Shown here: positions 1-64,000 of the stretch, piece after piece
Numbering within the stretch: the stretch's first letter is position 1
How the letters are laid out: every line of letters starts with the position of its first letter
DNA from: Coriobacteriia bacterium
GTDB taxonomy: Bacteria > Actinomycetota > Coriobacteriia > Anaerosomatales > PHET01
Length of the DNA: 64,000 nt
NCBI GenBank assembly: GCA_034370385.1
Contig: JAXMKZ010000022.1
Location: 4,027 to 68,026, forward strand
Direction of reading: 5' to 3'
The notes under the pieces: generated by a model
What the model was told of the DNA's origin: nothing
The model's input: only the letters and a program-made list of their open reading frames with translations
The model's database searches: none
Translations under genes and position numbers: made by a program

Positions 1-44
1 GGGGTCGTCCGCGTCGAGGCCGTCTAGCATCTCGGTTGCAGATC

Positions 45-78
45 GAAGGCCCACGGACCGCGAGGTCCGTGGGCCTTC
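45..78 (+). terminator. Stem-loop downstream of an off-window gene
   Basis: Perfect 15-bp inverted repeat gaaggcccacggacc / ggtccgtgggccttc with 4-nt loop gcga, ~17 nt after a TAG at 25-27. There is no clear U-tract (tail gtgcgttcc). Confidence 0.45.
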
Positions 79-147
79 GTGCGTTCCAAAGGACCGTCGG
101 AACCGTACGGCGCGAGGGGGTAGCCGTTCGTCGGATGGGCGATTGAC

Positions 148-194
148 GCACAATATCTGGCGCCATACGATGACTGAGCCGCAAGATATGGTGT
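148..194 (+). promoter_or_regulatory. Candidate tandem NrdR boxes upstream of nrdJ
   Basis: Two 16-mers, gcacaatatctggcgc (148-163) and ccgcaagatatggtgt (179-194), resemble the NrdR-box palindrome acaCwAtATaTwGtgt. Their centres are 31 bp apart, as is typical for NrdR operators. They lie ~70 bp upstream of the nrdJ ATG. Each box has one strong and one weak half-site. Confidence 0.55.
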
Positions 195-265
195 TTGCGG
201 CCACCGACAAGAGGCGCAGGGGTCATCGCCTCATGAACTGGTTGCGTCGAGAGGGGATCTGAATT

Positions 266-2551
266 ATGTCCGAGCCCGTTGAGGTCACCGGGTACTCCCG
301 TGCCATTGACGAGATCTTGAGTCCGAACTCGCTCAAGGTCCTGCAGAAGCGCTACCTGAGCAAGAACGACGATGGCGAACCCCTCGAGTCGCCGAGCGAC
401 CTGTTCGCGCGTGTGGCAGAGAACATCGCATCGGCCGAACTCGTGTGGGGGGCGAGCGATGCCGAGGTGGCCGAGGTCGCGCGTGAGTTCTACGACCTCA
501 TGACCTCACTGGAGTTCCTCCCGAATTCGCCGACGCTCATGAATGCGGGCCGGGACCTTCAGCAGCTGTCCGCATGCTTCGTCTTGCCGGTGGAGGATTC
601 GATGGAGTCGATCTTCGGTGCCGTGCGCGATACGGCGCTGATTCACAAGTCCGGGGGCGGGACGGGATTCTCGTTCTCGCGCTTGAGGCCAGCGGGTGAC
701 AGCGTCAAGTCGACCCAAGGCGTTTCCAGCGGCCCCGTGTCGTTCATGCGGGTATTCAATCAGGCGACGGAGGCTGTCAAGCAGGGTGGTACCCGCCGGG
801 GCGCCAACATGGGCGTCTTGCGCATCGACCACCCCGATATCCTGAGCTTCATCAGCTGCAAGGCCGACGGTGATTTCGCCAACTTCAATATCTCGGTGGC
901 TCTGACCGAGGAGTTCATGGGGGCCGTCGAGGCGGGTGCGTCCTACAGCCTCTACAACCCGCGGTCTCGTGAAGTCGCTGGCGAGCTCAGCGCCCCTGAA
1001 GTGTGGGACCTCATCATCGAGATGGCGTGGGCGACCGGTGATCCCGGCATCATCTTCATCGATCGCATCAACCGCGACAATCCTACGCCGCTGCTTGGAG
1101 AGATCGAGTCGACCAACCCCTGTGGCGAGCAGCCCTTGCTGCCCTATGAGGCCTGCAACCTCGGCTCCGTGAACCTGGGCAAGATGATCAGGCACACGGA
1201 GAACGGGGCGGACGTGGACTGGGATCACCTAGGCGACGTCGTTCATCGCGCGGTCCGTTTCCTCGACGACGTCATCGAGGTCAACAACTACCCCTTGCCC
1301 AGGATCGACGAACTCGCGCGCGGGAATCGCAAGATCGGCCTCGGCGTCATGGGTTGGGCAGACATGCTTATCAAGCTTGGGCTTGCCTATGACAGCGAGG
1401 AGGGCGTCGCACTCGGTCAGAAGGTCATGGGATTCATCGACGCGGAGGCCACCTCCGCCTCACGCAAGCTGGCGGATCAGCGCGGGTCGTTCCCGAACTT
1501 CAAGGGTTCGATCTACGACACCCCTGAGGGTGGCCCCATGCGCAACGCGACCGTCACCACCATCGCCCCGACCGGCACGCTGTCGATCATCGCCAACTGC
1601 TCGTCGGGTGTCGAGCCGCTGTTCGCCGTTTCCTATATACGCACGGTTATGGACAACGACCGGCTGGTCGAGGTCAATCCGCTCTTCGAGGAGATCGCCG
1701 TCAAGAGAGGCTTCTACTCGCGTGAGCTCATGGGTCTGATCGCTGACCATGGGTCGGTTCATGACATGGACGAAGTGCCTGAGGATGTGCGGCGCGCGTT
1801 CGTGACCGCCCACGATATCTCTCCGGACTGGCACATTCGCATGCAGGCTGCGTTTCAGAAGCACTGCGACAATGCAGTCTCCAAGACGGTCAACTTCGGC
1901 AGCGACGCGACGCCTGATGATGTGCGGCATGTCTATGACCTCGCGCACGAACTCGGCGTGAAGGGTGTCACGATCTACCGTGACGGTTCGAAGGAAGGTC
2001 AGGTCCTCACCACGGGCAAGTCGTCCGGATCGGGGCAGGTCGGCGAGGCGGGAGCCGTCCTTCCCGGCGAGCTGGAGCCTCGTGAGCGTCCGTCCATCAC
2101 CCAAGGGCGCACTGAGAAGATCCAGACGGGTTGCGGGAACCTCTACGTGACCGTGAACTGGGACGAGTACGGCATGTGTGAGGTCTTCACTCAGATGGGC
2201 AAGTCCGGTGGGTGCGCCGCGTCCCAGTCGGAGGCCCTCTCACGCATGATCTCTGTCTCTCTACGGGCCGGCGTCGACCCCGACGCGCTTGTGAAGCACC
2301 TGAGAGGTATCCGTTGCCCGTCACCGTCATGGGCTGAAGGTGGCAAGGTGCTGTCGTGTGCCGATGCTGTCGGAATCGTGATGGAGCACGCCATCCAGTT
2401 CATGAACACCGGCCATGCGGCCACTGCTGTCTCGAAGAACACTGATGCACTTGACAACCTCGCGGGCGCTTGTCCGGAGTGCGGTGGTTCACTTGAGCAC
2501 GAGAGCGGATGCGCGGTATGCCGGAGCTGCGGCTTCAGCAAGTGCGCCTGA
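266..2551 (+). CDS. nrdJ: Class II (adenosylcobalamin-dependent) ribonucleotide reductase
   Basis: 761-aa ORF with N-terminal LSPNSLKVLQKRYL, active-site region TNPCGEQPLLPYEACNLGS and a Cys-rich C-terminal tail (CPECGGSLEHESGCAVCRSCG). These are typical of monomeric NrdJ enzymes. Confidence 0.92.
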   Translation: MSEPVEVTGYSRAIDEILSPNSLKVLQKRYLSKNDDGEPLESPSDLFARVAENIASAELVWGASDAEVAEVAREFYDLMTSLEFLPNSPTLMNAGRDLQQLSACFVLPVEDSMESIFGAVRDTALIHKSGGGTGFSFSRLRPAGDSVKSTQGVSSGPVSFMRVFNQATEAVKQGGTRRGANMGVLRIDHPDILSFISCKADGDFANFNISVALTEEFMGAVEAGASYSLYNPRSREVAGELSAPEVWDLIIEMAWATGDPGIIFIDRINRDNPTPLLGEIESTNPCGEQPLLPYEACNLGSVNLGKMIRHTENGADVDWDHLGDVVHRAVRFLDDVIEVNNYPLPRIDELARGNRKIGLGVMGWADMLIKLGLAYDSEEGVALGQKVMGFIDAEATSASRKLADQRGSFPNFKGSIYDTPEGGPMRNATVTTIAPTGTLSIIANCSSGVEPLFAVSYIRTVMDNDRLVEVNPLFEEIAVKRGFYSRELMGLIADHGSVHDMDEVPEDVRRAFVTAHDISPDWHIRMQAAFQKHCDNAVSKTVNFGSDATPDDVRHVYDLAHELGVKGVTIYRDGSKEGQVLTTGKSSGSGQVGEAGAVLPGELEPRERPSITQGRTEKIQTGCGNLYVTVNWDEYGMCEVFTQMGKSGGCAASQSEALSRMISVSLRAGVDPDALVKHLRGIRCPSPSWAEGGKVLSCADAVGIVMEHAIQFMNTGHAATAVSKNTDALDNLAGACPECGGSLEHESGCAVCRSCGFSKCA

Positions 2552-2637
2552 GCGACTGAAGGAGAATCGAGGGAAGGATCGCGGTTGGCCGATCACGGCC
2601 ACCCGAGAGTGTCCTTCGTGCGAAGGGGAGGCTAGCG

Positions 2638-3204
2638 GTGGTTCTTTCTGACCGGAGCATCAAGCTCGAGATGGCTGCGGGCAGGATTCACGTCGACCCG
2701 TGCGACCCGGACGACATCCAGCCGTCGAGCGTTGATCTGCACCTCGGACGTGATTTCCAGGTGTTCCGAAACTCACGCTACCCGTACATCGACCCCGCCA
2801 GAGAGATGCCGGGCCTGACGGAGTCGGTGACAGCGTCGCCGGAGGAGCCGTTCGTGCTGCATCCGAGCGAGTTCGCGTTGGGCACGACGCTCGAGCGCAT
2901 CGCGCTGCCCGACGACATCGTTGGGAGACTCGAGGGAAAGAGCTCGCTTGGGCGACTCGGGCTGCTCATTCACTCCACGGCCGGGTACGTGGATCCAGGC
3001 TGGGACGGGCGGCTCACGCTCGAGCTCTCGAACGTCGCCAATCTACCCATCCTGCTCGTCCCGGGGATGAAAATCGGGCAGATATCCTTCTCGAAGATGA
3101 CCACCGAGGTCGATCGCCCCTATGGTCATCCGGGATTGGGCAGCAAGTACCTTGGCCAGAGTGTCGCTACGCCGAGCAAGATGTACCTCAACAAGCGTCC
3201 CTAG
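2638..3204 (+). CDS. dcd: dCTP deaminase (dUTPase superfamily)
   Basis: 188-aa ORF with GTG start preceded by aaggggagg. Contains the motifs PSSVDLHLG and HSTAGYVDPGWDGRLTLE. It follows nrdJ in the same direction. Confidence 0.9.
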   Translation: MVLSDRSIKLEMAAGRIHVDPCDPDDIQPSSVDLHLGRDFQVFRNSRYPYIDPAREMPGLTESVTASPEEPFVLHPSEFALGTTLERIALPDDIVGRLEGKSSLGRLGLLIHSTAGYVDPGWDGRLTLELSNVANLPILLVPGMKIGQISFSKMTTEVDRPYGHPGLGSKYLGQSVATPSKMYLNKRP

Positions 3205-3251
3205 GTTCATCGCGCGCAGCCCGAGCATCAAGCGCAAGAGCGATGTGGCCC

Positions 3252-4358
3252 TCAGAGCCCTTTGGTCACGTGTGAGACCACGGGGGTGGGAACGAATCCG
3301 GCGAGATACTTACCGGTGCGCGACTCCATGAACGGGAGCCACTTGAGCTTGCGTGTGATGTTTGATGCGATCGCCGACGTGGCTTCGGCGTACGCTCCGA
3401 GCGCCCGGGCAGGGTCGTGTCGGCCGACTGCGATTCCGGCGAGACGCCCGGTATTGAGCGCGTAGGAGATGCCCTCGCCGCTGGTGGGCGACATGAACCC
3501 GCCCGCCTCGCCTGCCAGCAGCACTCGGCCGCGCCCGGGCACCACGTCCCGAGCATGGCGGACTGAGAGCGCGACCCATGCCTCGCGCTTGACCGACTCC
3601 CCGAGCGGTAGAGCTTGGCGCAGCGTCTGAAGCGCCTCTTCGTGCTTCTCGTAGGGCCTCTTGGTTTTGGGGTAGAACACCGCACCCACGATCGCGACGT
3701 CGCCCTTCGGAACGACGTACGCGTAGGCGAACGAGTCGCCGATGTGGCGCATGTAGATGCAATCGAAGTACGGTTCGATCTCGCCCTCGATGGTGCAGAA
3801 GTCTTGGAGTGTGACGTAGGTCGCGACGCTGCCGACGCCCAAGGCGCGACGCACGGTGGAACGCGGACCGTCGCAGCCGATCAGGTTCTCGCAGCTTACG
3901 GTGCGATCGACGCCGTCGCCGTCGCCATTGCCGCCGCCGGTGCGTAGCGTGGCGCGAACACCCTCGGAGTCCTCGTTGAACCCGGTGAGCTGCGAGTTGC
4001 CGATGACGGTGACGTTTCCGGGAAGCAGCCCGACCAACCAATCGTCGAACGAGCTTCGGTCGACGTTGGCGAATCGCAGTGCCGTGGGCTTGCGGATGCC
4101 ACGATCCCAGTCGTGGTAGCGGAAGTTGACCCAGTTGGGCTCAAGCGCCATCTCGGGGGGGAGTGTCCCGAACTCTGAGAGGAAGCCCTGGGTGTACTCG
4201 TTCAGCATCCCGCCACAACTCTTGTCTCGGGGCAGACGGGATGCGTCGGTCAAGAGAACGCTACCGCGCTCAGCCGCATGCAGTGCCGCCATGACACCTG
4301 CGGGGCCAGCGCCGACAACGACGGTATCAAAGCTGTTGGGAAGGTTGGTCGTATCCAT
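3252..4358 (-). CDS. FAD-dependent oxidoreductase, geranylgeranyl-reductase family
   Basis: 368 aa. N-terminal dinucleotide fold DTVVVGAGPAGVMAALHAAERG and C-terminal LLAGEAGGFMSPTSGEGISYA, typical of GGR-like flavoproteins. Confidence 0.75.
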   Translation of the reverse strand: MDTTNLPNSFDTVVVGAGPAGVMAALHAAERGSVLLTDASRLPRDKSCGGMLNEYTQGFLSEFGTLPPEMALEPNWVNFRYHDWDRGIRKPTALRFANVDRSSFDDWLVGLLPGNVTVIGNSQLTGFNEDSEGVRATLRTGGGNGDGDGVDRTVSCENLIGCDGPRSTVRRALGVGSVATYVTLQDFCTIEGEIEPYFDCIYMRHIGDSFAYAYVVPKGDVAIVGAVFYPKTKRPYEKHEEALQTLRQALPLGESVKREAWVALSVRHARDVVPGRGRVLLAGEAGGFMSPTSGEGISYALNTGRLAGIAVGRHDPARALGAYAEATSAIASNITRKLKWLPFMESRTGKYLAGFVPTPVVSHVTKGL

Positions 4359-4433
4359 GTCCCGAGCAGTCTAGCGCATGAGGTGTACAATTACCCACCA
4401 CCGACTGAGGTTTTATGGAAGGAACTACGCGAT

Positions 4434-4676
4434 ATGTCGAAGTGTTGGGAACAACGCGGGTGCGACGAGGAGATGCAGGCCGATTGTCCGCACCCCGAGC
4501 CTCTGCGCGACAGGTGCCCGAACAAGTGCGCATTCGCCGTGTGCGATCGCCCGACGTTCGAACTCACCACCGATCCCGAGCTCATCTTCAGTGTGGACAT
4601 CGATCGCGATGCGGCAATCAAGGACACCTGTCTGCACTGTCGCTTCTTCCTCACGAACGGCCCCCGGCGAGGCTAA
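4434..4676 (+). CDS. Small cysteine-rich protein (8 Cys), putative metal/Fe-S binding
   Basis: Internal ATG at 4434 preceded by ggaaggaa, 9 nt upstream. The longer track ORF (4278) would overlap the divergent oxidoreductase gene. Product MSKCWEQRGCDEEMQADCPHPEPLRDRCPNKCAFAVCDR...CLHCRFF, with GC3-rich codons. Confidence 0.55.
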   Translation: MSKCWEQRGCDEEMQADCPHPEPLRDRCPNKCAFAVCDRPTFELTTDPELIFSVDIDRDAAIKDTCLHCRFFLTNGPRRG

Positions 4677-4760
4677 GAGGGTGCGCGCCCGGCGCCAGCT
4701 AATGGGGATACTCCCCTCAAGAGACGCGACGATGGCGTCGCGATGCGAGGGAGGATGTTC

Positions 4761-4979
4761 ATGGACTACTACGATGACCAGCTCACGATCTACGGACTCG
4801 TACGCGATCTGTTCGCCGCCGCTTCGGTGACGTGCCTGCTGTGGGCCCTGCATCGAATCGGCCACGGACTCTCGGTGGCGGGACGCGTCGCGGCGTACAA
4901 GGAGCTCGCCGACGCCTACACGCCCGAGGAGCGCGAGGTACTCATTCATCGCATCAAGCGAGAGTCGATGAACTACTAG
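4761..4979 (+). CDS. Hypothetical small protein with one hydrophobic segment
   Basis: ATG at 4761 preceded by gagggagga. 72 aa (MDYYDDQLTIYGLVRDLFAAASVTCLLWAL...). Its TAG is immediately followed by the ATG of the next gene at 4980. Confidence 0.4.
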   Translation: MDYYDDQLTIYGLVRDLFAAASVTCLLWALHRIGHGLSVAGRVAAYKELADAYTPEEREVLIHRIKRESMNY

Positions 4980-5795
4980 ATGGGCGCAGGGGATGTCGCT
5001 GCCATCCTCATCGCCTACGGTCGCGAACTCGAATCCCAAGGAGCAGCTCAAGTCGGCTCAGCGTTCACGACCGACGAATCAGCGAATGCGCTGATCGAAT
5101 CCTCGCCCGACGCGTTCTTGTTGGGCGTGCTGTTCACACAGGGGATTCCGGCCGAGCGCGCATGGTCTGCTCCTGCCGAACTGCGCACACGGCTGGGCAC
5201 GCTCGACATGGGCTTCCTCGCCGAGCACCCCGCAGAGGTGCGCGCAGCCGTCCAGCGTGCGCCGATGTTGCACCGGTTCAAAGAGACGCTGCCCCGATGG
5301 ATCGTGGCCGCTGCACAGCGAGTCCAGTGCGAGTACGGTGGAGACACGACACGTATCTGGGCGCCCGGAAGCCATGTGCGCGAGGTCACGGACCGGCTGT
5401 CGTCGTTTCCCGGAATCGGTCGCAAGAAGGCAGTGATGGCCACCGAGATCCTCATGCGCCATTTCGGGGTCGACCTGGGGGGCCGCGAGCACGGACAGGT
5501 GGCTTTCGACGTGCAGGTGCGCCGCGTGTTCCTCAGGAGTGGATTGGCGCAGGAGGATTCGATCGCAGCGATTGAAGCAGCGGCGGCTCGGTGGTGTCCG
5601 GATTCGCCCGGCACCATGGATCTGCCTGCTTGGCTGATCGGACGGCAGTGGTGTCGTCCCAAGGCCCCGAAATGCGAGGAGTGTCGGCTCGGCACGGTCT
5701 GCCCTCGTCGGGTTCAACTCAACCCGACAGGGGTGGGGTCGACCTCAGCTCACTCCGCCGAGCGCAGCACCAGCCCGGAGAGCAGCTTCGGGTAG
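4980..5795 (+). CDS. HhH-GPD-type base-excision-repair-like protein with EndoIII-type [4Fe-4S] cluster loop
   Basis: 271 aa. Helix-hairpin-helix FPGIGRKKAVMATEIL, a conserved Asp context AFDVQVRRVFLRSGL, and C-terminal C-x6-C-x2-C-x5-C (CRPKAPKCEECRLGTVC). The 3' end overlaps the convergent DUF1015 gene by 46 nt. Confidence 0.7.
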   Translation: MGAGDVAAILIAYGRELESQGAAQVGSAFTTDESANALIESSPDAFLLGVLFTQGIPAERAWSAPAELRTRLGTLDMGFLAEHPAEVRAAVQRAPMLHRFKETLPRWIVAAAQRVQCEYGGDTTRIWAPGSHVREVTDRLSSFPGIGRKKAVMATEILMRHFGVDLGGREHGQVAFDVQVRRVFLRSGLAQEDSIAAIEAAAARWCPDSPGTMDLPAWLIGRQWCRPKAPKCEECRLGTVCPRRVQLNPTGVGSTSAHSAERSTSPESSFG

Positions 5796-7039
5796 AAGTA
5801 GGTGCTCTTCTGCGGCATCGTCTCGCCGGCGAGCGAAACCTCTCTGAGCTGCGACAGCTCAGTCGCCCTGAGCACGATTCCGACATCGAACCCTGAGCCG
5901 ACGGCCTTGAGCACCGCGTGGGGATCCTTGGTGAAGGCGATCCGATCGAGCGTTTCGGGTTGATCGGGGTGGATACCAAGGAGTGGCGCGAGTACGAGCT
6001 CTTGCACGACGGCCACGTCAAGCGACTTCCAGGCGGACGAACGCTCAAGCGGGATGGCCTGATCCAGGTCGACATCGGCGCGGAGTACGGCGAGCTGCAA
6101 GGGAGAATCTGTCCCGAGCGTGAACAAGAACGCAGGCCGCACAGGGCCGTTCAGCACGTCGTCCGGGTGCCCGGGGCCGATCTCGCTCACATCGAAGTGC
6201 TGCTTGAGGCCTTCGACGAAGCTCGGCGCGTCGAAATCGCCGCTCGCTTGTGCCATGCGATGGTAGGGGAGAACGGTGAGGTCGGGATCGTCCATGTTGA
6301 CGAGCGCCATCATGACGTAGTCGTACGCGGGGTCGTGCTCACTGCCACCCTGCGAGCGCTTAAGGTCTCGATAGGCGAGTGCGGTGGTGTATCGGTGATG
6401 GCCGTCTGCGATGAAGATGCTTCGGTCGGCCATGAACTCGCCGAACCACGCCGCCACGGCCGGGTCGTCGATGGCCCACAGCGTGCTCTTCACATTGTCG
6501 GCGTCGATGGAGAAGGCCACGGGATTCGTCTGTGAGATGGCGCCGAAGACGCGCTCAGTCGCCAGCTCAGGGTCTTCGAAGAGTCCGAACACCTGGCTCA
6601 GGTTGGCGCGGGTGGCGCGGGTCAGCTCGAAGCGGTCGCCGAGCGCTTTGGGAAGCGTGCGCTCGTGGGGGAGTATCACGCCTGCATCGAACGGCTCGAG
6701 CGCGACCTCGGCGATTATGGCCCGGCGGCGCACCAGCTGGCCGGCGCTGTCGAACTCCTGCTCCAGGACGTAGAGTGCCGGGTCTTTGTCAGCTGCCAGG
6801 ACTCCGCGGGCGCGCCAGGAGTCCCAGGTGGCTGCCCCGGTCACGTAGCGATTGCCTGGCACTTCGGGGTCGAGGGGGCCTTCGGGAAGTTCGAGAGCGA
6901 CGACGTTCTCGGGGTCCATTGAGAGCAGTTGTTCTCGCATAGGGGGGGAGATGACATCGTAGGGCGGGGCCGTGACGCGTGACAGATCCTGGCCGCGGTT
7001 GCTGTAGCGCCATCCGCGGAACGGTCGAACTCGTGCCAT
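5750..7039 (-). CDS. DUF1015 family protein
   Basis: 429 aa. The N-terminus MARVRPFRGWRY...VTAPPYDVISP is the hallmark start of DUF1015 proteins. Confidence 0.8.
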   Translation of the reverse strand: MARVRPFRGWRYSNRGQDLSRVTAPPYDVISPPMREQLLSMDPENVVALELPEGPLDPEVPGNRYVTGAATWDSWRARGVLAADKDPALYVLEQEFDSAGQLVRRRAIIAEVALEPFDAGVILPHERTLPKALGDRFELTRATRANLSQVFGLFEDPELATERVFGAISQTNPVAFSIDADNVKSTLWAIDDPAVAAWFGEFMADRSIFIADGHHRYTTALAYRDLKRSQGGSEHDPAYDYVMMALVNMDDPDLTVLPYHRMAQASGDFDAPSFVEGLKQHFDVSEIGPGHPDDVLNGPVRPAFLFTLGTDSPLQLAVLRADVDLDQAIPLERSSAWKSLDVAVVQELVLAPLLGIHPDQPETLDRIAFTKDPHAVLKAVGSGFDVGIVLRATELSQLREVSLAGETMPQKSTYFYPKLLSGLVLRSAE

Positions 7040-7135
7040 GCGCTGGATGCTCCTTGATCCGAAGGGGCCGGTCGCCCGGCTGGTCGTGCGCGACAGTCTA
7101 GCGCAGGGTGCAACGCGCGTGAAGCGCTTCCGTCA

Positions 7136-7471
7136 TCACATCACGCCATCGAGCAGAACGTAGCACACGATTCCGGCGAGCGTGGCACCAAGGAAGCTTC
7201 GGGTGCGACGGAACACGAACGCCGTGAGGATCGCAGCGGGAAGGCCGGCGTTCGACGCAAGGGGGATCCATTCTCCTCGGGGAGAGAGCACCTCAGTGGC
7301 GACGAGCGCGCCCATCACCGAGATCGGTACGTAGGACAGCCAGCGCAGGACCGGCGAGGGAAGCTCGAAACGGGACAGGATGGCCACAGGAAGAAAGCGT
7401 ACGAAGAAGTTGAGCGCGGCCATACCCGCGATGACCGCAAGGATGGTGGTTTGGTCTACCTCAGCGTTCAC
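7136..7471 (-). CDS. azlD: Branched-chain amino acid exporter small subunit (AzlD family)
   Basis: 111-aa hydrophobic protein overlapping the upstream AzlC-like gene by 11 nt, the typical azlCD arrangement. Confidence 0.75.
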   Translation of the reverse strand: MNAEVDQTTILAVIAGMAALNFFVRFLPVAILSRFELPSPVLRWLSYVPISVMGALVATEVLSPRGEWIPLASNAGLPAAILTAFVFRRTRSFLGATLAGIVCYVLLDGVM

Positions 7472-8213
7472 GGAACACCACCGATGCCAAGGTGGCCGCG
7501 CACATCGAGGCGATCACGACGAACCAGGCGGGGTCGAGTCCGATGCCGAGGTGCTGGGCGAAAGGCAGTACCAGGGCGATGGCGGCGGCCATCAGTCCCG
7601 CTGCGACGGCACGCGCGTCGTCCGCGAGCGCAACGAAGAGGGCGGCGAACATCGCGGGCATCGCGAACTCCACGCCCCAGCGGGTCGGGTCACCGATCCA
7701 CTCGGCTCCGACAGAGCCGAGGAGCGTTCCCAGGACCCATCCTGCCCATGCGATGAACCCGACGCCCGCCATCGATGCCGGCGTCGCGCGACCCTCTCGC
7801 AGGTCCGCGATGTTGACCGCGAAGGTCTCGTCGGTGAGCGTGAAGGCGAGCCATGCCTTCCGGCCGGAGGAGACGTCCCTCAGGTGGGGCGAGAGTGTCG
7901 TGGAGAAGAGCAGATAGCGCAGGTTCACCACGGTCGTGGCGAAGAGCGTGGTAAGAGCCGAGGATCCGCCCTTGAGAAGGGACAGGGCGATGAACTGGCC
8001 GGCACCGGCAAGCGCGGTCGCCGAGCACGCGATGGTCTCTCCGATCGAGAAGCCCAGCCTGCTCGCCAGGATGCCGAACGCGGCGCCCACCGGCACATAG
8101 CCGAGGAAGATGGGGGTTCCCAGCTTGACTCCTCGCACGAACCCGCCCTGGGCAACGGGTGTCGGTTCGGCGTGAAGGGGACACGGTTCGCGGCTGACGG
8201 GCATCTCAGACAT
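7461..8213 (-). CDS. azlC: Branched-chain amino acid exporter large subunit (AzlC family)
   Basis: 250-aa polytopic membrane protein with GTPIFLGYVPVGAAFGILA...GAGQFIALSLL, as in the AzlC family. Confidence 0.8.
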   Translation of the reverse strand: MSEMPVSREPCPLHAEPTPVAQGGFVRGVKLGTPIFLGYVPVGAAFGILASRLGFSIGETIACSATALAGAGQFIALSLLKGGSSALTTLFATTVVNLRYLLFSTTLSPHLRDVSSGRKAWLAFTLTDETFAVNIADLREGRATPASMAGVGFIAWAGWVLGTLLGSVGAEWIGDPTRWGVEFAMPAMFAALFVALADDARAVAAGLMAAAIALVLPFAQHLGIGLDPAWFVVIASMCAATLASVVFRER

Positions 8214-8340
8214 GGCGGGGATGGTAGCACGTGGCGCGGTTCTTGTTTGCGTGCGGGGCAGAGTGTGGAGTCGCGGTCGGTGCTTTATGTCGGACCCGCG
8301 CTACAATGGGTCACGCGTTGAGTCGCAGGAGGCGGTTCGC

Positions 8341-8721
8341 ATGGAGTTCTCGGTCACGTGCCCCATAGACGGAGTCGTCGAGGTGGGCCTCGAGGATATC
8401 GATACCGTGGTGCTTCGAGAGTCCGATCGGGCGGACATCACGTTCGTGTGTCCTCACTGCGGCACCCAGATCGGCATCACTGCGGTGGTCCCGGCCTTCC
8501 TGCTCGCTGCGATCGAGGCCTTGGCCGAAGAAGCCGGCGGCCTGCCCTCAGAGGCCCGCATCGTCGTGACTGCGGTCGAGGATGTCGCCAATCTCGCGCC
8601 GCGGGTCGACGACCCCAGTGCCGATGCCTACTGTGAGTACTTCCGCCGTCAGCTCGAGCACGTCGACTGCGTGGACGACGCGCTTGACGAGATCGATTCC
8701 AAGAACGCGCCCGCCGGCTGA
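8341..8721 (+). CDS. Hypothetical protein with CPxxG...CPHCG zinc-ribbon-like pair
   Basis: ATG at 8341 preceded by gcaggagg. 126 aa starting MEFSVTCPIDGVV...FVCPHCGTQIG, with an acidic C-terminal half. The longer track start (8212) lacks an RBS and abuts the azlC start. Confidence 0.5.
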   Translation: MEFSVTCPIDGVVEVGLEDIDTVVLRESDRADITFVCPHCGTQIGITAVVPAFLLAAIEALAEEAGGLPSEARIVVTAVEDVANLAPRVDDPSADAYCEYFRRQLEHVDCVDDALDEIDSKNAPAG

Positions 8722-8813
8722 GACGCGAGCCTGATGCGCCTGCGCGCGGCGCCTGCGTGGTACGATTCTGTGTGTCCTGATCGTAGGTATCGTGTGACTG
8801 AGGGGGGAATCGG

Positions 8814-9386
8814 ATGGGCGCGGGCTTGTTGGGCTCGGTGTGCTGCGGTGGCCTCGGCGTTCTTGTCGTGGCAGTGGGACTCGCGCTCGTCGCGATGTAC
8901 AACCGCTTCGTGGTCTTGCGCAATCGCGTCGACAACGCGTGGGCTCAGATCGACGTGCAGCTCAAGCGACGCTACGACCTGATTCCCAATCTCGTTGAGA
9001 CGGTCAAGGGCTACGCGGCTCACGAGAGCAAGACACTCGAGGCGGTCGTTCAGGCACGCAACATCGCCATGGGCGCCCAGAGTGTCGCCGATCATGGCCA
9101 GGCCGAGAACATGCTCACCGGCGCGCTGAAGAGCCTGTTCGCGGTCGCTGAGGCGTACCCCGACCTCAAGGCCAATCAGAGCTTCCTCGATCTTCAGGAG
9201 AAGCTCTCGGACGCCGAGAATAAGATCGCCTACGCGCGGCAGTTCTACAACGACACGGTGATGAGCTTCAACACGTCCATCCAGTCGTTCCCGGCCAACC
9301 TGCTGGCGGGGATGTTCGGGTTCGCCGCGCGCGAGTACTTCGAGGCCGAGCCGGCCGCCGACGCCGTTCCGCAGGTGAAGTTCTGA
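8814..9386 (+). CDS. LemA family membrane protein
   Basis: 190 aa. An N-terminal TM segment followed by YNRFVVLRNRVDNAWAQIDVQLKRRYDLIPNLVETVKGYAAHE, the LemA signature. Confidence 0.85.
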   Translation: MGAGLLGSVCCGGLGVLVVAVGLALVAMYNRFVVLRNRVDNAWAQIDVQLKRRYDLIPNLVETVKGYAAHESKTLEAVVQARNIAMGAQSVADHGQAENMLTGALKSLFAVAEAYPDLKANQSFLDLQEKLSDAENKIAYARQFYNDTVMSFNTSIQSFPANLLAGMFGFAAREYFEAEPAADAVPQVKF

Positions 9387-9391
9387 CGCCG

Positions 9392-10219
9392 GTGCCGTTC
9401 GCATCCATCGCGTACCCGTCTATGGACCCGGTGGCGCTTCGCCTCGGGCCGATTGCCGTGCATTGGTACGGGCTTGCCTACCTTGTGGCGTTCGTTGGCG
9501 CTGCGCTGGTCGTGCGATGGCTGGCACGCAGGTGGAGTCTGGCGCTTTCCGATGACGACCTGTTGACCGTCGTTCTTGCCTCGGTACTCGGGGTCGTCTT
9601 GGGCGGGCGAATCGGTTACGTGCTCTTCTACGGAGGGGGCTCGTTTCTTGCGAACCCACTGTCCGCCTTCACCATCTGGAACGGCGGGATGTCGTTTCAC
9701 GGCGGTTTGGCGGGCATTCTGATCGCGAGTGTCTTCGTCTCCAAGAGGCTCGGCATGCCGCTGCTCACCCTGTGGGATCTTGGGGCGGTGGGTGCGCCGA
9801 TCGGCTTCTTCCTGGGCAGGCTCGCCAACTTCGTCAACGGCGAGCTGTGGGGAAGGGTCAGCGACGTACCGTGGGCGATGGTCTTTCCCGGCGCGGGCCC
9901 GCTGCCACGCCATCCCTCGCAGCTGTATGAGGCCGTGCTCGAGGGGGCGGCGCTTCTCGTCGTCATGGTGGTCCTGGCCAGGCGCCTGCCACCACGGCCC
10001 CGCGGAGAGTTGATAGGGTGGCTTCTTGCGCTGTACGGCGCGTTCCGCATCTCGGTGGAGTTCTTCCGCGAGCCAGACATCCAGCTTGGCTTCGTCGCCG
10101 GACAGTGGTTGACCATGGGCATGGTGCTCAGTGTCCCGATGGTCGTGGCGGGCGTGGCGTTGGTCGTCTGGTCGCGCCGGCGCGGGCTGCCGCAGGAGGG
10201 CCGCCGAGCCGGGCGGTAG
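9392..10219 (+). CDS. lgt: Prolipoprotein diacylglyceryl transferase
   Basis: 275 aa, GTG start. Motifs GGMSFHGGLAGI and GRLANFVNGELWGR. Confidence 0.9.
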   Translation: MPFASIAYPSMDPVALRLGPIAVHWYGLAYLVAFVGAALVVRWLARRWSLALSDDDLLTVVLASVLGVVLGGRIGYVLFYGGGSFLANPLSAFTIWNGGMSFHGGLAGILIASVFVSKRLGMPLLTLWDLGAVGAPIGFFLGRLANFVNGELWGRVSDVPWAMVFPGAGPLPRHPSQLYEAVLEGAALLVVMVVLARRLPPRPRGELIGWLLALYGAFRISVEFFREPDIQLGFVAGQWLTMGMVLSVPMVVAGVALVVWSRRRGLPQEGRRAGR

Positions 10220-10225
10220 TCAGAG

Positions 10226-10438
10226 TCAGGACTCCGGAGCGCAGATTTCGTCGGACGGCTTCCAGCACGGAGCGTCGCGGTCCAGACAGCGGGCGCTCTC
10301 AGACGAACTCAGATGGCGCGGCGGCGTGCACTGCGCGCAGAAGAGCTGCGGCATCTTGCCCACGACGTCCTTCAAGTCCGGGTCGGCGTAGGGCGCGGGA
10401 TCCGGCATCTCGATCATGTGGAGCAGAATGCAGGGCAT
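10226..10438 (-). CDS. Small cysteine-containing hypothetical protein (6 Cys, includes CAQC)
   Basis: 70-aa ORF with a strong RBS (aaggaaggtga, 4 nt before the ATG) and consistently GC3-rich codons. No family recognised. Confidence 0.5.
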   Translation of the reverse strand: MPCILLHMIEMPDPAPYADPDLKDVVGKMPQLFCAQCTPPRHLSSSESARCLDRDAPCWKPSDEICAPES

Positions 10439-10595
10439 GCGTCACCTTCCTTGGCATTGCAGCCATCCTACGCTCGATGAAGGTGCAGCGGCAACGATGG
10501 CCCGCGTTCAGGGGCGCTCGCGTGTGACTGACGGCACACGCGCCGTCAGTCGGTGGGTGCTGGTAGACTCGGTGCCGGACCGATAGGGAGGTAGT

Positions 10596-11642
10596 GTGAG
10601 ACTCGTTCGAATACCCGCAGCATTGATGCTGCTTGCAGTGTTCATCGTCGCCGGTGCGGTCGTCGGCTGCGCCCAGCGTCCGGCGGAGGTCACCTCGGCG
10701 TGGCCGTTCGCCGACTCCGAGCGGCGGGTGGAGCGTCCCCCGGTGCCGCCACGCTGGCCGTTCACGGGGCGTGACGCGTCTGAGGCGAGGGTCGTCGCTC
10801 GTCGACCACTGTCGGTGAAGGTCGAGAACTCACCGCAGGCCCGGCCCCAGACGGGACTCGGCTCCGCCGACGTCGTCTACGAGAGCGTCACTGAGGGCGG
10901 CATCACCCGGTTCAACGCGATCTTCCACTCACGCGTGCCTCCGACGGTGGGGCCGGTGCGCAGTGCGCGCCTGTCCGACCTGTGGATCGTCCCGCAGTAC
11001 GACGCGCTGTTCTTCTTCTCGGGCGCCAGCTCGAGCGTCAACAACAAGGTCAACTCGGCTGGTCTACCAAACCTGTCGGAGGATGCCGGGGTCTCGCGTC
11101 CGTACTGGCGATCGAGCGAGCGCTCCGCGCCTCACAACCTCATGCTCGACACGAAGAAGGCGTATGCCGAGGCCAAGTCCCGGGGCATGCAGCTCACGGC
11201 GTCGCTCGATCCGCTCTCGTTCGACCGCCGCAGCATTCCGGCCACTCCCGCCATCTCGCAGATCGATATCACGTTCTCGCCCGCAAGTTCGGTCACGTGG
11301 GTCTACGAGGAAGACAGCGACGTGTACGTGAGGCGCAACAACGGTCGCGATCATAGGGACGCGGCCACCGGCAAGCAGATCCAGGCCGACAACGTCGTGG
11401 TGATGTGGGCCAAGTACCGACCCGTCAGCCGCGACGCGGCGGGCTCCACGACCTATGACATCGAGTTGGGCGGCGGCCGTGCAAGCGTGTTTCGCGACGG
11501 GACGCGGCTCGATGGCACCTGGAAGGCCGACCGCGAGGCGCCACCGAGCTTCCGTGCGAAGGATGGAACCCTGATCCGTCTTTCACGGGGCACGACCTGG
11601 TTCCAGGTGATACCGCTCGACGGCCGAATCTATATGCGCTAG
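10596..11642 (+). CDS. DUF3048 domain lipoprotein
   Basis: 348 aa. Lipobox AVVGC after a signal-like N-terminus. The core PLSVKVENSPQARPQTGLGSADVVYESVTEGGITRFNAIFHS is typical of DUF3048. Confidence 0.8.
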   Translation: MRLVRIPAALMLLAVFIVAGAVVGCAQRPAEVTSAWPFADSERRVERPPVPPRWPFTGRDASEARVVARRPLSVKVENSPQARPQTGLGSADVVYESVTEGGITRFNAIFHSRVPPTVGPVRSARLSDLWIVPQYDALFFFSGASSSVNNKVNSAGLPNLSEDAGVSRPYWRSSERSAPHNLMLDTKKAYAEAKSRGMQLTASLDPLSFDRRSIPATPAISQIDITFSPASSVTWVYEEDSDVYVRRNNGRDHRDAATGKQIQADNVVVMWAKYRPVSRDAAGSTTYDIELGGGRASVFRDGTRLDGTWKADREAPPSFRAKDGTLIRLSRGTTWFQVIPLDGRIYMR

Positions 11643-11766
11643 CAGCGAGGTTGTCCGTGCGCGGTTGTCCCGGCCTCTGGCGCGCGGGTACAATCCGTGA
11701 ATCACGAGCCCCACACACGTGCGCGACCACTACGTGGTTCGCGCTTTGAGAGGAGTCGTTCAGCCA

Positions 11767-12663
11767 GTGTCTGACGTGCAGCGCGAGACAGGGACCCTGA
11801 GGGTCAAGACCGGCCTGGCAGAGATGCTCAAGGGCGGCGTCATCATGGATGTCGTCACGCCCGAGCAGGCGAAGATCGCCGAAGACGCCGGAGCGGTCGC
11901 GGTCATGGCGCTCGAGCGCGTGCCGGCCGACATACGTGCGACGGGCGGCGTCGCCCGTATGGCCGACCCCACCATCGTCGAGGCTATCGTTGGGTCAGTG
12001 ACGATTCCTGTCATGGCGAAGTGCCGCATCGGGCACTTCGTCGAAGCGCAGGTGCTGCAGACGCTTGGGGTGGACTACCTTGACGAGTCCGAGGTCCTCA
12101 CCCCGGTCGACGATGAGCACCACATCAACAAGTGGGACTTCACGGTCCCCTTCGTGTGCGGGTGTCGCAATCTGGGAGAGGCGCTTCGGCGTATCGCCGA
12201 GGGTGCGGCGATGGTGCGCACGAAAGGCGAGCCGGGCACGGGTAACGTCGTCGAGGCCGTCCGTCACATGCGCACGGTCACCGATGAGATCGCTTGGCTG
12301 AAGGGCCTGCGCGCCGAGCAGTTGTTCGCGGCGGCCAAGGACCTTCAGGCGTCCTACGATCTTGTGAAGTGGGTGGCGGAGAACGGAAAGCTGCCCGTGG
12401 TCAACTTCTCTGCCGGCGGTATCGCCACCCCCGCCGACGCCGCGCTCATGATGCAGCTGGGGTGCGACGGCGTCTTCGTGGGCAGCGGCATCTTCAAGAG
12501 CGGCGACCCCGTGAAGCGCGCCCGGGCCATCGTCGAGGCGACTACGCACTTCGAAGACGCCGACATCATCGCTCGGGTCTCCCGTGACCTTGGGGAGGCG
12601 ATGGTCGGGATCAACATCTCCGACATCCCCGAGCCGGAGCGCATGCAGGAGCGGGGCTGGTAG
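11767..12663 (+). CDS. pdxS: Pyridoxal 5'-phosphate synthase lyase subunit
   Basis: [36 protein letters not shown] and the rest of the sequence are unmistakably PdxS. The GTG at 11767 is preferred (gagaggag 13 nt upstream); the track ATG at 11719 is an alternative. A TTGTCC-17-TACAAT promoter-like pair lies ~90 nt upstream. Confidence 0.9.
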
Positions 12664-13239
12664 GTGAAGATTGGCGTTCTCGCACTGCAGGGGGCGTTCC
12701 GCGAGCATGTGTACTCGCTGGAGGCGCTCGACGTCGGGGTGGTGGCGGTACGGCTGCCGGAGCAGCTCGAAGAGCTGTCCGGTCTCGTGATTCCAGGCGG
12801 GGAGTCCACCGCCATTGCCAAGCTCATGGAGACATACGGCTTCTACGAGCCGATCGTCAGGCGCTATGGCGAGGGGATGGCGGTTTGGGGCACGTGTGCC
12901 GGCGCGATCCTCGTCGCTCGACGCGTTGCCGAAGGTGTCCCGGGTCAGCGCTCACTCGAGCTCATGGATATCGAAGTCAGGCGGAATGCGTTCGGTCGGC
13001 AAGTCGACTCCTTTGAGGTCGACCTGTCCTTCGCGGACTTCGACCATCCCTACCGGGGCGTATTCATACGAGCACCGTGGATCGAGGGCGAAGGGGAAGG
13101 GGTCGAGATTCTGGCTCGACACGACGGGCACACGGTCGCCGCGCGCGAGGGTCGGCTGCTTGCAACCGCGTTCCACCCGGAGCTCACCGGTGACCCGCGC
13201 ATCCACCGGTTCTTCGTAGATGAGGTCGTGGGCGTCTAG
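12664..13239 (+). CDS. pdxT: Pyridoxal 5'-phosphate synthase glutaminase subunit
   Basis: 191 aa. The GTG start abuts the pdxS stop. Contains KIGVLALQGAFREH, the catalytic Cys context GTCAGAIL, and FHPELT. Confidence 0.9.
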   Translation: MKIGVLALQGAFREHVYSLEALDVGVVAVRLPEQLEELSGLVIPGGESTAIAKLMETYGFYEPIVRRYGEGMAVWGTCAGAILVARRVAEGVPGQRSLELMDIEVRRNAFGRQVDSFEVDLSFADFDHPYRGVFIRAPWIEGEGEGVEILARHDGHTVAAREGRLLATAFHPELTGDPRIHRFFVDEVVGV

Positions 13240-13278
13240 GCGCTCGGATCACCAGGTCAAGGGAGCAAGGAGCACCAC

Positions 13279-14034
13279 GTGTCTGGACACTCGAAGTGGG
13301 CGACCACCAAGCATCGCAAGGCGGCGCAGGACAAGAAGCGCTCCGCGCTGTTCTCCAAACTCAGCCGCATCATCACGGTGGCCGCCAAGAGCGGCGGCGA
13401 CCCGAACCCTGAGAACAACGCCACTCTGGCCACGGCCATCGCAAAGGCCAAGTCCTACTCGCTCCCCAAAGACAAGATCCAAGCCGCTATCGACAAGGGC
13501 TTCGGCGCGGGTGCCGATGCCGCGCAGTTCGAAGAGGTCGTCTACGAGGGCTATGGGGCGGCGGGCGTCGCCATCTACATCGAGGCGCTGACCGACAATC
13601 GTAACCGCACCGCGGCCGATGTCAGATCCGCATTCACACGTGCGGGGGGCAACCTTGGGGCGACGGGCTCGGTCGCGTTCCAGTTCGAACGCATAGGCCA
13701 GGTGACGCTCGATCGTGCCCCTGGCTTCGATGAAGATGAGATGCTGATGATGGTCGCCGATGCCGGCGGCGAGGATTTCGAAGCGGGCGAAGAGGAGATA
13801 CTGGTCTTCGCGGCGCCGGCAGATGTGGCGGCGGTGAGCAGCGCGCTCGAGGCCGCAGGGGCACCGGTGCGTGGCGCCGAGCTCGTGATGGAGCCTATCA
13901 ATCCCACGGTCGTGTCGGTCGAAGACGCCAAGAAGGTCATCCGCCTCGTCGACAAACTCGAGGAGAGCGACGACATCCAGAACGTCTACCACTCCATGGA
14001 GCTGACCGACGAGATCGCCGCTGCGCTGGAGTAG
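13279..14034 (+). CDS. YebC/PmpR family DNA-binding transcriptional regulator
   Basis: 251 aa. The N-terminus MSGHSKWATTKHRKAAQDKKR is the YebC family hallmark. RBS aaggag. Confidence 0.9.
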   Translation: MSGHSKWATTKHRKAAQDKKRSALFSKLSRIITVAAKSGGDPNPENNATLATAIAKAKSYSLPKDKIQAAIDKGFGAGADAAQFEEVVYEGYGAAGVAIYIEALTDNRNRTAADVRSAFTRAGGNLGATGSVAFQFERIGQVTLDRAPGFDEDEMLMMVADAGGEDFEAGEEEILVFAAPADVAAVSSALEAAGAPVRGAELVMEPINPTVVSVEDAKKVIRLVDKLEESDDIQNVYHSMELTDEIAAALE

Positions 14035-14090
14035 CCGATTCGACCAGGCGCCGGCCACCCTCCGGTCGCCCGTTGGGCGACGTGTCGCCC

Positions 14091-15424
14091 CGTTGCCTCA
14101 CGTAAGAATGTCGTCGAACGTCACCTTCGTTGACTCATCATAGATGTCGTCGAAATCGGGTGCCTGCACCTCCCTTCTCCTGATCGATTCCTTGAGTGAG
14201 ACGAGCTCATAGAGACGACGCTGCCGTTCGGTTATCCGGCGCTTGAGCGCCGTCGGGTTCAGGGTTGAGTATTCCCGTGTGAGGCGGCGCTTGGCGGCTT
14301 GGCTGACGTGGTCGGATGCGAGCACGCGGGCGTACGGCGTCATCGGCGTGTCATAGCGTTTGATGACCCGCGCCCCTTCGCGGGTCTTGGAGAGCAGCTT
14401 GGCGCTCGGCATGTAGAAGTTGGTGTGCTTGCGCAGTGCCGCATAGAGCTCGTTTAGGACGGCGAGCTCCTCGGGTGTGTCGAATCGTGCGTAGCCGACG
14501 TTGCGGCGCACCACCGACCAGTTCTTCTGCTCGACGTAGCAGCCGTCGTTCTTGCGGTAGGCGCGGGAGCGGGTGAAGGTGATCCGCTTGCTCTCGCAGT
14601 AGCGCTTGAGTTCGTGGTTGATGAACTCACTGCCGTTGTCGCTGTCGATCCCAAGCAATGGGAAGGGCAGAGCCGCCCGGATCTCCTTGATCGCGGCGAA
14701 GACATGCACCTGCGCCTTGTTCCTGACCGCCCTCGTCTCGGTCCAGCCCGTGGCCACATCGGTGACGTCGAGGGTCTGGCAGTAGTCGCCGCGGAGCGCT
14801 CCGCCCTCGTGCCCCACCAGGTCGATCTCCACGAACCCAGGGACCGCGTCGTCCCACTCGGAGAACGTCTTGATCGGGATCTGGTTCTTGAGCAGCGTCC
14901 CGGGCTTGGTCCCCGGCCGGCCCGAGAGGGACAGGCGCGCACGGTCCGGCGCGAGCAGCCGGTCGATCGTGGATGCCGAGATCGAGCGCAGCCTGGCCCG
15001 CACCTCGCTCGAGATGCTCAACTCGCCGCAGCGCTCCATCACCTCCACCATCTCGGGCAGGGCCGCGTGCAGCCGCTTGCCGCATATCCCGTCAAGCGTC
15101 GCCCAGATCCTGCGCAAGGCGAACAGCACGTCGGCGTCATAGACCCGCGGGCGAGTCCGCCTCCTCTTCGGCGGCTTGCGTGGCGGCGGACCCGCACGAA
15201 GCAACCTCGCAGCATGGTCACGGTTGTAGCCTGTGATCGAACACAGCGTATCCAGGATCTCGCCCCGTCGCCTCTTGGCAGCTCGTCGGTACTCCTCGGC
15301 AAGCTTGCGTGTGACCGCGTGCTTCTCAGCCATCGTCAAAGGCACCTTTGTCGCGCCTCCTCGTCGTCGAATGACCCGACGAGACCGACGCTACGCTTCG
15401 ACGACATTCTTATGTGAGGCAACG
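14091..15424 (-). mobile_element. Intact insertion sequence (1334 bp) with 28-bp terminal inverted repeats and a single DDE (rve-type) transposase
   Basis: Left end cgttgcctcacgtaagaatgtcgtcgaa (14091-14118) versus the reverse complement of the right end (15397-24), cgttgcctcacataagaatgtcgtcgaa: 27/28 identical. The transposase stop codon lies inside the left repeat. No flanking target-site duplication is visible. IS family not resolved. Confidence 0.8.
14098..15345 (-). CDS. DDE transposase/integrase (N-terminal HTH plus rve-like catalytic core)
   Basis: 415 aa. Catalytic-core-like segments VEIDLVGHEGG, LGIDSDNGSEFIN and YRKNDGCYVEQKNWSVVR (D, D, E candidates). Basic N-terminal region consistent with DNA binding. 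Confidence 0.85.
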   Translation of the reverse strand: MPLTMAEKHAVTRKLAEEYRRAAKRRRGEILDTLCSITGYNRDHAARLLRAGPPPRKPPKRRRTRPRVYDADVLFALRRIWATLDGICGKRLHAALPEMVEVMERCGELSISSEVRARLRSISASTIDRLLAPDRARLSLSGRPGTKPGTLLKNQIPIKTFSEWDDAVPGFVEIDLVGHEGGALRGDYCQTLDVTDVATGWTETRAVRNKAQVHVFAAIKEIRAALPFPLLGIDSDNGSEFINHELKRYCESKRITFTRSRAYRKNDGCYVEQKNWSVVRRNVGYARFDTPEELAVLNELYAALRKHTNFYMPSAKLLSKTREGARVIKRYDTPMTPYARVLASDHVSQAAKRRLTREYSTLNPTALKRRITERQRRLYELVSLKESIRRREVQAPDFDDIYDESTKVTFDDILT

Positions 15425-15431
15425 AATCAAT

Positions 15432-15457
15432 TTGGACGACATTTTAGGTGAGGCAAC
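15432..15457 (+). repeat. Degenerate second copy of the IS right-end repeat
   Basis: ttggacgacattttaggtgaggcaac, 8 nt beyond the IS end, matches the terminal repeat ttcgacgacattcttatgtgaggcaac apart from a few mismatches and one indel. Confidence 0.55.
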
Positions 15458-15557
15458 TCGCACGGTTGTTCTCGGGCAGCACGCCGTGGTACTATTCGCC
15501 GCGCTTTGTGCTGATACGTCGTCCGTCTCCGGGCGGCTCGAACGCGAGGAGTACGTG

Positions 15558-15746
15558 ATGTCAAAGATATGTGCCGTGTGCGGCAAGAGCCCTGCGGCTG
15601 GCCGCAACGTGAGCCACTCCCACAGGGTCACGAACCGTATGTTCAGGCCAAACATCCAGAAGGTCACCGCCGTCATCAAGGGACACGTGCATCGCGTCAA
15701 CGTGTGCGCCAAGTGCATGAAGGCGGGCAAGGTCACGCGCGCGTAG
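15558..15746 (+). CDS. rpmB: 50S ribosomal protein L28
   Basis: Internal ATG at 15558 preceded by gaggag. 62 aa: MSKICAVCGKSPAAGRNVSHSHRVTNRMFRPNIQKV... The longer track ORF starts inside the IS end and is rejected. Confidence 0.9.
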   Translation: MSKICAVCGKSPAAGRNVSHSHRVTNRMFRPNIQKVTAVIKGHVHRVNVCAKCMKAGKVTRA

Positions 15747-15755
15747 TCTGTGCGC

Positions 15756-16448
15756 TCAGGATGTACTCCGACAGCCGTCCCCATCGGGGCGGCTGTCTTG
15801 GTTGGTGGGCACTTCAGCCAGGACCAGCGCCATCCCTGAGTGGACCGTGACTGCGGATTCGGGACCGCACGAGACGTTGGACACCCCCAAGTCCGAGAGC
15901 GATTCGACAGATCGGTCCTCGAGGGTCCACTTCATCCCGACCACACTGATGCGCGTGCCGGAGACCAGGGCCAAGACCGACACCGTCGTATCTCGAGCGA
16001 AACCGCCGACATGGCCGCGGTGCGCAGGATCCACGATCCAACCGGTCATCTCCTTGTAGATGATGGCCGGCCGCAGATCCGAGTAGCGCGCAAGCGTTCC
16101 GATGGCTGCGAGTGAGTGGTCCTGTCGCTCCCCCCACACGCCGACGACCGTGACCTCGCCAAGCTTCTCACCCCTGCACCATTCGAGCGCAAGCTCCAGG
16201 TCCGTGTGGGACTTGTCTCTCGGGTGAACCCGAAGACTGACGCCCTCATGCCTGAGGCGCTCAAGGTCCTCTTCTGACAGTGAGTCGAAGTCCCCGATGA
16301 CCACAGCGGGGGTGACACCCGCACGCATGAGCGCCGCCGCTCCCCCGTCCACACCCACAACCAGGTCGTGCAGGCGCGCCTGTCGAGCGAGGGCGTTGCC
16401 GGATACGGTGTCTCCGGCGGCGACTATCAGCGCGCACGTTCCGGTCAT
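15756..16448 (-). CDS. thiN: Thiamine pyrophosphokinase
   Basis: 230 aa with the VVIGDFDSL motif and overall TPK layout. Overlaps the upstream thiT by 4 nt. Confidence 0.8.
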   Translation of the reverse strand: MTGTCALIVAAGDTVSGNALARQARLHDLVVGVDGGAAALMRAGVTPAVVIGDFDSLSEEDLERLRHEGVSLRVHPRDKSHTDLELALEWCRGEKLGEVTVVGVWGERQDHSLAAIGTLARYSDLRPAIIYKEMTGWIVDPAHRGHVGGFARDTTVSVLALVSGTRISVVGMKWTLEDRSVESLSDLGVSNVSCGPESAVTVHSGMALVLAEVPTNQDSRPDGDGCRSTS

Positions 16449-17017
16449 GGCGCAGCCAGGCCAGGCACGGGGACCGCACGCTCAAGGGCCGGCACCACGA
16501 TGGCGGCCACGATGCCACATGCGACGATAGAGGGCACGAGGTAGCTGGCGTTGTAGGCGAGCGAGTAGAGCCACACCGGCTGTCCCTCAGGCGCGTTGGC
16601 ACCGAAGAACACGATCCCGGAAGCGAACGATGCGGCGAATCGTCCCGCTCCGCCCAGCAGGGCGCCTGCAAACGCCATCGCGGCGATCCGAGCGGGCGAT
16701 GTCGCTCGGACCCACCGAGGGGACGCAAGGGCCGCGAGTCCACAGGCTGCGAAAGCGACCGGGTAGTCCAGGAGAACCTGAATGGGGTGCACGAAGTAAG
16801 GCTCTAGGAAGTAGTCGACCACACCGAAGGCCGCGCCGGCGACGACGCCGACGGTCAGACCGCGACGCAGGCCGATGACGAAGATAGGCAGCATCGCAAG
16901 AGACACACTGCCTCCGGCGAAGTTCCACGGCAAGGTGATCTTGAACGTGCTGAGCACGGCGGCGAGCGCCACGGAAAGGCCGATCTCCACAACAACGCGG
17001 GTGCGATCGTGCTGCAT
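16445..17017 (-). CDS. thiT: ECF-type thiamine transporter S component (ThiT-like)
   Basis: Start at the ATG at 17017 (MQHDRTRVVVEIGLSVALAAVL...), giving a 190-aa polytopic membrane protein. It sits directly downstream of a TPP riboswitch and upstream of TPK. The longer track start would run through the riboswitch. Confidence 0.78.
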   Translation of the reverse strand: MQHDRTRVVVEIGLSVALAAVLSTFKITLPWNFAGGSVSLAMLPIFVIGLRRGLTVGVVAGAAFGVVDYFLEPYFVHPIQVLLDYPVAFAACGLAALASPRWVRATSPARIAAMAFAGALLGGAGRFAASFASGIVFFGANAPEGQPVWLYSLAYNASYLVPSIVACGIVAAIVVPALERAVPVPGLAAP

Positions 17018-17084
17018 TCCACTACCCCTCTCACAGGTTCGGGAGAGATCCGAATCGACGCCATGAGCCGCGCAGCAGCACGGG

Positions 17085-17179
17085 CCGTGGTGCGAGCCCC
17101 GCATTACCGGGACCGTCATCGCTCGGTCGCGGCCGGTGAAGGCCGCCTCTCAGCCGCTGATGCGCAGCTCCCGACACGG
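17085..17179 (-). promoter_or_regulatory. TPP (THI-box) riboswitch
   Basis: Minus-strand RNA reads ccgtgtcGGGAGCtgcgcatcagcggCTGAGAggcggccttcaccggccgcgACCgagcgaTGAcggtCCCGGTAATGCGGGgctcgcaccacgg. It has the CUGAGA, ACC...UGA and CCxG-GUAAUG-CxGG elements of the THI element. A downstream hairpin ctctc...gagag can occlude the SD gagagggg. Confidence 0.85.
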
Positions 17180-17231
17180 ATGTAAACGCATTCATCGTCG
17201 CACACTCGAAGGGTGTGCGACAACGTAGGAA

Positions 17232-18239
17232 CTACTCCATGGAACGCAGATACGGGTAGGGATTCACCGGTGAGCCGCCCCCAGGATGGATCTGCAGGTG
17301 AAGATGCGGGGCCGACGCCGCCGCGTTTCCTGAGTATCCCACCGTGCCGATCACCTGCCCGGCCCTGACGCGTCCCGAAGTGACAACATAGCTGTTGAGG
17401 TGCGCGTAGTAGAACGACCATCCGTTGTCGCCGGACAGCCATATCGTCCGACCGCCCAGCCCGTTCGATTTCGTGCGCACAGTACCGCTCGTGATCGCCA
17501 CCAGCGGGGTGCCCGTGGGCGCCATGATATCCGTACCTTTGTGACGTCTCCTGCCGCCACCGCGAGACGCGCCCCACGTGTCGGAGTAGTAGTACGAACC
17601 CACCACGGGAAAGACCATCCCGTTAGGCCCGGCCACGGCAGCGACCCCGGAAGGCACTCTGCCCCCGGAGCGAACCGCGTTGAGGCGCGCCTTCACGGCC
17701 TTGAACTCGGATTCAGTGGAACGTAGTCGCTTCTGAAGCGCATCACGACGCGACCGAAGCGCTCGCACGTCTTGCGACTGCTTCGTGCGCTGGGCGGCGA
17801 GCTTCTTGCGCGCGGCGGTCAGCTGGCGCGTGCGGGTCTTGACCTCACCGACCACTTCCGCGTCACTCGTGCCGATACGGTTGAGGTGCTCGAAACGGGT
17901 GACGAACTGCTCGAAGTCAGCCGCGCCCACAAGGAAGTCGAGCAGATCGAGGTCGTCTCGCCGGTAGATGGAGCGAGCACGTCGGTTGAGCTGGGCTTTT
18001 GCGGCCTTGAGTTTCTTGCGAGCCGAAACAAGCTGCTTGCTGGTCTTGGTAAGCCGTGATTCCGTCTCGTCGAGTTCCCAGTACGCGTCATCGAACGCGG
18101 CACCGGCGCGCGAGCTCTCGCGCTTCAACTCCTCTAGCCTGGCCTTGAGTTGTGCTTCGGTCTCCGCGTACGCGGGAGCAGAGAGCACAGTAGCGCTCAT
18201 CACGACTAGCAGGGCTATGGCCATGGCTCTGCGGATCAC
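17232..18239 (-). CDS. Secreted M23 family metallopeptidase with N-terminal coiled coil (EnvC-like architecture, catalytic motifs intact)
   Basis: 335 aa. Signal peptide ending APAYA, ~200 aa of heptad-rich sequence, then HKGTDIMAPTGTP (HxxxD) and APHLHLQIH (HxH). Confidence 0.85.
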   Translation of the reverse strand: MIRRAMAIALLVVMSATVLSAPAYAETEAQLKARLEELKRESSRAGAAFDDAYWELDETESRLTKTSKQLVSARKKLKAAKAQLNRRARSIYRRDDLDLLDFLVGAADFEQFVTRFEHLNRIGTSDAEVVGEVKTRTRQLTAARKKLAAQRTKQSQDVRALRSRRDALQKRLRSTESEFKAVKARLNAVRSGGRVPSGVAAVAGPNGMVFPVVGSYYYSDTWGASRGGGRRRHKGTDIMAPTGTPLVAITSGTVRTKSNGLGGRTIWLSGDNGWSFYYAHLNSYVVTSGRVRAGQVIGTVGYSGNAAASAPHLHLQIHPGGGSPVNPYPYLRSME

Positions 18240-19432
18240 GGCGACTCCGGTGAACCGAGAGTCTGGCCGATGGCTTGGTAGATGCTCCGGGCCACCGCGT
18301 CAGCCCAGCGTGGATCGAGAAAGCTTGTCGTATCCGCTCGGTCTGAGTTGGATCCAAGCGTAACTCGGACCCAGACCCGTTCAGAGGCGCCGAACACGCC
18401 ATCCGATGCCTGGCTTTCCTGACGAGGTGCAGAGCCGGAGGCTGCCAGCGCGCTGGAGATCGCAGAAGCCAGAACAGCAGCTGACGTGGGCTGCGAGGCG
18501 GTCAACGAGGTGGCAGCCGAGACGACCATTCCCGGCGTGCCCTCCGGGCGGACGGACAGACCGACTCCGGCGGTGTATGCCAGGGCTCGGGCACGAGAAG
18601 CGCGATCGATCTCGATTGTGGACGTGTCCGCCCCGGTTCTGAGCATGGTCACCGTGGCGCCTGAGGCCTCCAAGAGTGACCTGAGCCGACGGGCGACCTC
18701 AAGGGCCGGGTCGTTGCCGGCTCCCGCCACAGGAGGCGCCGGGTCGATCACAAGCGCAACACCATCGAGACGATACGGCCGCAAGCTGCCTGTGGCTTCA
18801 CGAGACGAGGCCACTTGAAGCCGCACACGATCACCGGTGCGCACGGTAGCCCCTGCCGCGGGAGTCGATCCCAAGACCGTGTCACTCGCCGTGTCTGACA
18901 GCACGAACTCGACTTCGATGAAGAGTCCCATGTCCTCAAGCGTCCCCGTGGCCAGGGCAAGACCCTCCCCGACAACATCGGGCATAAGAAACTCCTCAGT
19001 GCCGCCGGACACGACGACCTCTACCGGGTCTCCGGGTCGCAGCTGCTGCCCCGGGGCAGGGCTCTGCTCGAGAACCTCGTTGGCGGGGGCGTCGCTGAAG
19101 CGCCGCTCAGCTACGACGAGGATCAGGCCCTCTCGGGTCAGCGTGGTGCCGGCTTCGGCCTCCGAGAGCCCGATGACGTTAGGGACGGCGACAGCTGACT
19201 GTGCGAACGACCAGAATGCCACGCCGGCAGCAAAGACGAGCACCGCCACGACGATAGCGCTGACCGCCCACACCGAAGGCGCCACAAGGGGCGAGCGCGC
19301 CCGACGTTCCCGGTCAAGTGCGGGTACGTAGGAGTTCTCGCCAGCAAGCGGCGCCGTGGGAATCGCAGCGTCAGCGAGCTCGTCGAGCCAATCGCTTGTC
19401 TGTTCTTTGGGGTGTTCGATGTCCTCACTCAT
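18236..19432 (-). CDS. Membrane-anchored protein with two PASTA domains and a C-terminal degenerate Amidase_3-like domain
   Basis: 398 aa. One TM segment (VWAVSAIVVAVLVFAAGVAFW) and two PASTA-like units (VPNVIGLSEAEAGTTL...VVVSGG; MPDVVGEGLALATGTL...LQVAS). The C-terminal ~190 aa align by eye to the LytC/AmiC-type amidase fold, but with VIDPAPPVAG in place of VIDPGHGG. Overlaps the M23 gene by 4 nt. Confidence 0.7.
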   Translation of the reverse strand: MSEDIEHPKEQTSDWLDELADAAIPTAPLAGENSYVPALDRERRARSPLVAPSVWAVSAIVVAVLVFAAGVAFWSFAQSAVAVPNVIGLSEAEAGTTLTREGLILVVAERRFSDAPANEVLEQSPAPGQQLRPGDPVEVVVSGGTEEFLMPDVVGEGLALATGTLEDMGLFIEVEFVLSDTASDTVLGSTPAAGATVRTGDRVRLQVASSREATGSLRPYRLDGVALVIDPAPPVAGAGNDPALEVARRLRSLLEASGATVTMLRTGADTSTIEIDRASRARALAYTAGVGLSVRPEGTPGMVVSAATSLTASQPTSAAVLASAISSALAASGSAPRQESQASDGVFGASERVWVRVTLGSNSDRADTTSFLDPRWADAVARSIYQAIGQTLGSPESP

Positions 19433-19573
19433 ACGCAGTCAAGTATACAGTCGACGTGTGATGAAGGTATGAACTCGTGCAGATTGGCCGTCGTCGCTTG
19501 AGAGCAGTGCCGTCGGGCAGGTATGCTGCACCCCCGTTTTCGAACTGCACGCTTCACGAGGAGGGTCACCCGG

Positions 19574-19834
19574 ATGCCTTCGTACGACTTCCGCTGCACC
19601 GCATGTGAGCTGGTGTTCGAGGTCACTCGGCCCATGACATCAAGCAAGCCCGAGCGTTGCCCTGTGTGTGACGCGACTACCAAGAGGGTCTTCACGCCCG
19701 TTGGCGTGGCTTTCAAGGGAAGTGGGTTCCACAACACAGACTACCGTCCTAAGCCGAGCGAGCAGGCCGACACGGCGTGCCCTGCCAAATCAGACTCGAA
19801 GCCGGGCTGTACTGGGTGCCCTGCAGCTGAGTAA
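19574..19834 (+). CDS. FmdB family zinc-ribbon protein
   Basis: ATG at 19574 preceded by gaggag. MPSYDFRCTACELVFEV...CPVCDATTKRVF is the CxxC-x(n)-CxxC FmdB signature. 86 aa. Confidence 0.8.
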   Translation: MPSYDFRCTACELVFEVTRPMTSSKPERCPVCDATTKRVFTPVGVAFKGSGFHNTDYRPKPSEQADTACPAKSDSKPGCTGCPAAE

Positions 19835-19880
19835 TTCGCGACGACTGCGAGGACACCTCCGCAGCGATGGTTGCAACGCA

Positions 19881-19906
19881 GAAGGCCCCGCATCGACGGG
19901 GCCTTC
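19881..19906. terminator. Hairpin between convergent genes (fmdB-like / glpX)
   Basis: gaaggccccg-catcga-cggggccttc (10-bp stem) followed by ttgt on the plus strand. Confidence 0.55.
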
Positions 19907-19956
19907 TTGTGCGCGCATGCAGGCGGGGCAGGACGCGCGGAATGTGCGGTGCGAGG

Positions 19957-20922
19957 CTAATCCATGCGAACCCAGAAGCGTTCGTCCCCGGTGCGGATGA
20001 CGGTCTCGATGAAGCGGACGGTGCCCGTCTTGTTGTCCATCGCAATCGAGTGAGTGCGCGCCCCTTGACCGAAGTAGCGAACACCGCGGAGCAGCTCACC
20101 GTCGGTGACACCTGTCGCGATGAAGGCCGCCTCATCGGTATTCACGAGGCAGTCCATGTCGAGTACTCCATCGATGTTGCAGGTTCCCATGTCCACGGCG
20201 CGCGCCTTCTCTTCGGGGCTGCGCCAAGCGAACCGTCCCATGAAGCATCCCCCGATGCATTTCATGGCCGCGCAGGCGAGGACTCCCTCCGGTGCCGCGC
20301 CGATTCCCAGATACAGGTGGATGCCCGTCCCTTCGATTGCCGTGGCCACGGCTCCGAACACGTCTCCGTCTGAGATGAGCCGGATTCGTGCCCCAGCCTG
20401 CCTGATCTCTGCGATGAGATCGACATGGCGATCACGATCGAGCACGCACACCACGATGTCCTCGACGTCGCGGTCCATGGCTTTCGCAACCGCTCGGATA
20501 TTCTCGGTGGGTGTAGCGTCGATATGTACGACGTGAGCGGCCGTGGGACCTACAGCGATCTTGTTCATGTAGGTATCGGGAGCGTGAAGAAGGGTGCCCT
20601 TGGGCCCGAAGGCGAGCACGGTGAGGGAGTTCGACTGACCGTACGCGGTGAGGTTCGTGCCCTCGAGGGGGTCAACCGCGATGTCGATCTCCTCGCCACC
20701 TCGCCCCACTTCTTCGCCAATGAAGAGCATGGGGGCCTCATCGCGCTCCCCCTCCCCGATGACGATGCGGCCGGAGATGTCGACGCCATTGAAGGCGGTC
20801 CTCATCGCCTCCACGGCCGCATTGTCCGCTGCGTGCTTGTCCCCCTTGCCCATCCACCGTCCTGCCGCAAGCGCGGCAGCTTCGGTGACCTCGAGCATTT
20901 CGACGATGCGGGTTGTACGCAA
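19957..20922 (-). CDS. glpX: Class II fructose-1,6-bisphosphatase
   Basis: VTEAAALAAGRWMGKGDKHAADNAAVEAMR...VIGEGERDEAPMLFIGEEVG is GlpX. The TTG at 20922 is preferred (gggagg 8 nt upstream); the track ATG at 20961 abuts the rsmB stop and is an alternative. Confidence 0.88.
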   Translation of the reverse strand: MRTTRIVEMLEVTEAAALAAGRWMGKGDKHAADNAAVEAMRTAFNGVDISGRIVIGEGERDEAPMLFIGEEVGRGGEEIDIAVDPLEGTNLTAYGQSNSLTVLAFGPKGTLLHAPDTYMNKIAVGPTAAHVVHIDATPTENIRAVAKAMDRDVEDIVVCVLDRDRHVDLIAEIRQAGARIRLISDGDVFGAVATAIEGTGIHLYLGIGAAPEGVLACAAMKCIGGCFMGRFAWRSPEEKARAVDMGTCNIDGVLDMDCLVNTDEAAFIATGVTDGELLRGVRYFGQGARTHSIAMDNKTGTVRFIETVIRTGDERFWVRMD

Positions 20923-20961
20923 GCTGTCAGCCTCCCTCTCGTGCGTGAACCAACAAGCCAT

Positions 20962-22338
20962 CTAGCTCAGACGAACCAGTCGTGCGACGAAATGGCCGTC
21001 TGGCCCCCCTGGTTCCGGAAGAGACTGGAACCAGCCCTCGGCGGAGAGGAAGTGATTCCATTCCGCCGGTATTTCACTCTCACCGAGTTGGTCGAGGCGA
21101 AAGCCGGACCCCTCATTAGATGCCAAGAACGCGCCGATGACCTGTTCGTTCTCACGTCGGACGACGGTGCATGTCGAGTACACCACGAAACCGCCGGGCT
21201 TCACAAGGCTCGCTGCCGTGCGAAGCAGTTTGGCGTCGAGGGCGGCGAGCGCTTCAATCTCCTCAGGCCGCGCCCTCCACCTGCGGTCTGGGTGGCGTCG
21301 CATGGTGCCCAGTCCCGAGCAGGGGGCGTCCACGAGCACCGCGTCAGCGGACTCGGGTGCGATGCCGACGGTGGACGGGTCACTGGCGTCGCCGAGGAGC
21401 GCGACGATGCCCTGTGCGCCCACCTGACTCACCGAGTCTTGCAGTGCGTTCAGCTTGAACTCGTGGTTGTCGAGCGCGGTGATGCCGGCCTCGTGACCGG
21501 CTCGGTGCGCCCGAGCTGCGATGAGAAGGCTCTTGCCCCCTCGTCCCGCGCCGATATCGATGACGCTGCACCCGGGGGACAGCGGGACGACCGTTCCCGC
21601 GACCTGGGCCCCGCCGTCCATCGCTATAGCCCGTCCCGCGGACAGCACCGACGACGAAAGCGCCGAGGCGGCGACGTCACAGCGAATGCACCCTTGAGGA
21701 CCGACAGCATGGGGGCCGCAATCGGCCCGATCGAGTTCGGCCATCACTTCGTCGAACTCCGATCGAAACGGCATGTGAGCCAAGAAGAGGGGCGCCGGCT
21801 CGTTGTTGGCCGCCATCACTCCAGCGGCCGCGTCACGCCCCAGCTCATCGGAGAGCATCTGAGCCATCCACTCGGGATGACCATGCAGGCGCGCGAGAAC
21901 AGCCAGATCGGTGTCCGGATCTCCCCAGGGAAACGCGTCCGCTCGTTCGGTCAGACGCCTCAGAACCGCATTCGCGAGAGAGCCGGCCCGGGGTGAGACG
22001 GCTTTGACCAGTTCAACACCCTCGTTGACCGCAGCACGAGCGGGCGTACGCATGAACAGGATCTCGTAGGCGCTGAGCGCCAGACAGTCACTGACAACCG
22101 ATTCGAGACGTACGTCCGCAGCAAGGTGGTCGGCCACGGCGGCGTCCACGGTCCCTCGGCACGAGATCGTCCCGTAGGCCAACCGGGTGATGAACGCGCG
22201 GCTCGTCCTGCTCACCTCTTTGCGCGCCAACAAGGCGTCCAGTGTTTCATGAGCATAGGCAGAGCGTTCGCGAACACGAGACACTACCTGCCTGGCCAAG
22301 AGCCGTTCTTCGGATGCACTCATGACAGATCCTTCCAT
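20962..22338 (-). CDS. rsmB: 16S rRNA (cytosine-C5)-methyltransferase RsmB/Sun
   Basis: 458 aa. A NusB-like N-terminal half, the SAM site VIDIGAGRGGKS, and catalytic DAPCSGLGT and YSTCT motifs. The fmt-rsmB order is conserved. Confidence 0.88.
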   Translation of the reverse strand: MEGSVMSASEERLLARQVVSRVRERSAYAHETLDALLARKEVSRTSRAFITRLAYGTISCRGTVDAAVADHLAADVRLESVVSDCLALSAYEILFMRTPARAAVNEGVELVKAVSPRAGSLANAVLRRLTERADAFPWGDPDTDLAVLARLHGHPEWMAQMLSDELGRDAAAGVMAANNEPAPLFLAHMPFRSEFDEVMAELDRADCGPHAVGPQGCIRCDVAASALSSSVLSAGRAIAMDGGAQVAGTVVPLSPGCSVIDIGAGRGGKSLLIAARAHRAGHEAGITALDNHEFKLNALQDSVSQVGAQGIVALLGDASDPSTVGIAPESADAVLVDAPCSGLGTMRRHPDRRWRARPEEIEALAALDAKLLRTAASLVKPGGFVVYSTCTVVRRENEQVIGAFLASNEGSGFRLDQLGESEIPAEWNHFLSAEGWFQSLPEPGGPDGHFVARLVRLS

Positions 22339-23246
22339 GTTGCATCGACGTCAAGGTTCAATCCACGCGCGAACGCCCCACCGGGCATCTCGTGACGCCC
22401 GTCAGGTTTGACGATCACGGCCTCTACTCCCCCATCGCTGGCACCGAGCACGAGGAAATCCCCACGGCACTCGACCATTCCTGGTTCGGCCATGAAGGAC
22501 GATGCTCGGGCGCTCACTACGGTGAGCTGCCGACCCGCCGCTACCAGTCGAGTCGGGGCTGCGGGACCCGATGCCCGGACGCGCTTGACGATCTCCTCCA
22601 CGGTCATCGTCGGTGAGACGGCGACATCGGCCTTGCCGATCTTGGGAGCGTAGGTCGCTTTCGAGTCATCTTGTTCCACCCACTCGACGGTGCCCTTCTG
22701 CAGAGCCTCGACGACTTCAAGCAGCGCAGCAGCGCCCCTCAGAGCGAGCTGGTCGGTGAGCTCTGCTGCCGACATCTCGGCGACAGGCACCTCGACGCTT
22801 CGTGCGTACGGCCCAGTGTCCAGGCCCTCTTCCATGCGCATGATCGAGACTCCGGTGACAGCATCCCCCGCAAGGATCGCAGCCTGAACAGGCGCTGCCC
22901 CGCGCCACCGCGGAAGGAGGGACGCATGTACGTTGACGCACCCGAAGGGTGGCACCTCGAGAATCTCGGGCGGCAGAATCAGACCATAGGCGGCGACAAC
23001 GATGATGTCCGGAGCAAGGTCGGACAGCGCCGCCGTCTGGGATGCGTCCCTGAGCGTAGCAGGCTGGCTCACGGGGATGCCCAGTTCGAGCGCGCGCACT
23101 TTGACCGGTGTCGGCACGGTGGCGGAACCACGCCTCGACACGGCATCGGGCCGGGAGTAAGCGCAAACGACGTCGTGGCGTGCGGCCAACGCTTCAAGAG
23201 AGGGCACAGCAAACTCAGGCGTGCCCATGAACACGACGCGGATCAA
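22320..23246 (-). CDS. fmt: Methionyl-tRNA formyltransferase
   Basis: 308 aa with RVVFMGTPEFAVPSLEAL and NVHASLLPRWRGAAP. Confidence 0.92.
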   Translation of the reverse strand: MIRVVFMGTPEFAVPSLEALAARHDVVCAYSRPDAVSRRGSATVPTPVKVRALELGIPVSQPATLRDASQTAALSDLAPDIIVVAAYGLILPPEILEVPPFGCVNVHASLLPRWRGAAPVQAAILAGDAVTGVSIMRMEEGLDTGPYARSVEVPVAEMSAAELTDQLALRGAAALLEVVEALQKGTVEWVEQDDSKATYAPKIGKADVAVSPTMTVEEIVKRVRASGPAAPTRLVAAGRQLTVVSARASSFMAEPGMVECRGDFLVLGASDGGVEAVIVKPDGRHEMPGGAFARGLNLDVDATWKDLS

Positions 23247-23271
23247 GAATCCCCCACTCGGTTAGCGATCA

Positions 23272-23823
23272 CTATCCGGCGACCGGGCGGTCTCCGGAAG
23301 ACTCGATGTCTGTCTGCCCCGGCGTGGCTCCCGCCTCAAGCGCTTCACGAAAGCGCCGGAGGGCGGCCTTGCGTTCTTCAGGCGCCGCCCGGTCGATGAT
23401 GACGACTCCGTCAAGATGGTCGATCTCGTGCTGCAGCAGTCGGGCGTGCAGCCCCTCGGCCTGAATCGTGACAGGCTCTCCGGCGAGCGACACCGCCTCA
23501 CAGGTCACCGACAGGTACCTCTCTACGGGAACCGAGATCCCCGGGAACGAAAGGCACCCCTCGTCATCGACTTCGGTCTGGTCTCCAGTCGAGGTGATCA
23601 CCGGGTTGCACAGGGCGACCGGACGAGGACTTTCGTCCCCGAGGTCGTACACAACCACGCGCTTGATGACCCCGATCTGGGTCGCAGCCAGACCGATTCC
23701 AGGAGCGTCATACATGACCCGCGCCATCTGAGCCGCAAGTTCAGGCAGCGAGGGGTCGGTGCTGGGGTCGACCTCGGCGGCACGCTGCTTGAGCGCCGGA
23801 CCGGGGTAGATGATCACATTCAT
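23272..23823 (-). CDS. def: Peptide deformylase
   Basis: 183 aa carrying all three Def motifs: GIGLAATQIG, EGCLSFPG and HEIDHLDG. Confidence 0.92.
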   Translation of the reverse strand: MNVIIYPGPALKQRAAEVDPSTDPSLPELAAQMARVMYDAPGIGLAATQIGVIKRVVVYDLGDESPRPVALCNPVITSTGDQTEVDDEGCLSFPGISVPVERYLSVTCEAVSLAGEPVTIQAEGLHARLLQHEIDHLDGVVIIDRAAPEERKAALRRFREALEAGATPGQTDIESSGDRPVAG

Positions 23824-23902
23824 CGATGGTTCCGTTCGGTTGTTGCGTGTTCACGCGTGCGTACGAGCAGGAGTCAAGCACACATTGTACCAGCGTGAGG
23901 GG

Positions 23903-26236
23903 TCACATCAGGCTCAAGGGATCAACGTCCAGCACCGTCACGACGTCTTTCGTCTGGCGAACAGGCTTGAGGGCTGACGACACAATCTCTCCCACGGCGG
24001 CGTCTCGGGGACCCTTGACCAAGACGTGCCATCGCCACACCCCCTTGACCCGAGACAGTGGCGCGGGACTTGGCCCAAGGACAGTCCATCCGGCGGGTAG
24101 CGCCCGCAGAAGGGCGTCTGCGGATTCGCCCGCGTGTCGGCTCACCGAGGATGAATCGCGACCCCGCACGAGCACATTGACGAGCCGCCCGTAAGGCGGG
24201 TACCCGAGCGCCAACCTGGTCCGTGACTCAGCTTCGTAGAATAGGCGGGGGTCGTGGGCCGCAGCCGCCCTGACCGCTGGATGCTCGGGCCAGTAGGTTT
24301 GCACGATGACCCGTCCTTGGACATCTCCACGACCAGCGCGTCCGGCAACCTGTTCGAGCAGTTGATACGCGCGCTCGCCTGCACGAAAGTCGGGAAGATT
24401 CAGGGTCACGTCGGCAGAGATCACCCCGACGAGGGTCACCGCAGGGTAATCGAGGCCCTTGGCGATCATCTGTGTTCCCAGCAGGACGGCGGACCGCTCT
24501 GACTCAAACGCTGCCAGCAGACGCTCGTGAGCGCCGCGTCCCGTGGTCGTATCCGCGTCCATGCGCACGACAGGCCACCCCGGGAAGGCTGATTCCAGTT
24601 CGGCCTCGACCCTTTGGGTCCCCGCGCCGAACTGCCTGAGGTAGGGACTGCCGCACTCAGGACAAACGGGTGGTACCGCCCTGACGGCCGCGCAGTGATG
24701 GCACGAAAGGCGTGACCCCACCTCGTGGTAGGTCATCGACGTCGAGCAAGAATCGCAGGAGGGAACGTGTCCACATTCACGGCACAGCAGAAACGAGGCG
24801 AAGCCGCGTCGATTGAGAAACAGGACGGCCTTCTCGGCAGATTCGCGTACCGCGCCAAGGGCACTGCAAAGCTCACCCGATAGCATCGACCGATTGCCCG
24901 AAGCGAACACCGCTGCGAGGTCGACGACCGTGACAGGCGGCAGTGCGCGCCCACTGACGCGAGCTGGCAGCTCCACCTTTCGCCATGCCCCCTCTTCGCC
25001 TCGCAATCTGGTCTCCATACTCAGACTCGCGCTGCCCAGTACGAGGGTGGCGCCTTTCTCCTCGCACAGCCGAACGGCGACGTCACGGGCATGGTAGCGG
25101 GGAGCGGACTCTTGCTTGTAGGAGGACTCATGCTCCTCATCGATCACGACGATTCCGAGATTCCCCAGCGGTGCGAACAGCGCGGATCGGGCGCCGACGA
25201 CAACATGGGCCAACCCATCTGCGACGCGGTCCCACTGGTCGAGTCTCTCGCCGGGCGTCAGCCGGGAATGGAGAACGGCAACGTCCTCGCCGAAGCGCGA
25301 GCGGAACCGCCCGACGGTTTGTGGCGTGAGGGATATCTCAGGAACCAGCACGCACGCGGTGCGCCCAAGCGAGATGACATGCTCGATTGCGCGCAGGTAG
25401 ACCTCGGTCTTTCCGGAGCCCGTGACACCATCAAGCGCAATCACCCCGGGTCTCCCGTCGAGGCTGCCCATGATGGCATCGAGCGCGGCTTGCTGCCCGT
25501 CGGTGAGGTTCGCGTGCCGGGGTGCTGACTTGAGAGCCATAGCGTGACCGCGGGTGCGCCTGAGAGACGTGATCTCAATCGCCTCAGCCTTGGCAAGTGC
25601 CACCAGCGCGGAGCCGACGCTGCCGAGGTCCGCGGTCAACTCCGCGACGCGAACGGGTCCGGCCACCAGCGCATCGAGGATCGCTCTTTGGGTCGTGGCT
25701 CTTCGGGACGGCTCATAGAGACTGCCTTCGATCAGACTCACCCATCGATCATCCACGGGGCCCACGCCCGGGCGTTTCAGGTTCCAGGTCACAGAACCAT
25801 CGTCAGCCAAGCTGCGCACGGCCTTCGGGGTTGCGCCCGGAGGCGTGAAGAGCCTGACCGCCTCAGACAATGGGCACACGTACTCTTGGGAGATCCACTC
25901 CGCCACGCGACTGGCTTCTGCGTCGAAGAAGGGCCCACCGAGCACCGCGGACAGGGGCTTGAGCCGCTCAAAGGGAGAGGTCTGGCTGAGCCCGACCACA
26001 TAGCCAACAGCGGGACGGTTGCCGAAATCCACGGCTACACAGTGCCCGACTGCGACATCCATACCTACCGGCACCGCGTAGTCGAAGGCGCGATCGAGCT
26101 CGCGGGCGGCAACGTCCACAATCACCTGAGCCACTTGTGCGATCCTGAACACCCCCTCGACAATCGGTGATTCGCCCAGCATAGCCGAGGCCGCCGACAT
26201 CAAGCGTGCGACGTCAGCGGCCTCGGTTGAGAACAC
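23903..26236 (-). CDS. priA: Primosomal protein N' (replication restart helicase)
   Basis: 777 aa. Walker A GVTGSGKTEVY, DEEHESSYKQ, and the Cys-rich zinc insertion CRECGHVPSCDSCSTSMTYH...CHHCAAVRAVPPVCPECGS. Confidence 0.9.
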   Translation of the reverse strand: MFSTEAADVARLMSAASAMLGESPIVEGVFRIAQVAQVIVDVAARELDRAFDYAVPVGMDVAVGHCVAVDFGNRPAVGYVVGLSQTSPFERLKPLSAVLGGPFFDAEASRVAEWISQEYVCPLSEAVRLFTPPGATPKAVRSLADDGSVTWNLKRPGVGPVDDRWVSLIEGSLYEPSRRATTQRAILDALVAGPVRVAELTADLGSVGSALVALAKAEAIEITSLRRTRGHAMALKSAPRHANLTDGQQAALDAIMGSLDGRPGVIALDGVTGSGKTEVYLRAIEHVISLGRTACVLVPEISLTPQTVGRFRSRFGEDVAVLHSRLTPGERLDQWDRVADGLAHVVVGARSALFAPLGNLGIVVIDEEHESSYKQESAPRYHARDVAVRLCEEKGATLVLGSASLSMETRLRGEEGAWRKVELPARVSGRALPPVTVVDLAAVFASGNRSMLSGELCSALGAVRESAEKAVLFLNRRGFASFLLCRECGHVPSCDSCSTSMTYHEVGSRLSCHHCAAVRAVPPVCPECGSPYLRQFGAGTQRVEAELESAFPGWPVVRMDADTTTGRGAHERLLAAFESERSAVLLGTQMIAKGLDYPAVTLVGVISADVTLNLPDFRAGERAYQLLEQVAGRAGRGDVQGRVIVQTYWPEHPAVRAAAAHDPRLFYEAESRTRLALGYPPYGRLVNVLVRGRDSSSVSRHAGESADALLRALPAGWTVLGPSPAPLSRVKGVWRWHVLVKGPRDAAVGEIVSSALKPVRQTKDVVTVLDVDPLSLM

Positions 26237-26248
26237 TCAGTGGTCAGA

Positions 26249-27487
26249 CTAGTCGTTGAGTCCTGCTGCCGCAGCCAAGGCATCAACGCGGTCGGTGCGC
26301 TCCCACGTGAAGTCCTTGTCGTCGCGCCCGAAGTGCCCGTACGCGGCGGTCTTGCGATAGATCGGGCGACGCAACTCCAGGTCGCGAATGATCGCTCCGG
26401 GGCGAAGATCGAACGTGGACAAGACGGCCTCTTCGATACGGCCCACGGGCACCCGCTCGGTCCCGAATGTCTCAACAAGGATGGACAGCGGGTGGGCGAC
26501 GCCGATAGCGTAGGCAAGCTCGATCTCGCAGCGATCAGCGAGGCCTGCGGCAACGACGTTCTTGGCGACCCAGCGCGCCGCGTAGGCGGCCGAACGGTCC
26601 ACCTTGGTGCAGTCCTTGCCGGAGAAAGCCCCTCCCCCGTGACGGCCCATACCGCCATACGTATCGACGATGATCTTGCGGCCCGTGAGGCCGGTGTCGC
26701 CCATGGGGCCACCGATGACGAACCGACCGGTGGGGTTCACGAAGATCTCGGCGTTCGCGTAGGGAATGCCTTCGAGGTCCAGTACGGGCTTTATGACGTG
26801 CTCGATGAGATCGGGGCGAAGCAGCTCTTGGATGTCGACGCCGTCGGCGTGCTGGGTGGAGATGAGGATCTTCTCGACCGACACGGGCTTGCCGTCGACG
26901 TACTTGACCGTGACCTGGGACTTGCCATCGGGCCGTAGGTAGTCCAGAACCCCCGCCTTGCGAACCGCAGTGAGGCGCTCGGCGAGTCGATGCGCAAGGT
27001 AGATCGGCATGGGCATCAGGTGGGGAGTCTCGTTGCACGCGTAGCCGAACATCATGCCCTGGTCGCCTGCGCCCACGAGGTCGATCGGGTCGCACCCTTT
27101 GCCGTGCTGGACTTCGAAACTCTCATCGACGCCCATCGCGATATCCGCGCTCTGCTCGTGAATGGTGGTGATCACGCCGCAGGTCTCGTAGTCGAAGCCG
27201 AACTTGGCTCGGGTGTACCCGATGTCCTTGATGACGTCACGCACGACAGCGGGGACGTCGATGTAGGCCTTGGTGCGAATCTCGCCGCTGACTACCACAA
27301 GACCCGTGGTGATGAGGGTCTCGCAGGCAACGCGCGCGTTCTCAAGATCGCCGCGACCCTCAGCCTCAAGCTCGATCTCACGAGCGTAGATGGCATCGAG
27401 AATGGCGTCGGATATCTGGTCGCACATCTTGTCGGGGTGACCCTCGGTCACCGACTCTGACGTGAACAGGTACTCTCGCTCTGACAT
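26249..27487 (-). CDS. metK: S-adenosylmethionine synthetase
   Basis: 412 aa with [30 protein letters not shown] and GGGAFSGKD. Confidence 0.95.
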
Positions 27488-27623
27488 GCATCCTCCTTCG
27501 TCGGCCCCGCACCGGGGCTACTCTCGAAGCGAGGGCATGAAAATGCCCCCGCCGTGGACAGACAGGGGCTTCGCCACACGCGGTGCTCACGACAATGACG
27601 GCGCGAACGAGCGCGGCTCTTCC

Positions 27624-27763
27624 CTCATCTTCCAGGCACCGAAACATCTGCCTGCCGAGACGTGGCACCGTTCGCGACCTTCCACGTCGGTTGCCGGGGT
27701 GTCATAGGGCTCGGTCCCTCGACCCGCTGCAGCAGCGCCTGCGCGCGGCTGCCTCTCGATGAG
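27624..27763 (-). promoter_or_regulatory. SAM-I (S-box) riboswitch in the metK leader
   Basis: Minus-strand RNA: CTCATCGAGAGgcagccgcgcgcaggcgctgctgcagcgggtcGAGGGAccgaGCCCtatGAcaCCCcGGCAACCgacgtggaaggtcgcgaacGGTGCCAcgtc...ggaAGATGAG. This matches the S-box core (P1 cuCAUC/GAUGAG, GAGGGA, GCCC-GA-CCC-GGCAACC, GGUGCCA). The P2 region looks expanded. Confidence 0.8.
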
Positions 27764-27831
27764 CGCGGCTACTGTATCATCTCGACTGCGACAAGTGAAG
27801 TCGCCGGAACCCCCGAACGAGAGGGAAAGTC

Positions 27832-28269
27832 GTGCCCAGTTCACAGGCGAATGCCATTCAGAGGTACCTCAATAAGATCGTCTTCGGAATCGAGGTCGTC
27901 GTCTCTGCGGCGCTGGTTGTTCTGAGCGTGCTGGCGCTTGTGACCCTGAGCATGCAGATTCTTGAAGTCTCGCTTGACGGACTTTCGCTGAACGCCGGCG
28001 AGTTCACCTTGGTCATCTCCACGGTGCTTGAGGTGTTCATCTTGATCGAGCTATTCAGGATCGCGATCGCCTACATGCTGCATCGCAACGTGATTCCTAC
28101 CGTCATGGAGGCCGCCCTCGTGGCCGTGGCGCGGAAGTTCGTCATCTTCGGTCCGAAAGAGGACTTTCTGAATGTCGCCTTGGGGCTGTCGGCACTCCTG
28201 CTGGCACTCGCCGCCTCTTGGTGGCTGTTGAAACAATCCGATGCCTGTGCGTTGGACGACCACGCCTGA
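27832..28269 (+). CDS. PsiE-like (phosphate-starvation-inducible E family) membrane protein
   Basis: 145 aa, GTG start after gagagggaaag. Four hydrophobic helices with LEVFILIELFRIAIAYM, reminiscent of PsiE. Confidence 0.6.
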   Translation: MPSSQANAIQRYLNKIVFGIEVVVSAALVVLSVLALVTLSMQILEVSLDGLSLNAGEFTLVISTVLEVFILIELFRIAIAYMLHRNVIPTVMEAALVAVARKFVIFGPKEDFLNVALGLSALLLALAASWWLLKQSDACALDDHA

Positions 28270-28302
28270 CCCCGTCGCTCACTTGAGATTAGGGAGCCCT
28301 TC

Positions 28303-29763
28303 TTGTCCGTTCGAGTCCGTTTCGCGCCCTCGCCCACAGGCACCCTCCACCTTGGAGGCGCACGAACCGCCATCTACAACTGGGCGTTTGCGCGCAGGAA
28401 CGCCGGCGTGCTCGTGCTGCGCATCGACGACACCGACCCCGAGCGCTCGACGGCCGAGAACACCGAGCAGATCCTTCGGTCGCTCAGGTGGCTTGGCGTT
28501 GACTGGGACGAGGGTCCTGAGGTCGGTGGCGACCACGGCCCGTACTTCCAGACGCAGCGTGGCCCCGCTTACGCGGACGCACTGGAGCGCATGAAGTCCA
28601 CCGGTAACGCCTACCCCTGTTTCTGCTCCCCCGACGAGCTCGCCGCCAAACGGGACCTCGCGAGGAGCGCCGGGGGATTCTCAGGCTACGATCGGACGTG
28701 CCGCGACGCCGCGGGCGCTCACGAACGAGTCGCCGCTGGCGAACCGCACGTGTGGCGCCTTGCGGTGCCGCTTGGCCGGGGTCCGGTCATTGTCGACGAT
28801 GCGGTACGTGGTGCCACCGAGTTCCCGATCGAAGCGATGGACGACTTCGTCCTTGCGCGAAGCGACGGATCTCCCACCTACAACTTCGCCACCGTTGTTG
28901 ACGATGCCACTATGGAGATCACGCACATCATCCGCGGCGACGATCACCTGGCCAACACCCCACGTCAGATCCTTGTGTTCGAGGCGCTGGGCCACGCGGT
29001 TCCGGCGTTTGCCCACCTGTCGATGATCTGGGGGGCGGACGGCAAGAAACTCTCCAAGCGTCACGGGGCCACCTCCGTCGAGGCGTACGAGGAGATGGGT
29101 TTCCTGCCCCAGGCGATGCTCAACTACCTTGCGCTGCTGGGCTGGTCTCTCGACGGCGAGACGACCATCGTTCCGCCCGAGGTTCTCAAGGCCACCTTCT
29201 CCCTGGATCGAATCTCCAAGAACCCGGCCATCTTCGATCCTGACAAGCTCGAGTGGATGAACGGTGCCTACCTTCGGGAGATGGGCGACGGTGAGTTCGT
29301 GGATGCGATCGCGCCCTGGCTGATCCGCGCAGGCCTGACTACCGCTCAGGACGTATCCGGGCGGCGCGACTGGTACCGCGCTCTGGCCCCGCTGATAGCC
29401 GAGCGTGTGAAGCGACTGGATGAAGTGGCCGAGAAGGTCAGGTTCTTCTTCGAGGAGCCCGTCATCGACGAAGACACCCGCGACAAGGTCCTCGCCAAGG
29501 AGGGCGCTCCCGAGGCACTTCAGGCGGCCGCAGATGCGCTCGAAGCATGCGACTTCACGGCATCGTCCATCGAAGAGGCGCTTCGTCTGGTCCCTGAGGC
29601 GGTGGGCGTGAAGCCCAAGGTGGCCTTCCAGGCTGTCCGCGTGGCAGTGACCGGTAGTACCGTGTCGCCTCCCCTTTTCGAGACGCTTGAGCTGCTGGGG
29701 AAGCAGACGTCGCTTGCCCGCATCGAAGCTGCCCGTGTACTGCTCAGTCAGCCTCGCATCTGA
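28303..29763 (+). CDS. gltX: Glutamate--tRNA ligase
   Basis: 486 aa, TTG start. Contains RFAPSPTGTLHLGGARTA (HIGH region) and KLSKRHG (KMSKS). Confidence 0.92.
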   Translation: MSVRVRFAPSPTGTLHLGGARTAIYNWAFARRNAGVLVLRIDDTDPERSTAENTEQILRSLRWLGVDWDEGPEVGGDHGPYFQTQRGPAYADALERMKSTGNAYPCFCSPDELAAKRDLARSAGGFSGYDRTCRDAAGAHERVAAGEPHVWRLAVPLGRGPVIVDDAVRGATEFPIEAMDDFVLARSDGSPTYNFATVVDDATMEITHIIRGDDHLANTPRQILVFEALGHAVPAFAHLSMIWGADGKKLSKRHGATSVEAYEEMGFLPQAMLNYLALLGWSLDGETTIVPPEVLKATFSLDRISKNPAIFDPDKLEWMNGAYLREMGDGEFVDAIAPWLIRAGLTTAQDVSGRRDWYRALAPLIAERVKRLDEVAEKVRFFFEEPVIDEDTRDKVLAKEGAPEALQAAADALEACDFTASSIEEALRLVPEAVGVKPKVAFQAVRVAVTGSTVSPPLFETLELLGKQTSLARIEAARVLLSQPRI

Positions 29764-29829
29764 GTTGACAGTGGCTCAGGGCGTCGGTAGGATACCTTCT
29801 CGCGCCGCGGCTCGGCGCAGGCAAGGTAC

Positions 29830-29905
29830 AGGGGTATGGTGTAACTGGCAACACGCCGGATTCTGGTTCCGGAGAGTCTAGGTTCGAGCCCTAGTACCCC
29901 TGCCA
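29830..29905 (+). tRNA. tRNA-Gln (anticodon CTG), CCA encoded
   Basis: Manually folded cloverleaf. Acceptor aggggta/tacccct, D arm gtgt/acac, anticodon arm ccgga-ttCTGgt-tccgg, T arm ctagg-ttcgagc-cctag, discriminator G, then CCA. Confidence 0.88.
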
Positions 29906-29910
29906 TGTAT

Positions 29911-29987
29911 GGCCCGTTCGTCTAGCGGTTTAGGACACCGCCCTCTCAAGGCGGAGATCACGGGTTCGAATCCCGTACGGGCTACCA
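29911..29987 (+). tRNA. tRNA-Glu (anticodon CTC), CCA encoded
   Basis: Manually folded cloverleaf. Acceptor ggcccgt/acgggct (G1-U72), anticodon arm ccgcc-ctCTCaa-ggcgg, T arm acggg-ttcgaat-cccgt, discriminator A, then CCA. Confidence 0.88.
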
Positions 29988-29994
29988 CGAATTC

Positions 29995-30027
29995 AGAAAC
30001 CCCCTTCTGACACAGAGGGGGGTTTCT
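29995..30027 (+). terminator. Strong hairpin after the tRNA pair (terminator or attenuator)
   Basis: agaaaccccc(ttct)-gacac-(agag)gggggtttct forms a ~14-bp stem. The 3' arm and tail are U-rich (gggggguuucuugcuau). The hairpin overlaps a possible TTG start (30027) and its GAGGGGGG RBS for glnS. Confidence 0.5.
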
Positions 30028-30044
30028 TGCTATCCTCACTCCCC

Positions 30045-31745
30045 ATGAACAGTGAAACGAGTCCCTCCCCCGAGCGTACCGACTTCATCCGCGAGATTGT
30101 GGCAGCTGACCTGCTCGAAGGACGCTGCGAGTCCGTTGTCACGAGGTTCCCGCCGGAGCCCAACGGGCATCTCCACATCGGCCACGCGAAATCCATCTGC
30201 CTGAACTTCGGCATCGCCAACGAGTTCGGTGGCCGATGCCACCTGCGCATGGACGACACCAACCCCGTCAAGGAAGAGCAGGAGTACGTCGACGCGATTC
30301 AGACCGACGTGCGCTGGCTGGGCTTTGACTGGGGCGAGCATCTGTACTTCGCCTCGGACTACTTCGAGCAGCTCTACGATTGGGCATGCCATCTGGTGAG
30401 TACCGGAAACGCGTACGTCGACGACCTCACCGCCGAGGAGATTCGCGAGCATCGCGGCACGCTCAAGGACCCGGGCAAGCCCAGCCCGTGGCGCGATCGT
30501 TCGCCTGAGGAGAACCTCGAGTTGTTCGCCCGAATGCGTGCCGGAGAGTTCGCAACCGGCGAGAAGGTCCTTAGGGCGCGCATCGATATGGCTTCCGGCA
30601 ACATCAACCTGCGCGATCCGATCATCTATCGCATCATGCACGCGGAGCATCCTCGCACGGGTGACACGTGGTGCATCTATCCCACGTATGATTTCGCACA
30701 TGGTCAGTCCGATGCGATCGAACACATTACTCATTCGGTATGCACGCTGGAGTTCCAGGACCACCGACCACTGTACGACTGGTTCATCGAGCATCTTCCG
30801 GTGCCTTCGACGCCTCACCAGTACGAGTTCGCACGTCTCAATCTGACGCACACGGTGCTTTCCAAGCGCGTGTTGCTCCGGCTTGTGAACGATGAGCACG
30901 TGCGCGGCTGGGATGACCCCCGCATGCCGACTCTGTCGGGGCTGCGGCGACGCGGCTTTCCCGCCCAGGGACTTCGCGACTTCGCCGCGATGATCGGCGT
31001 GGCCAAGTCTGACGGGGTCGTCGAGATCGAGATGCTGGAACACTGCGTTCGCAGCGTGCTGAATCGCACCGCTCAGCGTCGTTTCGCAGTCCTTGACCCG
31101 CTGAAGGTCGTGATCGAGAACTTCCCCGAGGGACTCGTCGAGATGATGGATGCACCCAACAACCCGGAGGATCCGGACGCCGGAACCCGTGAAGTGCCGT
31201 TCACGCGCGAGCTGTGGATCGAGCGCGAGGACTTCATGGAGGACCCCCCCAAGAAGTTCTTTCGTCTGGCTCCGGGACGCGAGGTTCGGCTGCGGTCCGC
31301 GTACTTCATCACCTGCAACGAGGTCATCAAGGATCCGATGGGCAAGGTGATCGAGCTGAGGTGTAGCTACGATGAGTCGACACGCGGGGGCTCAGCTCCC
31401 GACGGGCGGCGACCCAAGGCAACGCTTCACTGGGTTTCGGCGGCACATGCGATCGAGGCCGAAGTCAGGCTGTACGACCACCTGTTCGCCGTTGCCTACC
31501 CTGGCTCCGAAGGTCGTGACCTCTTCGACGATCTCAATCCGGCATCAGAAACGATTGAGCGCGGTTGCTTCGTCGAGGCATCGTTGCTCCAGGTTCCCGT
31601 GGGCCAGACCGTCCAGTTCGAGCGGGTAGGATACTTCTGCCCTGATCCGGACTCCGGGAGCGGTGCCCTCGTCTTCAACCGCACGCTGTCACTTAAGGAC
31701 TCCTGGGCCAAGCTGCAGTCCCAGGGCCGTCACGACGCGCCGTAG
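30045..31745 (+). CDS. glnS: Glutamine--tRNA ligase
   Basis: TDFIREIV...[25 protein letters not shown] (HIGH) and LTHTVLSKR (KMSKS variant), collinear with E. coli GlnRS as recalled. An ATG at 30045 (no SD) or a TTG at 30027 (SD inside the hairpin) are alternative starts. Confidence 0.9.
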
Positions 31746-31789
31746 CGCTCACTGGGGCGGCCACGGGGTATCGGGCTGCTAGAATGGGC

Positions 31790-32142
31790 GACGGAGTGGG
31801 CCAGACGGCCGCGCGATCCCGTTTCGGGTTCGTGAGGAAAGTCGGGGCTCCACAGGGCAGGGTGCCTGCTAACGGCAGGGCGCGGCGACGCGACGGAAAG
31901 TGCCACAGAAAAGAAGACTCCCCCGCCGCAAGGCGGGAGAAAAGCTGAAACGGTGCGGTAAGAGCGCACCAGCGTCACGGCAACGTGGCGGCTTGGCAAA
32001 CCCCACCCGGAGCAAGGGCAAATAGGAGCGGCCAAGGTCGGCCCGACCGACGCTCGGGTTAGCCCGCGTGAGGCGTACGGCGACGTGCGTCCCAGATAGA
32101 TGGTCGTCCACGACAGAACCCCGCTTACCGGCCCACTCCAAG
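31790..32142 (+). ncRNA. rnpB: RNase P RNA, bacterial type A
   Basis: Contains GAGGAAAGTCGGGGCTCCACAGGGCAGGGTGCC, GAAAGTGCCACAGAAAAGA, GGTAAGAGCGCACCAG and ACAGAACCCCGCTTACCGGCC. The P1 pairing is ggagtgggcc / ggcccactcc. An extended -10 promoter (tgcTAGAAT, 31777-31785) lies ~7 nt upstream of the 5' end. Ends are approximate to +/-10 nt. Confidence 0.92.
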
Positions 32143-32153
32143 CGGGTGAGACA

Positions 32154-32188
32154 CGAAGGCCGGCCCCGAATCCTCGGGCCGGCCTTCG
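32154..32188. terminator. Hairpin between rnpB and the convergent giant gene
   Basis: cgaaggccggccc-(9 nt)-gggccggccttcg forms a 13-bp GC-rich stem. U-tracts are weak on both strands. Confidence 0.5.
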
Positions 32189-32209
32189 TTGCACATTCTG
32201 GAGTTCGTA

Positions 32210-35200
32210 TCAGTAGTAGACGATCTGAACGGTGTCGGGCCCGAGCTTGATCATGTCGAAGAACTTGACTCTGGCTGAGCCCGAGTACGTCCTCACGTTA
32301 TTGACGGGGTCAGTGAGCCTGACGCTCCACTTGACGCTTCGGAACTGAGATCCTGACGTGCGCGCGGGAACGGTGTATTTCACCGTGTAGCTACTGCCTG
32401 CTTTGACGATGGTGTTCCTGACCCGCTTGCCGTCGATCGTCACGACCATCCTGCCGTACTGAGAGATCTTGCCGATCCTGACCGAGACGGTTCGCTTTGA
32501 GGCAGAGGAGCTGACCCGTGCTGAGGGCGCGGTCTTGTCGAGTATCACGGTTCGGTTCACCGTCGTGGTGTGGCCCATCCTGCTGTAGGCCGTGAGCGAC
32601 AGTGTGTGCCGGCCGCTAGAGAACTTCGTGAGGCTCGGCGTCAGCGTAGTAGAGATCGAGGTCCCTGCGGTGGACTTTGTCACCACGGTCTTGCCGTCGA
32701 GCTTCAAGACGAGCTTGGTCACGCCCGCACCGTCACTTGCCTTGACCGGGATCGAGGGCTTGGCACCGATAGCAGACGAGACGCTGCCGAAAGCAGCAGT
32801 GGGTGGAGCAGCGTCGACGTACGCGTAGTGCGTGCCGATGGGACCGTAGTTGCCCGCCCAGTCCTGCGCGCGGACCCGGAACGTGTGAACGCCATCAGTC
32901 AGTCCGTCTGCGGTGAACTTGGTGACATTCTGGCTGGTCTCCACCGCGGCAAGATCAGTGGCGGATGTGGACTTGGCGTTGACCGAAACCCAATACCGTG
33001 CAACACCGGAAAGTGAGTCCGCCGCCGGATTCCACTTGAACACACGCCGTGGGCTGGTGCTCCAGCTGGCGACGCCATCGTCGGGGGTTACGCCGGTTGG
33101 CGCGATGGTATCGACCAGAATCTGGCGACGGGCAACCGCCGAACCGATGGACCCGTTCTTCTCGCGACCGACTGCATGCAGGGTCCACGTGCCCTCGACG
33201 CTCGACATGCCCATTTCGTCGGCCACGCCACCAAGGTTGATGTTGAGGGAACCAGTCGCTGTGTAGTCGCTGCCAGCCGTTGGTACCGTGTTGGAAGACC
33301 GATCCATCACGTAGTAGTAGCCGTCACCGGACACGACATCAGGGGCCGCCAGAATCTGGCCTAGGAAGACGTATGTGTTCGCAAAAGACGTTTCACTCGG
33401 GTGTGACGTAGATGTGATGATCGGCCGCAGTCCGGACTTATCCAGGCTGATCGTACGGGTGAACACGCCTCGGTGGCCCAACAGGTCGTACGCCTCGATG
33501 GTCAAGGTATGCGGTCCCTGAGCGTACGAGGACAGGTTCGGAGTCATCGTGGTGGTCACCGAAGTTCCGGACACGTTCTGGCTCAGAAGGACCGTTCCAT
33601 CGATACTCAAGGTGATTCGGGTGACCTCAGCGCCGTCGGTGGCGCGGATAGTGAACGTCGGGGTGACACCGACCGGATCCGGAGGCTCGTTGACGAACAG
33701 CTCCGGTGGAGCGGCGTCGACGTAGGCCTTGTGTAGCCCGATGGCGCTGTAGTTGCCCGCCTTGTCACGAGCGCGCACGCGGAAGGTGTGGACGCCATCC
33801 GACAGGCCATCAACGGTGAACTGCGTGGTAGTGAGCGTGGTCTCAACCGCCGCCAGATCCGCCGGCGCCTCGGAGCTGGCGTTGATCGAAACCATGTAGT
33901 GCGAGAGCCCTGACAGCGCATCGACCGAGGGGGCCCAGGTGAAGGTTCTGCGGGGACTGGCCGTGTAGGTTGCGACACCGTCGTCCGGGACGGGCGTGGT
34001 CGGCGGCTCCATGTCTGCGAGGAACGGGTAGTCGACAGCGACGCTGACGTCGCCCAGTACATCCTTGGTTACGGCGTGGAGGTACCACTGCCCCCACGGC
34101 TCAGTACCAAGCTCCGTCGCGGCAGCCATGAGATCGACGGCAAGCGAGGTCCCGGTTGTGAACCCCCAGGTGGTCGGAGTGAAGGCCGCGGTGGGCGACT
34201 TATCCAGGCGATAGTAGAAGCCCTCAACCCCGTCGAAATCCGCAGGAGGTTCAAGCTGTGCGTAGAAGTAGCGCGACGAACTGAACGTGCTCGTGGTCGG
34301 GTGTGAGACGCTCGTCACCTTCGGCGGATTGGGTGGCCCGTACTTCAGAATCTGGACCGTGTTGTCCCGCGCGTTGGCGACGACCACTTCAAGCGGCGCG
34401 TCCGCATCAAGCTGCGCGATGGCAACGGCGCTCGGCTGACGACCGACGTCGATGTCACCCAGGAAGCGCATAACCCCGTTATCCTGCTGCTTGTAGATTC
34501 CCACTGAACCCGTAGAACGCAAGAAGGCCGCGTCTCCCAGGTTGTAGCTGTTGGCAACGATGAGGTCGTTCCTCGAATCCTGGTTCAGGTCCCCGATGGC
34601 CACCGCAACGGGCGCCGGCGAAATGTCGTTGCCCGTGCGGAATGTGGTAGAGGGGGTGACGGGCGCGAGTTGACCGATCGAGTTCTGGTACGAGATTCCC
34701 ACCTGACCGGTCCTGTAAGAAGCTCCGACGACATCGTTGAGACCGTCACTATTGAGGTCACCGATCTTCACGTCGCGAATCTCGCCAAGTAGGTCGGGCT
34801 GTGAGAGTCCCACCGATAGGTTCGATTGCCCTCCGCGACCAAGGTAGAAAGGCAGGAAGCCACCGGACTGGAATCCGGCGATTCCGAAGTCAGGCCAGTT
34901 GTCACCGTTGACGTCTCCGATAGCCGCTGAGAACGGGTTGCCCAATCCGTCGACGATCGTTCGATGCGTGTTCCAATGGTCGCTGGAAACAGTCCGTGTC
35001 GTCCATGAGGCACCAGAGTCCGTTGTGACCAGAATGCGCCCACCGGCTGCAGAGATGGCACCGCGGCCACCCGTGTGGAAGCTGATTCCGCGAAGGTCGA
35101 CTGTGGCTCCAAACGGCGAAACTAGGGAGCTCCACGTCACACCGGCGTCAGTGGACCGATAGATGAGGCCGTCGTTTCCGACGGCCATCACGATAGAGTT

Positions 35201-36589
35201 GTCCGCCCAAGCGACGGCGCGCAGTTCATCGGTGATGCTGGCAGAGATCGCTGTGGCTGCTCCCGACCAAGACGCGCCCGAGTCCAGCAGCATACCAACC
35301 GAACCGCCCGGAAGACTGCTGTCACCAACAGCTACCGCGCGGTCACCCGCCGGACGGACGGCGATGGCATGAAGGTCTCCGGTGAGAGCGGTGACGGATA
35401 TCTCGGTTGAGCCCTGGAAGGCCTTGTTGGTCTGGAAGACAAAACCGCCAGCGCCGCAGGTCAGCAGCTCGCCCGGCGATGGAGAGGCCGCGCCCAGAAG
35501 ATTCACTAATGGCAATCTGTTCTCTTCTGACGGAACCTCCACTGCCGGATCCGGAAGCCTCGACACGTGTGCGACCTTGCCGCCCGGGCCAACGACAAAC
35601 GCACTGGACTCGGTGTCCCATACGATCGAGGTGGCGTAGGGTTGCTCAGCCGTCAGCTGAATGACCGGCCGCCACGTGGCGCCGTCGTTTCCGCTGTAGG
35701 CGATGAAGTTGTTTCGCATAGCCGCAAAGACGATGCGGCTGAACCGATTACCCGAGATCGTGCGAATGCCCGTGGTATCGAACACCTCGTCGGAGTTGTG
35801 CGAGCTGTCAGAGCGCGGGCTCCACAGGTATCGGGGGGGAATGGCGGCAGGGGACCCGTCATCCCCGACATCGGCCGCAATCGTGCTGAGCGGGAGGCCG
35901 TCGCCGTCAGTTCGTGCGGCAAGAAAGCCCTTGCGGGTCACGGTCATGCCATTGGTGACGGGCTCTCCGCCGCCGTCGACTGTCCGCCGATACACGATCG
36001 TGCCGCCCTCGTCGCCGTTGGCGAGCGAGTGGAAGACGGGGACGGCGATGCCGAGATTGCCCGGTGCGTCGACGGTGCCTACGTCGAACCCGAAGCCTGG
36101 CGCAGCAGGTCCGCTACTTACGAGCCAGTACGCGTCGTAATACGCGGGAAGCGACAACAGATAGTCGAAGCCGCCGGACGGGTTGCGCCGAAACACGTAC
36201 AGCTCCTGGCTCATGGAATCGCCGACGATCACTTCGGACAGATTGTCCCCGGTGATGACGTCAGCGATGAAGACCGATGCAGGCGCGCTGAAGACGTTCG
36301 TGCCAGGGGCGCCCGTGAGGGGAACCCGCACGCCAGGGCTGAATGCACCTCCTCCGCTCTGCAGAAGTACCGTGAAGGATCGATCGGCGTAGTTGGCCGT
36401 CACGATGTCCTTGAGGCCATCGCCGTTCACATCCCCGATAGCCAGACCCTTCGGGGAGGTCCCGACCGGCAAGGGGGGGCCAGGCCTCAGGGTCTTGGCG
36501 GGCGCGATCCCGACGGGGACCAAGACTACCACCAGAAGCGCGGACAACAACGCGCGCGCAACTGCGGACCATCCAGCACGGATGACCAT
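32210..36589 (-). CDS. Giant secreted protein (1459 aa): FG-GAP/VCBS-like repeats, BNR (Asp-box) repeats and tandem Ig/FN3-like modules
   Basis: Signal peptide (LLVVVLVPVGIAPA|K). FG-GAP-like IGDVNGDGLKDIV, IGDVNGDNWPDFGI, IGDLNSDGLNDVV and IGDLNQDSRNDLIV. Asp-boxes SGNDGATW, STDAGVTW and TTDSGASW. The C-terminal half consists of duplicated ~300-aa modules. RBS aacaggag. No LPXTG or lipobox seen. Confidence 0.85.
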   Translation of the reverse strand: MVIRAGWSAVARALLSALLVVVLVPVGIAPAKTLRPGPPLPVGTSPKGLAIGDVNGDGLKDIVTANYADRSFTVLLQSGGGAFSPGVRVPLTGAPGTNVFSAPASVFIADVITGDNLSEVIVGDSMSQELYVFRRNPSGGFDYLLSLPAYYDAYWLVSSGPAAPGFGFDVGTVDAPGNLGIAVPVFHSLANGDEGGTIVYRRTVDGGGEPVTNGMTVTRKGFLAARTDGDGLPLSTIAADVGDDGSPAAIPPRYLWSPRSDSSHNSDEVFDTTGIRTISGNRFSRIVFAAMRNNFIAYSGNDGATWRPVIQLTAEQPYATSIVWDTESSAFVVGPGGKVAHVSRLPDPAVEVPSEENRLPLVNLLGAASPSPGELLTCGAGGFVFQTNKAFQGSTEISVTALTGDLHAIAVRPAGDRAVAVGDSSLPGGSVGMLLDSGASWSGAATAISASITDELRAVAWADNSIVMAVGNDGLIYRSTDAGVTWSSLVSPFGATVDLRGISFHTGGRGAISAAGGRILVTTDSGASWTTRTVSSDHWNTHRTIVDGLGNPFSAAIGDVNGDNWPDFGIAGFQSGGFLPFYLGRGGQSNLSVGLSQPDLLGEIRDVKIGDLNSDGLNDVVGASYRTGQVGISYQNSIGQLAPVTPSTTFRTGNDISPAPVAVAIGDLNQDSRNDLIVANSYNLGDAAFLRSTGSVGIYKQQDNGVMRFLGDIDVGRQPSAVAIAQLDADAPLEVVVANARDNTVQILKYGPPNPPKVTSVSHPTTSTFSSSRYFYAQLEPPADFDGVEGFYYRLDKSPTAAFTPTTWGFTTGTSLAVDLMAAATELGTEPWGQWYLHAVTKDVLGDVSVAVDYPFLADMEPPTTPVPDDGVATYTASPRRTFTWAPSVDALSGLSHYMVSINASSEAPADLAAVETTLTTTQFTVDGLSDGVHTFRVRARDKAGNYSAIGLHKAYVDAAPPELFVNEPPDPVGVTPTFTIRATDGAEVTRITLSIDGTVLLSQNVSGTSVTTTMTPNLSSYAQGPHTLTIEAYDLLGHRGVFTRTISLDKSGLRPIITSTSHPSETSFANTYVFLGQILAAPDVVSGDGYYYVMDRSSNTVPTAGSDYTATGSLNINLGGVADEMGMSSVEGTWTLHAVGREKNGSIGSAVARRQILVDTIAPTGVTPDDGVASWSTSPRRVFKWNPAADSLSGVARYWVSVNAKSTSATDLAAVETSQNVTKFTADGLTDGVHTFRVRAQDWAGNYGPIGTHYAYVDAAPPTAAFGSVSSAIGAKPSIPVKASDGAGVTKLVLKLDGKTVVTKSTAGTSISTTLTPSLTKFSSGRHTLSLTAYSRMGHTTTVNRTVILDKTAPSARVSSSASKRTVSVRIGKISQYGRMVVTIDGKRVRNTIVKAGSSYTVKYTVPARTSGSQFRSVKWSVRLTDPVNNVRTYSGSARVKFFDMIKLGPDTVQIVYY
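32525..34321 (-). repeat. Intragenic tandem duplication (2 x ~900 bp / ~300 aa) within the giant gene
   Basis: aa ~757-1055 and ~1056-1355 are collinear. Examples: DDGVATYTASPRRTFTWAPSVDALSGLSHYMVSINA...DGVHTFRVRARDKAGNYSAIGLHKAYVDAAPP versus DDGVASWSTSPRRVFKWNPAADSLSGVARYWVSVNA...DGVHTFRVRAQDWAGNYGPIGTHYAYVDAAPP. The DNA copies are diverged but alignable by eye. Confidence 0.75.
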
Positions 36590-36687
36590 GACGACTCCTG
36601 TTCTACGACGACGAATGCTTCAACTACTGCGACGTGGTCAAGACGTATGCCTCACACTATACTCCACTCCCGCGTGCGCAAGCCACC

Positions 36688-38652
36688 TCACACACGCTCG
36701 CGTATCGTGCGCGCGAGGTCGCCACCTCCAAGCGACGCCAATCTCACATACTCCGCCCCCGACATGCGCGCTATCTCGCGAGCCGATCCGCCGCCAGCAG
36801 CTGATGCCGACGTGTCAATGAGCAGGGCGTTCACGCCGGCGGCGCGCAGCTTGACCGCGGCCGACTTCGCGTCATCGCTGCCGACGCCGCCATCCACGCC
36901 CACGTTCCCGCGGCCGTCGGTCACCAGCACGAGCCAGGGCACGGTATCAGGCTGCCTCCGGATCTCGGTTTCGAGTAGGAGTAGGGACTTCAAAATGCCG
37001 GCCGCGAGTGGAGTGGCACCACCGGTAGGAAGCCCCTGCAGTTTCAGGTTCGCCAGTTCGACGCTGCCAGTGGGCGCCAGGACGACGTCTGCGCCATTGC
37101 CCCTGAACGAGACAAGCGCAACCCTGTCACGACGCTGGTATGCGTCGACCAGCAACTCAAGCACAGCGGCCTTGGCAACCTCGATGCGCTTCGATGCCCC
37201 CATCGAACCGCTTGCATCCACACAGAACACGATTGAAGCCCCCACCTTGCGGGTGCGGACCTTCGTACGAATGTCGTCTGAGCCGACGGACACCGCGAGC
37301 CCGGAGTCAGCCGTGTCGTTGGGAGTCGCCGCTGCGGCCCGGATGGTGGCATCAAGGGCGACGTCGCCCATCCGCACGGCTCCCTTGGCCATCTCGGAGC
37401 GTGCGTACCGGCCCCGCCCGTCGTCAACGACGCTCTCCTGCCTCCGGCCGGCGATCGAGCGTCTCGTTCGGTCCATCGCCGACTCGAATGCCACGTCAGG
37501 CATAGCGGGTTCACTGGAAGCCGAATCGATCGAGCCCACCGACTCAAAGATGCTTGCCTGTCCCTGTCCCGGACCCGTCGGACTCGATGCGCTCGGCTCA
37601 CCCACGGGGCTGTCGCCCGATAGGGCTCGGACGAGCGAATCGCGCAGTGAGTCAGTGTCGGCGCGTACGTCATCGAACGGCATGCGCCGAAGCCGGTGCG
37701 CCAGAACCAAGGCCGCCACACTCTCAACGTCGGCAAGAGAGACCTCGCCGCGACCGTCAAGGGCCGCATGGGCCGCCGCGGCGCGTGCCATCACGCTGTC
37801 GGCACGGTGTCCGTCCACTTTCGCGCGTATCGCAAGGTCTGCGATCGCGTAGAGGATCTCCTCGGGTGTCTTGACGGTGCCTGCGCGCAGTTGGGAATGC
37901 TTGATCCGAGTCCGCAGCTCTCCCTCAGCGTCCTCCCAAGAACGCGCGAAGCCCGTCGGGTCCTCTTCGAAGTCGTGACGGCGACGCATGATCTCGACGC
38001 GCGCCTCCGGCTCCCTCATCGCTTCCACCTCGACACACAGCCCGAACCGATCGAGCAGCTGCGGACGAATGTCGCCTTCCTCGGGATTCATCGTCCCAAC
38101 CAGAATGAAGCGCGCAGGATGCTGCAGGGAAACGCCCTCACGCTCCACGGTGTTCACGCCCATGGCAGCGGCGTCGAGCAGGGTGTCGACGAGGTGATCG
38201 TCAAGGAGGTTGACCTCGTCGACGTAGAGGATGCCGCGGTTCGCCGCTGCAAGAAGACCGGGATGGAACTCACGCTCTCCCCTCTTGAGCGCCGCCTCGA
38301 AGTCGAGCGTCCCCACCAGACGGTCTTCCGTGGCAGACACGGGCAACTCGACGATGTGTGGAAGGCGCGACTCCTTGGGCAACGTGCCCTCTTCACGCCT
38401 CTCGCGGCATTCCGTGCACCATGACGAGGGCTCTGCAGGGTCGCAGCCGAAGCGACACCCGCTTACGACAACGATCGCGGGCAGCACGCTGGCGAGCGCG
38501 CGAACTGCGGTCGACTTGGCCGTGCCCTTCTCGCCGCGAATCAGGACGCCGCCGACGCGGGGGTCGACCGCGTTGAGGATGAGTGCCGCCTTCAGTGCCT
38601 CCTGGCCGACGATGGCCGAGAACGGGAACGTCTGTACCGGCCTTGGGGTCAC
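36688..38652 (-). CDS. ChlI/ChlD-type chelatase-like fusion: N-terminal AAA+ ATPase plus C-terminal vWA (MIDAS) domain
   Basis: [16 protein letters not shown], Walker [10 protein letters not shown], the Cys-rich ChlI insertion GCRFGCDP...CTECR, Walker [23 protein letters not shown], and v[14 protein letters not shown]. The GTG at 38652 is preferred (TGA-cGGGAGccca-GTG junction with the upstream gene); the track ATG at 38745 would overlap that gene by 83 nt. Confidence 0.85.
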
Positions 38653-38662
38653 TGGGCTCCCG

Positions 38663-39823
38663 TCACATCCACTGGAACGACCCGCAGCTGGCAGGGTCAC
38701 GCTGGCCCTTGTTGGGACACGTGTCGTGGTAGACGCAGTCATCACAGGTCATCGTGTCGAGCGGATCTGTGGCCACAACGGGCGGAAGGTCGACGAAATC
38801 CGAGTCACCCGCCACCGTCGAACTGACGTCGAGGTCATCGGAAACCTGGGCGGACTCGCCTGCGGTCGGATCCGCGGCAGCTGAGTCGCCCGTGTTGTCG
38901 GCCGCCGGCAGGCTCGCGGGCGACGAAGGCGGAATCACCGGCGGGACAGGAATCTCGGGCTTGTGCGGCTCGCTGACAGGTGACGATTCGGCACCATCCG
39001 GCCCCGGTGCAGACTGATCATCAGCCGCGGGAGGCAGCAATACGTCGACCTCAGACACGGTAGCGACCTCGTCGTACGCGCCGAGAATGACCGGGCGGGA
39101 CGACGCCATCGTCGCATCATCCCCAGGTGCTCTCACGAGCGAACCCTCGTCGTCTCCCGGCTCGTCCAGAGCATCGAGATCAAGCGGCGAGACATCCGGC
39201 TTAACGGCCCAAGGCCAAGAGCCTTCGTCGGCACCCTCGATCTGGGCCTCAACCACCATGGCGTCTGACGGAGGCTCCGCGAGCGGGTCGGCGCCCTCAT
39301 CGACCGGCTCCTCCTCGGCGGGCAGATCGGGTTCGTCGGGCTCAACCGGCCCGACGGACTCGGGAGCCACGATGCCCTCGGCCTCCAGACTGACCGCGGA
39401 CCGGCGGAGCGCCTCCTTGAGGTCGGGGGCAGCGTCGCTCTCATCGTCCAGCCCCTCGATCACCGCGGCGAGCGACTCGTCCGCCTCATCGACGGTGGGT
39501 GTGGCCTGCGTATCGGCTGCGACAGCACCGTCATCCTCGGCCGGTTCACCCTCGGACGGCCCAACCTCGTCGGTCGGCCCAACCTCGTCGGCCGGCTCAA
39601 CCTCCTCGGGCTCAACAACCTGCGATGCCGCCGGCCTGACAAGAAGCACGGGGGTGGCAGCGTCCAGGTCCGCGACCAGTACCTCGCAATCCCACGCATC
39701 GAACCCGGGATCTGCCGTGACGCGCGATAGCTCGCTCATGGCACTGGCGCGGGTCTCGAAGACACCCTCAGCAAGGAGCCGGAGCGAATCGTCGGGTCCC
39801 TTTCCGATCAGGAAGAACGGCAT
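38663..39823 (-). CDS. Hyper-acidic, Pro/Ala/Val-rich (likely disordered) protein with a short folded-looking N-terminus and a C-terminal C-x2-C-x5-CP-x9-C motif
   Basis: 386 aa. The N-terminal ~70 aa [35 protein letters not shown]... are followed by a long D/E/P-rich region and the end ...[32 protein letters not shown]3-rich codons throughout. A promoter-like element lies upstream. Confidence 0.65.
39557..39610 (-). repeat. 18-bp tandem repeat x3 inside the acidic-protein gene
   Basis: cggcccaacctcgtcggt / cggcccaacctcgtcggc / cggctcaacctcctcggg, encoding ...[17 protein letters not shown]... Confidence 0.7.
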
Positions 39824-39885
39824 GGCCTACCCCTCGTCGAGTGTGTGCGAACGCGCGAACCACCTGCGCGTGACGACGCGCTCCT

Positions 39886-39914
39886 ATCGTAGAGCCGCAG
39901 ACCGAAGGCGGCAA
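39886..39914 (-). promoter_or_regulatory. Candidate sigma70-type promoter of the acidic-protein / ChlID operon
   Basis: Minus-strand TTGCCG-17 nt-TACGAT, ~60 nt upstream of the ATG at 39823. Confidence 0.4.
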
Positions 39915-39948
39915 CCGTGACCCGAGCACAAAGGCATGTCCTCTGTGA

Positions 39949-40809
39949 TCACGAGCACGCTACACGAAGCGCCTTGAGGCGAGCGATGTTGGTCGCATCC
40001 TTCTCGGGCACCTCGCCCGGCATCTCGGTGACCACGGGAACCTGCGCAAGATCGGGCTCGCAGATCATGGCACGGAAGCCCTCGGTTCCGATGGAGCCAT
40101 CGCCTATCCACGCATGTCGGTCACGGTGGCTACCCCGGTCGAACATGCAGTCGTTGGCGTGAATGAGTCCGACCCGGTCCAGCCCAAGGACCTCTCTCAT
40201 CTCTGACACCAGCTCGACCCAGCCCACCGAAGTGGACAGGTCGTCCCCGAATGCGAAACCGTGGCATGTGTCGAAGCAGATGCCAATCACCTCAGGCGGC
40301 AACTCCGTGGCTGCGATCACTGAGGCCAGCTCCCTCACCGAGCCGCCGAACGTGCTCCCGGCTCCCGCGGTGTTCTCGAGGAGCAGCCGCGCACGGTCAG
40401 GACTGACTGCCGCGAGTTCATACGCCTCGGTGATCGCTTTCCCGCAGCGGACGGCCGCGACCACGGGATCGGCCTTCGGGTCGGTCCCGAGGTGGGTCAC
40501 AACCCCATCGACCCCAAGTGCTGCACCTCGACGCAGTTCGTCAGCCAATGCGACCACGGATTTCTCGCGCATGATCGGATCGTCCGTGGTCAGGTTGATG
40601 AGGTAGGCGGTGTGAGTGAACACGGGACCGAATCCTCGTGCCGCTCTATCGGCCACGAACGCTTGGGCCGCGTCCGAATCCAGCGCCGCGCCCTTCCACT
40701 GCCGAGGGCTCTTCGCGAAGAGCTGGATGCACTCGCATCCCACGTCTTGGGCATAGTCGAGTGCGGCACCATAGCCCTTCGAGACCGACACGTGCGCTCC
40801 TATGAGCAT
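39949..40809 (-). CDS. nfo: Endonuclease IV (AP endonuclease family 2)
   Basis: MLIGAHVSVSKGYGAALDYAQDVGCECIQLFAKSPRQW is collinear with the start of E. coli Nfo as recalled, and metal-ligand His/Asp/Glu positions are present. The ATG at 40809 is preferred over the track start at 40848. Confidence 0.88.
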   Translation of the reverse strand: MLIGAHVSVSKGYGAALDYAQDVGCECIQLFAKSPRQWKGAALDSDAAQAFVADRAARGFGPVFTHTAYLINLTTDDPIMREKSVVALADELRRGAALGVDGVVTHLGTDPKADPVVAAVRCGKAITEAYELAAVSPDRARLLLENTAGAGSTFGGSVRELASVIAATELPPEVIGICFDTCHGFAFGDDLSTSVGWVELVSEMREVLGLDRVGLIHANDCMFDRGSHRDRHAWIGDGSIGTEGFRAMICEPDLAQVPVVTEMPGEVPEKDATNIARLKALRVACS

Positions 40810-40873
40810 GCGACTCCCGTCACGAGGGGCAGTTAGGACCTGGTCCATTCTACCCGTACAGCGGATACACTCG

Positions 40874-42130
40874 ATGGTGTCAGTGCAACCGCAAGAGGTG
40901 ACAGTTTCAGTGATCGACGTCGATGCGACGATTCTTCCTCCGTGGAGCGCCCGCGCGCTTCTGCACGTGGATTTGGACGCCTTCTTCGCCGCCGTCGAGC
41001 AGCTGGATCACGCCGAGTGGCGCGGCCGACCGGTCATCGTGGGGGGTCACAGCTCTCGACGAGGGGTGGTATCGACCGCAAGTTACGAGGCACGCGCTTT
41101 CGGCGTGCATTCGGGCATGCCCTCGGTCAGGGCCGCCTCGCTGTGTCCCGATGCGGTGTGGGCGCCACCCCGGTTCTCGCGGTACAAGGAGCTTTCCGAT
41201 GCGGTGTTTCGCATCTTCGAGCACCACGCGGCCCTCGTGCAGCCTGTGTCTGTGGACGAGGCATTCCTTGACGTCACCTCCGGGCGCTACGCAGGCGAGC
41301 ATCCCGTAGAGATCGCCCGCCGGATCAGGGCCGATGTCGCGCTTCTTGGGCTTACCGCCTCGGTGGGAGTTGCGACATCCAAGACGGTGGCCAAGATCGC
41401 ATCAGACCACGACAAACCCGATGGTCTCACCGTGGTGTGGCCCGGTGAGGAGGCGCAGTTCCTGGCGCCCCTGCCGGTTCGCGCCATGGGCGGCATCGGA
41501 CCCCGAACCACGGATCGGCTTCAGGCCCTGGGAATCCACACCCTGGGGAGCCTGGCTGCGCTCGACGAGATGACGGCCCGTTCGGTGCTTGGCGTGGATG
41601 GCCTCGGTTACGTGCTCCGCGCCCAAGGGGTAGATCCGAGTCCCGTTCGAGACAACGAGGCCGTGAAGTCGGTCTCGAAGGAGAGAACCTTCGCTACGGA
41701 CAAGCGCACCGTGGCAGAGGTTGAGCATGAACTCCAAGACCTTGTCTCGCGAGTATGCTCGCGCCTGCGGTCCAAGGGAGTCGCCGGACGAACCGTGACG
41801 GTGAAGCTTCGTTTCGGCGACTTCACCACGCGCACAGCCCGCAAGACGCTTGCCGACTCAACGAACGATGAGACTATCGTGGGCGAGGTCGCCCTCGACC
41901 TCTTGCGGGATACGTGGTCGGCCGGGGTGGGGCTGCGTTTACTTGGCGTCGGCGTCTCGGGGCTTTCCACACCCGCCACGCAGTTGGACCTGTTCGGGGC
42001 GGACCCGGCCGTAACAAAGGTAGGGCGAACCGGACTGGTGGAGAACATCGATGCGATTCGGAAGAGGTTTGGGCATGATGCGGTACGATTCGGCACCGAG
42101 CTAACCGATCGCAAGGGTCCCGAGAGATGA
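40874..42130 (+). CDS. dinB: DNA polymerase IV (Y-family), catalytic residues present
   Basis: LHVDLDAFFAAVEQ, SVDEAFLDVT and the little-finger region. ATG at 40874 (MVSVQPQ...); the track start at 40802 overlaps the divergent nfo. Confidence 0.88.
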   Translation: MVSVQPQEVTVSVIDVDATILPPWSARALLHVDLDAFFAAVEQLDHAEWRGRPVIVGGHSSRRGVVSTASYEARAFGVHSGMPSVRAASLCPDAVWAPPRFSRYKELSDAVFRIFEHHAALVQPVSVDEAFLDVTSGRYAGEHPVEIARRIRADVALLGLTASVGVATSKTVAKIASDHDKPDGLTVVWPGEEAQFLAPLPVRAMGGIGPRTTDRLQALGIHTLGSLAALDEMTARSVLGVDGLGYVLRAQGVDPSPVRDNEAVKSVSKERTFATDKRTVAEVEHELQDLVSRVCSRLRSKGVAGRTVTVKLRFGDFTTRTARKTLADSTNDETIVGEVALDLLRDTWSAGVGLRLLGVGVSGLSTPATQLDLFGADPAVTKVGRTGLVENIDAIRKRFGHDAVRFGTELTDRKGPER

Positions 42131-42564
42131 ATCCTCACCGCGTCATCATGGCTGCAGCGGTCGCTTGTGTCCTCATGGCACCAGGCTGTGCTCCTCCACC
42201 TGAGGACCCTGTGACGACCGGGGTTCCGGCTGGCCGGCAAGCCGAGTCGGTGTCGCGCCCCGGACTCACGCGAACCGGAGACCAGAACGAAGCCACTGCC
42301 GTCGGCACGCTGGTATTCCGTCGCGACCAGGGCGGTTTCTTCGGCTTGGCGGACATGACTCCCTCTCAAGAACCGTCCACCGATGCGCGCATTCTTGTCG
42401 TTCTCGTTCAAGAGGACGGCAATCGAAGCGCTCCGGACCTTGCCCCTCTGGTGGGCGCCTACTGTGCGTTTTCCGGCACCCTTCGCACCGAGACGACGCT
42501 CACGCCCATCCCCGAGCTGGTCTTTGACTCATACCGGGTCCTCGTCCCTGTGCCTGGGCCCTAG
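42127..42564 (+). CDS. Hypothetical lipoprotein (paralog A)
   Basis: 145 aa. Lipobox LMAPGC. The ATG overlaps the dinB TGA (ATGA at 42127-42130). Confidence 0.6.
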   Translation: MNPHRVIMAAAVACVLMAPGCAPPPEDPVTTGVPAGRQAESVSRPGLTRTGDQNEATAVGTLVFRRDQGGFFGLADMTPSQEPSTDARILVVLVQEDGNRSAPDLAPLVGAYCAFSGTLRTETTLTPIPELVFDSYRVLVPVPGP

Positions 42565-42637
42565 CTCGGTGAACCGCCGGCTGGTTTCAGTCGTCCAAGT
42601 GGGTGCGAACACTGCAACTTCGATCCGAGGAGGCCGA

Positions 42638-43090
42638 ATGCTTCTCAAGGCGTTGGTAGCGGCAGCACTGGTCGGGACCCTGTCCGTAGCTGTCGGATGC
42701 TCTGGGCCACAGTCCGGTCTCGAACCTGAGCCGGCTCCGATTGTCGAATCTCCTCCGGCGGAGTCCCCCGCGGCGGGTTCGCGGCTGGCTTTGGGACTGT
42801 ATGAGTTGGAGGATGGAACGGCTCAGGCGCTCGGAACCCTCGAGTGGGTCGATCTTGAGGGTGGGTTTTGGGCGATCAAGGGTGGAACCGAGGCGGAGGG
42901 TAACGTCGGCGCAACCGTCGCGGTACTTGCCAACGGTCCCGCTTTCGAACAGGAACTCAAGCCGCTGGAGGGCAAGACGGTCATGATCGTAGGTACCCTC
43001 CTGGATGGAGCATCCATCCGCATGGCAGGTCCCGAGATCGAGATGACCGAAGTCACTGAGGTCTCCGACACTATCGATCCGGCCCAGTAG
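42638..43090 (+). CDS. Hypothetical lipoprotein (paralog B)
   Basis: ATG at 42638 preceded by gaggagg. 150 aa. Lipobox SVAVGC. Shares GTL..(7-8 aa)..GGF(F/W) and ...GTL... blocks with paralog A. Confidence 0.6.
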   Translation: MLLKALVAAALVGTLSVAVGCSGPQSGLEPEPAPIVESPPAESPAAGSRLALGLYELEDGTAQALGTLEWVDLEGGFWAIKGGTEAEGNVGATVAVLANGPAFEQELKPLEGKTVMIVGTLLDGASIRMAGPEIEMTEVTEVSDTIDPAQ

Positions 43091-43133
43091 AGCTCTCCGG
43101 GTCTTCGCTGCATGAAACGAGGCGGCTGGGGCG

Positions 43134-46100
43134 TCACGCTCCGGCCGTTTCGGATTCAGCTGCGGCCCACGACTCCTCTTCGGGCGCTCCGGCACCACCA
43201 AGGGACGGACCCATCGGTCCGCTCGGCACGCCCCGGCGCAGCCGTACCGGAGAGCCGCCCGGTGATCTTACGACGTAGGGCCGCACGTCTTCGGCCACAA
43301 TCGCGAGACCTCGTTCGTGATTGTTCTGCAAGGTCCCATCCACGAGGTAGGCGCGATGCTTCACTATGGCGTCGCCGGCGCGCTGAAGCGCATCCTCAAA
43401 CACCACTACGTCGAGCAAACCGGTGGCGTCCTCCAGCGTGAGAAAGCACGTTCGCTTCCCCGAGCGCGTCCGTGGGGTCTGGGCCCGCTCTCGGACTCCG
43501 GCCACGCGCACCCTCGTGCGGTCAGGTAGGCCGCGCAGGTCGCGTGCGAAGGTGACCCCACGTGCGATGAGGTCGGCCTCTGCCAAATCCAACGGGTGGC
43601 TCGTGAGAGAGAGTCCCGTGAGCTCAAGTTCGGCTGAAAGCCTGCGCGCCACGCCCCAACCGCTCACGTGGTCCGGATCCTCAGGCGGCCGGATTCGCGC
43701 CGGCGCGAGGCACAAGGTGTCGTCACCGGCGACCCCCTCGCGCGCGATAACCGCCTTGAGTTCAGGTAGGAGCGCAAGCATTTCATCGCGCGTCGGCGGC
43801 CTGCCCGCCCCGGTGGTCCCGAGCCCGTCGAGTGCCCCGATGCGGATGAGCGACTCCGCCGCCGGCAGCTCGGCACGTGTACGGCGCACAAAGTCAGCGA
43901 GGTCCCGAAAGGGCCGCACCGCGCGTTCCACCGGAACCGTTGCAAGAAGGCGAGCCGTCATCGCATGGACATCCTTCAGGCCGATACGGATGGCCGCCCC
44001 ATCCGAGGCGACCGTATGGTCGACGGCGCTGTCGTTGACGTGGGGAGCCAGAATCTCGATGCCATGGCGTCGTGCGTCGTTGACCACAAGCCGAGGCGTG
44101 TAGAAGCCCATAGGTTCGTGGTTCAGAATCGCGCAGCTGAACTCGGCCGGGTAGTACGTTTTCAGCCATGCGCTGGCGTAGGAGACCACCGCGAAGCACG
44201 CGGCATGCGCCTTGTTGAAGCCGTACGCCGCGAAACCCTCAAGCTGCCGAAAGACCTCAGCAGCCACCTCAGCATCTACCCCGCGCGCCATCGCCTTCTC
44301 CAAGAAGTGAGCGCGGATCGCCTCCATCTGTTCGCGGCTCCGTCCCTTGGTCATGGCACGACGCAACGAATCCGCCTCGGCCAGCGTGAAGCCCGCGACT
44401 TCGCGTGCAACGAGCAAGACCTGCTCCTGGTAGACGATGACGCCATACGAGTCGGCAAGTACCTCTCGCATGTTTTCATGCGGAACCGTCACCGGCTCGA
44501 TTCCATGCCGACGGCGGATGAACGGGGTGATCATCTCGGCTTCGAGTGGTCCGGGCCGAAACAGCGAGATCTGAGCGATGATGTCTTCGAAGCGGTTCGA
44601 CTTCAGCCGTGTCGACAGATTGCGTTGGCCACTGCTCTCAAGCTGGAACATCCCGACTGAGTCCGCCGCAGCGATCATCTCGTAGACACGCGGATCGTCC
44701 TTAGGCAGTTCGAACGGCTCAGGGACCGCAGCGACTCCCACACGCTCGCGTGCCATCTCGACCGCTGACGAGATGGCCGAATGCATCCGTAGACCGAGAA
44801 TGTCCATCTTCACGAGTCCGAGCGCCTCGATATCGTCTTTGTCGTACTGCGAGACGACCACCCCCTTGGCCGCCCACTGAAGCGGCATCCAGCTCGCCAC
44901 CGGGTCTCGGGTGATGATGAAGCCGCCCAGATGGGTGCCGAGGTGAGTCGGCGTGCGGTCGAGCTGTTCGGCGATCTCGAGAATGGGCGCGTAGCGCGCC
45001 TCATGCAGCGGGTGATCGCGGCACTCGGGATAGGTTTCAAGCACCTCCCTGATCTTGCGCGCGCTCACCCATGGCAGATAGCGGGAAAGCGAGTTGACCT
45101 CTGCGATTGGCAGTCCGAACGCTCGAGCCGCAATACGCACAGCGCTTCTGGCCGTGGTGGTCTGCACGGTGGCTACCATAGCGACGTGCTCGGAGCCGAA
45201 CCGCCGATAGATGAACTCGATGACCTCGTCGCGTCGCGCGGAGTCGAAGTCGACGTCGATGTCGGGCATCTGCCGGCGCTCGGGATTCAAGAAGCGCTCG
45301 AAGAGCAGGTCATGGGCGATGGGGTCCGCGTCGGTGATACCCAGAGCGAACGCGACGATGCTATCGCCTGCGCTCCCCCGTCCGCTGCAGCGGATCCTCT
45401 TCGCCTTCGCGAAGTCCACGATCTCCTTCACCACGAGGAAATACTCCGCAAACCCCATCTGGTCTATAAGCGTCAGCTCGTGCTGCAGCCTGCGAATCGC
45501 CTCCGGGATCATCGGCGAATAGCGCCGCTCCAGCCCACGCCACGACTCCTTGGCGAGCACCGAATACGCCGTCTCGCCCCTTGGCAAATCGGCTCCCGGG
45601 AAGTGGAACTGCCCGAGCGGCAGCTCGAAATCGGCACACATCGAAGCGATTTCGAGAGTCGCGTCACAGGCACGTTCGCACCCGGCGAACAGGCGGCGCA
45701 TCTCTGTGGGGGATTTGAGCCACAGTTCGGCGTTGGGCCGGTCGTAGGGTCCTGGCAGCGCCATGCGCGCACCGACGCTTGCGAGCACATCGTGGATGCG
45801 GTGGCCCTCAGGGCGCAGATAGTGGACGTCGTTCGTAGCCACCACGGGAAAGCTGAGGTCATCGGCCGCCTCGACAAGACCGCCGATGATACGGGGGCTC
45901 TCCGCGGTGAGCGGATGCACCAGCTCGACGAAGAACGCGCCGGGCTCGAAACAGTTCGCCAGGCGCATGAGTGCCGATCGAGCCCGCCCGGGGCGTGCGT
46001 GTGCCACCGAAAGCGCTGCCTCGCCGTTCCCGCAACCCGACAGGGCGATGAGCCCTTCGCCGAAGTGTTCCAGATCGCGAAGGGAGACGACGCTTGGTAC

Positions 46101-46514
46101 CTCGGGCCCACGCAGATGAGTACGGGAGAGCAACCGACACAAGTTGCGATAGCCGGCGAAATCGCGCGCGAGCACCGTCAGATGAAAACCGAACGCCGAC
46201 GCGCGACCGAATCCCACCCGTGCCGGAAGAACGAGACGCGACTCGGGCGGCAGATCGGCCTCCTCGCCAAGCACGCCGGCGGCTTCAACGACGATCTCGC
46301 AACCGATGATCGGAGCGATGCCGGCATCCCTACAGGCGCGATAGAAGCGGATGGCACCCGAAAGACCCTGATGGTCCGTGAGCGCCAGAGCGGGCATCTC
46401 GAGCTCCGCCGCACGCTCCACGAGCGCGGGTAACGGACAGGCGCCGTCGTGGAAGCTGAAGTTGGAGTGTGTATGCAGGTGCACAAAGGCCGTCGACACG
46501 GGAACCCGTCCCAC
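43134..46514 (-). CDS. dnaE2: Error-prone DNA polymerase III alpha-like subunit (DnaE2/ImuC-type)
   Basis: 1126 aa, GTG start. The N-terminal PHP domain starts FVHLHTHSNFSFHDGA, and the alpha-subunit palm/fingers are present. The length and the LexA-box-controlled operon context fit DnaE2 rather than replicative DnaE1. Confidence 0.8.
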   Translation of the reverse strand: MGRVPVSTAFVHLHTHSNFSFHDGACPLPALVERAAELEMPALALTDHQGLSGAIRFYRACRDAGIAPIIGCEIVVEAAGVLGEEADLPPESRLVLPARVGFGRASAFGFHLTVLARDFAGYRNLCRLLSRTHLRGPEVPSVVSLRDLEHFGEGLIALSGCGNGEAALSVAHARPGRARSALMRLANCFEPGAFFVELVHPLTAESPRIIGGLVEAADDLSFPVVATNDVHYLRPEGHRIHDVLASVGARMALPGPYDRPNAELWLKSPTEMRRLFAGCERACDATLEIASMCADFELPLGQFHFPGADLPRGETAYSVLAKESWRGLERRYSPMIPEAIRRLQHELTLIDQMGFAEYFLVVKEIVDFAKAKRIRCSGRGSAGDSIVAFALGITDADPIAHDLLFERFLNPERRQMPDIDVDFDSARRDEVIEFIYRRFGSEHVAMVATVQTTTARSAVRIAARAFGLPIAEVNSLSRYLPWVSARKIREVLETYPECRDHPLHEARYAPILEIAEQLDRTPTHLGTHLGGFIITRDPVASWMPLQWAAKGVVVSQYDKDDIEALGLVKMDILGLRMHSAISSAVEMARERVGVAAVPEPFELPKDDPRVYEMIAAADSVGMFQLESSGQRNLSTRLKSNRFEDIIAQISLFRPGPLEAEMITPFIRRRHGIEPVTVPHENMREVLADSYGVIVYQEQVLLVAREVAGFTLAEADSLRRAMTKGRSREQMEAIRAHFLEKAMARGVDAEVAAEVFRQLEGFAAYGFNKAHAACFAVVSYASAWLKTYYPAEFSCAILNHEPMGFYTPRLVVNDARRHGIEILAPHVNDSAVDHTVASDGAAIRIGLKDVHAMTARLLATVPVERAVRPFRDLADFVRRTRAELPAAESLIRIGALDGLGTTGAGRPPTRDEMLALLPELKAVIAREGVAGDDTLCLAPARIRPPEDPDHVSGWGVARRLSAELELTGLSLTSHPLDLAEADLIARGVTFARDLRGLPDRTRVRVAGVRERAQTPRTRSGKRTCFLTLEDATGLLDVVVFEDALQRAGDAIVKHRAYLVDGTLQNNHERGLAIVAEDVRPYVVRSPGGSPVRLRRGVPSGPMGPSLGGAGAPEEESWAAAESETAGA

Positions 46515-46958
46515 CTAGTCCTGGATGCCGATGAGCTGCCAGGTGTTCTCTGATCGGTCGAAGACCAGATCGTAGACACCGCCACGCGCGAGCACACGCC
46601 AGTAACGGCGTGAGACGTGTCGTCGCGGATCCCACCAAGCGCGCTCTGACGACCAGACCTGCAGCACGGCGTCTACGCCGAACCTCCTGGTCCCACGTAT
46701 GAATGCGAGCGGGCATCCACGCCCGGTATCCCACTCCACGACGATGTCCTCGGCCACACGTTTCGGAGCGACCGAGCCATCGCGGCGCACGAGATCGGAG
46801 GCACTGAGTATCCAGGGGCTGGCGAGCAACTCGACGATGATCGGTAGCTTCGATATTCGACCACCATCGAACAGTTCGAGTGGCTGACCTGAACGAGCAC
46901 CGTTGAAACGCTTGATTTCGGCGTTGCGACCCATTCCCACCATTCCTTGCGCAGTCAT
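46515..46958 (-). CDS. Small ImuB-C-terminal-like protein (DUF6504-like)
   Basis: 147 aa from the ATG at 46958; alternative starts at 46943 or 46934. The C-terminus PLAFIRGTRRFGVDAVLQVWSSERAWWDPRRHVSRRYWRVLARGGVYDLVFDRSENTWQLIGIQD resembles, as recalled, the ...PERI..WWD...RDYF...G..WLF.D.....W.L.G tail of ImuB proteins. Its stop TAG abuts the dnaE2 GTG. Confidence 0.6.
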   Translation of the reverse strand: MTAQGMVGMGRNAEIKRFNGARSGQPLELFDGGRISKLPIIVELLASPWILSASDLVRRDGSVAPKRVAEDIVVEWDTGRGCPLAFIRGTRRFGVDAVLQVWSSERAWWDPRRHVSRRYWRVLARGGVYDLVFDRSENTWQLIGIQD

Positions 46959-46995
46959 CGACCCCGGTTGATCGCGCGTGACGCGCCACGGTTCG

Positions 46996-47024
46996 ACTAT
47001 ACCGAACATATGTTCGGTCTACAA
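46996..47024 (-). promoter_or_regulatory. SOS promoter with embedded LexA (Cheo-type) box
   Basis: Minus strand: TTGTAG-accGAACATATGTTCgg-TATAGT, i.e. -35 and -10 hexamers separated by 17 nt. The spacer contains the perfect palindrome CGAACATATGTTCG (47003-47016). Confidence 0.8.
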
Positions 47025-47061
47025 GGTATACCAGGAGTCTGACAACGGAGTAGCGGCTTGA

Positions 47062-48399
47062 TCAGTTGAGTCCGGATGGGCCTCGGCGACGCTTGGAGCG
47101 TGGGTCCTCGGCGTGCACGAACACCTTCACGCTTCCCGCGTCGAGCGCACCCAGAAGCCCTTGGACCACGCTGGCGTCGAACTGGGCGCCCGCACACCGA
47201 ACAAGTTCGGCCCGCGCCACCTCAGCCGATATTGGCGTTCGATACGGCCTCTCTGACGTCATCGCATCAAAGGCATCGGCCACCGACAGAATGCGAGCAG
47301 CCAGCGGAATCCGCTCCCCCGCCAACCCATCAGGGTACCCCCTGCCGTCCCATCGTTCGTGGTGACCCCTGACGATCGGCATGAGGCCTGCGAGGAACGG
47401 CACCGACTCGAGAATGTGCCCACCCATCTCCGAGTGCTCACTCATGACACGAAACTCATCGTCGGTCAGCTTCGCTGGCTTGAGGAGAATAGTCTCCGGG
47501 GTGCCGATCTTGCCCACATCGTGCAGAAGCGCTGCGCGCTCGACGTCAGCGACCTCTTCGTCAGAGAAGCCCATCTGGCGAGCGATCGCCACAGCGTAGT
47601 CCGTGACCGCGATCGAATGGCGCGCCGTGTAGCTGTCCTTGGCGTCAACGGCGGCCACCAGCGCCTGGAGCGTGCCCACGGAGTGAAGCTCCATGTCCTC
47701 GAGGGAATGCCGCAGTCTCCGGTTGACCTCAGAGAGGTCCCCCTGGATCGATGTCAACTCATCGGCAGTGCGCTTCACCAGGGTGAGCTGAAGGAAATAG
47801 GCCGGTACCGAACCGGCGATGATGATTCCCCAGATAAGCAGCAGGAACTGATTGATCGACTGCTCCACCGGCCGGTAGTCCTGATAGATCTCGAAGACGC
47901 CCACCGTCTCGCTGTCGACGCGCAGCGGCGCATAGACCTCGAGCACGCTACCCGCCTCTTCGAGTTGAGCTCGGTTCTCCTCGCGTTCAGCGGGTTCAAC
48001 CTCCACCACGGTCTCGCCGGCGAGTGCCTTGCGTAGCGACGGATGATCCGCAAACGATCTCCCCTCGTCCACGTTGTCCGAAGAGAAGAGGAGAACGCCG
48101 TCACGGTTCCACAGCTTGACCGCGGTCACATTCGAATCAACCAGATCCCTCGTCGTGAGGGAATCAAGTTCCGCCTGAATGCTCTCGGGCAGCGGTACGA
48201 CTGACAGATCTTGGTCTGCCACGACATGCGTGACCATGGCCCCCGCAGTCACTTGGGCGGTACGAGCAGCCGTGGTGACGAACAGCTGCTGCACCGCGTA
48301 GGTGATGGCGACTCCCAGCACCAGAGCCATCGCGACGACGAACACGAGACTGCGCAAGGCGAACTGCTGGATGAGGGTCATCTTCCTCATGGCGCACAT
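47062..48399 (-). CDS. Membrane-bound HD-GYP domain protein (putative c-di-GMP phosphodiesterase) with periplasmic sensor and HAMP-like linker
   Basis: 445 aa. Two TM segments flank a ~150-aa extracytoplasmic region. C-terminal HSIAVTDYAV...LLHDVGKIG...GHHERWDGRGYPDG. Confidence 0.85.
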   Translation of the reverse strand: MCAMRKMTLIQQFALRSLVFVVAMALVLGVAITYAVQQLFVTTAARTAQVTAGAMVTHVVADQDLSVVPLPESIQAELDSLTTRDLVDSNVTAVKLWNRDGVLLFSSDNVDEGRSFADHPSLRKALAGETVVEVEPAEREENRAQLEEAGSVLEVYAPLRVDSETVGVFEIYQDYRPVEQSINQFLLLIWGIIIAGSVPAYFLQLTLVKRTADELTSIQGDLSEVNRRLRHSLEDMELHSVGTLQALVAAVDAKDSYTARHSIAVTDYAVAIARQMGFSDEEVADVERAALLHDVGKIGTPETILLKPAKLTDDEFRVMSEHSEMGGHILESVPFLAGLMPIVRGHHERWDGRGYPDGLAGERIPLAARILSVADAFDAMTSERPYRTPISAEVARAELVRCAGAQFDASVVQGLLGALDAGSVKVFVHAEDPRSKRRRGPSGLN

Positions 48400-49034
48400 T
48401 CAACCGTGACAAGCCGCGCGACATCCGCCGAAACCGGGCGGACCTCGCCGTCGATCTCGATCGATAGGGGCCCACCGAGCGGCTCGCGCGCGATCAAGCT
48501 GACCTTGGCTCCCGGCTTGAGCCCGATCTGCCCGAGGTAGCCGAGGGTCGTCTCCTCTTCGGATACTCTCAGCACAACGGCACGATCGCCCACGGACAGA
48601 GCGTCAAGCGGCTGACCCGGCGAGTGCGAGACGCTGCCGTCCGCGGCCGGAATCGGATGTCCGTGCGGGCAGACCGACGGATCGCCAAGAAACCGCTCAA
48701 GGGCGGCCAGCACCCGGGGGGACAGTGCGTGTTCGAGCAGACAGGCTTCCTCGTGAGCGGCGTCCCAGTCCAATCCGAGCACATCGACAAGGAACCTCTC
48801 GGCCAGGCGGTGGCGGCGCACGATGTCGAGAGACTCTGCGACACCCTCCGGAGTCAACAACACCTCAGTGCCCCTGCGAAACACCAACCCGCGCGATTCG
48901 AGCCGTTTGAGCGTGGCCGTGACCGTAGGGCCCGAGACCCCGATCGCTTCAGCGATCCGACTGGGTCTGACCACGCCATCCTGAGACTGCTTGTAGATGG
49001 TCTCGAGGTACTCCTCGAGCGTGGAAGTGGGCAA
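48387..49034 (-). CDS. DtxR/IdeR/MntR family metal-dependent repressor with C-terminal FeoA/SH3-like domain
   Basis: 215 aa, TTG start after aaagga. Contains LEEYLETIYK, VSGPTVTATLKRLESRGLV, RRHRLAERFL and HALSP...CPHGHPIP. Overlaps the HD-GYP gene by 13 nt. Confidence 0.88.
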   Translation of the reverse strand: MPTSTLEEYLETIYKQSQDGVVRPSRIAEAIGVSGPTVTATLKRLESRGLVFRRGTEVLLTPEGVAESLDIVRRHRLAERFLVDVLGLDWDAAHEEACLLEHALSPRVLAALERFLGDPSVCPHGHPIPAADGSVSHSPGQPLDALSVGDRAVVLRVSEEETTLGYLGQIGLKPGAKVSLIAREPLGGPLSIEIDGEVRPVSADVARLVTVECAP

Positions 49035-49261
49035 GCGGACCGTCCTTTGGACAGGGGGGACTCAGGTACGACATCCATAATAGAGCCTTTCCCACGGCAA
49101 GTTCCATTCCTCCAACGCCCCCCTTATCGCGCGATCTCCCGCAATGCCGTTGGTACCCACATGCGTTCCGTTCGTCGCTCATTGCGAACCTTTTGTCAGC
49201 AACTGAAGAAATTCTGCGAATTACCGTTGACAGCCTGAGGCGGCGGGAATACATTACTCGT

Positions 49262-49520
49262 GTCCCGAGAAGTCGGACGCAGCAAGACTCCGGAAGATGG
49301 TGTACCAGTAGCCGCCGGAGAGGGATCTGAGGAAGGTCGGCAAGCCGCGAGGTGGCCGTTCCGGAGACAGGGCCTCGAAGGAGGGAAACCCGCAAGGGCG
49401 ATTCGCAAGAGTCGTGGGAAGCCGGTTCGAGTAGGAGACTTGTGGGCGAGGTTTCTCGGGACAACTATATTCTCAGGCTGGACCAACGAAACGGCCCCTC
49501 ATCGAGGGGCCGTTTCGTGT
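49262..49520 (+). ncRNA. Candidate structured non-coding RNA of unknown class (~260 nt)
   Basis: Near-consensus promoter TTGACA-17-TACATT (49227-49255). A closing helix gtcccgagaa (49263-72) / ttctcgggac (49453-62) and a second helix caagactcc (49283-91) / ggagacttg (49434-42). Internal tetraloop hairpins ccc-gcaa-ggg (49389-98) and cgg-caag-ccg (49338-47). A 13-bp terminator hairpin lies at 49488-49516. There is no plausible ORF and no downstream plus-strand gene. Confidence 0.45.
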
Positions 49521-49550
49521 TGCGGCGCCCGCTGATCTTCGCTGCGTGCC

Positions 49551-49922
49551 TTACGGACGGTAGACCAACTTGGCAACCGGCGACTCCCACACCGCGACCT
49601 CAGTGACGCGGACACGTGGGTCGACCATGCCCGACAGCCGCTGCCAGATCACGCGAGCAAGGTTCTCTGCGGTCGGTGATTCGGTGTCGAACGGCCCAAC
49701 CTCGTTGATCAGCACATGATCGTAGTCTGCAAGCACCGCCGCCAGATCGGCTTTGAGTCTCTTGAAGTCGTAGACGATACCGATGTCATCCAACGCTTCC
49801 CCTGAGACCGTCGCTTCGACCTCCCACGTGTGTCCGTGCAGGTTCCGGCACTCGCCCGGGTAGTCGTAGAGATGATGAGCCGCGTCGAAGTGGTCCTTCA
49901 CGGTGAGTTCGTAGGTGCCCAC
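49551..49922 (-). CDS. queD: 6-carboxy-5,6,7,8-tetrahydropterin synthase
   Basis: 123 aa with FDAAHHL and ECRNLHGHTWEVE (Cys-x3-His-x-His zinc/catalytic motif). Confidence 0.9.
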   Translation of the reverse strand: MGTYELTVKDHFDAAHHLYDYPGECRNLHGHTWEVEATVSGEALDDIGIVYDFKRLKADLAAVLADYDHVLINEVGPFDTESPTAENLARVIWQRLSGMVDPRVRVTEVAVWESPVAKLVYRP

Positions 49923-49939
49923 AGTGCTCTCCTTCTGAC

Positions 49940-50398
49940 TTAGAACAGACTGCCTCGCTCGCTTGGCTCGGCGGGCATGAACGACGGGTTTCCAACCGTG
50001 GCCTGCTCGTCCATGGCAGCGTTGGCCATAGCATCGGCATCGGCGTTGTTCTCGCGTCGCACGTGGGTGACGGTGTATTCGTCGAATCCTCTCAGCAGCG
50101 CCATCGCGCTCAGAAACAGCGGCTTGAGGCCTGCGTTCTTGACCCGGTACGCCCCCTGAAGCTGCTTGACCACCAGCTCTGAATCCGCGTTGACCGCGAC
50201 AGCAGTGAAGCCGAGCTCACGAACGTTCTCCAGGCCCCAGATGAGCGCCTCATACTCGGCCACATTGTTCGTCGTCGACCCGAGGTACCGACCGCCGCGA
50301 CACACGATCTCGCCGTCGGCCTCGATGACGAATCCGGCCCCGGCCGGCCCCGGATTCCCTCGTGCGCCACCGTCGGTGTGCAGGACCGCTCGACTCAC
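49940..50398 (-). CDS. RNase H (type 1) family protein
   Basis: LHTDGGARGNPGPAG, NNVAEYEALIWGL and ADSELVVKQL. The GTG at 50398 forms a GTGA overlap with the upstream stop; the track ATG at 50443 is an alternative. Confidence 0.8.
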   Translation of the reverse strand: MSRAVLHTDGGARGNPGPAGAGFVIEADGEIVCRGGRYLGSTTNNVAEYEALIWGLENVRELGFTAVAVNADSELVVKQLQGAYRVKNAGLKPLFLSAMALLRGFDEYTVTHVRRENNADADAMANAAMDEQATVGNPSFMPAEPSERGSLF

Positions 50399-51117
50399 GC
50401 TGACTCCGATCGGACCACGATCAATCGCCGACACTGGGGACACACACCCACTTGCGGACCTTCAAGCAGGTCACGGACTCGTTCGGCGGGAAGGCTCATA
50501 TGGCAGGCGGTGCACGACGCGCCATCCAGTCGTCCGGCACCTATGCCACCATGCACATCCCGGGCCTTCTCGTAGCGAGCGAGCAGGTCCGCCCCCACCA
50601 CAGCCTCCAGCCGGACCCGTTGGGACTTGAACTGGGCGATCTCGTCTTGCAGGGCACCGCCGACCTGCTTATAGCGCGTAACCAGACCGGACTCCGACTG
50701 GGTGAGCTTCTCGAGGTGAGCATCCACCGTGGCGATCTGCGACGCCGCCTTATCGATGCGCTCCATGTACTGGATGGATTCCATCTCGAGCTTGTCCACG
50801 CGCCGCCTCAACCCGTCCATCTCGCGTGTCAGCGCCTGGATCTGACGGTGGTCGGTGGTGACCATGATCTTGTTCTGCTCAGTGTCCATCTTCGCGGTGA
50901 TTGATGCGATCTCGTCCTGACGGCTCTTGAGTTCGGACTGGAGTTTGCGATCAAGAAGCGCCGCCTTCTCGCGCAAGGCCACCATCTCCTTGAGCCGCGC
51001 TCGAGCCTCAAGAATGGCCCTCTTCTCGGGCAACTCCTCCAAACGCTTCTCGGCGCGGAGGATCTCCACGTCGACCGACTGGAGTGCGAGCAATGACTCG
51101 GCGGGGCCAGACGACAT
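50395..51117 (-). CDS. Coiled-coil plus C4 zinc-ribbon protein (COG1579 / DUF164 type)
   Basis: About 200 aa of coiled coil, then CTACHMSLP...CPQCRRLI. The position between Nif3 and RNase H matches the conserved actinobacterial Rv2230c-Rv2229c-Rv2228c-like cluster, as recalled. Confidence 0.8.
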   Translation of the reverse strand: MSSGPAESLLALQSVDVEILRAEKRLEELPEKRAILEARARLKEMVALREKAALLDRKLQSELKSRQDEIASITAKMDTEQNKIMVTTDHRQIQALTREMDGLRRRVDKLEMESIQYMERIDKAASQIATVDAHLEKLTQSESGLVTRYKQVGGALQDEIAQFKSQRVRLEAVVGADLLARYEKARDVHGGIGAGRLDGASCTACHMSLPAERVRDLLEGPQVGVCPQCRRLIVVRSESA

Positions 51118-51128
51118 GCGGTCTCCTT

Positions 51129-52244
51129 CTACGGGGTCCACCAAGCGGTTGAAGCATTCATTTCGTAGATGCGGTCAGGCTCGATGCCCGCAACCCCGCG
51201 TACCACCTGGGCGAGCAGACCGACAAGCGGCCACTCCGAAACGTCGTGACCGATCTCGACCACTGCGAGCCCTCGCTCAAGCGCCTCGGTCGCGTCATGA
51301 TAGCGCACCTCCCCCGCCACAAGGGCTGTTGCTCCGGCCGCGATCGCGTCGTGGATGAGGGACCCCGCCGAACCGGTGGCGCAGGCCACACGGCCAATCG
51401 GCGAAGACGCCTCGCCCCAGACCCGCGGCTTCACGCAAAACGCAGCCGCGGCACGCCCCACGAGGTCGGCCAGAGTGAAGCCCTCGCTCGCTTCACACAG
51501 CATGCCGAGGGCCGAAGCGTTGCGTGATCGAAGCACTTCCGTGACGGTGATGAGCGGCTCCTCGTACGGGTGCGAGGCTCGAGCGGCTGCTACCACCCGA
51601 ACCGAAAGCGGCCGAGACGTGATCATCTCGAGCCGAACCTCTTCGACGTTCGTCGGCTGACCCGCCACGCCGACAGCGGGATCTGCGCCGTCGTCGGCGG
51701 TGAAGCGACCGATACCCGTACAACTGAACGAGCACGCTTGGTACCTGCCAACAGCGCCACCGCCGGCTCCGCTCATCGCATCAGCCACCTCATCGGCCGA
51801 CTTCAGCGGGACATACACGGTCACAACCGCACAGGGTTGAGCCGAGCGTTCGATAGGGGCGACGGGAGTGAGTCCGAGAAGTGAAGGTATCAGCCTCTGC
51901 GCCCCTGGATCGCGGTCCAGGTTCGTGTGGGCGTTGATGAGGCTCACCCCCTTCGACAGGGCTCGAAACACCGTCCCCCCGCCGCCTGGTGCACCGCGCA
52001 CCGGTGCGACAGGATCGAGAAATGCCGGATGGTGCGTCACCAACACGTTTGCTCCCCGCCGGTGCGCTTCATCGATCGCCTCCGGTGACGGGTCAAGGGC
52101 AAGCACCACCCCCGTGACCTCGGCGAGCGGGTCGCCGGCAAGAAGGCCGATGCGATCCCATCCCTCGGCACGGTCAGCGGGAAAGGCGCGCACGACCGCA
52201 CGCTCGACATCGCCCACGGTCACGCGCGTCATAGGTGAACCCAT
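51129..52244 (-). CDS. Nif3-like dinuclear metal centre protein
   Basis: 371 aa. Contains VLVTHHPAF and INAHTNLD, with a PII-like insertion in the middle as in long Nif3 homologs. Confidence 0.85.
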   Translation of the reverse strand: MGSPMTRVTVGDVERAVVRAFPADRAEGWDRIGLLAGDPLAEVTGVVLALDPSPEAIDEAHRRGANVLVTHHPAFLDPVAPVRGAPGGGGTVFRALSKGVSLINAHTNLDRDPGAQRLIPSLLGLTPVAPIERSAQPCAVVTVYVPLKSADEVADAMSGAGGGAVGRYQACSFSCTGIGRFTADDGADPAVGVAGQPTNVEEVRLEMITSRPLSVRVVAAARASHPYEEPLITVTEVLRSRNASALGMLCEASEGFTLADLVGRAAAAFCVKPRVWGEASSPIGRVACATGSAGSLIHDAIAAGATALVAGEVRYHDATEALERGLAVVEIGHDVSEWPLVGLLAQVVRGVAGIEPDRIYEMNASTAWWTP

Positions 52245-53044
52245 CTGACTTCGCCCCCTCCCATCGGTAGCCCCACGCGATCGAACCCCGCCACAACCAG
52301 CGCTTCGTAGGCGGCATCGATACGGAATCCCACCTCCGCGGGGCTGTGCGCATCCGAGCCTGCCGTCGCTGCGACGCCTTGATCGGCGAAGTGGGCCAGC
52401 AGCGCAGGACCGGGATAGATCTCACCCACCGGCTTGCGCAGACCGCCTGTGGACACCTCGACCATGACACAACCCTCTCGGGCGGCCACCGCAGCCTCAC
52501 GATACAGGTCGGACGGATCGTAGCTCGTCTTATGCCCGAACTTCTTGGGCAGGTCCGGGTGCGCCATGACGCCAAAGCGCCCACTGCGTGCGGCAACACA
52601 CCACGTGGCGAAGTAGCTCTCCCAGACGGCATCCGCTCCCTGACGTTCCCACTCGTCGAGATGATCGGGGCTGTCGAAGGGCCACTCCCCGAGGAAATGC
52701 ACGCTACCAAGGAGCACTTCGACTCCGGCCGCGGAGGCGGTATCGAGCTGGTGCTGCATGGCCTCGGGGTGCCCCGGAAGCCAGTCGGCCTCTGCGCCCA
52801 GGACGATTTGAAGACCCCGGGACGAATCGGCCTGCTCGCGAACCACGCGTGCGTACTCGAGGAACGCGGCGGCTGACGGGGCGAAGAGGCCGCCGGTGTT
52901 CAGCGCATCGGGCAAAGGGAGGTGCTCGGTCATCACGATGCCAATCAACCCGGCGCTCAGGGCCGCATCCACGGCCTGCGACACCGATCCGGTCGCGTGC
53001 CCGCAGCACTGGGTGTGGATGTGACAGTCGATCAGCTCGCGCAC
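52229..53044 (-). CDS. PHP-family phosphatase (HisJ/histidinol-phosphatase type)
   Basis: 271 aa starting MRELIDCHIHTQCCGHA. Further His/Asp metal ligands are spaced as in PHP histidinol phosphatases. Confidence 0.72.
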   Translation of the reverse strand: MRELIDCHIHTQCCGHATGSVSQAVDAALSAGLIGIVMTEHLPLPDALNTGGLFAPSAAAFLEYARVVREQADSSRGLQIVLGAEADWLPGHPEAMQHQLDTASAAGVEVLLGSVHFLGEWPFDSPDHLDEWERQGADAVWESYFATWCVAARSGRFGVMAHPDLPKKFGHKTSYDPSDLYREAAVAAREGCVMVEVSTGGLRKPVGEIYPGPALLAHFADQGVAATAGSDAHSPAEVGFRIDAAYEALVVAGFDRVGLPMGGGEVRWVHL

Positions 53045-54090
53045 TCGATCACTCCCCCGCCTAGGACACGGTCTCCACGGTAGCAGACAACGCTTTGGCC
53101 GGGCGCTGCAGCTCCCACGTCATCGCCGAAGTTCACGGTGAGTGAATCCCCGGCATAGCGAGCGGTGGCCGCCGCGGGCGTCATCCGATAGCGGACCTGT
53201 GCCGTGCACACTTCGCTTGCTGCACCGGACCACACGGGCTGGGCGGCGATGATGGTTCTGGCGGAAACGGAATCACGGTGACCGACCACGATGCGGTTCG
53301 AAGCGGGGTCCATGGACACGACGAACCACGGGCCGTCGGGACCCCCGATGTCAAGCCCCCTGCGCTGACCGATCGTGTAGTGGGCCAGTCCCCGATGGCT
53401 TCCGATGACGTCGCCTGTCTGCGTGACGAACTCCCCGGGGACCAAAGCGCGGGGTCGCCGTGCAGCGACGATGGGTGCGTACCCACCGGAGGATGCAAAG
53501 CAGGTGTCCTGGCTCTCTGAGCGCTCGGCCGTCCGCAGGCCGAAGCGCGCGGCACGTGCACGAACCTCCTGCTTGCCGAGGCCCCCGACAGGAAACAGGA
53601 TGCGATCCATCTGTATCCGGGTGAGGCGATAGAGGAAGTAGCTCTGATCCTTATCCGGGTCGGTCCCACGTGCGAGCCATGTGGAGCCCGTTGCATCGCG
53701 TACGATCCTGGCGTAGTGCCCGGTGGCAAGGAACTCCGCGCCCTGCGCGATGACTCCTGCCATCAGATCGGAGAACTTCAGCTGATCGTTGCATGCGATA
53801 CACGGATTGGGAGTGCGTCCCTGCGCATAGGCGTCGGCGAACGGGCCGATCACGTGCCGCTCGAAACTGTCCCGGAAGTCCAGGGTGTGGTGCGCGATGC
53901 CGAGGTCGTCACAGACTTGCCGCGCATCCCTCGTCGCAGACCCGAAGCAGCACTCTCCCTCTTCGTCGCCGGACGGCAGCAGTTGCATGGTCACGCCGGT
54001 GACCTCGTGGCCCGATTCGACGAGAAGCGCAGCCGCTACCGAGGAATCCACGCCACCGCTCATGGCAACCCACACCCGCGCCACCGTCAC
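53032..54090 (-). CDS. mnmA: tRNA 2-thiouridine(34) synthase
   Basis: 352 aa. PP-loop VAMSGGVDSSVAA and catalytic Cys contexts NPCIACN and DTCF. Confidence 0.9.
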   Translation of the reverse strand: MTVARVWVAMSGGVDSSVAAALLVESGHEVTGVTMQLLPSGDEEGECCFGSATRDARQVCDDLGIAHHTLDFRDSFERHVIGPFADAYAQGRTPNPCIACNDQLKFSDLMAGVIAQGAEFLATGHYARIVRDATGSTWLARGTDPDKDQSYFLYRLTRIQMDRILFPVGGLGKQEVRARAARFGLRTAERSESQDTCFASSGGYAPIVAARRPRALVPGEFVTQTGDVIGSHRGLAHYTIGQRRGLDIGGPDGPWFVVSMDPASNRIVVGHRDSVSARTIIAAQPVWSGAASEVCTAQVRYRMTPAAATARYAGDSLTVNFGDDVGAAAPGQSVVCYRGDRVLGGGVIECAS

Positions 54091-54118
54091 CGCACTCCTC
54101 GCCGCACGCTAGTGGGGC

Positions 54119-54589
54119 CTAGACCTCGCAGTCTGAGTCGTGCTCGTGATCGTCCTCGTCGGCATGGGGGTCGAAGTTCGGATCTGCGCTCTTGATCTCG
54201 CCTGAGATCGGCTCGCGATGGTGCTTGGTGAGGTAGTCGTCCACCGCCACCTTCAGACCGTCAGTGGCAAGCACCGAACAGTGCATCTTCGCAGGAGGCA
54301 GACCTCCGAGCTCGTCAGCCACCTGCTGCTTGGAGATTGCCGCCGCCTCTTCGAGGCTCATGCCCTTCGCCATCTCCGTGACGATGGATGATGTGGCGAT
54401 AGCTGCGCCACAGCCCAGGGTCTGGAACTTCACGTCGGTGATGTGATCGTCGGGATCCACAGCGATCGTGATCTTCATCATGTCGCCGCACACCGGATTG
54501 CCGACCTCACCCACCCCATCGGCTTGCTCGATGACGCCCACGTTGCGGGGGTTGTTGAAATGATCCATGACCTTATCGGAGTAGAGCAC
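54119..54589 (-). CDS. nifU: Fe-S cluster assembly scaffold IscU/NifU-like, with acidic/His-rich C-terminal tail
   Basis: A GTG at 54589 (aaagga upstream) gives (M)LYSDKVMDHFNNPRNVG. The three scaffold Cys sit in NPVCGDMM, LGCGAAIA and MHCSVLA. The long track ORF (to 54856) overlaps nifS and is rejected. Confidence 0.88.
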   Translation of the reverse strand: MLYSDKVMDHFNNPRNVGVIEQADGVGEVGNPVCGDMMKITIAVDPDDHITDVKFQTLGCGAAIATSSIVTEMAKGMSLEEAAAISKQQVADELGGLPPAKMHCSVLATDGLKVAVDDYLTKHHREPISGEIKSADPNFDPHADEDDHEHDSDCEV

Positions 54590-54617
54590 GGCGCTTCGTT
54601 CCTTTCGGGTGATTCGG

Positions 54618-55799
54618 CTACTTCGAGCCGAACATGCGGGTATACACGGGCGACATCGAACGAAGGCGTTCGACGATGGGTGGGAACACCTCAAGGAAGA
54701 ACTCGACATCCTCATCGGTGGTGAAGCGTCCAAGCGATAGCCGAAGGCTGCCGTGGGCGACTTCCTGCGGAACCCCGCATGCCAGAAGCACGTGACTCGG
54801 CTCGAGGGAGCCGGACGAACACGCAGAGCCCGTGGAAACGGCGATTCCCTGAGCATCGAGCTGGAGGAGCATGGCTTCGCCCTCTACGCCCTTGATCAGC
54901 AGCGGAGCGATGTTGGCAAGCCGCTCTCCACCGGGAGCGGTCTGCTCGGTGTTCTCAAGGCGGGAGGTGATGCCGGTGATCAACCGGTCGCGCAGTGAAG
55001 CCAAGCGGACCGACTCTTCGGGCATCTCGTCGATCATGAACTCAAGCGCTGCGGCAAACCCGGCCGCACCTGCGACGTTCTGCGTTCCGGAGCGCTTCTT
55101 GAACTCCTGACCGCCGCCTTTGAGCTGAGGCTCGAACTTGGTTCCTCGGCGCAGATACAGCGCGCCGACACCCTTGGGGCCGTAGATCTTGTGGGCCGAG
55201 AACGTGGCCGAGTCCACGCCCAAGACGTTCACATCGAACGGCGTCTTGCCGAGCGTCTGCGCGGCGTCTGTGTGCATGAGTGCGCCGTGCGCATGGGCGA
55301 CTGCTGACAGAGCCGCGATGTCGTTGAGCGCACCGATCTCGTTGTTGCCGTGCATGATGGACACGAGCTTGGTGTCGGGACGCATGACGGACTGAAGGTC
55401 CTCCGGGTGAATGTGCCCATCTGCGCGCGGGGCCACGTAGCTGACCGAGTGACCCTGCTTCTCCAGCCAGTGGGCAGGCTCGAGAATCGCGTGATGCTCG
55501 TACGACGAGACGACGAGGTGTGCCGGCCCGTCGGAGGCCACCCGCGCCATGATGCCGATCAGGGCGGCGTTGTCGCCTTCGGTACCGCACCCGGTGAACA
55601 GGACTTCGTTGGGACTTTGCGCACCGATAGAGGCTGCGAATCGCTCGCGGGCATCCTCAAGCCCGCGGTACGCATCGCGACCCAGAGCGTACAGGGAGTT
55701 CGCGTTACCGTAGCGCTCTGTCATGAACGGCACCATGACCTCGAGGACACGCGGGTCAAGGGGTGTGGTTGCGGCATAGTCGAAGTACCGGGTACTCAT
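54618..55799 (-). CDS. nifS: Cysteine desulfurase (class V aminotransferase, NifS/IscS type)
   Basis: MSTRYFDYAATTPLDPRV, PLP-lysine context SAHKIYGPKG, and the active-site loop STGSACSSGS. The ATG at 55799 lies 4 nt after the Rrf2 stop. Confidence 0.9.
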   Translation of the reverse strand: MSTRYFDYAATTPLDPRVLEVMVPFMTERYGNANSLYALGRDAYRGLEDARERFAASIGAQSPNEVLFTGCGTEGDNAALIGIMARVASDGPAHLVVSSYEHHAILEPAHWLEKQGHSVSYVAPRADGHIHPEDLQSVMRPDTKLVSIMHGNNEIGALNDIAALSAVAHAHGALMHTDAAQTLGKTPFDVNVLGVDSATFSAHKIYGPKGVGALYLRRGTKFEPQLKGGGQEFKKRSGTQNVAGAAGFAAALEFMIDEMPEESVRLASLRDRLITGITSRLENTEQTAPGGERLANIAPLLIKGVEGEAMLLQLDAQGIAVSTGSACSSGSLEPSHVLLACGVPQEVAHGSLRLSLGRFTTDEDVEFFLEVFPPIVERLRSMSPVYTRMFGSK

Positions 55800-55803
55800 G
55801 GCT

Positions 55804-56250
55804 TCAGGTCTCCATTCCCACGCGCTCACGATCATCCATCCGACTCTGTACTCCGGCTAGTTCCCCGATAGAGGTAGACGCGAACACGCCGCGTAGCGCT
55901 TCCGTTGCGCGTGCCCACACCGGAGCCGCAGCGCACGCGCCGACCTGGCCGCAGGTCTCACCGCGCTCCGAATCGCACACGCTTGCGTTCAGGGGGCCCT
56001 CGAGTGCCTCGACAACGTCGAGAACCGTGATCTCGGACGGATCGCGGCTGAGCACGAATCCGCCTTTGGCCCCACGGACCGCGCTCACCACACCGGCGCG
56101 TCTGAGTGAGACGAACAGCTGCTCCAGGAAGCGCGGAGGAATATGACGACGCTCAGCGAGCTCGCGGGCACTGATCGGCCCACTCCCGTAGGCACAGGCC
56201 AGATCGATGGCCGCGAGCACGCCGTACTCGCTCTTCGCCGTTAGCCGCAC
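55804..56250 (-). CDS. Rrf2 family transcriptional regulator (IscR/CymR-like, three clustered Cys)
   Basis: 148 aa, GTG start after gggagg. Contains MRLTAKSEYGVLAAIDLA, a wHTH ISARELAERRHIPPRFLEQLFVSLRRAG, and Cys cluster C-x7-C-x5-C. A candidate TTGACA-16-TACCAT promoter lies at 56299-56326. Confidence 0.85.
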   Translation of the reverse strand: MRLTAKSEYGVLAAIDLACAYGSGPISARELAERRHIPPRFLEQLFVSLRRAGVVSAVRGAKGGFVLSRDPSEITVLDVVEALEGPLNASVCDSERGETCGQVGACAAAPVWARATEALRGVFASTSIGELAGVQSRMDDRERVGMET

Positions 56251-56635
56251 CGAACCTCCCGAAGGACATCGAATCCCTACCGAAAAGGTAGTGATTGCAT
56301 GGTACCCCGTCTGGCCACGCTGTCAACATGCGAAGTCCGCTGCACAGGACCGAAGTGTCCGTCCCCGAAATCAGGCCGTTTATCGGTCCTTCCGCACCTT
56401 CCAGCGCTCCCCAGTGGTACTACGTCAAATCGAACAAACGTCCTGTTGTATACACGCCGTTCCACGGCTACGATAAGCACCCGCTTCTGCCTAGCGCGGA
56501 AGCGCTGACTGGGGGAGCCGGATTCATGGTTGATAGCCACCAGGGTGGCGAGGACCCACTGAATCTGACCCAGCCATACACGAGGCCCCGACCGCCGTCA
56601 TGGCGCTTCGGGGCCTCGGTTCGTTGGTGTGAGTG

Positions 56636-57100
56636 CTAGCTCAGGGATTTCACCAGTGTCGCCATCTCGATGGCAGACATGGCAGCCTCCCAGCCCTTGT
56701 TCCCCGCCTTGGTGCCCGAGCGCTCGACAGCCTGCTCGATGGTATCGGCGGTGATAACCCCGAAGAGCACCGGCACACCTGAATCGAGCGAGGCCTTTGC
56801 CACGCCCTTGCTGACTTCGGATGCGATGTAGTCGAAGTGTGGCGTGCCGCCCCGAATGACGACACCGAGCGCCACAACGGCGTCGTAGCGGCCGGAGTCA
56901 GCCATGCGTTTGGCAACGAGCGGAATCTCGAATGCGCCGGGAACGAAGGCGACGTCGATGTCCTCTTCGGAGAGTCCGTGGCGCACGAAGGCGTCCTGCG
57001 CCCCCGAAAGAAGCCGTGAGCCGAGCAGTTCGTTGAAGCGGCTGATCACGATGCCGACCTTGAGGCCGGTTCCAACCAGATGTCCCTCGTACTTGACCAT
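56636..57100 (-). CDS. ribH: 6,7-dimethyl-8-ribityllumazine synthase
   Basis: 154 aa with [16 protein letters not shown] and GTKAGNKG. Confidence 0.92.
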
Positions 57101-57127
57101 TAGTGCCGTCCTTTCGCCTGCGCTCCT

Positions 57128-58363
57128 CTAGTCCCCGGCCATTTCCAGGGTGTGCGAGAGCTTCTCCTTCTTGGCCCTGAGATACCGGTAGTTGGCAGGA
57201 CACGACTCGATCTCGAGTGGCACCTGCTCGGTAACGCGAAGCCCGTAGCCCTCAAGGCCTACGATCTTGCGGGGATTGTTCGTCATGAGCCGTATCGAGT
57301 GCAGCCCCAGATCGACCAGTATCTGGGCCCCGATACCGTAGTCGCGCAGGTCGGCGGGGAACCCAAGGGCCTCATTGGCCTCCACGGTGTCCGCACCGGC
57401 CTCCTGCAGCTCGTAGGCGCGCAACTTGTTTGCCAGACCGATGCCGCGGCCCTCATGCCCGACGATGTAGAGCACGACGCCTTCCCCTTGTAGTTCGACG
57501 CGGCGCATCGCCTCTTCGAGCTGGGCTCCACAGTCGCACCGCAGCGAATGGAACACGTCTCCGGTCAGGCACTCCGAGTGGACGCGAACCAGCACGTCTT
57601 CGCGACCGGCCACCTCCCCCTTGACGAGCGCCATGTGCGTCCGCTGGTCGGTCGTCGACGAGTACCCGACGCCACGGAACTCACCGAAACGCGTGGGGAG
57701 GGTGACATCGGCCACGCGTTCCACCAGACGTTCGTTGCGCCGGCGGTAGCGGATCAAGTCGGCCACGGTGATCATCTTCAAGCCGTGCGTCGCCGCAAAC
57801 TCCTCAAGCTCCGGGCGCCGCGCCATGCTCCCGTCGGCGTTGATGATCTCGCAGATGACTCCCGCGGGAACCAGTCCCGCAAGACGCGCCAGATCGACGG
57901 CGGCCTCGGTGTGCCCCGCCCTCTCAAGAACGCCGCCCGGGCGTGCGCTCAGGGGAAAGACGTGTCCCGGCATCGACAGGTCCTCGGGCGTGGTGGCGGA
58001 ATCGATGGCGACGAGCACCGTCTCGCAACGGTCTGCGGGCGAGATGCCCGTGGTGATCTTGCCTTTGGCACCGATGGAGACGTGGAACGCGGTGCCCTGC
58101 TCGGAGGTGTTGGTATCGGTCATGGGCGGGACCTTCAGGTCCTCAAGCCGATCGGATGTCAGCGGCAGGCAGACCAGCCCGCGCCCGTGGGTGATCATGA
58201 AGTTGATGGCCTCGGGCGTGGCGCGCTCGGCGGCCATGACCAGGTCACCCTCGTTCTCGCGGTCCTCATCGTCGACAACGACCAGCAGCCGCCCGGCCGC
58301 GATCTCGGCGATCGCCTCTTCAATCGAGGCAAAGGGGGATTTCGAACCCGTCACCATCGTCAC
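57128..58363 (-). CDS. ribBA: Bifunctional 3,4-dihydroxy-2-butanone-4-phosphate synthase / GTP cyclohydrolase II
   Basis: 411 aa. DDEDRENEGDL (RibB) and HSECLTGDVFHSLRCDCG (RibA zinc site). Confidence 0.92.
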   Translation of the reverse strand: MTMVTGSKSPFASIEEAIAEIAAGRLLVVVDDEDRENEGDLVMAAERATPEAINFMITHGRGLVCLPLTSDRLEDLKVPPMTDTNTSEQGTAFHVSIGAKGKITTGISPADRCETVLVAIDSATTPEDLSMPGHVFPLSARPGGVLERAGHTEAAVDLARLAGLVPAGVICEIINADGSMARRPELEEFAATHGLKMITVADLIRYRRRNERLVERVADVTLPTRFGEFRGVGYSSTTDQRTHMALVKGEVAGREDVLVRVHSECLTGDVFHSLRCDCGAQLEEAMRRVELQGEGVVLYIVGHEGRGIGLANKLRAYELQEAGADTVEANEALGFPADLRDYGIGAQILVDLGLHSIRLMTNNPRKIVGLEGYGLRVTEQVPLEIESCPANYRYLRAKKEKLSHTLEMAGD

Positions 58364-59028
58364 TTTCCGTCCGCGAAATCACGCAGCAGATCGCCCAGAC
58401 CACGCTTTGATGCGCCCTCCGCCCCTCCGCCCTCGTGCGCATACACATCAACGAAGCGCTTGACGTACTTGGCGAGCATGTCGACCTCGACGTTGACCGG
58501 TGCTCCGATGGGCTTCTCCTTGAGGGTCGTGACCTCCTCGGTATGGGGCACGACTGCAGCAGCGATGGACTCTCCCCTGATCTGAGCGACCGTGAGAGAG
58601 ATCCCGTCGACCGCGATAGAACCCTTGGTGACCACATACTCGAGTAGCGTGGTCGGCACTTGGAACTGGTAAACGGTGGAGTTGCCTGACGGGTGGCGCA
58701 GCAGCAGTCGGCCCACACCGTCCACGTGGCCCGTGACAAGATGTCCCCCGAGCCTGTCGGAGAGCCGAAGCGCACGCTCCAGATTGACCTTACCCCCCTG
58801 CCTGAGTCCTCCCAGGGTGGTCTTGGACAACGTCTCGTCACTGACATCGGCCACGAATGCACCGCGGATGAACTTGGCGACGGTCAAACAGGCCCCGTCG
58901 ATGGCGATAGAGTCACCGATGGCCATGTCGCGCCCGAACTCAGGCGCGTACACCTCGAGTTGGGCGCCACCGGCGACCCGGTCCGCCCGGGTGATGATGC
59001 CTTGCGTCTCAACCAATCCCGTGAACAT
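58360..59028 (-). CDS. ribE: Riboflavin synthase (alpha chain)
   Basis: The ATG at 59028 gives MFTGLVETQG. Internal duplication with GDSIAIDGACLTV / GSIAVDGISLTV. Confidence 0.9.
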   Translation of the reverse strand: MFTGLVETQGIITRADRVAGGAQLEVYAPEFGRDMAIGDSIAIDGACLTVAKFIRGAFVADVSDETLSKTTLGGLRQGGKVNLERALRLSDRLGGHLVTGHVDGVGRLLLRHPSGNSTVYQFQVPTTLLEYVVTKGSIAVDGISLTVAQIRGESIAAAVVPHTEEVTTLKEKPIGAPVNVEVDMLAKYVKRFVDVYAHEGGGAEGASKRGLGDLLRDFADGK

Positions 59029-59044
59029 CGAATTCCCTTCTCGG

Positions 59045-60175
59045 CTACGCACTTCCACACTCAGGCGAGCACCGTATCCACTTCGTCACCGCGATGTCAC
59101 CGACTACGGCTGACTCGCATGCAGCGAACGGACGGGACAGCTCAGTCTGTCCTGCACACGCGTCGCCTACGAGCATCGCCGGCGCACTGTCCCCCGCGAA
59201 TCCCCCGCCGGTCACGACGACGATCTCGTCGGCCACATCGGCTGACACGATGGCGTCCAGCAGACGTGGCCCCGCCTCTACCAGCACATCGTTGACGCCG
59301 TGAGAGCCCAGTGCTCGAAGAGCACCGGCTACTCCTTCATCCTCATCGTACGCCATCGTCGTGACTCCGCGGGGCAGATGCCCGCCAACCCCGTCGAGCA
59401 GCCTCTGAGGAGCCAGCAGCATGGTGGGAGCATGGGCGTCGACGAAGACGCGCGCATCAAGGGGCGGGGCCACGCTTCTGGCCAGCACCACCCGCAAAGG
59501 ATTGTGCTCTGCGCGCCGGCCTGATTCGTCGCGCACGGTAAGCTCAGGGTCGTCCGCGACGACGGTGGACGCTCCCACGACGACCGCGTCGCACCTCGAT
59601 CGCATGAGTCGCGTGACCTGCGCTCCAGACGGGCCGGTCATCGAGGCTCTTTCGCCGTACGTGATAGCCGGGCGTCCGTCTATCGACGCGCCCACCTTGA
59701 CCGTGACCCAGGGCAGTCCGACCGCGATGCGCTTGAGCCAACCAGTGTTGGCTCGCATGAACGGTTCGGGTGCTTCGCTCACGTGGACCGCGATTCCGGC
59801 GGACGCGAGCGCTTCGACACCACCGCGCGCCTCAGCGCTGGGATCGCGCATGCCGATAGTGACCGAGGCCACGCCGGAGCTGATGAGGGCGTCGGTGCAC
59901 GGCGGGGTGCGTCCGTGATGAGCACAGGGTTCGAGCGTGACGTAGACGTCTGCGCCGCGCGCCAAAACACCCGCATCGGCCAGCGCGAACACCTCAGCAT
60001 GTGCCTGACCGGCGCGCGGATGGTAACCCTCGCCAACGATCCGGCCCCCCGCGACAACGACGCAGCCGACGCAGGGATTGGGTGCGGTTGCCCCGCGACC
60101 ACGCTCGGCGAGCCGCAAGGCCCGGGCCAGGTAGGGGTCATCGACACCCGTGGTCACATCAGTGAATAGCAGCAT
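59045..60175 (-). CDS. ribD: Bifunctional riboflavin biosynthesis deaminase/reductase
   Basis: NPCVGCVVV, HAEVFAL and LEPCAHHGRTPPC (deaminase zinc site) plus a C-terminal reductase domain. The ATG at 60175 is preferred because the track start at 60214 lies inside the FMN riboswitch. Confidence 0.9.
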   Translation of the reverse strand: MLLFTDVTTGVDDPYLARALRLAERGRGATAPNPCVGCVVVAGGRIVGEGYHPRAGQAHAEVFALADAGVLARGADVYVTLEPCAHHGRTPPCTDALISSGVASVTIGMRDPSAEARGGVEALASAGIAVHVSEAPEPFMRANTGWLKRIAVGLPWVTVKVGASIDGRPAITYGERASMTGPSGAQVTRLMRSRCDAVVVGASTVVADDPELTVRDESGRRAEHNPLRVVLARSVAPPLDARVFVDAHAPTMLLAPQRLLDGVGGHLPRGVTTMAYDEDEGVAGALRALGSHGVNDVLVEAGPRLLDAIVSADVADEIVVVTGGGFAGDSAPAMLVGDACAGQTELSRPFAACESAVVGDIAVTKWIRCSPECGSA

Positions 60176-60190
60176 CGCTGCGATGAACCT

Positions 60191-60304
60191 TCCTTCTCCC
60201 ATCCGGACTATCACCGTCGGCTCCGGAATCTCACCGGATCGGCCCCTCTCGGGGTTCGCGGGCTGTCACCGCCGGTGGGGAATCGCACCCCGCCCTGAAG
60301 AAAG
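60191..60304 (-). promoter_or_regulatory. FMN riboswitch (RFN element) of the rib operon
   Basis: Minus-strand RNA: cttcagGGCGGGGTGCGATTCCCCACCGGCGGTGACAGCCCGCGAAccccgagaggggccGATCCGGTGAGATTCCGGAGCCGACGGTGATAGTCCGGATGGGAGAAGGA. This is a near-textbook RFN core. Confidence 0.88.
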
Positions 60305-60345
60305 CACACCGAAGTCTAGCAGGTCAGCGACGGCAACCGCCAGCG

Positions 60346-60774
60346 CTACTCCCACCAATGAGGCTGCTCATCGCCCAACCGGATGCCCGCAGCGGCCAGA
60401 GCGGAGCCGTGTTCGTCTTGAACCACCACGACTCGTTCTTGGGGGAAAAAGGCTCCGAAGAACTCATAGGTTCGTGGGGGATAGAGCGCGAATGCGGCCG
60501 CCATATCCTCGAGCCCGTCATCATGAAGCTCCAGCCACTCGAGCAGGTCCTCATCGACACTAAGTCGCCTACTGGTGGTTCCGTGGGCATCCTCACAACA
60601 GCGCGGCGGACGCACGAAGAACTCCGGGACAAGCAGCGGCCCGAACGGTGAGACAAGGACCTCCGGACCGTCTCCCTGATGCAGGATGGCAACCATGTCG
60701 AGGGGCTCGATGGCCGCGAGGACCCTCACGATGTATGCCCAGTCGTGCCCGTGCACATCCTCGATGTAGAGCAC
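60346..60774 (-). CDS. Hypothetical protein
   Basis: 142-aa ORF with GC3-rich codons, lying 6 nt downstream of rpe. No family recognised. Confidence 0.5.
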   Translation of the reverse strand: MLYIEDVHGHDWAYIVRVLAAIEPLDMVAILHQGDGPEVLVSPFGPLLVPEFFVRPPRCCEDAHGTTSRRLSVDEDLLEWLELHDDGLEDMAAAFALYPPRTYEFFGAFFPQERVVVVQDEHGSALAAAGIRLGDEQPHWWE

Positions 60775-60780
60775 CGCGTC

Positions 60781-61437
60781 CTACCCGAGAGCTTTCTCGC
60801 CGGCGGATCTGATGGCGTTCAAGGCGGCACCGGGGTCGGGTGTCGCAAAGACCGCGTTGCCGGCGACGAAGCACCGGGCCCCGGCATCAACGCACGGACC
60901 GATGGTGTCTGCGGTGATGCCTCCATCTACCTGAATCAGGGGGGACACACCCTCTGCGTCACAGAACTCGGCGAGCTCAGCGATCTTGCGCACACTGTTC
61001 AGGATGAACGACTGGCCGCCGAATCCGGGGTTGACGCTCATGACGAGCACCATGTCGAGTTCCCCGAGAACGTCGCCGATCAGGCCGATCGGCGTGCCCG
61101 GGTTGAGAGAGACCCCCGGAGACGCCCCGGCCTCACGGATGCTACGAAGCACACGGTGCAGGTGCGTACACGCCTCGGCGTGAACGGTGATGACGTCGGC
61201 GCCTGCCTCCAGGTACCAGTCGATGGTGGTATCGACGTTGTCGATCATGAGGTGCACATCCAGCGGCACGGAGGTCACCTGCTTGAGCGCCTTGATCACC
61301 GGAGGACCGATCGTGAGGTTGGGGACGAAGTGCCCGTCCATCACGTCGACATGGATGTAGTCGGCGCCGGCGGCTTCAACCGCGCCTACAGCATCACCGA
61401 GACGGCTGAAATCCGCCGACAGGATGGAAGGTGCCAT
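60781..61437 (-). CDS. rpe: Ribulose-phosphate 3-epimerase
   Basis: The ATG at 61437 gives MAPSILSADFSRLG. Also HVDVMDGHFVPN and VMSVNPGFGGQ. The track start (61521) overlaps gpsA. Confidence 0.9.
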   Translation of the reverse strand: MAPSILSADFSRLGDAVGAVEAAGADYIHVDVMDGHFVPNLTIGPPVIKALKQVTSVPLDVHLMIDNVDTTIDWYLEAGADVITVHAEACTHLHRVLRSIREAGASPGVSLNPGTPIGLIGDVLGELDMVLVMSVNPGFGGQSFILNSVRKIAELAEFCDAEGVSPLIQVDGGITADTIGPCVDAGARCFVAGNAVFATPDPGAALNAIRSAGEKALG

Positions 61438-61486
61438 GAGTATCCGGCTCGACACGATGGTGCTCCCCTCTTCGCGGTCTGAAGAA

Positions 61487-62503
61487 CTAGTCGGCTGCAA
61501 GGCCCATCCCGTGCAGCTCATCGCGAGCTTCGCGCCCCATCAGCAGCACGCCCGCCTCGCGCGGATCGAGCGCTTCGTACAGCACGCGGCGCACCATATC
61601 GGTGATGGGAAGGTCGACTCCCTCGCGGGCTCCGAGTTCAGCGACCGACAAACAAGCGACCGCCCCCTCGGCTACCATCTTCGTCTTCTCGATGTACTCG
61701 TCCACCGTACCGCCCTGGGCGACGAACTCGCCGATGCCGCGGTTGCGCGAGTGACGGCTGGTGCACGTGACCACGAGGTCGCCCATGCCCGCCAGCCCCA
61801 TGTACGTAAGCGGGTTAGCGCCCAGCGCAGCACCCAGGCGACTCATCTCAGCAAGACCGCGCGTCATGAGGGTGGCCTTGGTGTTGTCGCCGTAGCCGAG
61901 CCCATCGCACATACCCGCTGCTATCGCGACGATGTTCTTGGATGCGCCACACAGTTCGACCCCGACGACGTCAGGATTGGTGTACACACGGAAGAAGGGG
62001 GTCATGAAGATGTCTTGGAACAGGTTGCCGACCGAGGGGTCATAGCTGGCAACGACCGTAGCGGAGGGAATGCCCCGGCTGACCTCTTCGGCGTGGTTAG
62101 GCCCCGACAGGCCGGCGACCCGATGCTTGCCGCCCAGCACGTCCACGAGCACCTCGGTCATGAGCATGAGCGTGCCCTGCTCAACGCCCTTCGAGAGGAT
62201 GACGACCGGGGTGTCGGGGTCAAGGTAGGGAACCATGGATTCTGCTGTCGCGCGAACGCCAACGCTCGGAGTGACCATCACGACCGCCTGCACACCCTCA
62301 AGCGCCTCACCGATGATCGAACTCGCACGCACGGTGACCGGAAGCGCGATGTCGGGAAGGTAGAGGGGGTTATGGTGCGCAGAGTTCACGCCCTCGGCGA
62401 TTTCGGGCTCGCGAGCCCACAGCGATACCGTATGGCCGCGCTCGGACAGCAACCAGGACACGGCGGTGCCCCACGAGCCTGCACCGATGACTGCGATGTG
62501 CAC
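61487..62503 (-). CDS. gpsA: NAD(P)H-dependent glycerol-3-phosphate dehydrogenase
   Basis: 338 aa with IAVIGAGSWGTA and GASKNIVAIAAG. Confidence 0.92.
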   Translation of the reverse strand: MHIAVIGAGSWGTAVSWLLSERGHTVSLWAREPEIAEGVNSAHHNPLYLPDIALPVTVRASSIIGEALEGVQAVVMVTPSVGVRATAESMVPYLDPDTPVVILSKGVEQGTLMLMTEVLVDVLGGKHRVAGLSGPNHAEEVSRGIPSATVVASYDPSVGNLFQDIFMTPFFRVYTNPDVVGVELCGASKNIVAIAAGMCDGLGYGDNTKATLMTRGLAEMSRLGAALGANPLTYMGLAGMGDLVVTCTSRHSRNRGIGEFVAQGGTVDEYIEKTKMVAEGAVACLSVAELGAREGVDLPITDMVRRVLYEALDPREAGVLLMGREARDELHGMGLAAD

Positions 62504-62505
62504 GT

Positions 62506-63165
62506 CTACTCCTCCGTATCGCTGTGAGATCGTCCCCGGCCGCGCACCGATATCTTACGCTCCTCGCCGCGTGCGATGCGCACGATGTTGGCTCGATGCC
62601 GCCACAAGACCAGAGCAGCCAGAGCCGTCACGGTGATCTGAGTGGGCCTGTTGTCGGGATACAGCCTCAAGGTGAGCAGAGGGTACGTCAACGCCACGGC
62701 GATGGAGCCGAGCGAGACGATGCGAGACGTACTCACCACCAGTGCGAACACAAGGAGTTCGATGAAAGCGGCGGCCGGAGTGAGCACGAAGAGCGCTCCG
62801 GCAGATGTCGCCACCCCCTTGCCGCCGGACAGCCGGATGTAGGGAGAGTACGAATGCCCCACGACGGCCGCGGCCATGGCACCCACGGCAACCCATTCCG
62901 AGGTGGTCGGAGTCCAGACCGACGATGGCACGATGAATCCGGCTACCAGAACAGCCACGACGCCCTTGAAGGCGTCAAGGAACAGGGTGAAGAGCGCAGC
63001 ACGCGCACCGAGCTCACGAAAGACGTTCGTCGCCCCGAGGTTGCCCGACCCGCACGTCCGCAAGTCGATGTGGTAGACGCTCTTGCCGATGATGAGCGCC
63101 CAGGGGATTCCGCCGATGAGATACGAGGCGACAAGCACGGCCACGATGCGAATCGCGAGCTCCAC
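62506..63165 (-). CDS. plsY: Glycerol-3-phosphate acyltransferase (acyl-phosphate dependent)
   Basis: 219 aa, GTG start. Contains GSGNLGATNV and GGKGVATSAG. Confidence 0.9.
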   Translation of the reverse strand: MELAIRIVAVLVASYLIGGIPWALIIGKSVYHIDLRTCGSGNLGATNVFRELGARAALFTLFLDAFKGVVAVLVAGFIVPSSVWTPTTSEWVAVGAMAAAVVGHSYSPYIRLSGGKGVATSAGALFVLTPAAAFIELLVFALVVSTSRIVSLGSIAVALTYPLLTLRLYPDNRPTQITVTALAALVLWRHRANIVRIARGEERKISVRGRGRSHSDTEE

Positions 63166-63171
63166 GTCGAA

Positions 63172-64000
63172 CTAGTCCTTAGACCTGAAACGGAGCAGGA
63201 CGGGCGTTCCGGTGAGATCAAACCGCTCACGCAGTCGATTCTCCACGTAGCGGCGGTAGTTGTCGTCGACCATCCCGGGGTGGTTGGCGAAGAAGGTGAA
63301 GCCGGGAGGCGAGGTCCGCGTCTGAGTGACGTACTGGAGGCGCAGCGACTTGCCGCCTTCGTTCTTGGTGTGCCCGAACTCGCGCATCTCGGAGAGCAGC
63401 TTGTTGAGCTGGCTCGTGGATATCTGCTGGACGTAGTTCTCGTATACGGCCGAGATCGCGCCCCATATCTTGTCTACGCTGCGACCTGTCAGCGCGCTGA
63501 TGCGCAAGACCGGCGCAAAACCGACGAATCCGAGGCGATCGGTGACACGGGTGACCAAGTCATCCTTCTCCTCGATCGATTCGAGCACATCCCACTTATT
63601 GAGCAGGATGATCATCGCGCACCCACGCTCTTCAGCGAACCGGGCGATTCTTTGATCCTGGTCCGTCAGGCCGATAGTCGAGTCGATGACGAGCAGTGCG
63701 ACGTGCGCCTGATCGATGGCTCGCATAGCTCTGACGAAACCGTAGTACTCGACGTCCTCATCGATGACGGACTTGCGCCTGATACCGGCGGTATCGATCA
63801 GGCGGAACCGCACACCGTCGCGCTCGATGAGCATGTCGATGGCGTCACGGGTGGTCCCCGGAACATCCGACACGATGGCGCGCTCAACGCCGGTCATGCG
63901 GTTGAGCAACGATGACTTGCCGGCGTTCGGCCGACCGATGATGGCCACGTCGATGGCGTCGCTGGGCCCTTCTTGCTCGCTTGACGGCAGTACCTCCACG
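63172..64000 (-). CDS. der: GTPase Der/EngA, C-terminal part (gene continues beyond the window edge)
   Basis: Second GTPase domain (GRPNAGKSSLLN, DTAGIRRK, NKWD) and a C-terminal KH-like domain. The reading frame is open to position 64000. The der-plsY-gpsA order is widely conserved. Confidence 0.88.
   Translation of the reverse strand, partial: VEVLPSSEQEGPSDAIDVAIIGRPNAGKSSLLNRMTGVERAIVSDVPGTTRDAIDMLIERDGVRFRLIDTAGIRRKSVIDEDVEYYGFVRAMRAIDQAHVALLVIDSTIGLTDQDQRIARFAEERGCAMIILLNKWDVLESIEEKDDLVTRVTDRLGFVGFAPVLRISALTGRSVDKIWGAISAVYENYVQQISTSQLNKLLSEMREFGHTKNEGGKSLRLQYVTQTRTSPPGFTFFANHPGMVDDNYRRYVENRLRERFDLTGTPVLLRFRSKD

Follow-up and report, generated by a model that had tools for sequence, protein, structure and literature searches.

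The locus at 32210..36589 of the window, by which we mean the whole 64,000-nucleotide stretch of Coriobacteriia DNA analyzed, raises the question of whether one protein can carry a beta-propeller inside another and, if so, what such a protein does and whether it works with the genes beside it. The ORF list and translation gave a gene with an ATG start and 1459 codons plus a stop, with AGGAG 6 nt 5' of the ATG, for a putatively secreted protein of FG-GAP, BNR and Ig-like domains; this gene and all features given below with coordinates lie on the minus strand. The product is identical to NCBI MDZ4168997.1, which is annotated generically as an FG-GAP-like repeat-containing protein of a Coriobacteriia bacterium. 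Residues 1-31 (36497..36589), read heuristically, have the features of a signal peptide, namely a basic n-region, a hydrophobic core at aa 13-28 and an A-P-A/K motif, which follows the only hydrophobic segment in the hydropathy profile (aa 5-35). At the aligned position the three relatives described below read ASA/N, ASA/N and ALG/N, keeping an AxA-type site, and the protein is thus predicted to be Sec-exported and cleaved. An earlier note on this DNA had described a 1459-aa ORF with a signal peptide and without LPXTG, lipobox or cell-wall anchor; the ORF was confirmed, and regular-expression, hydropathy and Pfam searches of the protein found no LPXTG, lipobox, SLH domain or C-terminal transmembrane segment. 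The protein contains a single Cys (aa 378) and, as that note had read, ends in ...TVQIVYY. Since there is no recognizable anchor, attachment to the cell is an assumption, and simple release of the protein would be an alternative.

Pfam annotation of the whole protein gave FG-GAP_3 (PF13517) at 63.7 bits (cutoff 26.9) and FG-GAP (PF01839) at 40.1 bits (cutoff 22.1), and neither the FG-GAP nor the Asp-box assignment made earlier proved spurious. The FG-GAP matches fall into two blocks. The first, comprising the closing strand and blades 1-3 (aa 32-218; 35936..36496), scored 34.6 bits for FG-GAP_3 when scanned alone and contains a canonical Ca2+ loop at aa 53-61; in an AlphaFold (AF2) model of the head its strands lie at model positions 2-187, with pLDDT mostly 80-95. 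The second, comprising a return linker and blades 4-7 (aa 533-751; 34337..34993), scored 55.9 bits for FG-GAP_3 and 37.2 bits for FG-GAP, with three stretches each, and has 15 strands in the model and Ca2+ loops at aa 559-567, 611-619 and 667-675. A family profile searched against the PDB matched integrin alpha-V residues 225-361 (E 6e-5) and CRTAC1 (E 3e-9). None of the four canonical DxNxDGxxD loops varies among the four family members, while two further loops, at about aa 110-119 and 728-734, are degenerate and one FG-GAP blade has none, such that the earlier count of at least six calcium loops was slightly generous. The propeller would bind Ca2+ through these DxD/NxDGxxD hairpin loops. The DSSP string of the AF2 model places 1+12 FG-GAP strands ahead of the intervening region and 15 behind it, or 28 in total, equal to seven four-stranded blades, which probably close into one ring.

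The region between the two blocks begins with a low-confidence linker (aa 219-273; 35771..35935) that has pLDDT <50 at model positions 188-242 and a 10-residue indel relative to family member P0002. It is followed by a predicted six-bladed, Ycf48-like BNR/Asp-box propeller (aa 274-532; 34994..35770) with 24 strands in the AF2 model. The Asp-box pattern [ST]x[DN]xGx[ST]W occurs exactly three times, at aa 299-306, 479-486 and 522-529, as had been noted for aa ~299-529; composition shuffles gave 0.009 boxes expected per sequence and three or more in 0 of 20000 shuffles, and the alignment keeps all three boxes in 4/4 family members. A fourth box, at aa 434, is degenerate, with the Trp alone preserved. 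Scanned alone, the insert sits below the Pfam cutoffs (PSII_BNR 25.7 vs 27; Sortilin-Vps10 27.1 vs 33), and NF010237, the family of Ycf48 proper, reached 23.1 bits against an NCBIfam equivalog cutoff of 326. Searched against 5.8 billion proteins, the insert matched Ycf48-like propellers with E-values down to 6e-15; the family profile matched Ycf48/HCF136 in the PDB at E 2e-16 (5oj3), and relative P0127 bears an unmarked PSII_BNR match. Despite the sub-cutoff Pfam scores, these matches clearly point to homology between the insert and Ycf48-like propellers. The alignment used for structure prediction held the family members plus BNR fragments landing at aa 397-544, and the first half of the insert is represented by four sequences only; a mixed alignment with Ycf48-like proteins and FG-GAP fragments was dropped, because in it MAFFT stretched the Ycf48-like sequences across the FG-GAP blades and put every FG-GAP fragment in the wrong place.

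Blade counts were read from the DSSP string of the AF2 head model, which is of medium confidence (pLDDT 75.3, pTM 0.65). Its strand layout of 13/24/15, with low-confidence linkers exactly at both junctions, reads in the model as three blades, a nested six-blade propeller and then four blades. When aa 32-255 and 545-756 were artificially fused, the contiguous FG-GAP propeller of another protein (P0013) aligned across the fusion, indicating that both FG-GAP blocks belong to a single propeller. In Foldseek searches with the head model, the top PDB matches were all multi-propeller proteins, with E about 1e-14. The best of them, DDB1/CPSF160/SF3b130, Elp2 and Aip1, belong to the WD40-type scaffolds found inside eukaryotic cells; sequence identity is about 9%, TM-scores are low at about 0.2, and the resemblance of the head to DDB1-type scaffolds is topological only. 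The fusion alignment, the strand layout and the fold matches bear out the propeller-inside-propeller arrangement that the earlier note had proposed; the model places the six-blade insert between FG-GAP blades 3 and 4. Thus, sequence profiles and the AlphaFold model support a seven-bladed FG-GAP propeller split after blade 3 by a six-bladed BNR propeller.

If the model is right, the head is a clean natural case of a BNR propeller nested in an FG-GAP propeller, the two belonging to different superfamilies, and it adds to the few known cases of a domain inserted into an integrin-type propeller, among them the alpha-I domain and the beta-prism that, in the Bap1 crystal structure paper, is said to be inserted within the propeller. 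The closest parallel in layout is the integrin alpha subunit with an alpha-I domain, which likewise has an FG-GAP propeller of seven blades with Ca2+ hairpin loops of the DxDxDGxxD pattern, an entire folded domain placed between two blades, and an N-terminal propeller head on a leg of beta-sandwich domains. In integrins, however, the insert is a VWA domain and lies between blades 2 and 3, whereas here it would be a six-bladed BNR propeller between blades 3 and 4, and the bacterial protein lacks a transmembrane segment and shares its compartment with no beta-subunit partner. The insert itself shares with its homologues Ycf48/HCF136 the placement of the Asp-boxes within the blade. Ycf48 is a free-standing seven-bladed lipoprotein that helps photosystem II assembly, in contrast with the nested insert, which has six blades in the model and whose host is a Coriobacteriia-class organism presumed to be non-photosynthetic. 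The arrangement would interest those who study propeller evolution or catalogue adhesin head domains in uncultured Actinomycetota, although it is a structural curiosity that neither brings a new mechanism nor answers a long-standing question.

C-terminal to the head, aa ~790-1082 align with aa ~1090-1375 over 293 aa at 43% identity (E 1e-78), bearing out the two ~300-aa modules with Ig-like units described earlier; BLAST of the whole protein against itself returned the identity match alone, and the sequence had to be split. Module 1 (aa 752-1052; 33434..34336), delimited by the internal duplication and a segment Pfam scan, has three units: unit 1 (SHP...YY.D...WY.HA) is without a Pfam family, unit 2 gave a weak Big_13 match below cutoff, and unit 3 is of Big_7/Big_13 type. 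In the whole-protein scan both Big_13 and Big_7 exceed their Pfam cutoffs, and an exhaustive search found stalk-like units in 7139 proteins. Module 2 (aa 1053-1356; 32522..33433) has three beta-sandwich domains and falls just under the cutoff for NF047446 (39.6 bits vs 40). The AF2 model of aa 1052-1459 contains four beta-sandwiches, with pLDDT 95 both overall and in module 2, and in Foldseek searches it resembled the tandem Ig/FN3 extender rods of adhesins, with matches to the MpIBP extender (4p99, E 9e-12), the RTX adhesin extenders 6xi1 and 6xi3, GhpA and fibronectin.

The fourth sandwich in this model is the C-terminal domain (aa 1357-1459; 32213..32521; nine strands, pLDDT 89-97), which appears to be a diverged FlgD_ig-like domain and ends in a conserved V-Q-I-V-Y-Y strand. 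The C-termini of P0127, P0229 and P0184 exceed the Pfam FlgD_ig cutoff; a segment scan of the window protein's own C-terminus gave zero Pfam matches, and hhalign related it to those FlgD_ig-type C-termini with 88.5% probability (E 2.7e-6). We also considered whether the protein is a Type IX secretion cargo and found this unsupported, as the C-terminus has no CHU_C or Por_Secre_tail match above cutoff and its FlgD_ig/CHU_C-type kinship is seen by hhalign only. The host is annotated as Coriobacteriia, a Gram-positive class.

The full architecture is common to three relatives only, giving four family members in all. In their alignment the number of stalk modules varies, with one in P0229, two in the window protein and in P0002, and five in P0127. 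In distant pairs the large proteins are 31-38% identical where the products of the adjoining genes are 54-66% identical, and such rapid divergence is typical of exposed surface proteins. A metagenome scan with the motifs DFDG[VI][EA]GF and G[DQE]WY[LIF]HAV recovered the P0002 contig again and one partial unit-1 match. The whole-protein homologue search was dominated by giant FG-GAP repeat proteins and contained one true relative, the search with an N-terminal family profile yielded single-domain relatives alone and did not recover known members, and a GTDB genome scan with generic FG-GAP loop patterns gave at least 80 unrelated FG-GAP loci (L003-L082), which are uninformative on distribution.

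We consider the 1459-aa protein to be probably a Sec-exported, non-enzymatic, head-and-stalk protein that binds a ligand in a Ca2+-dependent manner at the cell surface or in the matrix. The head (aa 32-751) would offer two ligand-binding propeller faces on a single rigid unit, and the stalk (aa 752-1356), with six tandem beta-sandwich domains in two three-domain modules, would keep it off the C-terminus. The FlgD-Ig-like sandwich at aa 1357-1459 would most likely be the point of non-covalent attachment to envelope or matrix, or else of self-association. Ycf48-type propellers have protein ligands rather than glycans, so that either a polysaccharide or a protein could be the class of ligand bound; the ligand would come from the cell's own matrix or from the environment, and the protein would most likely act as an adhesin or a matrix cross-linker. 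The adhesive, surface-protein half of the earlier suggestion of an "adhesin or enzyme-like surface protein" fits the Ig-rod stalk and its variable module number. As a head-and-stalk binding protein it would behave in an ordinary way.

Two groups of known proteins resemble this proposal. Vibrio cholerae Bap1 and RbmC are also secreted bacterial proteins, and their Velcro-closed, eight-bladed propeller binds matrix exopolysaccharide and is paired with a beta-prism lectin as a further binding domain, making the adhesin two-sided (PMC10102183). They differ in blade number and in the partner of the propeller, which here has seven blades and another propeller as partner; they lack a long Ig-like stalk, and no close sequence relationship to the 1459-aa protein was detected. 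Fibrillar adhesins and periscope proteins (SasG, Aap, Sgo_0707), together with the MpIBP extenders, likewise combine an N-terminal head with an Ig-like rod, and their repeat number varies among orthologues (PMC8201768, PMC9210967). In contrast with these, the protein described here lacks both an LPXTG sortase signal and any other type of anchor that is known, what it repeats is a heterogeneous module of three domains, with 43% identity between copies, rather than a series of near-identical tandem copies, and its head type is new.

The alternative that survives best, although we think it unlikely, is that the protein is released freely and serves as a structural protein of the matrix or of S-layer type, its C-terminal sandwich self-assembling rather than anchoring it. 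No covalent or membrane anchor was found by the searches above, the conserved terminal strand motif is also present in unrelated giant repeat proteins, and Bap1 and RbmC work as a secreted "double-sided tape" in the matrix (PMC10102183). This alternative is, however, a variant of the surface-binding explanation that the present data do not distinguish from it; moreover, S-layer homology and lattice-forming domains are absent, and the rarity of the family, with four members found, does not fit a core component of the envelope. As a lesser reading, the conserved FlgD-Ig-like domain and its terminal V-x-I-V-Y-Y strand might serve Gram-positive Actinomycetota as a new signal for envelope sorting or attachment.

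We also weighed whether the large protein, whose surface-binding role we favor, acts together with its upstream neighbors. What had been taken as one neighbor at 36688-39823 is in fact two genes. The nearer (36688..38652) encodes a 654-aa ChlI/ChlD-fusion AAA+-VWA protein without a signal peptide (Pfam Mg_chelatase, AAA_lid_2 and VWA), whose best match is a putative cobaltochelatase family (TIGR02442, 723.9 bits vs cutoff 779.45). The farther (38663..39823) encodes an acidic, largely low-complexity 386-aa protein with a C-terminal four-Cys motif that belongs to no known family in the Pfam, NCBIfam and PADLOC scans. The 98-nt spacer between the AAA+-VWA gene and the large gene (36590..36687) holds a TATAGT box and the AGGAG, and a -10-like box of its own may precede the large gene; no terminator-like site was found in the spacer, in agreement with the earlier reading. 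The suggested linkage predicted that the adjacency would be conserved, and the large gene lies directly downstream of the AAA+-VWA gene in 4/4 genomes. This adjacency sits within a longer syntenic block in related genomes, running from a Y-family polymerase gene to rnpB. Given this wider block, the lack of a signal peptide on the AAA+-VWA protein and its match to a putative cobaltochelatase, a functional link between the two genes is unproven.

It would be a long shot for the large protein and the two upstream genes to form one system, in which the VWA/MIDAS domain engages the FG-GAP propeller in the manner of an integrin beta-I domain, or the AAA+ motor matures or loads the large protein before export. 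The order acidic protein, AAA+-VWA protein, large protein is kept on a single strand in 4/4 genomes despite 31-38% identity of the large protein in distant pairs, and the nfo and RNase_T/UvrC_M neighbors come and go. The terminator-free spacer fits as well, and no cobN or B12 genes lie within 64 kb to account for a cobaltochelatase, a family whose cutoff the chelatase-like protein misses. The block, however, reaches unrelated housekeeping genes on both sides, in 4/4 genomes a Y-family polymerase gene on the upstream side and convergent rnpB on the downstream side, such that the adjacency may be synteny inherited among related genomes. Moreover, the AAA+-VWA and acidic proteins have no signal peptides while the large protein is predicted to be exported, the rates of evolution are very unequal (57-80% vs 31-57% identity), the TATAGT/TATACT box 5' of the large gene suggests a separate promoter, and the trio matches no PADLOC or other system model. 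A defense system was likewise rejected on zero PADLOC matches. A longer shot still is the specific version in which the acidic four-Cys-tail protein, the ChlI/ChlD-type AAA+-VWA protein and the nested-propeller protein are one unit, with an AAA+-driven MIDAS VWA acting on or pairing with the integrin-alpha-type propeller. Were it true, prokaryotes would have in this trio an equivalent of the integrin alpha/beta head, or else machinery dedicated to maturing a surface adhesin; as it stands, the conserved, unexplained upstream gene pair is a small separate puzzle.

Least probable, to the point that we set it aside, is that the BNR insert works catalytically, as a sialidase or GH74-like glycoside hydrolase, within a secreted carbohydrate-active enzyme with binding modules, and with it goes the enzyme-like half of the earlier suggestion. 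Asp-box propellers do include sialidases and xyloglucanases, and there were weak matches to two entries, the "glycosylhydrolase" family F510_1955 at 28.3 bits and 2cn2, a GH74 xyloglucanase, at E 3e-4. The F510_1955 score, however, is far under the NCBIfam cutoff of 175 bits, no GH family match came near its cutoff, and the nearest relatives by a wide margin are the non-enzymatic Ycf48-like proteins. A sialidase or glycoside hydrolase in the BNR region should also show conserved catalytic residues, and none is conserved across the four members: the alignment of the insert shows neither an Arg triad nor a nucleophilic Tyr/Glu pair, and an acid/base Asp and a FRIP motif are missing as well. The only invariant polar or charged residues in aa 255-545 are R478, D481 and D524, the others being hydrophobic, Gly or Trp; since these three lie in or beside Asp-boxes, a sialidase or glycosidase role is unsupported.

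Downstream of the large gene, we weighed a 154-aa ORF as a further operon member but discarded it, the stretch being RNase P RNA on the other strand. Between the large gene and the convergent rnpB, 23 nt past the stop codon, a GC-rich hairpin (GAAGGCCGGCCC / GGGGCCGGCCTTC; 32155..32187) was read from the sequence. It is likely a terminator without a T-run, and a counterpart is present in 3/3 relatives.

The gene for the large protein (32210..36589, minus strand; 1459 residues from an ATG start, with AGGAG 6 nt 5' of the ATG) is the biggest in the 64-kb window, as the earlier note had stated. Its product is identical to NCBI MDZ4168997.1, titled [quoted passage not shown] and encoded on a 118.8-kb contig; the G+C content of the window is ~64% all along, and composition does not break at the gene. 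Hydropathy analysis identified a sole hydrophobic segment, at aa 5-35, with a basic start and then A-P-A↓K, and in a four-way alignment the matching site reads ASA↓N in two of the three relatives and ALG↓N in the third. Together, the lone N-terminal segment, its basic start, and the matched site make the previously proposed signal peptide, of the cleavable Sec type, likely on this heuristic reading. Neither LPXTG nor a lipobox occurs anywhere in the sequence, in agreement with the earlier note, and the protein contains a single cysteine.

The first search returned P0002 (57% identical) as the sole full-length relative, and an exhaustive search with one stalk module added two proteins sharing the entire N-terminal architecture, P0127 (2292 aa; alignment spanning residues 33-756, E 6.6e-65) and P0229 (1134 aa). 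No further members were found among the matches listed from a profile search and from scans of GTDB genomes and of metagenomes; generic FG-GAP matches dominated the profile search and the GTDB scan. It is thus fair to call the family rare, with at least four members, in which the stalk modules number 2, 2, 5, and 1.

Pfam matches over their cutoffs were obtained for FG-GAP_3 (63.7 bits), FG-GAP (40.1), Big_13 (53.8), and Big_7 (24.4). Canonical integrin-type calcium loops lie at aa 53-61, 559-567, 611-619, and 667-675, and their acidic positions are invariant across the four proteins. Two more loops (~aa 110-119 and 728-734) have degenerate sequences, and one blade lacks a loop altogether, so the earlier count of "at least six" was a little generous. 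The three Asp-boxes ([ST]x[DN]xGx[ST]W; aa 299, 479, and 522) were all present as described and are kept in all four family members; 0.009 would be expected by chance, and none of 20000 composition-preserving shuffles contained three or more. While the FG-GAP assignment was borne out by Pfam, the insert between the two FG-GAP blocks (aa 250-548), scanned alone, fell just below the cutoffs for PSII_BNR (25.7 vs 27) and Sortilin-Vps10 (27.1 vs 33). Yet 90 matches were found for the insert among 5.8 billion proteins, with E down to 6e-15, essentially all of them Ycf48-like BNR propellers of ~350 aa, and the profile of the four-member family matched solved Ycf48/HCF136 structures with E 2e-16 to 5e-15. 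Despite the sub-cutoff Pfam scores, sequence comparison thus gives solid support for homology of the insert to Ycf48-like BNR propellers, with the similarity concentrated at aa 430-535, in the final two or three blades of the insert, and the first half divergent.

The earlier note had proposed a propeller inside a propeller, and two lines of evidence agree with this. First, when aa 32-255 and 545-756 were artificially fused, residues 731-1071 of the unrelated protein P0013, which form a contiguous FG-GAP propeller, aligned over the fusion, as one split propeller predicts; the FG-GAP part of the family profile also matched CRTAC1 (E 3e-9) and integrin alpha-V residues 225-361 (E 6e-5). Second, an AlphaFold2 model of the head (aa 32-756; mean pLDDT 75.3, pTM 0.65), built from alignment A6 of the four family members and 22 correctly placed BNR fragments, has a layout of three blades, a six-blade insert, and four blades. 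In its secondary-structure string, one N-terminal strand is followed by the 12 strands of blades 1-3 (aa 46-218), and a first linker (aa 219-273, pLDDT <50) leads to the insert (aa 275-532), whose 24 strands make six blades with pLDDT mostly 70-94. A short, low-confidence second linker (aa 534-546) precedes blades 4-7 (aa 552-751), whose 15 strands make four blades together with that N-terminal strand, which closes the ring. The model thus reads as a seven-bladed FG-GAP propeller with a six-bladed BNR propeller predicted to be inserted between blades 3 and 4, where the strand pattern, not coordinates, is the basis for placing the insertion point exactly and for taking the ring as closed. The canonical Ca2+ loops are located between strands 1 and 2 of their blades in the model, just as integrin Ca2+ loops lie between the first two blade strands. 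The top Foldseek matches in the PDB were all multi-propeller proteins (Pwp2, Elp2, Aip1, DDB1, CPSF160, and SF3b130; E ~1e-14), with low TM-scores because the relative propeller orientation differs.

The earlier note had left open whether this was an adhesin or an enzyme-like surface protein. The invariant residues of aa 255-545 in the four-way alignment are those of the hydrophobic core, glycines, and the Asp-box Asp, Gly, and Trp, and the sole invariant charged residues (R478, D481, and D524) lie in or adjoining Asp-boxes. This alignment shows no conserved Arg triad, Tyr/Glu pair, or FRIP motif in the insert, and the only "glycosylhydrolase" family match, F510_1955, scored 28 bits against a cutoff of 175. 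We therefore consider the enzyme reading unsupported, while the adhesin-like nature stands.

The two duplicated modules of ~300 aa described previously are 43% identical across 293 residues (E 1e-78), and segment scans divided each into three units. Unit 1 matches no Pfam family and carries the motifs S-x-S-H-P, Y-Y-x-x-D, and W-Y-x-H-A; unit 2 matches Big_13 weakly and, in module 2, also an OmpL47-type domain at 39.6 bits vs a cutoff of 40; and unit 3 matches Big_7/Big_13. Searched exhaustively against 1.84 billion representatives, one module matched 7139 proteins at E <= 1e-3, with 253 remaining at E <= 1e-30; giant multi-repeat proteins predominate, and the units are therefore common building blocks. 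That each module contains Ig-like units, as the earlier note held, agrees with the Big_13 and Big_7 matches and with an AlphaFold2 model of aa 1052-1459 (alignment A8; pLDDT 95.0, pTM 0.76), in which four beta-sandwich domains span aa 1052-1160, 1169-1258, 1264-1350, and 1358-1458. Its best Foldseek matches were tandem Ig/FN3 rods, led by the Marinomonas ice-binding adhesin extender 4p99 (E 9e-12), with further matches to the RTX adhesin extenders 6xi1 and 6xi3, the grappling-hook protein GhpA, and fibronectin. The last domain had no Pfam match in a segment scan but aligned by hhalign with the C-terminal domains of relatives (88.5% probability, E 2.7e-6), which score above the FlgD_ig cutoff. 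In one relative the cutoff for CHU_C, a type IX secretion signal, is passed too, though the lineage is annotated as Gram-positive. After this FlgD_ig-like sandwich, the protein ends in a strand, [VI]-x-[IV]-[IV]-[YP]-[YHR] (32213..32260, minus strand), similar in P0127, P0229, P0184, and P0185, including two otherwise unrelated giant repeat proteins.

Overall, the feature is real and its earlier description accurate. The interpretation in the earlier note proves half right, since it holds for the architecture and the adhesin-like character but not for an enzyme. The best-supported reading, in which we infer ligand, localisation, and anchoring, is of a non-catalytic binding protein that is secreted, depends on Ca2+, and has the build of a fibrillar adhesin: a double-propeller head would sit on an Ig-like stalk of orthologue-variable length, and the C-terminal sandwich may attach the protein or let it self-associate. 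Its parts have precedents in integrin alpha subunits, whose FG-GAP propeller contains an inserted domain and stands on a beta-sandwich leg; in periscope proteins and fibrillar adhesins (PMC8201768, PMC9210967); and, for a propeller plus a second domain, in Vibrio cholerae Bap1/RbmC, where a propeller that binds exopolysaccharide occurs together with a beta-prism lectin (PMC10102183). The novelty lies in the particular pairing, with a BNR propeller nested inside one of the FG-GAP type, for which a limited literature check found no description; we regard the protein as a structural curiosity of modest interest.

Upstream, 36688-39823, the interval named in the earlier note, contains two minus-strand genes. 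The first (36688..38652; 654 aa) encodes a ChlI/ChlD-fusion AAA+-VWA protein with Mg_chelatase, AAA_lid_2, and VWA domains, whose best NCBIfam match, TIGR02442 putative cobaltochelatase, is just under cutoff (723.9 vs 779.45 bits). The protein has an insert with four cysteines, GCRFGCDP...WCTECR, and neither cobN nor B12 (cobalamin) genes were found within the 64-kb window. The second (38663..39823) encodes a 386-aa acidic protein matching no family, with a ~65-aa N-terminal domain, a long acidic Pro-rich region that includes the conserved motifs WPWA and SRPVI(L/M)GAY, and a C-terminal TCDDCVYxxTCPxxxxxxPxxCGxFQW motif. Neither protein has a signal peptide, and PADLOC returned zero matches. 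All four genomes share one gene order on a single strand, in which the acidic protein gene lies 10-80 nt upstream of the AAA+-VWA gene and the gene for the large protein follows; the arrangement that the earlier note named as contrary to linkage, relatives in which the two genes are never adjacent, was therefore not seen. A Y-family polymerase is likewise upstream in 4/4 genomes, whereas nfo is missing in one and two have an RNase_T/UvrC_M gene. Identity is 57-80% for the AAA+-VWA protein and 54-66% for the polymerase; the large protein has 31-57%. The data at hand do not separate conserved adjacency from inherited synteny. As the earlier note had observed, no terminator-like site was found in the 98-nt spacer before the large gene (36590..36687). 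A TATAGT box ~70 nt before its ATG (TATACT in the closest relative) could be its promoter, and all four genomes keep GTCGTAG.A..AGGAG beside the start codon.

Downstream, a convergent class A RNase P RNA (31793..32143, plus strand; 282.7 bits) lies 66 nt from the large gene; RNase P RNA is convergent with the large gene and just beyond its end in 4/4 genomes (in the relatives' loci, L001 14391..14564, L083 16960..17153, and L084 11132..11272). A 154-aa ORF overlying it on the opposite strand (31730..32194, minus) is therefore spurious. In each of the three relatives the contig ends inside the RNase P RNA gene, as does the Logan contig from the sample that yielded the window, which looks like an assembly break at conserved sequence. 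At 28303..31745 (plus strand), the genes for GluRS and a GlnRS-type synthetase flank those for their two cognate tRNAs, tRNA-Gln(CTG) and tRNA-Glu(CTC), in that row. Elsewhere in the window, the Y-family polymerase (IMS; 40802..42130, plus), a DnaE2-like error-prone polymerase (43134..46514, minus), and a DUF6504 protein (46515..47009, minus) form a mutasome-like cassette that adjoins nfo (39949..40848) and is syntenic in the relatives. The 415-aa product of 14098..15345 (minus) contains an rve integrase core domain and is probably an insertion sequence transposase. An FMN riboswitch (60187..60306, minus; 114 bits) precedes a riboflavin operon, one gene of which encodes a RibBA fusion (DHBP synthase/GTP cyclohydrolase II; 57128..58363, minus).

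Follow-up and report, generated by a model that had tools for sequence, protein, structure and literature searches.

The acidic gene, ChlD and their flanking sequences

Within the window (the whole 64-kb stretch of DNA that was analysed), a hyperacidic protein, a ChlD/BchD-type protein with AAA+ and vWA modules, and a large surface protein are encoded one after another on the minus strand (Table 1). The original prediction had described the acidic frame with its Cys4 tail (the product ends in ...[27 protein letters not shown]), the 10-nt junction cGGGAGccca between its stop codon and the following GTG, and a 1459-aa downstream protein with a secretion-like N-terminus, and all of these were found; the last has a signal- or anchor-like N-terminus together with FG-GAP and Big_13 domains. 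Two proposals on transcription signals held only in part. The hexamers TTGCCG-17-TACGAT are present, but they match 8/12 consensus positions and were missed by a promoter scan whose sites were overall no more numerous than in shuffled sequence, so that as a promoter they are no better than chance. The stated lack of a hairpin terminator downstream of ChlD is correct in that no canonical terminator is present, yet an 11-bp G+C-rich hairpin overlaps the ChlD stop codon; as it has no U-tract it is not a canonical terminator, and its fold z-score of 0.73 is like that of shuffled sequence.

Table 1. Features of the locus, in window coordinates
Feature	Position	Strand	Remarks
FG-GAP / Big_13 surface protein	32210..36589	(-)	1459 aa; variable neighbour, outside the conserved module
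ChlD stop and 98-nt intergenic region	36580..36700	(-)	G+C-rich hairpin overlaps the stop
ChlD/BchD-type AAA+-vWA gene	36688..38652	(-)	654 aa; similar to TIGR02442
vWA / integrin-I domain and stop	36688..37245	(-)	MIDAS D479, S481, S483, T547, D579
Pro/Gly/acidic linker, then basic GRRxxx...GRYxRSE motif	37246..37647	(-)	residues 336-469
ChlI-like AAA+ module	37648..38628	(-)	residues 9-335; both Walker motifs (A and B), sensor 2 and the arginine finger are intact
Cys-rich insertion	38407..38457	(-)	C66, C70, C79, C82; invariant in the clade
10-nt spacer cGGGAGccca	38653..38662	(-)	acidic TGA to ChlD GTG; Shine-Dalgarno-like GGGAG
Acidic-protein gene	38663..39823	(-)	386 aa; hyperacidic, mostly disordered; new family, no Pfam/NCBIfam model
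C-terminal Cys4 module and stop	38663..38749	(-)	TCDDCVYxxTCPNKGxRxPAxCGSFQW(K/M)
RPVILGAY motif	39074..39097	(-)	residues 243-250; alignment A1
WPW motif	39209..39217	(-)	residues 203-205; invariant or near-invariant in A1
Conserved helix motif	39362..39421	(-)	residues 135-154 ([21 protein letters not shown]); alignment A1
N-terminal folded domain	39629..39823	(-)	residues 1-65; beta-beta-alpha-beta-beta topology
Promoter-like hexamers TTGCCG-17-TACGAT	39886..39914	(-)	upstream of the acidic gene; weak call

For the ChlD-type gene, the GTG start at 38652 agrees with the N-termini of homologues and with NCBI protein MDZ4168998.1. The expected Pfam matches to Mg_chelatase and VWA_2 were obtained, along with AAA_lid_2, AAA_5 and VWA, but the best NCBIfam match, TIGR02442 ("putative cobaltochelatase"), scored 723.9 bits, below its curated cutoff of 779.45. 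As this alignment is full length (positions 1-640 of 641), the protein represents a divergent subfamily and not a partial match. TIGR02031 likewise scored below its cutoff (425.9 against 499.55), and the BchI-ChlI and BchD models gave 1.2e-125 and 3e-127, respectively. The AAA+ module matched the ChlI chains 8osf, 6l8d and 1g8p of the PDB (phmmer, E 1e-99 to 1e-92) and gave no hit to the MoxR-type ATPase model AAA_3, the ATPase being of the ChlI type, and the vWA domain matched the BchD integrin-I domain (PDB 2x31, E 4e-26). As had been reported, the protein carries the AAA+ motifs [31 protein letters not shown], an insertion rich in cysteines and the MIDAS motif DASGSMG; the residues of the Walker, arginine-finger, sensor and MIDAS sites do not vary, either within the clade or throughout the family. 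Judged by its sequence, the 654-aa protein is a ChlD-type AAA+/MIDAS chelatase-motor subunit with intact active-site residues. Its 654-codon frame is uninterrupted and needs no internal frameshift site, unlike fs-chlD.

The joining of AAA+ and vWA modules, which had been put forward as a distinctive fusion, is real as a layout but not novel, being the canonical ChlD/BchD architecture, with residues that are family-wide and also found in CobN-linked members. Three of the four cysteines of the insertion (C66, C70 and C79) are near-universal in CobN-linked and orphan ChlDs alike, and the position of C82 is occupied outside the clade by Cys in 14/36 CobN-linked and 30/37 other sequences, the usual alternative being Gly. 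Since the basic linker motif is also family-wide, the linker and the Cys insertion were rejected as clade-specific partner sites.

The acidic protein has no family, sequence or fold match in Pfam, NCBIfam or the PDB. It has 121 close homologues, the family comprises 474 clusters at 50% identity, and the mean content in 207 members is 23.7% Asp+Glu and 3.6% Lys+Arg. Whether the frame is a genuine gene had been raised as a point to check, and a real gene family under purifying selection is supported; it is a previously undescribed, lineage-specific Cys4 family. The N-terminal domain is conserved in 192/207 members and is predicted by AF2 with a pLDDT of 96-98 in the full-length model and 88.6 when modelled alone, while Foldseek returned zero PDB hits at E <1 and beta-grasp folds were matched with a probability of only 0.1 or less. 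In the helix motif E147, G150 and P154 are near-invariant (alignment A1), residues 135-148 being predicted as helical (pLDDT about 70-78). The WPW motif is present in 204/207 members; RPVILGAY is not universal, as only about two thirds of members carry it. The Cys4 module (199/207 members; pLDDT 63-77) has invariant C360, C363, C369, P370, C380 and GSFQW in A1, giving the pattern CxxCx5CP…CGSFQW. PADLOC-DB models of known anti-phage defence matched neither ChlD nor the acidic or surface protein, and a defence-system reading was dropped on these zero hits.

Conservation and CobN context in Coriobacteriia

The ChlD subfamily is restricted to one clade of uncultured Coriobacteriia, where it is monophyletic and has been passed on vertically. 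In every clade ChlD locus having upstream DNA (about 57, namely the window, 14 other distinct loci and 43 metagenomic loci) the acidic gene lies directly upstream, and 30 acidic and ChlD pairs share a contig. By comparison, the acidic gene was found near none of 72 out-clade ChlDs, and no homologue occurs near the ChlDs of other clades that lack a nearby CobN. No other conserved candidate partner was found near the clade ChlD. The gap between the two genes is identical (10 nt) or lies between -10 and +21 nt in about 17 of the 43 metagenomic loci (~40%), as well as in L003, L008 and L091; insertions occur at the nfo-acidic and ChlD-glnS boundaries and never between the acidic gene and ChlD, and one subgroup has a promoter-like element there. 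From these junctions, the two genes appear to be translationally coupled in many lineages.

The co-occurrence that the original prediction had proposed to check was thus observed for the acidic gene and ChlD, but it did not extend to the variable giant gene, and it is not reciprocal: L007 and 12/55 informative metagenomic loci retain an intact acidic gene but have no ChlD, and these loci fall in at least two separate branches. At least two losses of ChlD thus left the acidic gene unimpaired; although the conserved pairing agrees with the proposal that the acidic protein is a client of the motor, the acidic protein is therefore not merely a client. Moreover, a region of about 20 genes is syntenic across the clade (dnaE2-imuB-nfo-acidic-ChlD-glnS-gltX-psiE-metK-priA-def-fmt), with the acidic gene always following nfo closely and with imuB and dnaE2 in its vicinity. 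Adjacency alone is therefore weak evidence, and it may have been inherited rather than selected. Loss of the RPVIxGxY motif was also considered as a correlate of ChlD loss, as it is absent from 5/6 distinct ChlD-less sequences versus 15/46 ChlD-bearing ones; this was rejected because the ChlD-bearing sister L108 lacks the motif and the ChlD-less L109 has it.

As had been claimed, no CobN/ChlH, cob/cbi or other tetrapyrrole genes were found among the scanned ORFs of the 64-kb window, and an Rfam scan of the window at gathering thresholds revealed no B12 riboswitch, its only matches being RNase P RNA, an FMN riboswitch and two tRNAs. The search for CobN (PF02514) covered the window, those of L001-L088 that are in-clade and 468 kb of further loci, and it found CobN near the clade ChlD in 0 of ~70 loci with flanks of 10 kb (5 kb for metagenomic loci). 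With the same HMM, 36/72 out-clade ChlD loci had CobN within 10 kb, usually abutting, as in Streptomyces, Rubrobacter and Dehalococcoidia loci. In a neighbour-joining tree (without support values) the sister clades of this clade also lack a nearby CobN; such ChlDs are widespread and reside in unrelated housekeeping contexts. The vWA domain holds 15/22 of the clade-specific conserved substitutions in the Coriobacteriia clade, the shares being 15/22, 20/28 and 15/32 in clades without a nearby CobN versus 13/71, 13/65 and 6/29 in CobN-linked clades. One of the residues concerned, A546, adjoins MIDAS T547 and is replaced by Arg in 83% of CobN-linked sequences. The organism encodes a B12-dependent ribonucleotide reductase of the NrdJ type (class II), and cultured Anaerosomatales were described as requiring added vitamins, with no mention of cobalamin genes (PMC9686372).

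Relation to known chelatase motors

To our knowledge, the only role understood for class I chelatase motors (ChlI/ChlD, CobS/CobT) is to drive a large subunit that binds a porphyrin or corrin. The clade ChlD has a three-part layout in common with the ChlD/BchD and ChlI subunits of Mg-chelatase (2x31, 1g8p, 8osf, 6l8d), from which it differs in the fully intact Walker and sensor motifs of its AAA+ module, in its own vWA substitutions next to the MIDAS, and in the absence of ChlH, ChlI and chlorophyll genes nearby. With the ChlID-type subunits of TIGR02442, exemplified by the cobN-chlID arrangement of Mycobacterium and Streptomyces, it shares the Cys cluster and the active AAA+ module, whereas it never abuts CobN, is not accompanied by a B12 riboswitch and scores below the cutoff.

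A further parallel comes from anaerobes in which orphan chlD, or chlD with chlI, occurs without cobN/chlH and without B12 or chlorophyll pathways (Kuznetsov, Milenkin & Antonov 2022, PMC9227772). Similarly, the clade ChlD belongs to an anaerobe lineage and has no large subunit nearby; in contrast, it is encoded in a single frame with no adjacent chlI, and a conserved upstream gene for a candidate partner is absent from that paper's description. Orphan ChlDs without cobN/chlH are therefore already known, and it is the acidic Cys4 family that is new.

Candidate roles of the gene pair

The reading that we favour, with a probability of roughly 35%, is that the acidic protein and ChlD form a module working without CobN, in which the acidic protein is remodelled or loaded with metal. 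In Mg-chelatase, the integrin-I/MIDAS domain of ChlD is the Mg-dependent binding site for ChlH (PMC6604950). The acidic protein would dock at this same vWA/MIDAS surface, and the ATPase ring would then remodel it or load or unload metal at the Cys4 site. The acidic protein would be the primary actor and ChlD an accessory factor, since ChlD was lost at least twice with the acidic gene intact. In favour of the module are the intact active sites, the one-way co-occurrence, the junction free of insertions, the lack of a nearby CobN, the position in the tree and the concentration of substitutions in the vWA domain; against it count the region-wide synteny, the loci that keep the acidic gene but not ChlD, the promoter-like element between the two genes in one subgroup and the use of B12 by the organism. 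We consider it rather unlikely that ChlD has been repurposed in a Coriobacteriia lineage to function with no tetrapyrrole-binding large subunit, such that its MIDAS grips the disordered, hyperacidic Cys4 protein and ATP drives remodelling or movement of metal, yet the acidic protein may be a new partner of ChlD.

A somewhat unlikely alternative is that ChlD is an ordinary cobaltochelatase motor with its CobN elsewhere in the genome, an arrangement of CobN and ChlID being known from other Actinobacteria, and that the unrelated acidic gene is adjacent only through slow rearrangement. The full-length TIGR02442 match close to the cutoff (723.9 against 779 bits), the same catalytic, Cys and MIDAS residues as in CobN-linked ChlDs, and the B12-dependent class II reductase all agree with it; region-wide synteny could account for the adjacency, dispensable biosynthetic genes typically show patchy loss such as that of ChlD, and the acidic gene has no need of ChlD. 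Against this, CobN is near none of ~70 clade loci as compared with 50% adjacency outside the clade, the 64 kb are devoid of cob/cbi genes and a B12 riboswitch, the vWA substitutions are missing from CobN-linked clades, the sister clades likewise have no nearby CobN, and the stop and start codons of the acidic gene and ChlD overlap in many lineages. The vitamin requirement of cultured Anaerosomatales (PMC9686372) argues indirectly in the same direction. If CobN does lie elsewhere, the locus would mainly caution that adjacency in a highly syntenic region is weak functional evidence.

It is rather unlikely that ChlD is an orphan acting on another client, shared with other clades that have no nearby CobN, such as the Dormibacterota chlD-chlI loci and Deltaproteobacteria, the acidic protein being independent, for instance a polyanionic scaffold or a DNA mimic tied to the adjoining repair genes. 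Such a role is consistent with the wide distribution of ChlDs without a nearby CobN in unrelated housekeeping contexts (PMC9227772), with the survival of the acidic gene without ChlD and with its constant position just after nfo and near imuB and dnaE2. It accords poorly with the clade ChlD never being found without the upstream acidic gene in about 57 loci, with the frequent junctions of the translational-coupling type, with the lack of another conserved partner candidate beside the clade ChlD, and with the missing acidic homologue near the ChlDs of other clades that have no nearby CobN. That the motor acts on the downstream FG-GAP/Big_13 protein, as the original prediction had also suggested, is effectively refuted and was rejected: although the gene follows ChlD in the same orientation after 98 nt that contain no canonical terminator, it is missing in L005, L006, L008, L011, L012 and L089 and absent or replaced in many relatives, the protein where present has only 24-29% identity and a size of 487 to 1459 aa, and it bears a signal or anchor sequence whereas ChlD is cytoplasmic, so that, not being conserved, it is not a plausible client.

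If the acidic protein and ChlD do form a CobN-independent module, it would provide the first candidate client for orphan ChlD enzymes. For the orphan ChlD problem in anaerobes, the clade supplies a concrete candidate partner, and the analysis defines a sizeable unannotated family whose confidently folded N-domain is unmatched among solved PDB structures. The concept of an AAA+ ring and a MIDAS acting on a protein client may, by analogy, be shared with Rea1/Midasin and with MoxR-vWA systems. In Rea1/Midasin, the MIDAS of the AAA+ ring protein grips an acidic residue of a UBL-domain partner. MoxR-vWA pairs such as CoxD/CoxE assist in the assembly of metal centres (PMC3471820). No homology was detected between the acidic protein and UBL domains or CoxE, and the ATPase of the clade ChlD belongs to the ChlI-type AAA+ clade as opposed to the MoxR/AAA_3 or dynein-like ones. 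A genuine MoxR-DUF58 pair was observed only in the Dormibacterota locus L042.

The ChlD motor and the adjacent acidic gene

Both minus-strand genes of the original prediction, one for a hyperacidic protein and the other for a ChlD protein, were found in the sequence together with all motifs quoted for them, the TGA of the acidic gene being separated by 10 nt (cGGGAGccca) from the GTG of ChlD. This start agrees with the N-termini of homologues and with a deposited protein from a Coriobacteriia bacterium MAG (MDZ4168998.1), encoded on a 118,806-bp contig. The element TTGCCG-17-TACGAT is present as described, but its proposed role as a promoter is not borne out, as it matches 8 of 12 consensus positions and a scan shows nothing above chance level. 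No canonical terminator follows ChlD, as had been stated: a G+C-rich hairpin overlapping its stop codon has no U-tract, and folding of the region is not stronger than that of shuffled sequence.

Features of the window (RNase P RNA, ribonuclease P RNA)
Feature	Position	Strand	Remark
Ribonucleotide reductase	266-2551	+	Ribonuc_red_lgC and TSCPD domain
rve integrase core ORF	14098-15345	-	
523-aa ORF	20425-21996	+	
154-aa ORF	31730-32194	-	
RNase P RNA, bacterial class A	31793-32143	+	282.7 bits
Surface protein, 1459 aa	32210-36589	-	FG-GAP/Big_13
ChlD	36688-38652	-	654 codons, GTG start at 38652
Acidic gene	38663-39823	-	386 codons, stop TGA
nfo	39949-40848	-	
imuB-like Y-family polymerase	40802-42130	+	
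235-aa ORF	42383-43090	+	
dnaE2-like PHP/Pol III alpha gene	43134-46514	-	
DUF6504	46515-47009	-	
Riboflavin operon	56636-60306	-	ribD, riboflavin synthase alpha chain, ribBA, ribH
FMN riboswitch	60187-60306	-	114 bits; heads the riboflavin operon

The fusion of AAA+ and vWA modules is not new but the standard ChlD/BchD layout, in which a ChlI-like AAA+ module (Pfam Mg_chelatase, AAA_5 and AAA_lid_2; ChlI chains in PDB, E 1e-99) is followed by a Pro/Gly/acidic linker and a vWA/integrin-I domain that matches the BchD domain in PDB 2x31 (E 4e-26). The best NCBIfam model, TIGR02442 "putative cobaltochelatase", aligns end to end with 723.9 bits, just below its cutoff of 779.45. Walker A and B, the arginines, sensor 2, all four insertion Cys and the MIDAS residues D479, S481, S483, T547 and D579 are invariant in the Coriobacteriia subfamily of ChlD that includes the window protein (the clade). 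Outside the clade, C82 is frequently replaced by Gly; the other residues are conserved to the same degree in CobN-linked and other ChlDs, and none of the set is special to the window protein. This divergent motor comes from a known family, and an orphan of this kind is not without precedent, since orphan chlD genes are on record in anaerobes without cobN/chlH, B12 or chlorophyll pathways, their function being stated as unknown (PMC9227772).

The acidic protein family and its linkage to ChlD

The acidic ORF proved to be a real gene, with 121 close homologues and a family of 474 clusters at 50% identity in an exhaustive profile search (454 with E <= 1e-10), while no match was obtained against Pfam, NCBIfam or PDB sequences. 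Members share one architecture of 260-560 aa, and all named sources are uncultured Coriobacteriia or Actinomycetota MAGs. In the alignment, conservation is confined to islands between variable acidic, Pro-rich spacers, namely an N-domain (residues 1-65), a helix motif (135-154), a WPW motif (203-205), RPVIxGxY in about two-thirds of members, and an invariant C-terminus, TCDDCVYxxTCPNKGxRxPAxCGSFQW(K). Asp and Glu together average 23.7%, and Lys and Arg together 3.6%, over 207 members. AlphaFold2 (AF2) predicts a beta-beta-alpha-beta-beta N-domain (pLDDT 96-98), a helix at 135-148 and a C-terminal module with moderate confidence, and disorder elsewhere; Foldseek with these models found no solved structure at E < 1.

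In favour of a link between the two genes, ChlD directly follows the acidic gene in the window, 14 other distinct loci and 43 metagenomic loci, with 30 protein pairs sharing a contig. Every clade ChlD with upstream DNA has the acidic gene, and none was found beside ChlDs outside the clade. Among the loci compared, insertions occur between nfo and the acidic gene (in some relatives, a UvrC-like RNase_T/UvrC_M exonuclease gene) and between ChlD and glnS (a variable surface protein), and none at the acidic-ChlD junction. In about 40% of loci the two genes overlap there by 4-10 nt or are separated by 3-5 nt or 10 nt. Against a link, the acidic gene is also retained intact without ChlD, with all hallmark motifs, at one relative's locus (L007) and at 12 of 55 informative metagenomic loci, where it is directly followed by RNase P RNA and glnS, an ABC transporter or a LuxR gene; in the tree of acidic proteins, these loci fall into two or more distinct branches. 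Any dependence is therefore one-way: clade ChlD was never seen without the acidic gene, whereas the acidic protein functions in the absence of ChlD.

At four relatives' loci (L005, L006, L012, L013) the gap is about 75-80 nt, a spacing similar to that at about 26 metagenomic loci, and contains a conserved promoter-like (C/G)TGACA-18-TATA(G/T)T within a G+C-rich palindrome, e.g. GGCCCGTCTAC CATATAGT GTAGACGGGCC. It could serve ChlD as its own promoter and operator, or else end transcription of the acidic gene, and a possible separate ChlD promoter in this subgroup counts against the link. The window has only its 10-nt gap and no such element.

CobN context and the possible client of ChlD

The predicted absence of CobN, corrin and tetrapyrrole genes was confirmed by annotation and a CobN HMM, with no cob, cbi or hem genes and no cobalamin riboswitch in the 64-kb window. 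GTDB genomes scanned with a ChlD alignment yielded 80 loci. With the HMM, trained on ORFs verified as PF02514, CobN was identified within 10 kb of 36 of 72 ChlD loci outside the clade, mostly ending exactly at the ChlD start; it gave no hit in the window, in those of the compared loci L001-L088 that belong to the clade, or in another 468 kb of acidic-family loci. A neighbor-joining tree of 84 ChlDs, built without support values, shows the clade as a monophyletic group whose sisters are Dormibacterota (chlD-chlI-moxR-DUF58) and a further two actinobacterial lineages; CobN is not nearby in any of them.

In the alignment of 84 ChlD loci, the vWA domain holds 15/22, 20/28 and 15/32 of the clade-specific conserved substitutions in three clades without nearby CobN, and 13/71, 13/65 and 6/29 in three CobN-linked clades, where they are not concentrated. 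One such substitution is A546, beside MIDAS T547; Arg occupies this position in 83% of CobN-linked proteins. Since the vWA/MIDAS domain of ChlD is the Mg-dependent ChlH-binding site (PMC6604950), a partner change at this surface is a reasonable reading, and the clustering may be a general signature of changed partners in orphan ChlDs.

We tentatively propose, with a probability of about 0.35, that the acidic protein and ChlD constitute a CobN-independent module. The ChlD ring would hold the acidic protein through its MIDAS domain and then remodel it or service its Cys4 metal site, with ChlD as an accessory that can be lost. The data establish the identity, conservation, distribution and order of the genes, whereas both the physical interaction and any metal role are inferred. 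New here are a specific, conserved and unannotated candidate partner family and its one-way co-occurrence with ChlD.

It is possible, if doubtful, that ChlD works in a conventional cobaltochelatase of the CobN-ChlID type whose cobN lies elsewhere in the genome. The dnaE2...fmt region is syntenic throughout the clade, so the adjacency of the pair could merely be inherited. The reductase in the window looks like a class II, adenosylcobalamin-dependent (NrdJ-type) enzyme with a TSCPD domain, and hence the organism probably uses or needs B12, self-made or not. Vitamins must be added for cultured members of Anaerosomatales (PMC9686372), an order to which this MAG may belong, but this evidence is indirect. 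Rather unlikely is an orphan ChlD serving another client, next to a functionally unrelated acidic protein whose role may relate to the neighbouring repair genes. The surface protein, which bears a signal or anchor sequence and had been suggested as a client, is a most improbable one, as its gene is a variable insertion outside any conserved system, being missing, much shorter or just 24-29% identical in relatives.

Neighbouring genes and other ChlD loci

A different orphan ChlD arrangement is found in Dormibacterota, where a separate chlI follows ChlD (L025, L030, L042, L043, L049, L061, L064 and others) and no CobN lies within 10 kb of the chlD-chlI loci. At L042, whose downstream genes were scanned, chlI is followed by genes for a MoxR ATPase of the AAA_3 type and for a DUF58 protein, with a malate/lactate dehydrogenase upstream.

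Apart from the pair and the surface protein, the window genes are housekeeping: nrdJ-type ribonucleotide reductase, dcd, pdxS/T, thiamine genes, priA, metK, def, fmt, gltX, glnS, RNase P RNA, nfo, imuB-like polymerase, DUF6504, dnaE2, ideR, the rib operon with its FMN riboswitch, plsY and gpsA. The rve ORF amid this sequence is probably an IS element, and the 154-aa ORF is spurious because RNase P RNA occupies its position. The imuB-like polymerase, the dnaE2-like gene and DUF6504 form a mutasome-like cassette (40802-47009) that adjoins nfo. The 523-aa and 235-aa ORFs have no Pfam match, and several relatives have a homologue of the latter in the corresponding place.

What the first reader, a model, noticed from the sequence alone, without database searches (positions are those of the whole stretch)
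38663..39823. Acidic intrinsically-disordered-looking protein with a terminal C-x2-C-x5-CP-x9-C knuckle and an in-frame 18-bp repeat tract
Seen in sequence:
- After a ~70-aa N-terminal segment of ordinary composition, about 280 aa are dominated by D, E, P, A and V.
- The last 31 aa are [30 protein letters not shown], with four Cys spaced like a small metal-binding module.
- The gene contains three tandem 18-bp units (39557-39610) encoding (D/E)EVGP(T/S)-type repeats, a possible length-variable tract.

Inference: I do not recognise this architecture as a named family. It could be an adaptor or substrate for the adjacent AAA+-vWA protein, or a polyanionic (DNA- or polyphosphate-mimicking) factor.
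Basis: partly seen in the sequence, partly recalled or inferred. Interest (0 to 1): 0.55.

Follow-up and report, generated by a model that had tools for sequence, protein, structure and literature searches.

The report
Acidic knuckle protein beside chelatase motor
This is a real, well-conserved but undescribed protein of uncultured anaerobic Coriobacteriia: a small folded head, a ~290-residue strongly acidic disordered middle studded with short conserved motifs, and a four-cysteine metal-binding tail. It is usually co-transcribed with a chelatase-type AAA+/vWA ATPase whose function without a large subunit is not known, so it is a candidate partner for that motor.

Summary
Window 38663-39823 (-) is a genuine 386-aa gene with coding-type codon GC, a Shine-Dalgarno site, its own conserved promoter and 476 representative homologues.

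Architecture:
- N-terminal beta-beta-alpha-beta domain, aa 1-64, pLDDT 96-98.
- Polyanionic disordered region, net charge -77, carrying conserved islands.
- C-terminal C-x2-C-x5-CP-x9-C-G-S-F-Q-W knuckle with invariant Cys.

No Pfam, NCBIfam, PDB or significant fold match was found. All 80 listed genomic hits are Coriobacteriia/Actinomycetota MAGs.

A ChlI/BchD-type AAA+-vWA gene starts 10 nt downstream. It has intact Walker motifs and MIDAS. No cobN or B12 gene lies in the 64 kb window. It follows the target in most of the 83 loci, but was deleted in at least three lineages.

Two islands track this neighbour:
- The [13 protein letters not shown] motif is present in 52/57 targets with the motor and 2/11 without.
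- RPVILG is present in 49/57 and 2/11.
- The head, WPW and knuckle persist regardless.

Best reading (inferred, confidence 0.4): a modular disordered hub. Two motifs dock the motor; the head and metal knuckle carry a motor-independent core function that remains unknown.

The 18-bp repeat is real but not conserved. It is ordinary slippage in a disordered region.

The parts
39886..39914 (-). Own sigma-70-type promoter: -35 TTGCCG (39914-39909), 17-nt spacer, -10 TACGAT (39891-39886). It lies about 35 nt after the nfo stop codon and about 62 nt before the ATG.
   Evidence: Sequence read. The pattern TTGC[CT]N-N16-19-TA[CG][CG]AT is present in 48 of 65 orthologous upstream regions, against 0.03 expected in shuffles, always 47-66 nt before the start codon. 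It falls below the threshold of the generic promoter scan. The evidence is cross-species conservation, not consensus strength.
39830..39835 (-). Shine-Dalgarno site GAGGGG, 7 nt upstream of the ATG.
   Evidence: An SD-like purine run is present in 64 of 65 orthologous upstream regions.
38663..39823 (-). Coding sequence of the 386-aa acidic protein, stop codon included (TGA at 38663-38665).
39632..39823 (-). N-terminal folded domain, aa 1-64: beta(3-8)-beta(14-16)-alpha(25-37)-beta(47-52). M1, F3, L5, R25, A28, L32, D52, P58 and V59 are conserved.
   Evidence: AlphaFold2 pLDDT is 96-98 in the full-length model and 93.5 mean (pTM 0.73) for the domain alone. Conservation. No significant structural neighbour.
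38759..39631 (-). Polyanionic, predicted-disordered region, aa 65-355. It is 65% D/E/P/A/V and 2.4% K+R.
   Evidence: Composition. pLDDT is mostly below 60 outside the islands. The polyanionic character is conserved in 118 homologues although the sequence is not.
39552..39609 (-). 18-bp tandem repeat, 3.2 copies, 90% match, encoding [18 protein letters not shown]. It lies in the non-conserved spacer just after the N-domain.
   Evidence: The column conservation in this stretch is near zero.
39344..39427 (-). Island 1, aa 133-160: amphipathic helix plus extended motif, L..AL.R(T/S)A..(M/L)[12 protein letters not shown]. This is the candidate docking module for the downstream AAA+-vWA.
   Evidence: Conserved. 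Helix 135-148 has pLDDT 72-79. Present in 52/57 targets with the AAA+-vWA gene downstream and in 2/11 without.
39200..39229 (-). Island 2, aa 199-208: the WPW(D/A) motif. P204 is invariant; W203 and W205 are at least 90% conserved.
   Evidence: Present whether or not the AAA+-vWA gene is present (55/57 and 9/10).
39152..39187 (-). Island 3, aa 213-224: L-D-x-L-(D/E)-E-P. It is conserved in part of the family only.
39062..39106 (-). Island 4, aa 240-254: RPVILGxYxE. This is the second motif that tracks the AAA+-vWA gene.
   Evidence: Present in 49/57 and 2/11.
38780..38812 (-). Island 5, aa 338-348: SDF(I/V)DL, a sub-family motif.
38666..38758 (-). C-terminal Cys4 knuckle, aa 356-386: (Y/M)TC-DD-C-VYxxT-CP-x9-CGSFQW(K/M), at or within three residues of the C-terminus in every homologue.
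   Evidence: C360, C363, Y365, C369, P370, P377, C380, F383, Q384 and W385 are invariant in 111 sequences. pLDDT is 70-88. The motif alone retrieves only fragments of the same family.
36688..38652 (-). Downstream operon partner: a 654-aa ChlI-like AAA+ module fused to a BchD-like vWA/MIDAS domain. The likely start is GTG 38652, 10 nt after the target's stop, preceded by GGGAG.

Best explanation
The gene encodes a modular, mostly disordered polyanionic hub protein, transcribed from its own conserved promoter together with a ChlI/BchD-type AAA+-vWA ATPase.

Two of its short linear motifs serve to dock it onto that motor. These are the amphipathic helix followed by [11 protein letters not shown] (aa 133-160) and RPVILGxY (aa 243-250). 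The most plausible docking site is the vWA domain, whose MIDAS site in characterised relatives binds the client subunit in a Mg-dependent way.

The N-terminal beta-beta-alpha-beta domain, the WPW motif and the C-terminal Cys4 knuckle carry a core function that does not need the motor. The knuckle binds a metal, either Zn or an Fe-S cluster.

In this reading the protein takes the place that the large porphyrin-binding subunit (ChlH/CobN) has in true chelatases. It would act either as the client that the motor remodels or as an adaptor bringing the motor to a client.

**Shown:** the gene is real, the domain and motif anatomy, the operon arrangement, and the covariation of motifs with the neighbour.

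**Inferred:** physical binding, which motor surface is used, the identity of the metal, and the biological process.
For: **Operon arrangement.**
- The target's TGA is followed by GGGAG and a GTG start 10 nt later.
- A conserved promoter lies upstream of the target only.
- The motor gene is immediately downstream, on the same strand, in most of the 83 loci spanning targets down to about 29% identity.

**Motif-neighbour covariation.**
- The helix-APES motif is present in 52/57 targets with the motor gene downstream and 2/11 without (Fisher p = 1.9e-6).
- RPVILG is present in 49/57 and 2/11 (p = 2e-5).
- The deletions fall in at least three separate clades of an Nfo tree.
- The head, WPW and knuckle are kept everywhere.

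**The motor looks functional and client-less.**
- Walker A/B and MIDAS (DASGSM, T, D) are kept in 62/62 orthologues.
- The N-terminal half matches ChlI at E 1e-99 and the C-terminal half matches the BchD vWA domain at 4e-26.
- No cobN, chlH or B12/tetrapyrrole gene was found among 24 predicted genes Pfam-scanned in the 64 kb window, and no other ORF is long enough (1000+ aa) for a large subunit.
- It scores below the TIGR02442 cut-off, 723.7 against 779.45.

**Precedent.**
- The integrin-I/MIDAS domain of ChlD governs Mg-dependent binding of ChlH (PMC6604950).
- Orphan chlD genes without a large subunit exist in strict anaerobes, and their function is stated to be unknown (PMC9227772).

**Selection on islands.** Between 88%-identical homologues the islands are 100% identical and the spacers diverge.
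Against: - No interaction was tested.
- Gene order in this whole region is conserved across the clade (DnaE, DinB, Nfo, target, RNase P RNA, GlnRS). Adjacency alone is therefore weak evidence.
- The covariation is imperfect. Five lineages keep the motor but lack a detectable helix motif (L047, L053, L069, L074, L078). Two keep the motifs without an adjacent motor (L015, L031).
- The Fisher tests are not corrected for phylogeny. The effective number of independent events is about three to four.
- I could not check whether genomes with the local deletion encode the motor elsewhere, or whether any of these genomes has cobN.
- The motif scores come from HMMs built mostly on motor-positive sequences. 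Divergent motifs may therefore be missed.
Confidence: 0.4

Rival explanations
1. The acidic protein works on its own as a polyanionic regulator or mimic. It would compete with nucleic acid or polyphosphate for basic proteins, or buffer cations. The head and knuckle would anchor it to a partner such as a DNA-repair or transcription factor. The AAA+-vWA gene is then only a neighbour that was inserted or lost next to it.
For: - The polyanionic character is conserved: D+E is 18-34%, K+R is 1-5%, and net charge is -37 to -139 in 118 homologues, while the sequence is free to vary.
- The gene persists, with head, WPW and knuckle intact, in all 13 loci where the motor gene is deleted.
- It always follows nfo inside a DUF6504-DnaE / DinB / Nfo neighbourhood.
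- It has its own strong, conserved promoter.
Against: - This does not explain why two specific conserved motifs disappear together with the motor gene in separate clades.
- It does not explain the 10-nt coupling of the two genes.
- The DNA-repair neighbourhood is part of a long syntenic core block that also includes tRNA synthetases, RNase P RNA, MetK and PriA. It therefore carries little functional information.
- No test of mimicry was possible.
Confidence: 0.25
2. The C-terminal knuckle holds an oxygen- or iron-sensitive [4Fe-4S] cluster, and the protein is a redox or iron sensor. Cluster state would control what the disordered region binds, possibly including the motor.
For: - The C-x2-C-x5-C triad plus a fourth Cys, with Pro after the third Cys and invariant aromatic residues (Y365, F383, W385), is invariant.
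- From my own knowledge, not tested here: the C-x2-C-x5-C triad ligates [4Fe-4S] clusters in FNR, WhiB-like proteins, endonuclease III/MutY and AddB/Cas4-type nucleases.
- The cultivated members of the related order Anaerosomatales are obligate anaerobes (PMC9686372).
- The neighbouring motor carries its own invariant Cys4 insert.
Against: - Four Cys within 21 residues fits a structural Zn knuckle equally well.
- No sequence or profile match to any Fe-S family was found.
- In the named Fe-S families the fourth Cys is usually upstream of the triad; here it is downstream.
Confidence: 0.2
3. The ORF is not a real gene: it is a long chance ORF in GC-rich DNA or a decaying pseudogene.
For: - Low-complexity composition, and no database annotation beyond 'hypothetical protein'.
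Against: - Codon-position GC is of the coding type.
- A Shine-Dalgarno site and a conserved promoter are present.
- There are 476 representative homologues with invariant residues at both ends and in the islands.
- The terminal domains are predicted with high confidence.
Confidence: 0.01

Closest known systems
Class I (Mg/Co) chelatase: ChlI/ChlD motor with its MIDAS-bound large subunit ChlH/CobN
   Same: The neighbour has the ChlI-type AAA+ module and the BchD-type vWA domain with an intact MIDAS site. In the real enzyme the integrin-I/MIDAS domain of ChlD binds the client subunit in a Mg-dependent way (PMC6604950). The acidic protein sits where a client gene would be expected, in one operon with the motor.
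   Different: The acidic protein has no similarity to ChlH/CobN. It is 386 aa against more than 1000 aa, has no Pfam hit, and is mostly disordered. The window holds no tetrapyrrole or B12 genes. The motor and bridge functions lie in one polypeptide, with no frameshift signal. The motor scores below the TIGR02442 cut-off.
Orphan chlD / fs-chlD genes of strict anaerobes that lack a large subunit (Kuznetsov, Milenkin and Antonov 2022, PMC9227772)
   Same: It is a ChlD-architecture gene in an anaerobic lineage, with no chelatase large subunit or pathway genes nearby. The paper states that the function of such complexes is unknown.
   Different: Here the full-length protein is in one frame and has no slippery site. 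The paper does not mention any acidic partner gene. Whether these Coriobacteriia lack cobN genome-wide was not testable.
MoxR/ChlI-type AAA+ with vWA partner systems that remodel a metalloprotein client (CbbQ-CbbO, NorQ-NorD, CoxD-CoxE, RavA-ViaA). This comparison rests on my own knowledge.
   Same: The logic is an AAA+ ring plus a vWA/MIDAS adaptor engaging an acidic residue on a client. The clients are often metal-centre proteins, and the acidic protein has a Cys4 metal site.
   Different: In those systems the AAA+ and vWA parts are separate proteins and the clients are large folded enzymes. Here the candidate client is a polyanionic disordered protein. Nothing shows metal-centre maturation.
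[4Fe-4S] proteins with a C-x2-C-x5-C triad (FNR, WhiB-like, EndoIII/MutY, AddB/Cas4). This comparison rests on my own knowledge.
   Same: The triad spacing is identical. A fourth, more distant Cys is present, and aromatic residues lie around the site.
   Different: There is no sequence homology. The fourth Cys is downstream, at x10. The module is only about 30 aa long and sits at the extreme C-terminus. The metal is unknown.
Small beta-beta-alpha-beta domains of phage and bacterial proteins (DUF2188 / DUF7336-like)
   Same: The topology and size match the N-terminal domain. Foldseek against BFVD gives TM 0.45-0.6 and probability up to 0.99.
   Different: E-values are 0.05-0.3, which is not significant. 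There is no Pfam hit to these families. They have no known function, so no inference follows.

Membership tests
WhiB-like (Wbl) Fe-S proteins | Match to the Pfam Whib model. Cys order C-Xn-C-X2-C-X5-C, followed by a G[VI]WGG turn and a basic tail. | tested here: not met
   No Pfam hit for the whole protein or the C-terminal 45 aa at E<=10. The fourth Cys is downstream of the triad. The tail is CGSFQW(K), with no GVWGG motif and no basic tail.
Zinc ribbon / rubredoxin-type Cys4 (two CxxC knuckles) | Two C-x2-C (or CPxCG) knuckles. | tested here: not met
   Only one C-x2-C pair is present, and the other two Cys are single (x5 and x10 spacings). This holds in 111 sequences. No Pfam zinc-ribbon model matches.
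Metal-binding Cys4 module (generic) | Four invariant Cys close together in sequence, in a confidently predicted compact module. The metal must be shown by analysis. | tested here: inconclusive
   The invariance and pLDDT of 70-88 are met. The metal content and its identity cannot be tested here.
Chelatase large subunit (ChlH/BchH/CobN) | A protein of more than 1000 aa matching the CobN/Mg-chelatase Pfam model and binding porphyrin. | tested here: not met
   The protein is 386 aa, has no Pfam hit, and is mostly disordered.
TIGR02442 'putative cobaltochelatase' (for the neighbouring gene) | Score at or above the curated cut-off of 779.45 bits. | tested here: not met
   The score is 723.7 bits over the full length.
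TIGR02442 'putative cobaltochelatase' (for the neighbouring gene) | Proximity to cobN or to cobalt/B12 genes. This is the family description as I recall it. | tested here: not met
   No cobN, cobalt-transport or B12 gene was found among the 24 predicted genes Pfam-scanned in the 64 kb window, nor in the flanks of L001-L003. The rest of the genome could not be examined.
ChlI/BchD-type AAA+-vWA (for the neighbouring gene) | ChlI-like AAA+ module with Walker A/B. vWA domain with the MIDAS motif DxSxS plus T and D. | tested here: met
   PDB matches are ChlI at E 1e-99 and the BchD vWA domain at 4e-26. [23 protein letters not shown]547 and D579 are invariant. All are kept in 62/62 orthologues.
DUF2188-like small domain (for the N-terminal domain) | Pfam DUF2188 match or a significant structural match. 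| tested here: inconclusive
   No Pfam hit. The BFVD DUF2188 protein matches at TM 0.46-0.58 with E 0.27. The best PDB match is PaaB, at TM 0.5 and E 2.5.
Anti-phage defence system component | Match to a PADLOC model. | tested here: not met
   No hit for the target. The neighbour has only a 13.6-bit generic AAA match. The locus lies in a syntenic housekeeping core.

The most novel reading that the evidence does not exclude
The acidic protein is the physiological client of a porphyrin-independent class I chelatase motor. In these anaerobes the ChlI-vWA ATPase would grip the protein through its MIDAS site, using the [13 protein letters not shown] and RPVILG motifs. It would then use ATP to remodel or load the C-terminal Cys4 (Fe-S) site, or to deliver the polyanionic chain with its bound cations to a target. 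That would give the first function for the 'orphan ChlD' complexes that lack any large subunit, and would hint at what the chelatase motor did before tetrapyrrole chelation.
Probability: 0.15. Interest if true: 0.75.

Novelty: new variant of a known kind. Interest (0 to 1): 0.5.

Why it matters
The protein family is sizeable: 476 clusters at 50% identity and 102 species-level genomes. It is completely unannotated and is confined to poorly studied subsurface and sediment Coriobacteriia.

Its association with a ChlI/BchD-type AAA+-vWA ATPase that has no large subunit or tetrapyrrole genes nearby bears on a question left open in the literature. That question is what such orphan chelatase motors do (PMC9227772).

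The motif-by-neighbour covariation turns the question into a concrete experiment. Two defined peptides are predicted to bind one defined domain.

It is also a clear bacterial example of a long polyanionic disordered protein in which selection acts on short linear motifs and on net charge, not on sequence.

Tried and rejected
**Searches that found nothing**
- Pfam and NCBIfam on the whole protein, and Pfam on five separate pieces at E<=10, gave nothing.
- PADLOC gave nothing.
- PDB sequence profiles of the C-terminal and N-terminal parts gave only artefacts: a copper-ATPase 'MTCxxC' hit at E 1.1, and designed armadillo repeats built from many weak repeated matches.
- Foldseek against the PDB, with the full model and with the N-domain alone, gave no hit better than E 0.6. 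The geometrically best was PaaB at TM 0.5.
- Foldseek against BFVD gave only sub-significant similarity to small uncharacterised phage proteins.
- HHalign of the target family against the neighbour family gave no relationship, at probability 0.1. The idea that the protein is a detached ChlD linker is therefore rejected.

**Searches that did not do what I wanted**
The repeat returned only fragments of the same family, and the word index passed just 40 candidates, so it says little about other families.
- The homologue search with the neighbour returned only the same clade, at 59% identity or more. The planned comparison with outgroup chelatases next to cobN could not be made.

**Features looked for and not found**
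- Programmed frameshifting in the neighbour: no slippery heptamer.
- LexA, iron or other operators upstream: only the promoter and SD site are conserved, and I saw no conserved palindrome.
- The generic promoter/terminator scan missed the promoter because its consensus match is below threshold.

**Technical failure**
- A first MAFFT run with L-INS-i timed out.

**Readings rejected**
- RiPP precursor: no maturase gene is present, and the 'leader' would be about 350 aa.
- Secreted or membrane protein: there is no hydrophobic segment.
- Defence system: the locus is in a syntenic core.
Full report
**1. The observation**

The ORF at 38663..39823 on the minus strand encodes 386 aa.

- Residues 66-355 are 65.5% A, P, D, E and V. 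Only 2.4% are K or R. The whole protein has a net charge of -77.
It is 30 residues, not 31. The Cys residues are at 360, 363, 369 and 380, giving C-x2-C-x5-C-P-x9-C.
- Tandem Repeats Finder reports an 18-bp repeat with 3.2 copies at 90% match, at 39552-39609. It encodes [18 protein letters not shown].

The frame is translated by every test available.

- Codon-position GC is 0.77/0.50/0.75, like the neighbouring genes. The long antisense ORF at 39087..39920 has the mirror pattern 0.49/0.80/0.76.
- A GAGGGG Shine-Dalgarno site precedes the ATG.
- The identical protein is deposited as a 'hypothetical protein' of a Coriobacteriia MAG (P0001).

**2. It is a family**

- A word-indexed search found 120 homologues, all unnamed.
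- An exhaustive profile search of 1.84 billion representatives found 476 at E<=1e-3 and 456 at E<=1e-10. The best 150 are all full-length proteins of 263-560 aa.
- A scan of one genome per species found 102 encoding genomes. The 80 listed are all MAGs labelled Coriobacteriia, Actinomycetota or similar, including one Anaerosomatales. No isolate is among those listed.
- The cultivated members of the related order are obligate anaerobes from the subsurface (PMC9686372).

**3. Anatomy**

In a 111-sequence alignment, conservation is concentrated in islands:

| Island | Residues | Motif or feature |
|---|---|---|
| N-terminal domain | 1-64 | M1, F3, L5, R25, A28, L32, D52, P58, V59 conserved |
| Helix-APES | 133-160 | [19 protein letters not shown] |
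| WPW | 203-205 | WPW |
| LD.LEEP | 216-222 | conserved in part of the family |
| RPVILG | 243-252 | RPVILG.Y.E |
| SDFIDL | 341-346 | conserved in part of the family |
| C-terminal module | 356-386 | TCDDCVY..TCP...Q..P..CGSFQWK |

In the C-terminal module, ten positions are invariant, including all four Cys.

AlphaFold2 with this alignment gives the following:

- Residues 1-60: pLDDT 96-98, forming beta3-8, beta14-16, alpha25-37 and beta47-52.
- Helix 135-148: pLDDT 72-79.
- The last ~35 residues: pLDDT 70-88.
- Most of the rest: below 60.

The N-domain predicted alone reaches a mean pLDDT of 93.5 and pTM of 0.73.

The polyanionic character is itself conserved. In 118 homologues the middle region is 180-480 aa long, with D+E 18-34%, K+R 1-5% and net charge -37 to -139.

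Two homologues that are 88% identical are 100% identical across the islands. They differ mainly in the spacers, including a 6-aa repeat indel.

**4. No known relatives**

- Pfam and NCBIfam give nothing for the whole protein. Pfam gives nothing for the pieces at E<=10.
- PDB sequence profiles give only artefacts.
- Foldseek against the PDB gives nothing better than E 0.6 for either model.
- Foldseek against BFVD gives sub-significant matches (E 0.05-0.3, TM about 0.5) to small uncharacterised phage proteins, some labelled DUF2188 or DUF7336. This describes a common small fold and gives no function.
- A profile of the knuckle alone retrieved only fragments of the same family. That search scored just 40 candidates.

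**5. Context**

The target has its own promoter: -35 TTGCCG at 39914-39909, a 17-nt spacer, and -10 TACGAT at 39891-39886. The pattern TTGC[CT]N-N16-19-TA[CG][CG]AT occurs in 48 of 65 orthologous upstream regions, against 0.03 expected in shuffles. It always lies 47-66 nt before the start codon.

Ten nucleotides after the target's TGA, preceded by GGGAG, a GTG at 38652 opens a 654-aa gene.

- Its N-terminal half matches ChlI structures at E 1e-99, and its C-terminal part matches the BchD vWA domain at 4e-26.
- It scores 723.7 bits on TIGR02442 'putative cobaltochelatase', below the cut-off of 779.45.
- Walker A (GEKGTAKST), Walker B (LYVDEVN) and the MIDAS residues (DASGSM, T547, D579) are invariant. 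So is a Cys4 insert, C-x3-C-x8-C-x2-C, inside the AAA+ module. All are kept in 62 of 62 orthologues.
- The gene has no slippery heptamer, so there is no sign of the frameshifting described for some chlD genes (PMC9227772).

The 24 predicted genes of the 64 kb window that I scanned against Pfam include no cobN, chlH, cobalt-transport, B12 or tetrapyrrole gene, and no other ORF in the window is long enough to encode a large subunit. The window holds housekeeping genes: PriA, MetK, GluRS, GlnRS, RNase P RNA, DnaE with DUF6504, DinB, Nfo, an IdeR-like repressor, MnmA, a cysteine desulfurase and the riboflavin genes with their FMN riboswitch.

**6. How tight is the link to the motor?**

I examined 83 loci: three from look-ups and 80 from the genome scan.

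- Nfo lies upstream in nearly all of them. In some, a divergently oriented RNaseT/UvrC-like gene sits in between.
- The AAA+-vWA gene is the immediate downstream neighbour on the same strand in most.
- In 13 loci with enough flank it is absent. There the target is followed directly by the RNase P RNA region and GlnRS, or in L015 and L031 by a secreted protein.

The association is therefore frequent but not obligate.

I then scored each island with a small HMM in every locus.

| Island | With motor gene downstream | Without |
|---|---|---|
| Helix-APES (at least 30 bits) | 52/57 | 2/11 |
| RPVILG | 49/57 | 2/11 |
| WPW | 55/57 | 9/10 |
| Knuckle | all | all |

The Fisher p-values are 1.9e-6 for helix-APES and 2e-5 for RPVILG.

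On a neighbour-joining tree of Nfo the deletions fall in at least three separate clades. In the largest of them the earliest branch (L015) still has the motifs, and the later branches have lost them.

The caveats are these.

- The tests are not corrected for phylogeny.
- Five motor-positive lineages lack a detectable helix motif.
- The HMMs were trained mostly on motor-positive sequences.
- I could not check whether the motor is encoded elsewhere in the deletion genomes.

**7. Most likely mechanism**

The pattern fits a modular hub. The head, WPW and the metal knuckle form a universal core that works without the motor. The [13 protein letters not shown] and RPVILG motifs are an add-on that matters only when the motor is present, so they are the likely docking sites.

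In true Mg-chelatase the integrin-I/MIDAS domain of ChlD binds the large subunit ChlH in a Mg-dependent manner (PMC6604950). Here no large subunit gene is nearby, and an acidic, motif-bearing protein is in the operon instead.

Kuznetsov et al. describe chlD genes in strict anaerobes that lack a large subunit and both pathways. They state that the function of such complexes is unknown (PMC9227772). The present locus looks like a further case and adds a candidate partner.

Binding, the surface used, and the process served are all inferences. I put this reading at 0.4.

**8. The metal site**

The triad C-x2-C-x5-C with a fourth Cys is the spacing I know from [4Fe-4S] ligation in FNR, WhiB-like proteins, EndoIII/MutY and AddB/Cas4 nucleases. 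That is recalled from memory and was not tested here. The invariant Pro after the third Cys and the invariant aromatic residues would fit a shielded cluster in an anaerobe.

Four Cys within 21 residues fit a structural zinc knuckle equally well. The module fails the membership tests for Wbl proteins and for two-knuckle zinc ribbons. The metal is undetermined.

**9. The repeat**

The 18-bp tract lies in a spacer with near-zero conservation and has no counterpart in homologues. Of 120 family members, 25 carry other exact tandem peptide repeats, such as (EP)n, PEAAE x3 and EGEVPEEIEL x4, at various positions. The 88% pair differs by a repeat-associated indel. This is ordinary slippage in a disordered spacer. 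Strain-level variation at this tract could not be checked.

**10. Verdict**

The 'adaptor or substrate of the AAA+-vWA' is now the leading hypothesis, with comparative support but without proof. The mimic idea stays open.

I rate it a new variant of a known kind: an AAA+/vWA motor with a MIDAS-bound client or adaptor, in which the client is an undescribed polyanionic disordered protein with a Cys4 knuckle. Interest is 0.5.

Noticed in passing
window 36688-38652 (-), about aa 66-82 of the AAA+-vWA protein: The ChlI-like AAA+ module carries an invariant Cys4 insert, GCRFxCDPxDPGSWCxEC (C-x3-C-x8-C-x2-C). It is kept in 62 of 62 orthologues. It is a second probable metal site in the operon, of unknown role.
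   Followed up: partly
window 36688-38652 (-), linker about aa 390-420: The linker between the AAA+ and vWA parts has a conserved basic block, LDRxRRSIxGRRQ..RGRYxRSE. From memory, canonical ChlD has an acidic, proline-rich stretch in this position. A basic patch facing a polyanionic partner would make sense, but this was not tested.
   Followed up: no
window 32210-36589 (-): A 1459-aa predicted surface protein with FG-GAP, Big_13 and BNR-like repeats follows the AAA+-vWA gene. The gene at this position differs between genomes: a 487-aa Big_13/Big_7 protein in L003 and 508-516-aa secreted proteins in L015 and L031. The segment between the target and RNase P RNA is therefore a variable spot in an otherwise fixed gene order.
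   Followed up: partly
window 31793-32143 (+): The bacterial RNase P RNA gene scores 282.7 bits. In genomes without the AAA+-vWA gene it lies directly after the target. There its six-frame translation appeared as a spurious 'EWACKPDSV' ORF.
   Followed up: yes
window 43134-47009 (-), 40802-42130 (+), 39949-40848 (-): A DUF6504 gene abuts a 1126-aa DnaE-type Pol III alpha gene. Next come DinB, divergently oriented, and Nfo. The order is conserved in all loci. In about a third of them an RNaseT/UvrC_M-domain gene lies between nfo and the target. It looks like a DNA-damage-tolerance cluster, but no SOS-type operator was seen upstream of the target.
   Followed up: partly
window 60187-60306 (-) and 57128-60214 (-): An FMN riboswitch (114 bits) lies upstream of the ribD and ribBA riboflavin genes. 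This is ordinary.
   Followed up: no
window 42127-43090 (+): Two small ORFs between dinB and dnaE look like lipoproteins or secreted proteins (145 aa and 235 aa). The 235-aa one has no Pfam hit.
   Followed up: no
L060 and P0094; L058, L059, L078: Some family members have striking expansions in the disordered region: EGEVPEEIEL x4, or (EP)n runs of tens of residues. The spacer length is free to vary from 180 to 480 aa.
   Followed up: partly
L048, L049, L056, L062, L072 (targets without the AAA+-vWA gene): These targets lack the helix-APES and RPVILG motifs and share a different short motif, VSGLLADLEEI. A related DALLADLE occurs in P0002 and P0003. It may be a further docking motif, but it was not analysed.
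   Followed up: no
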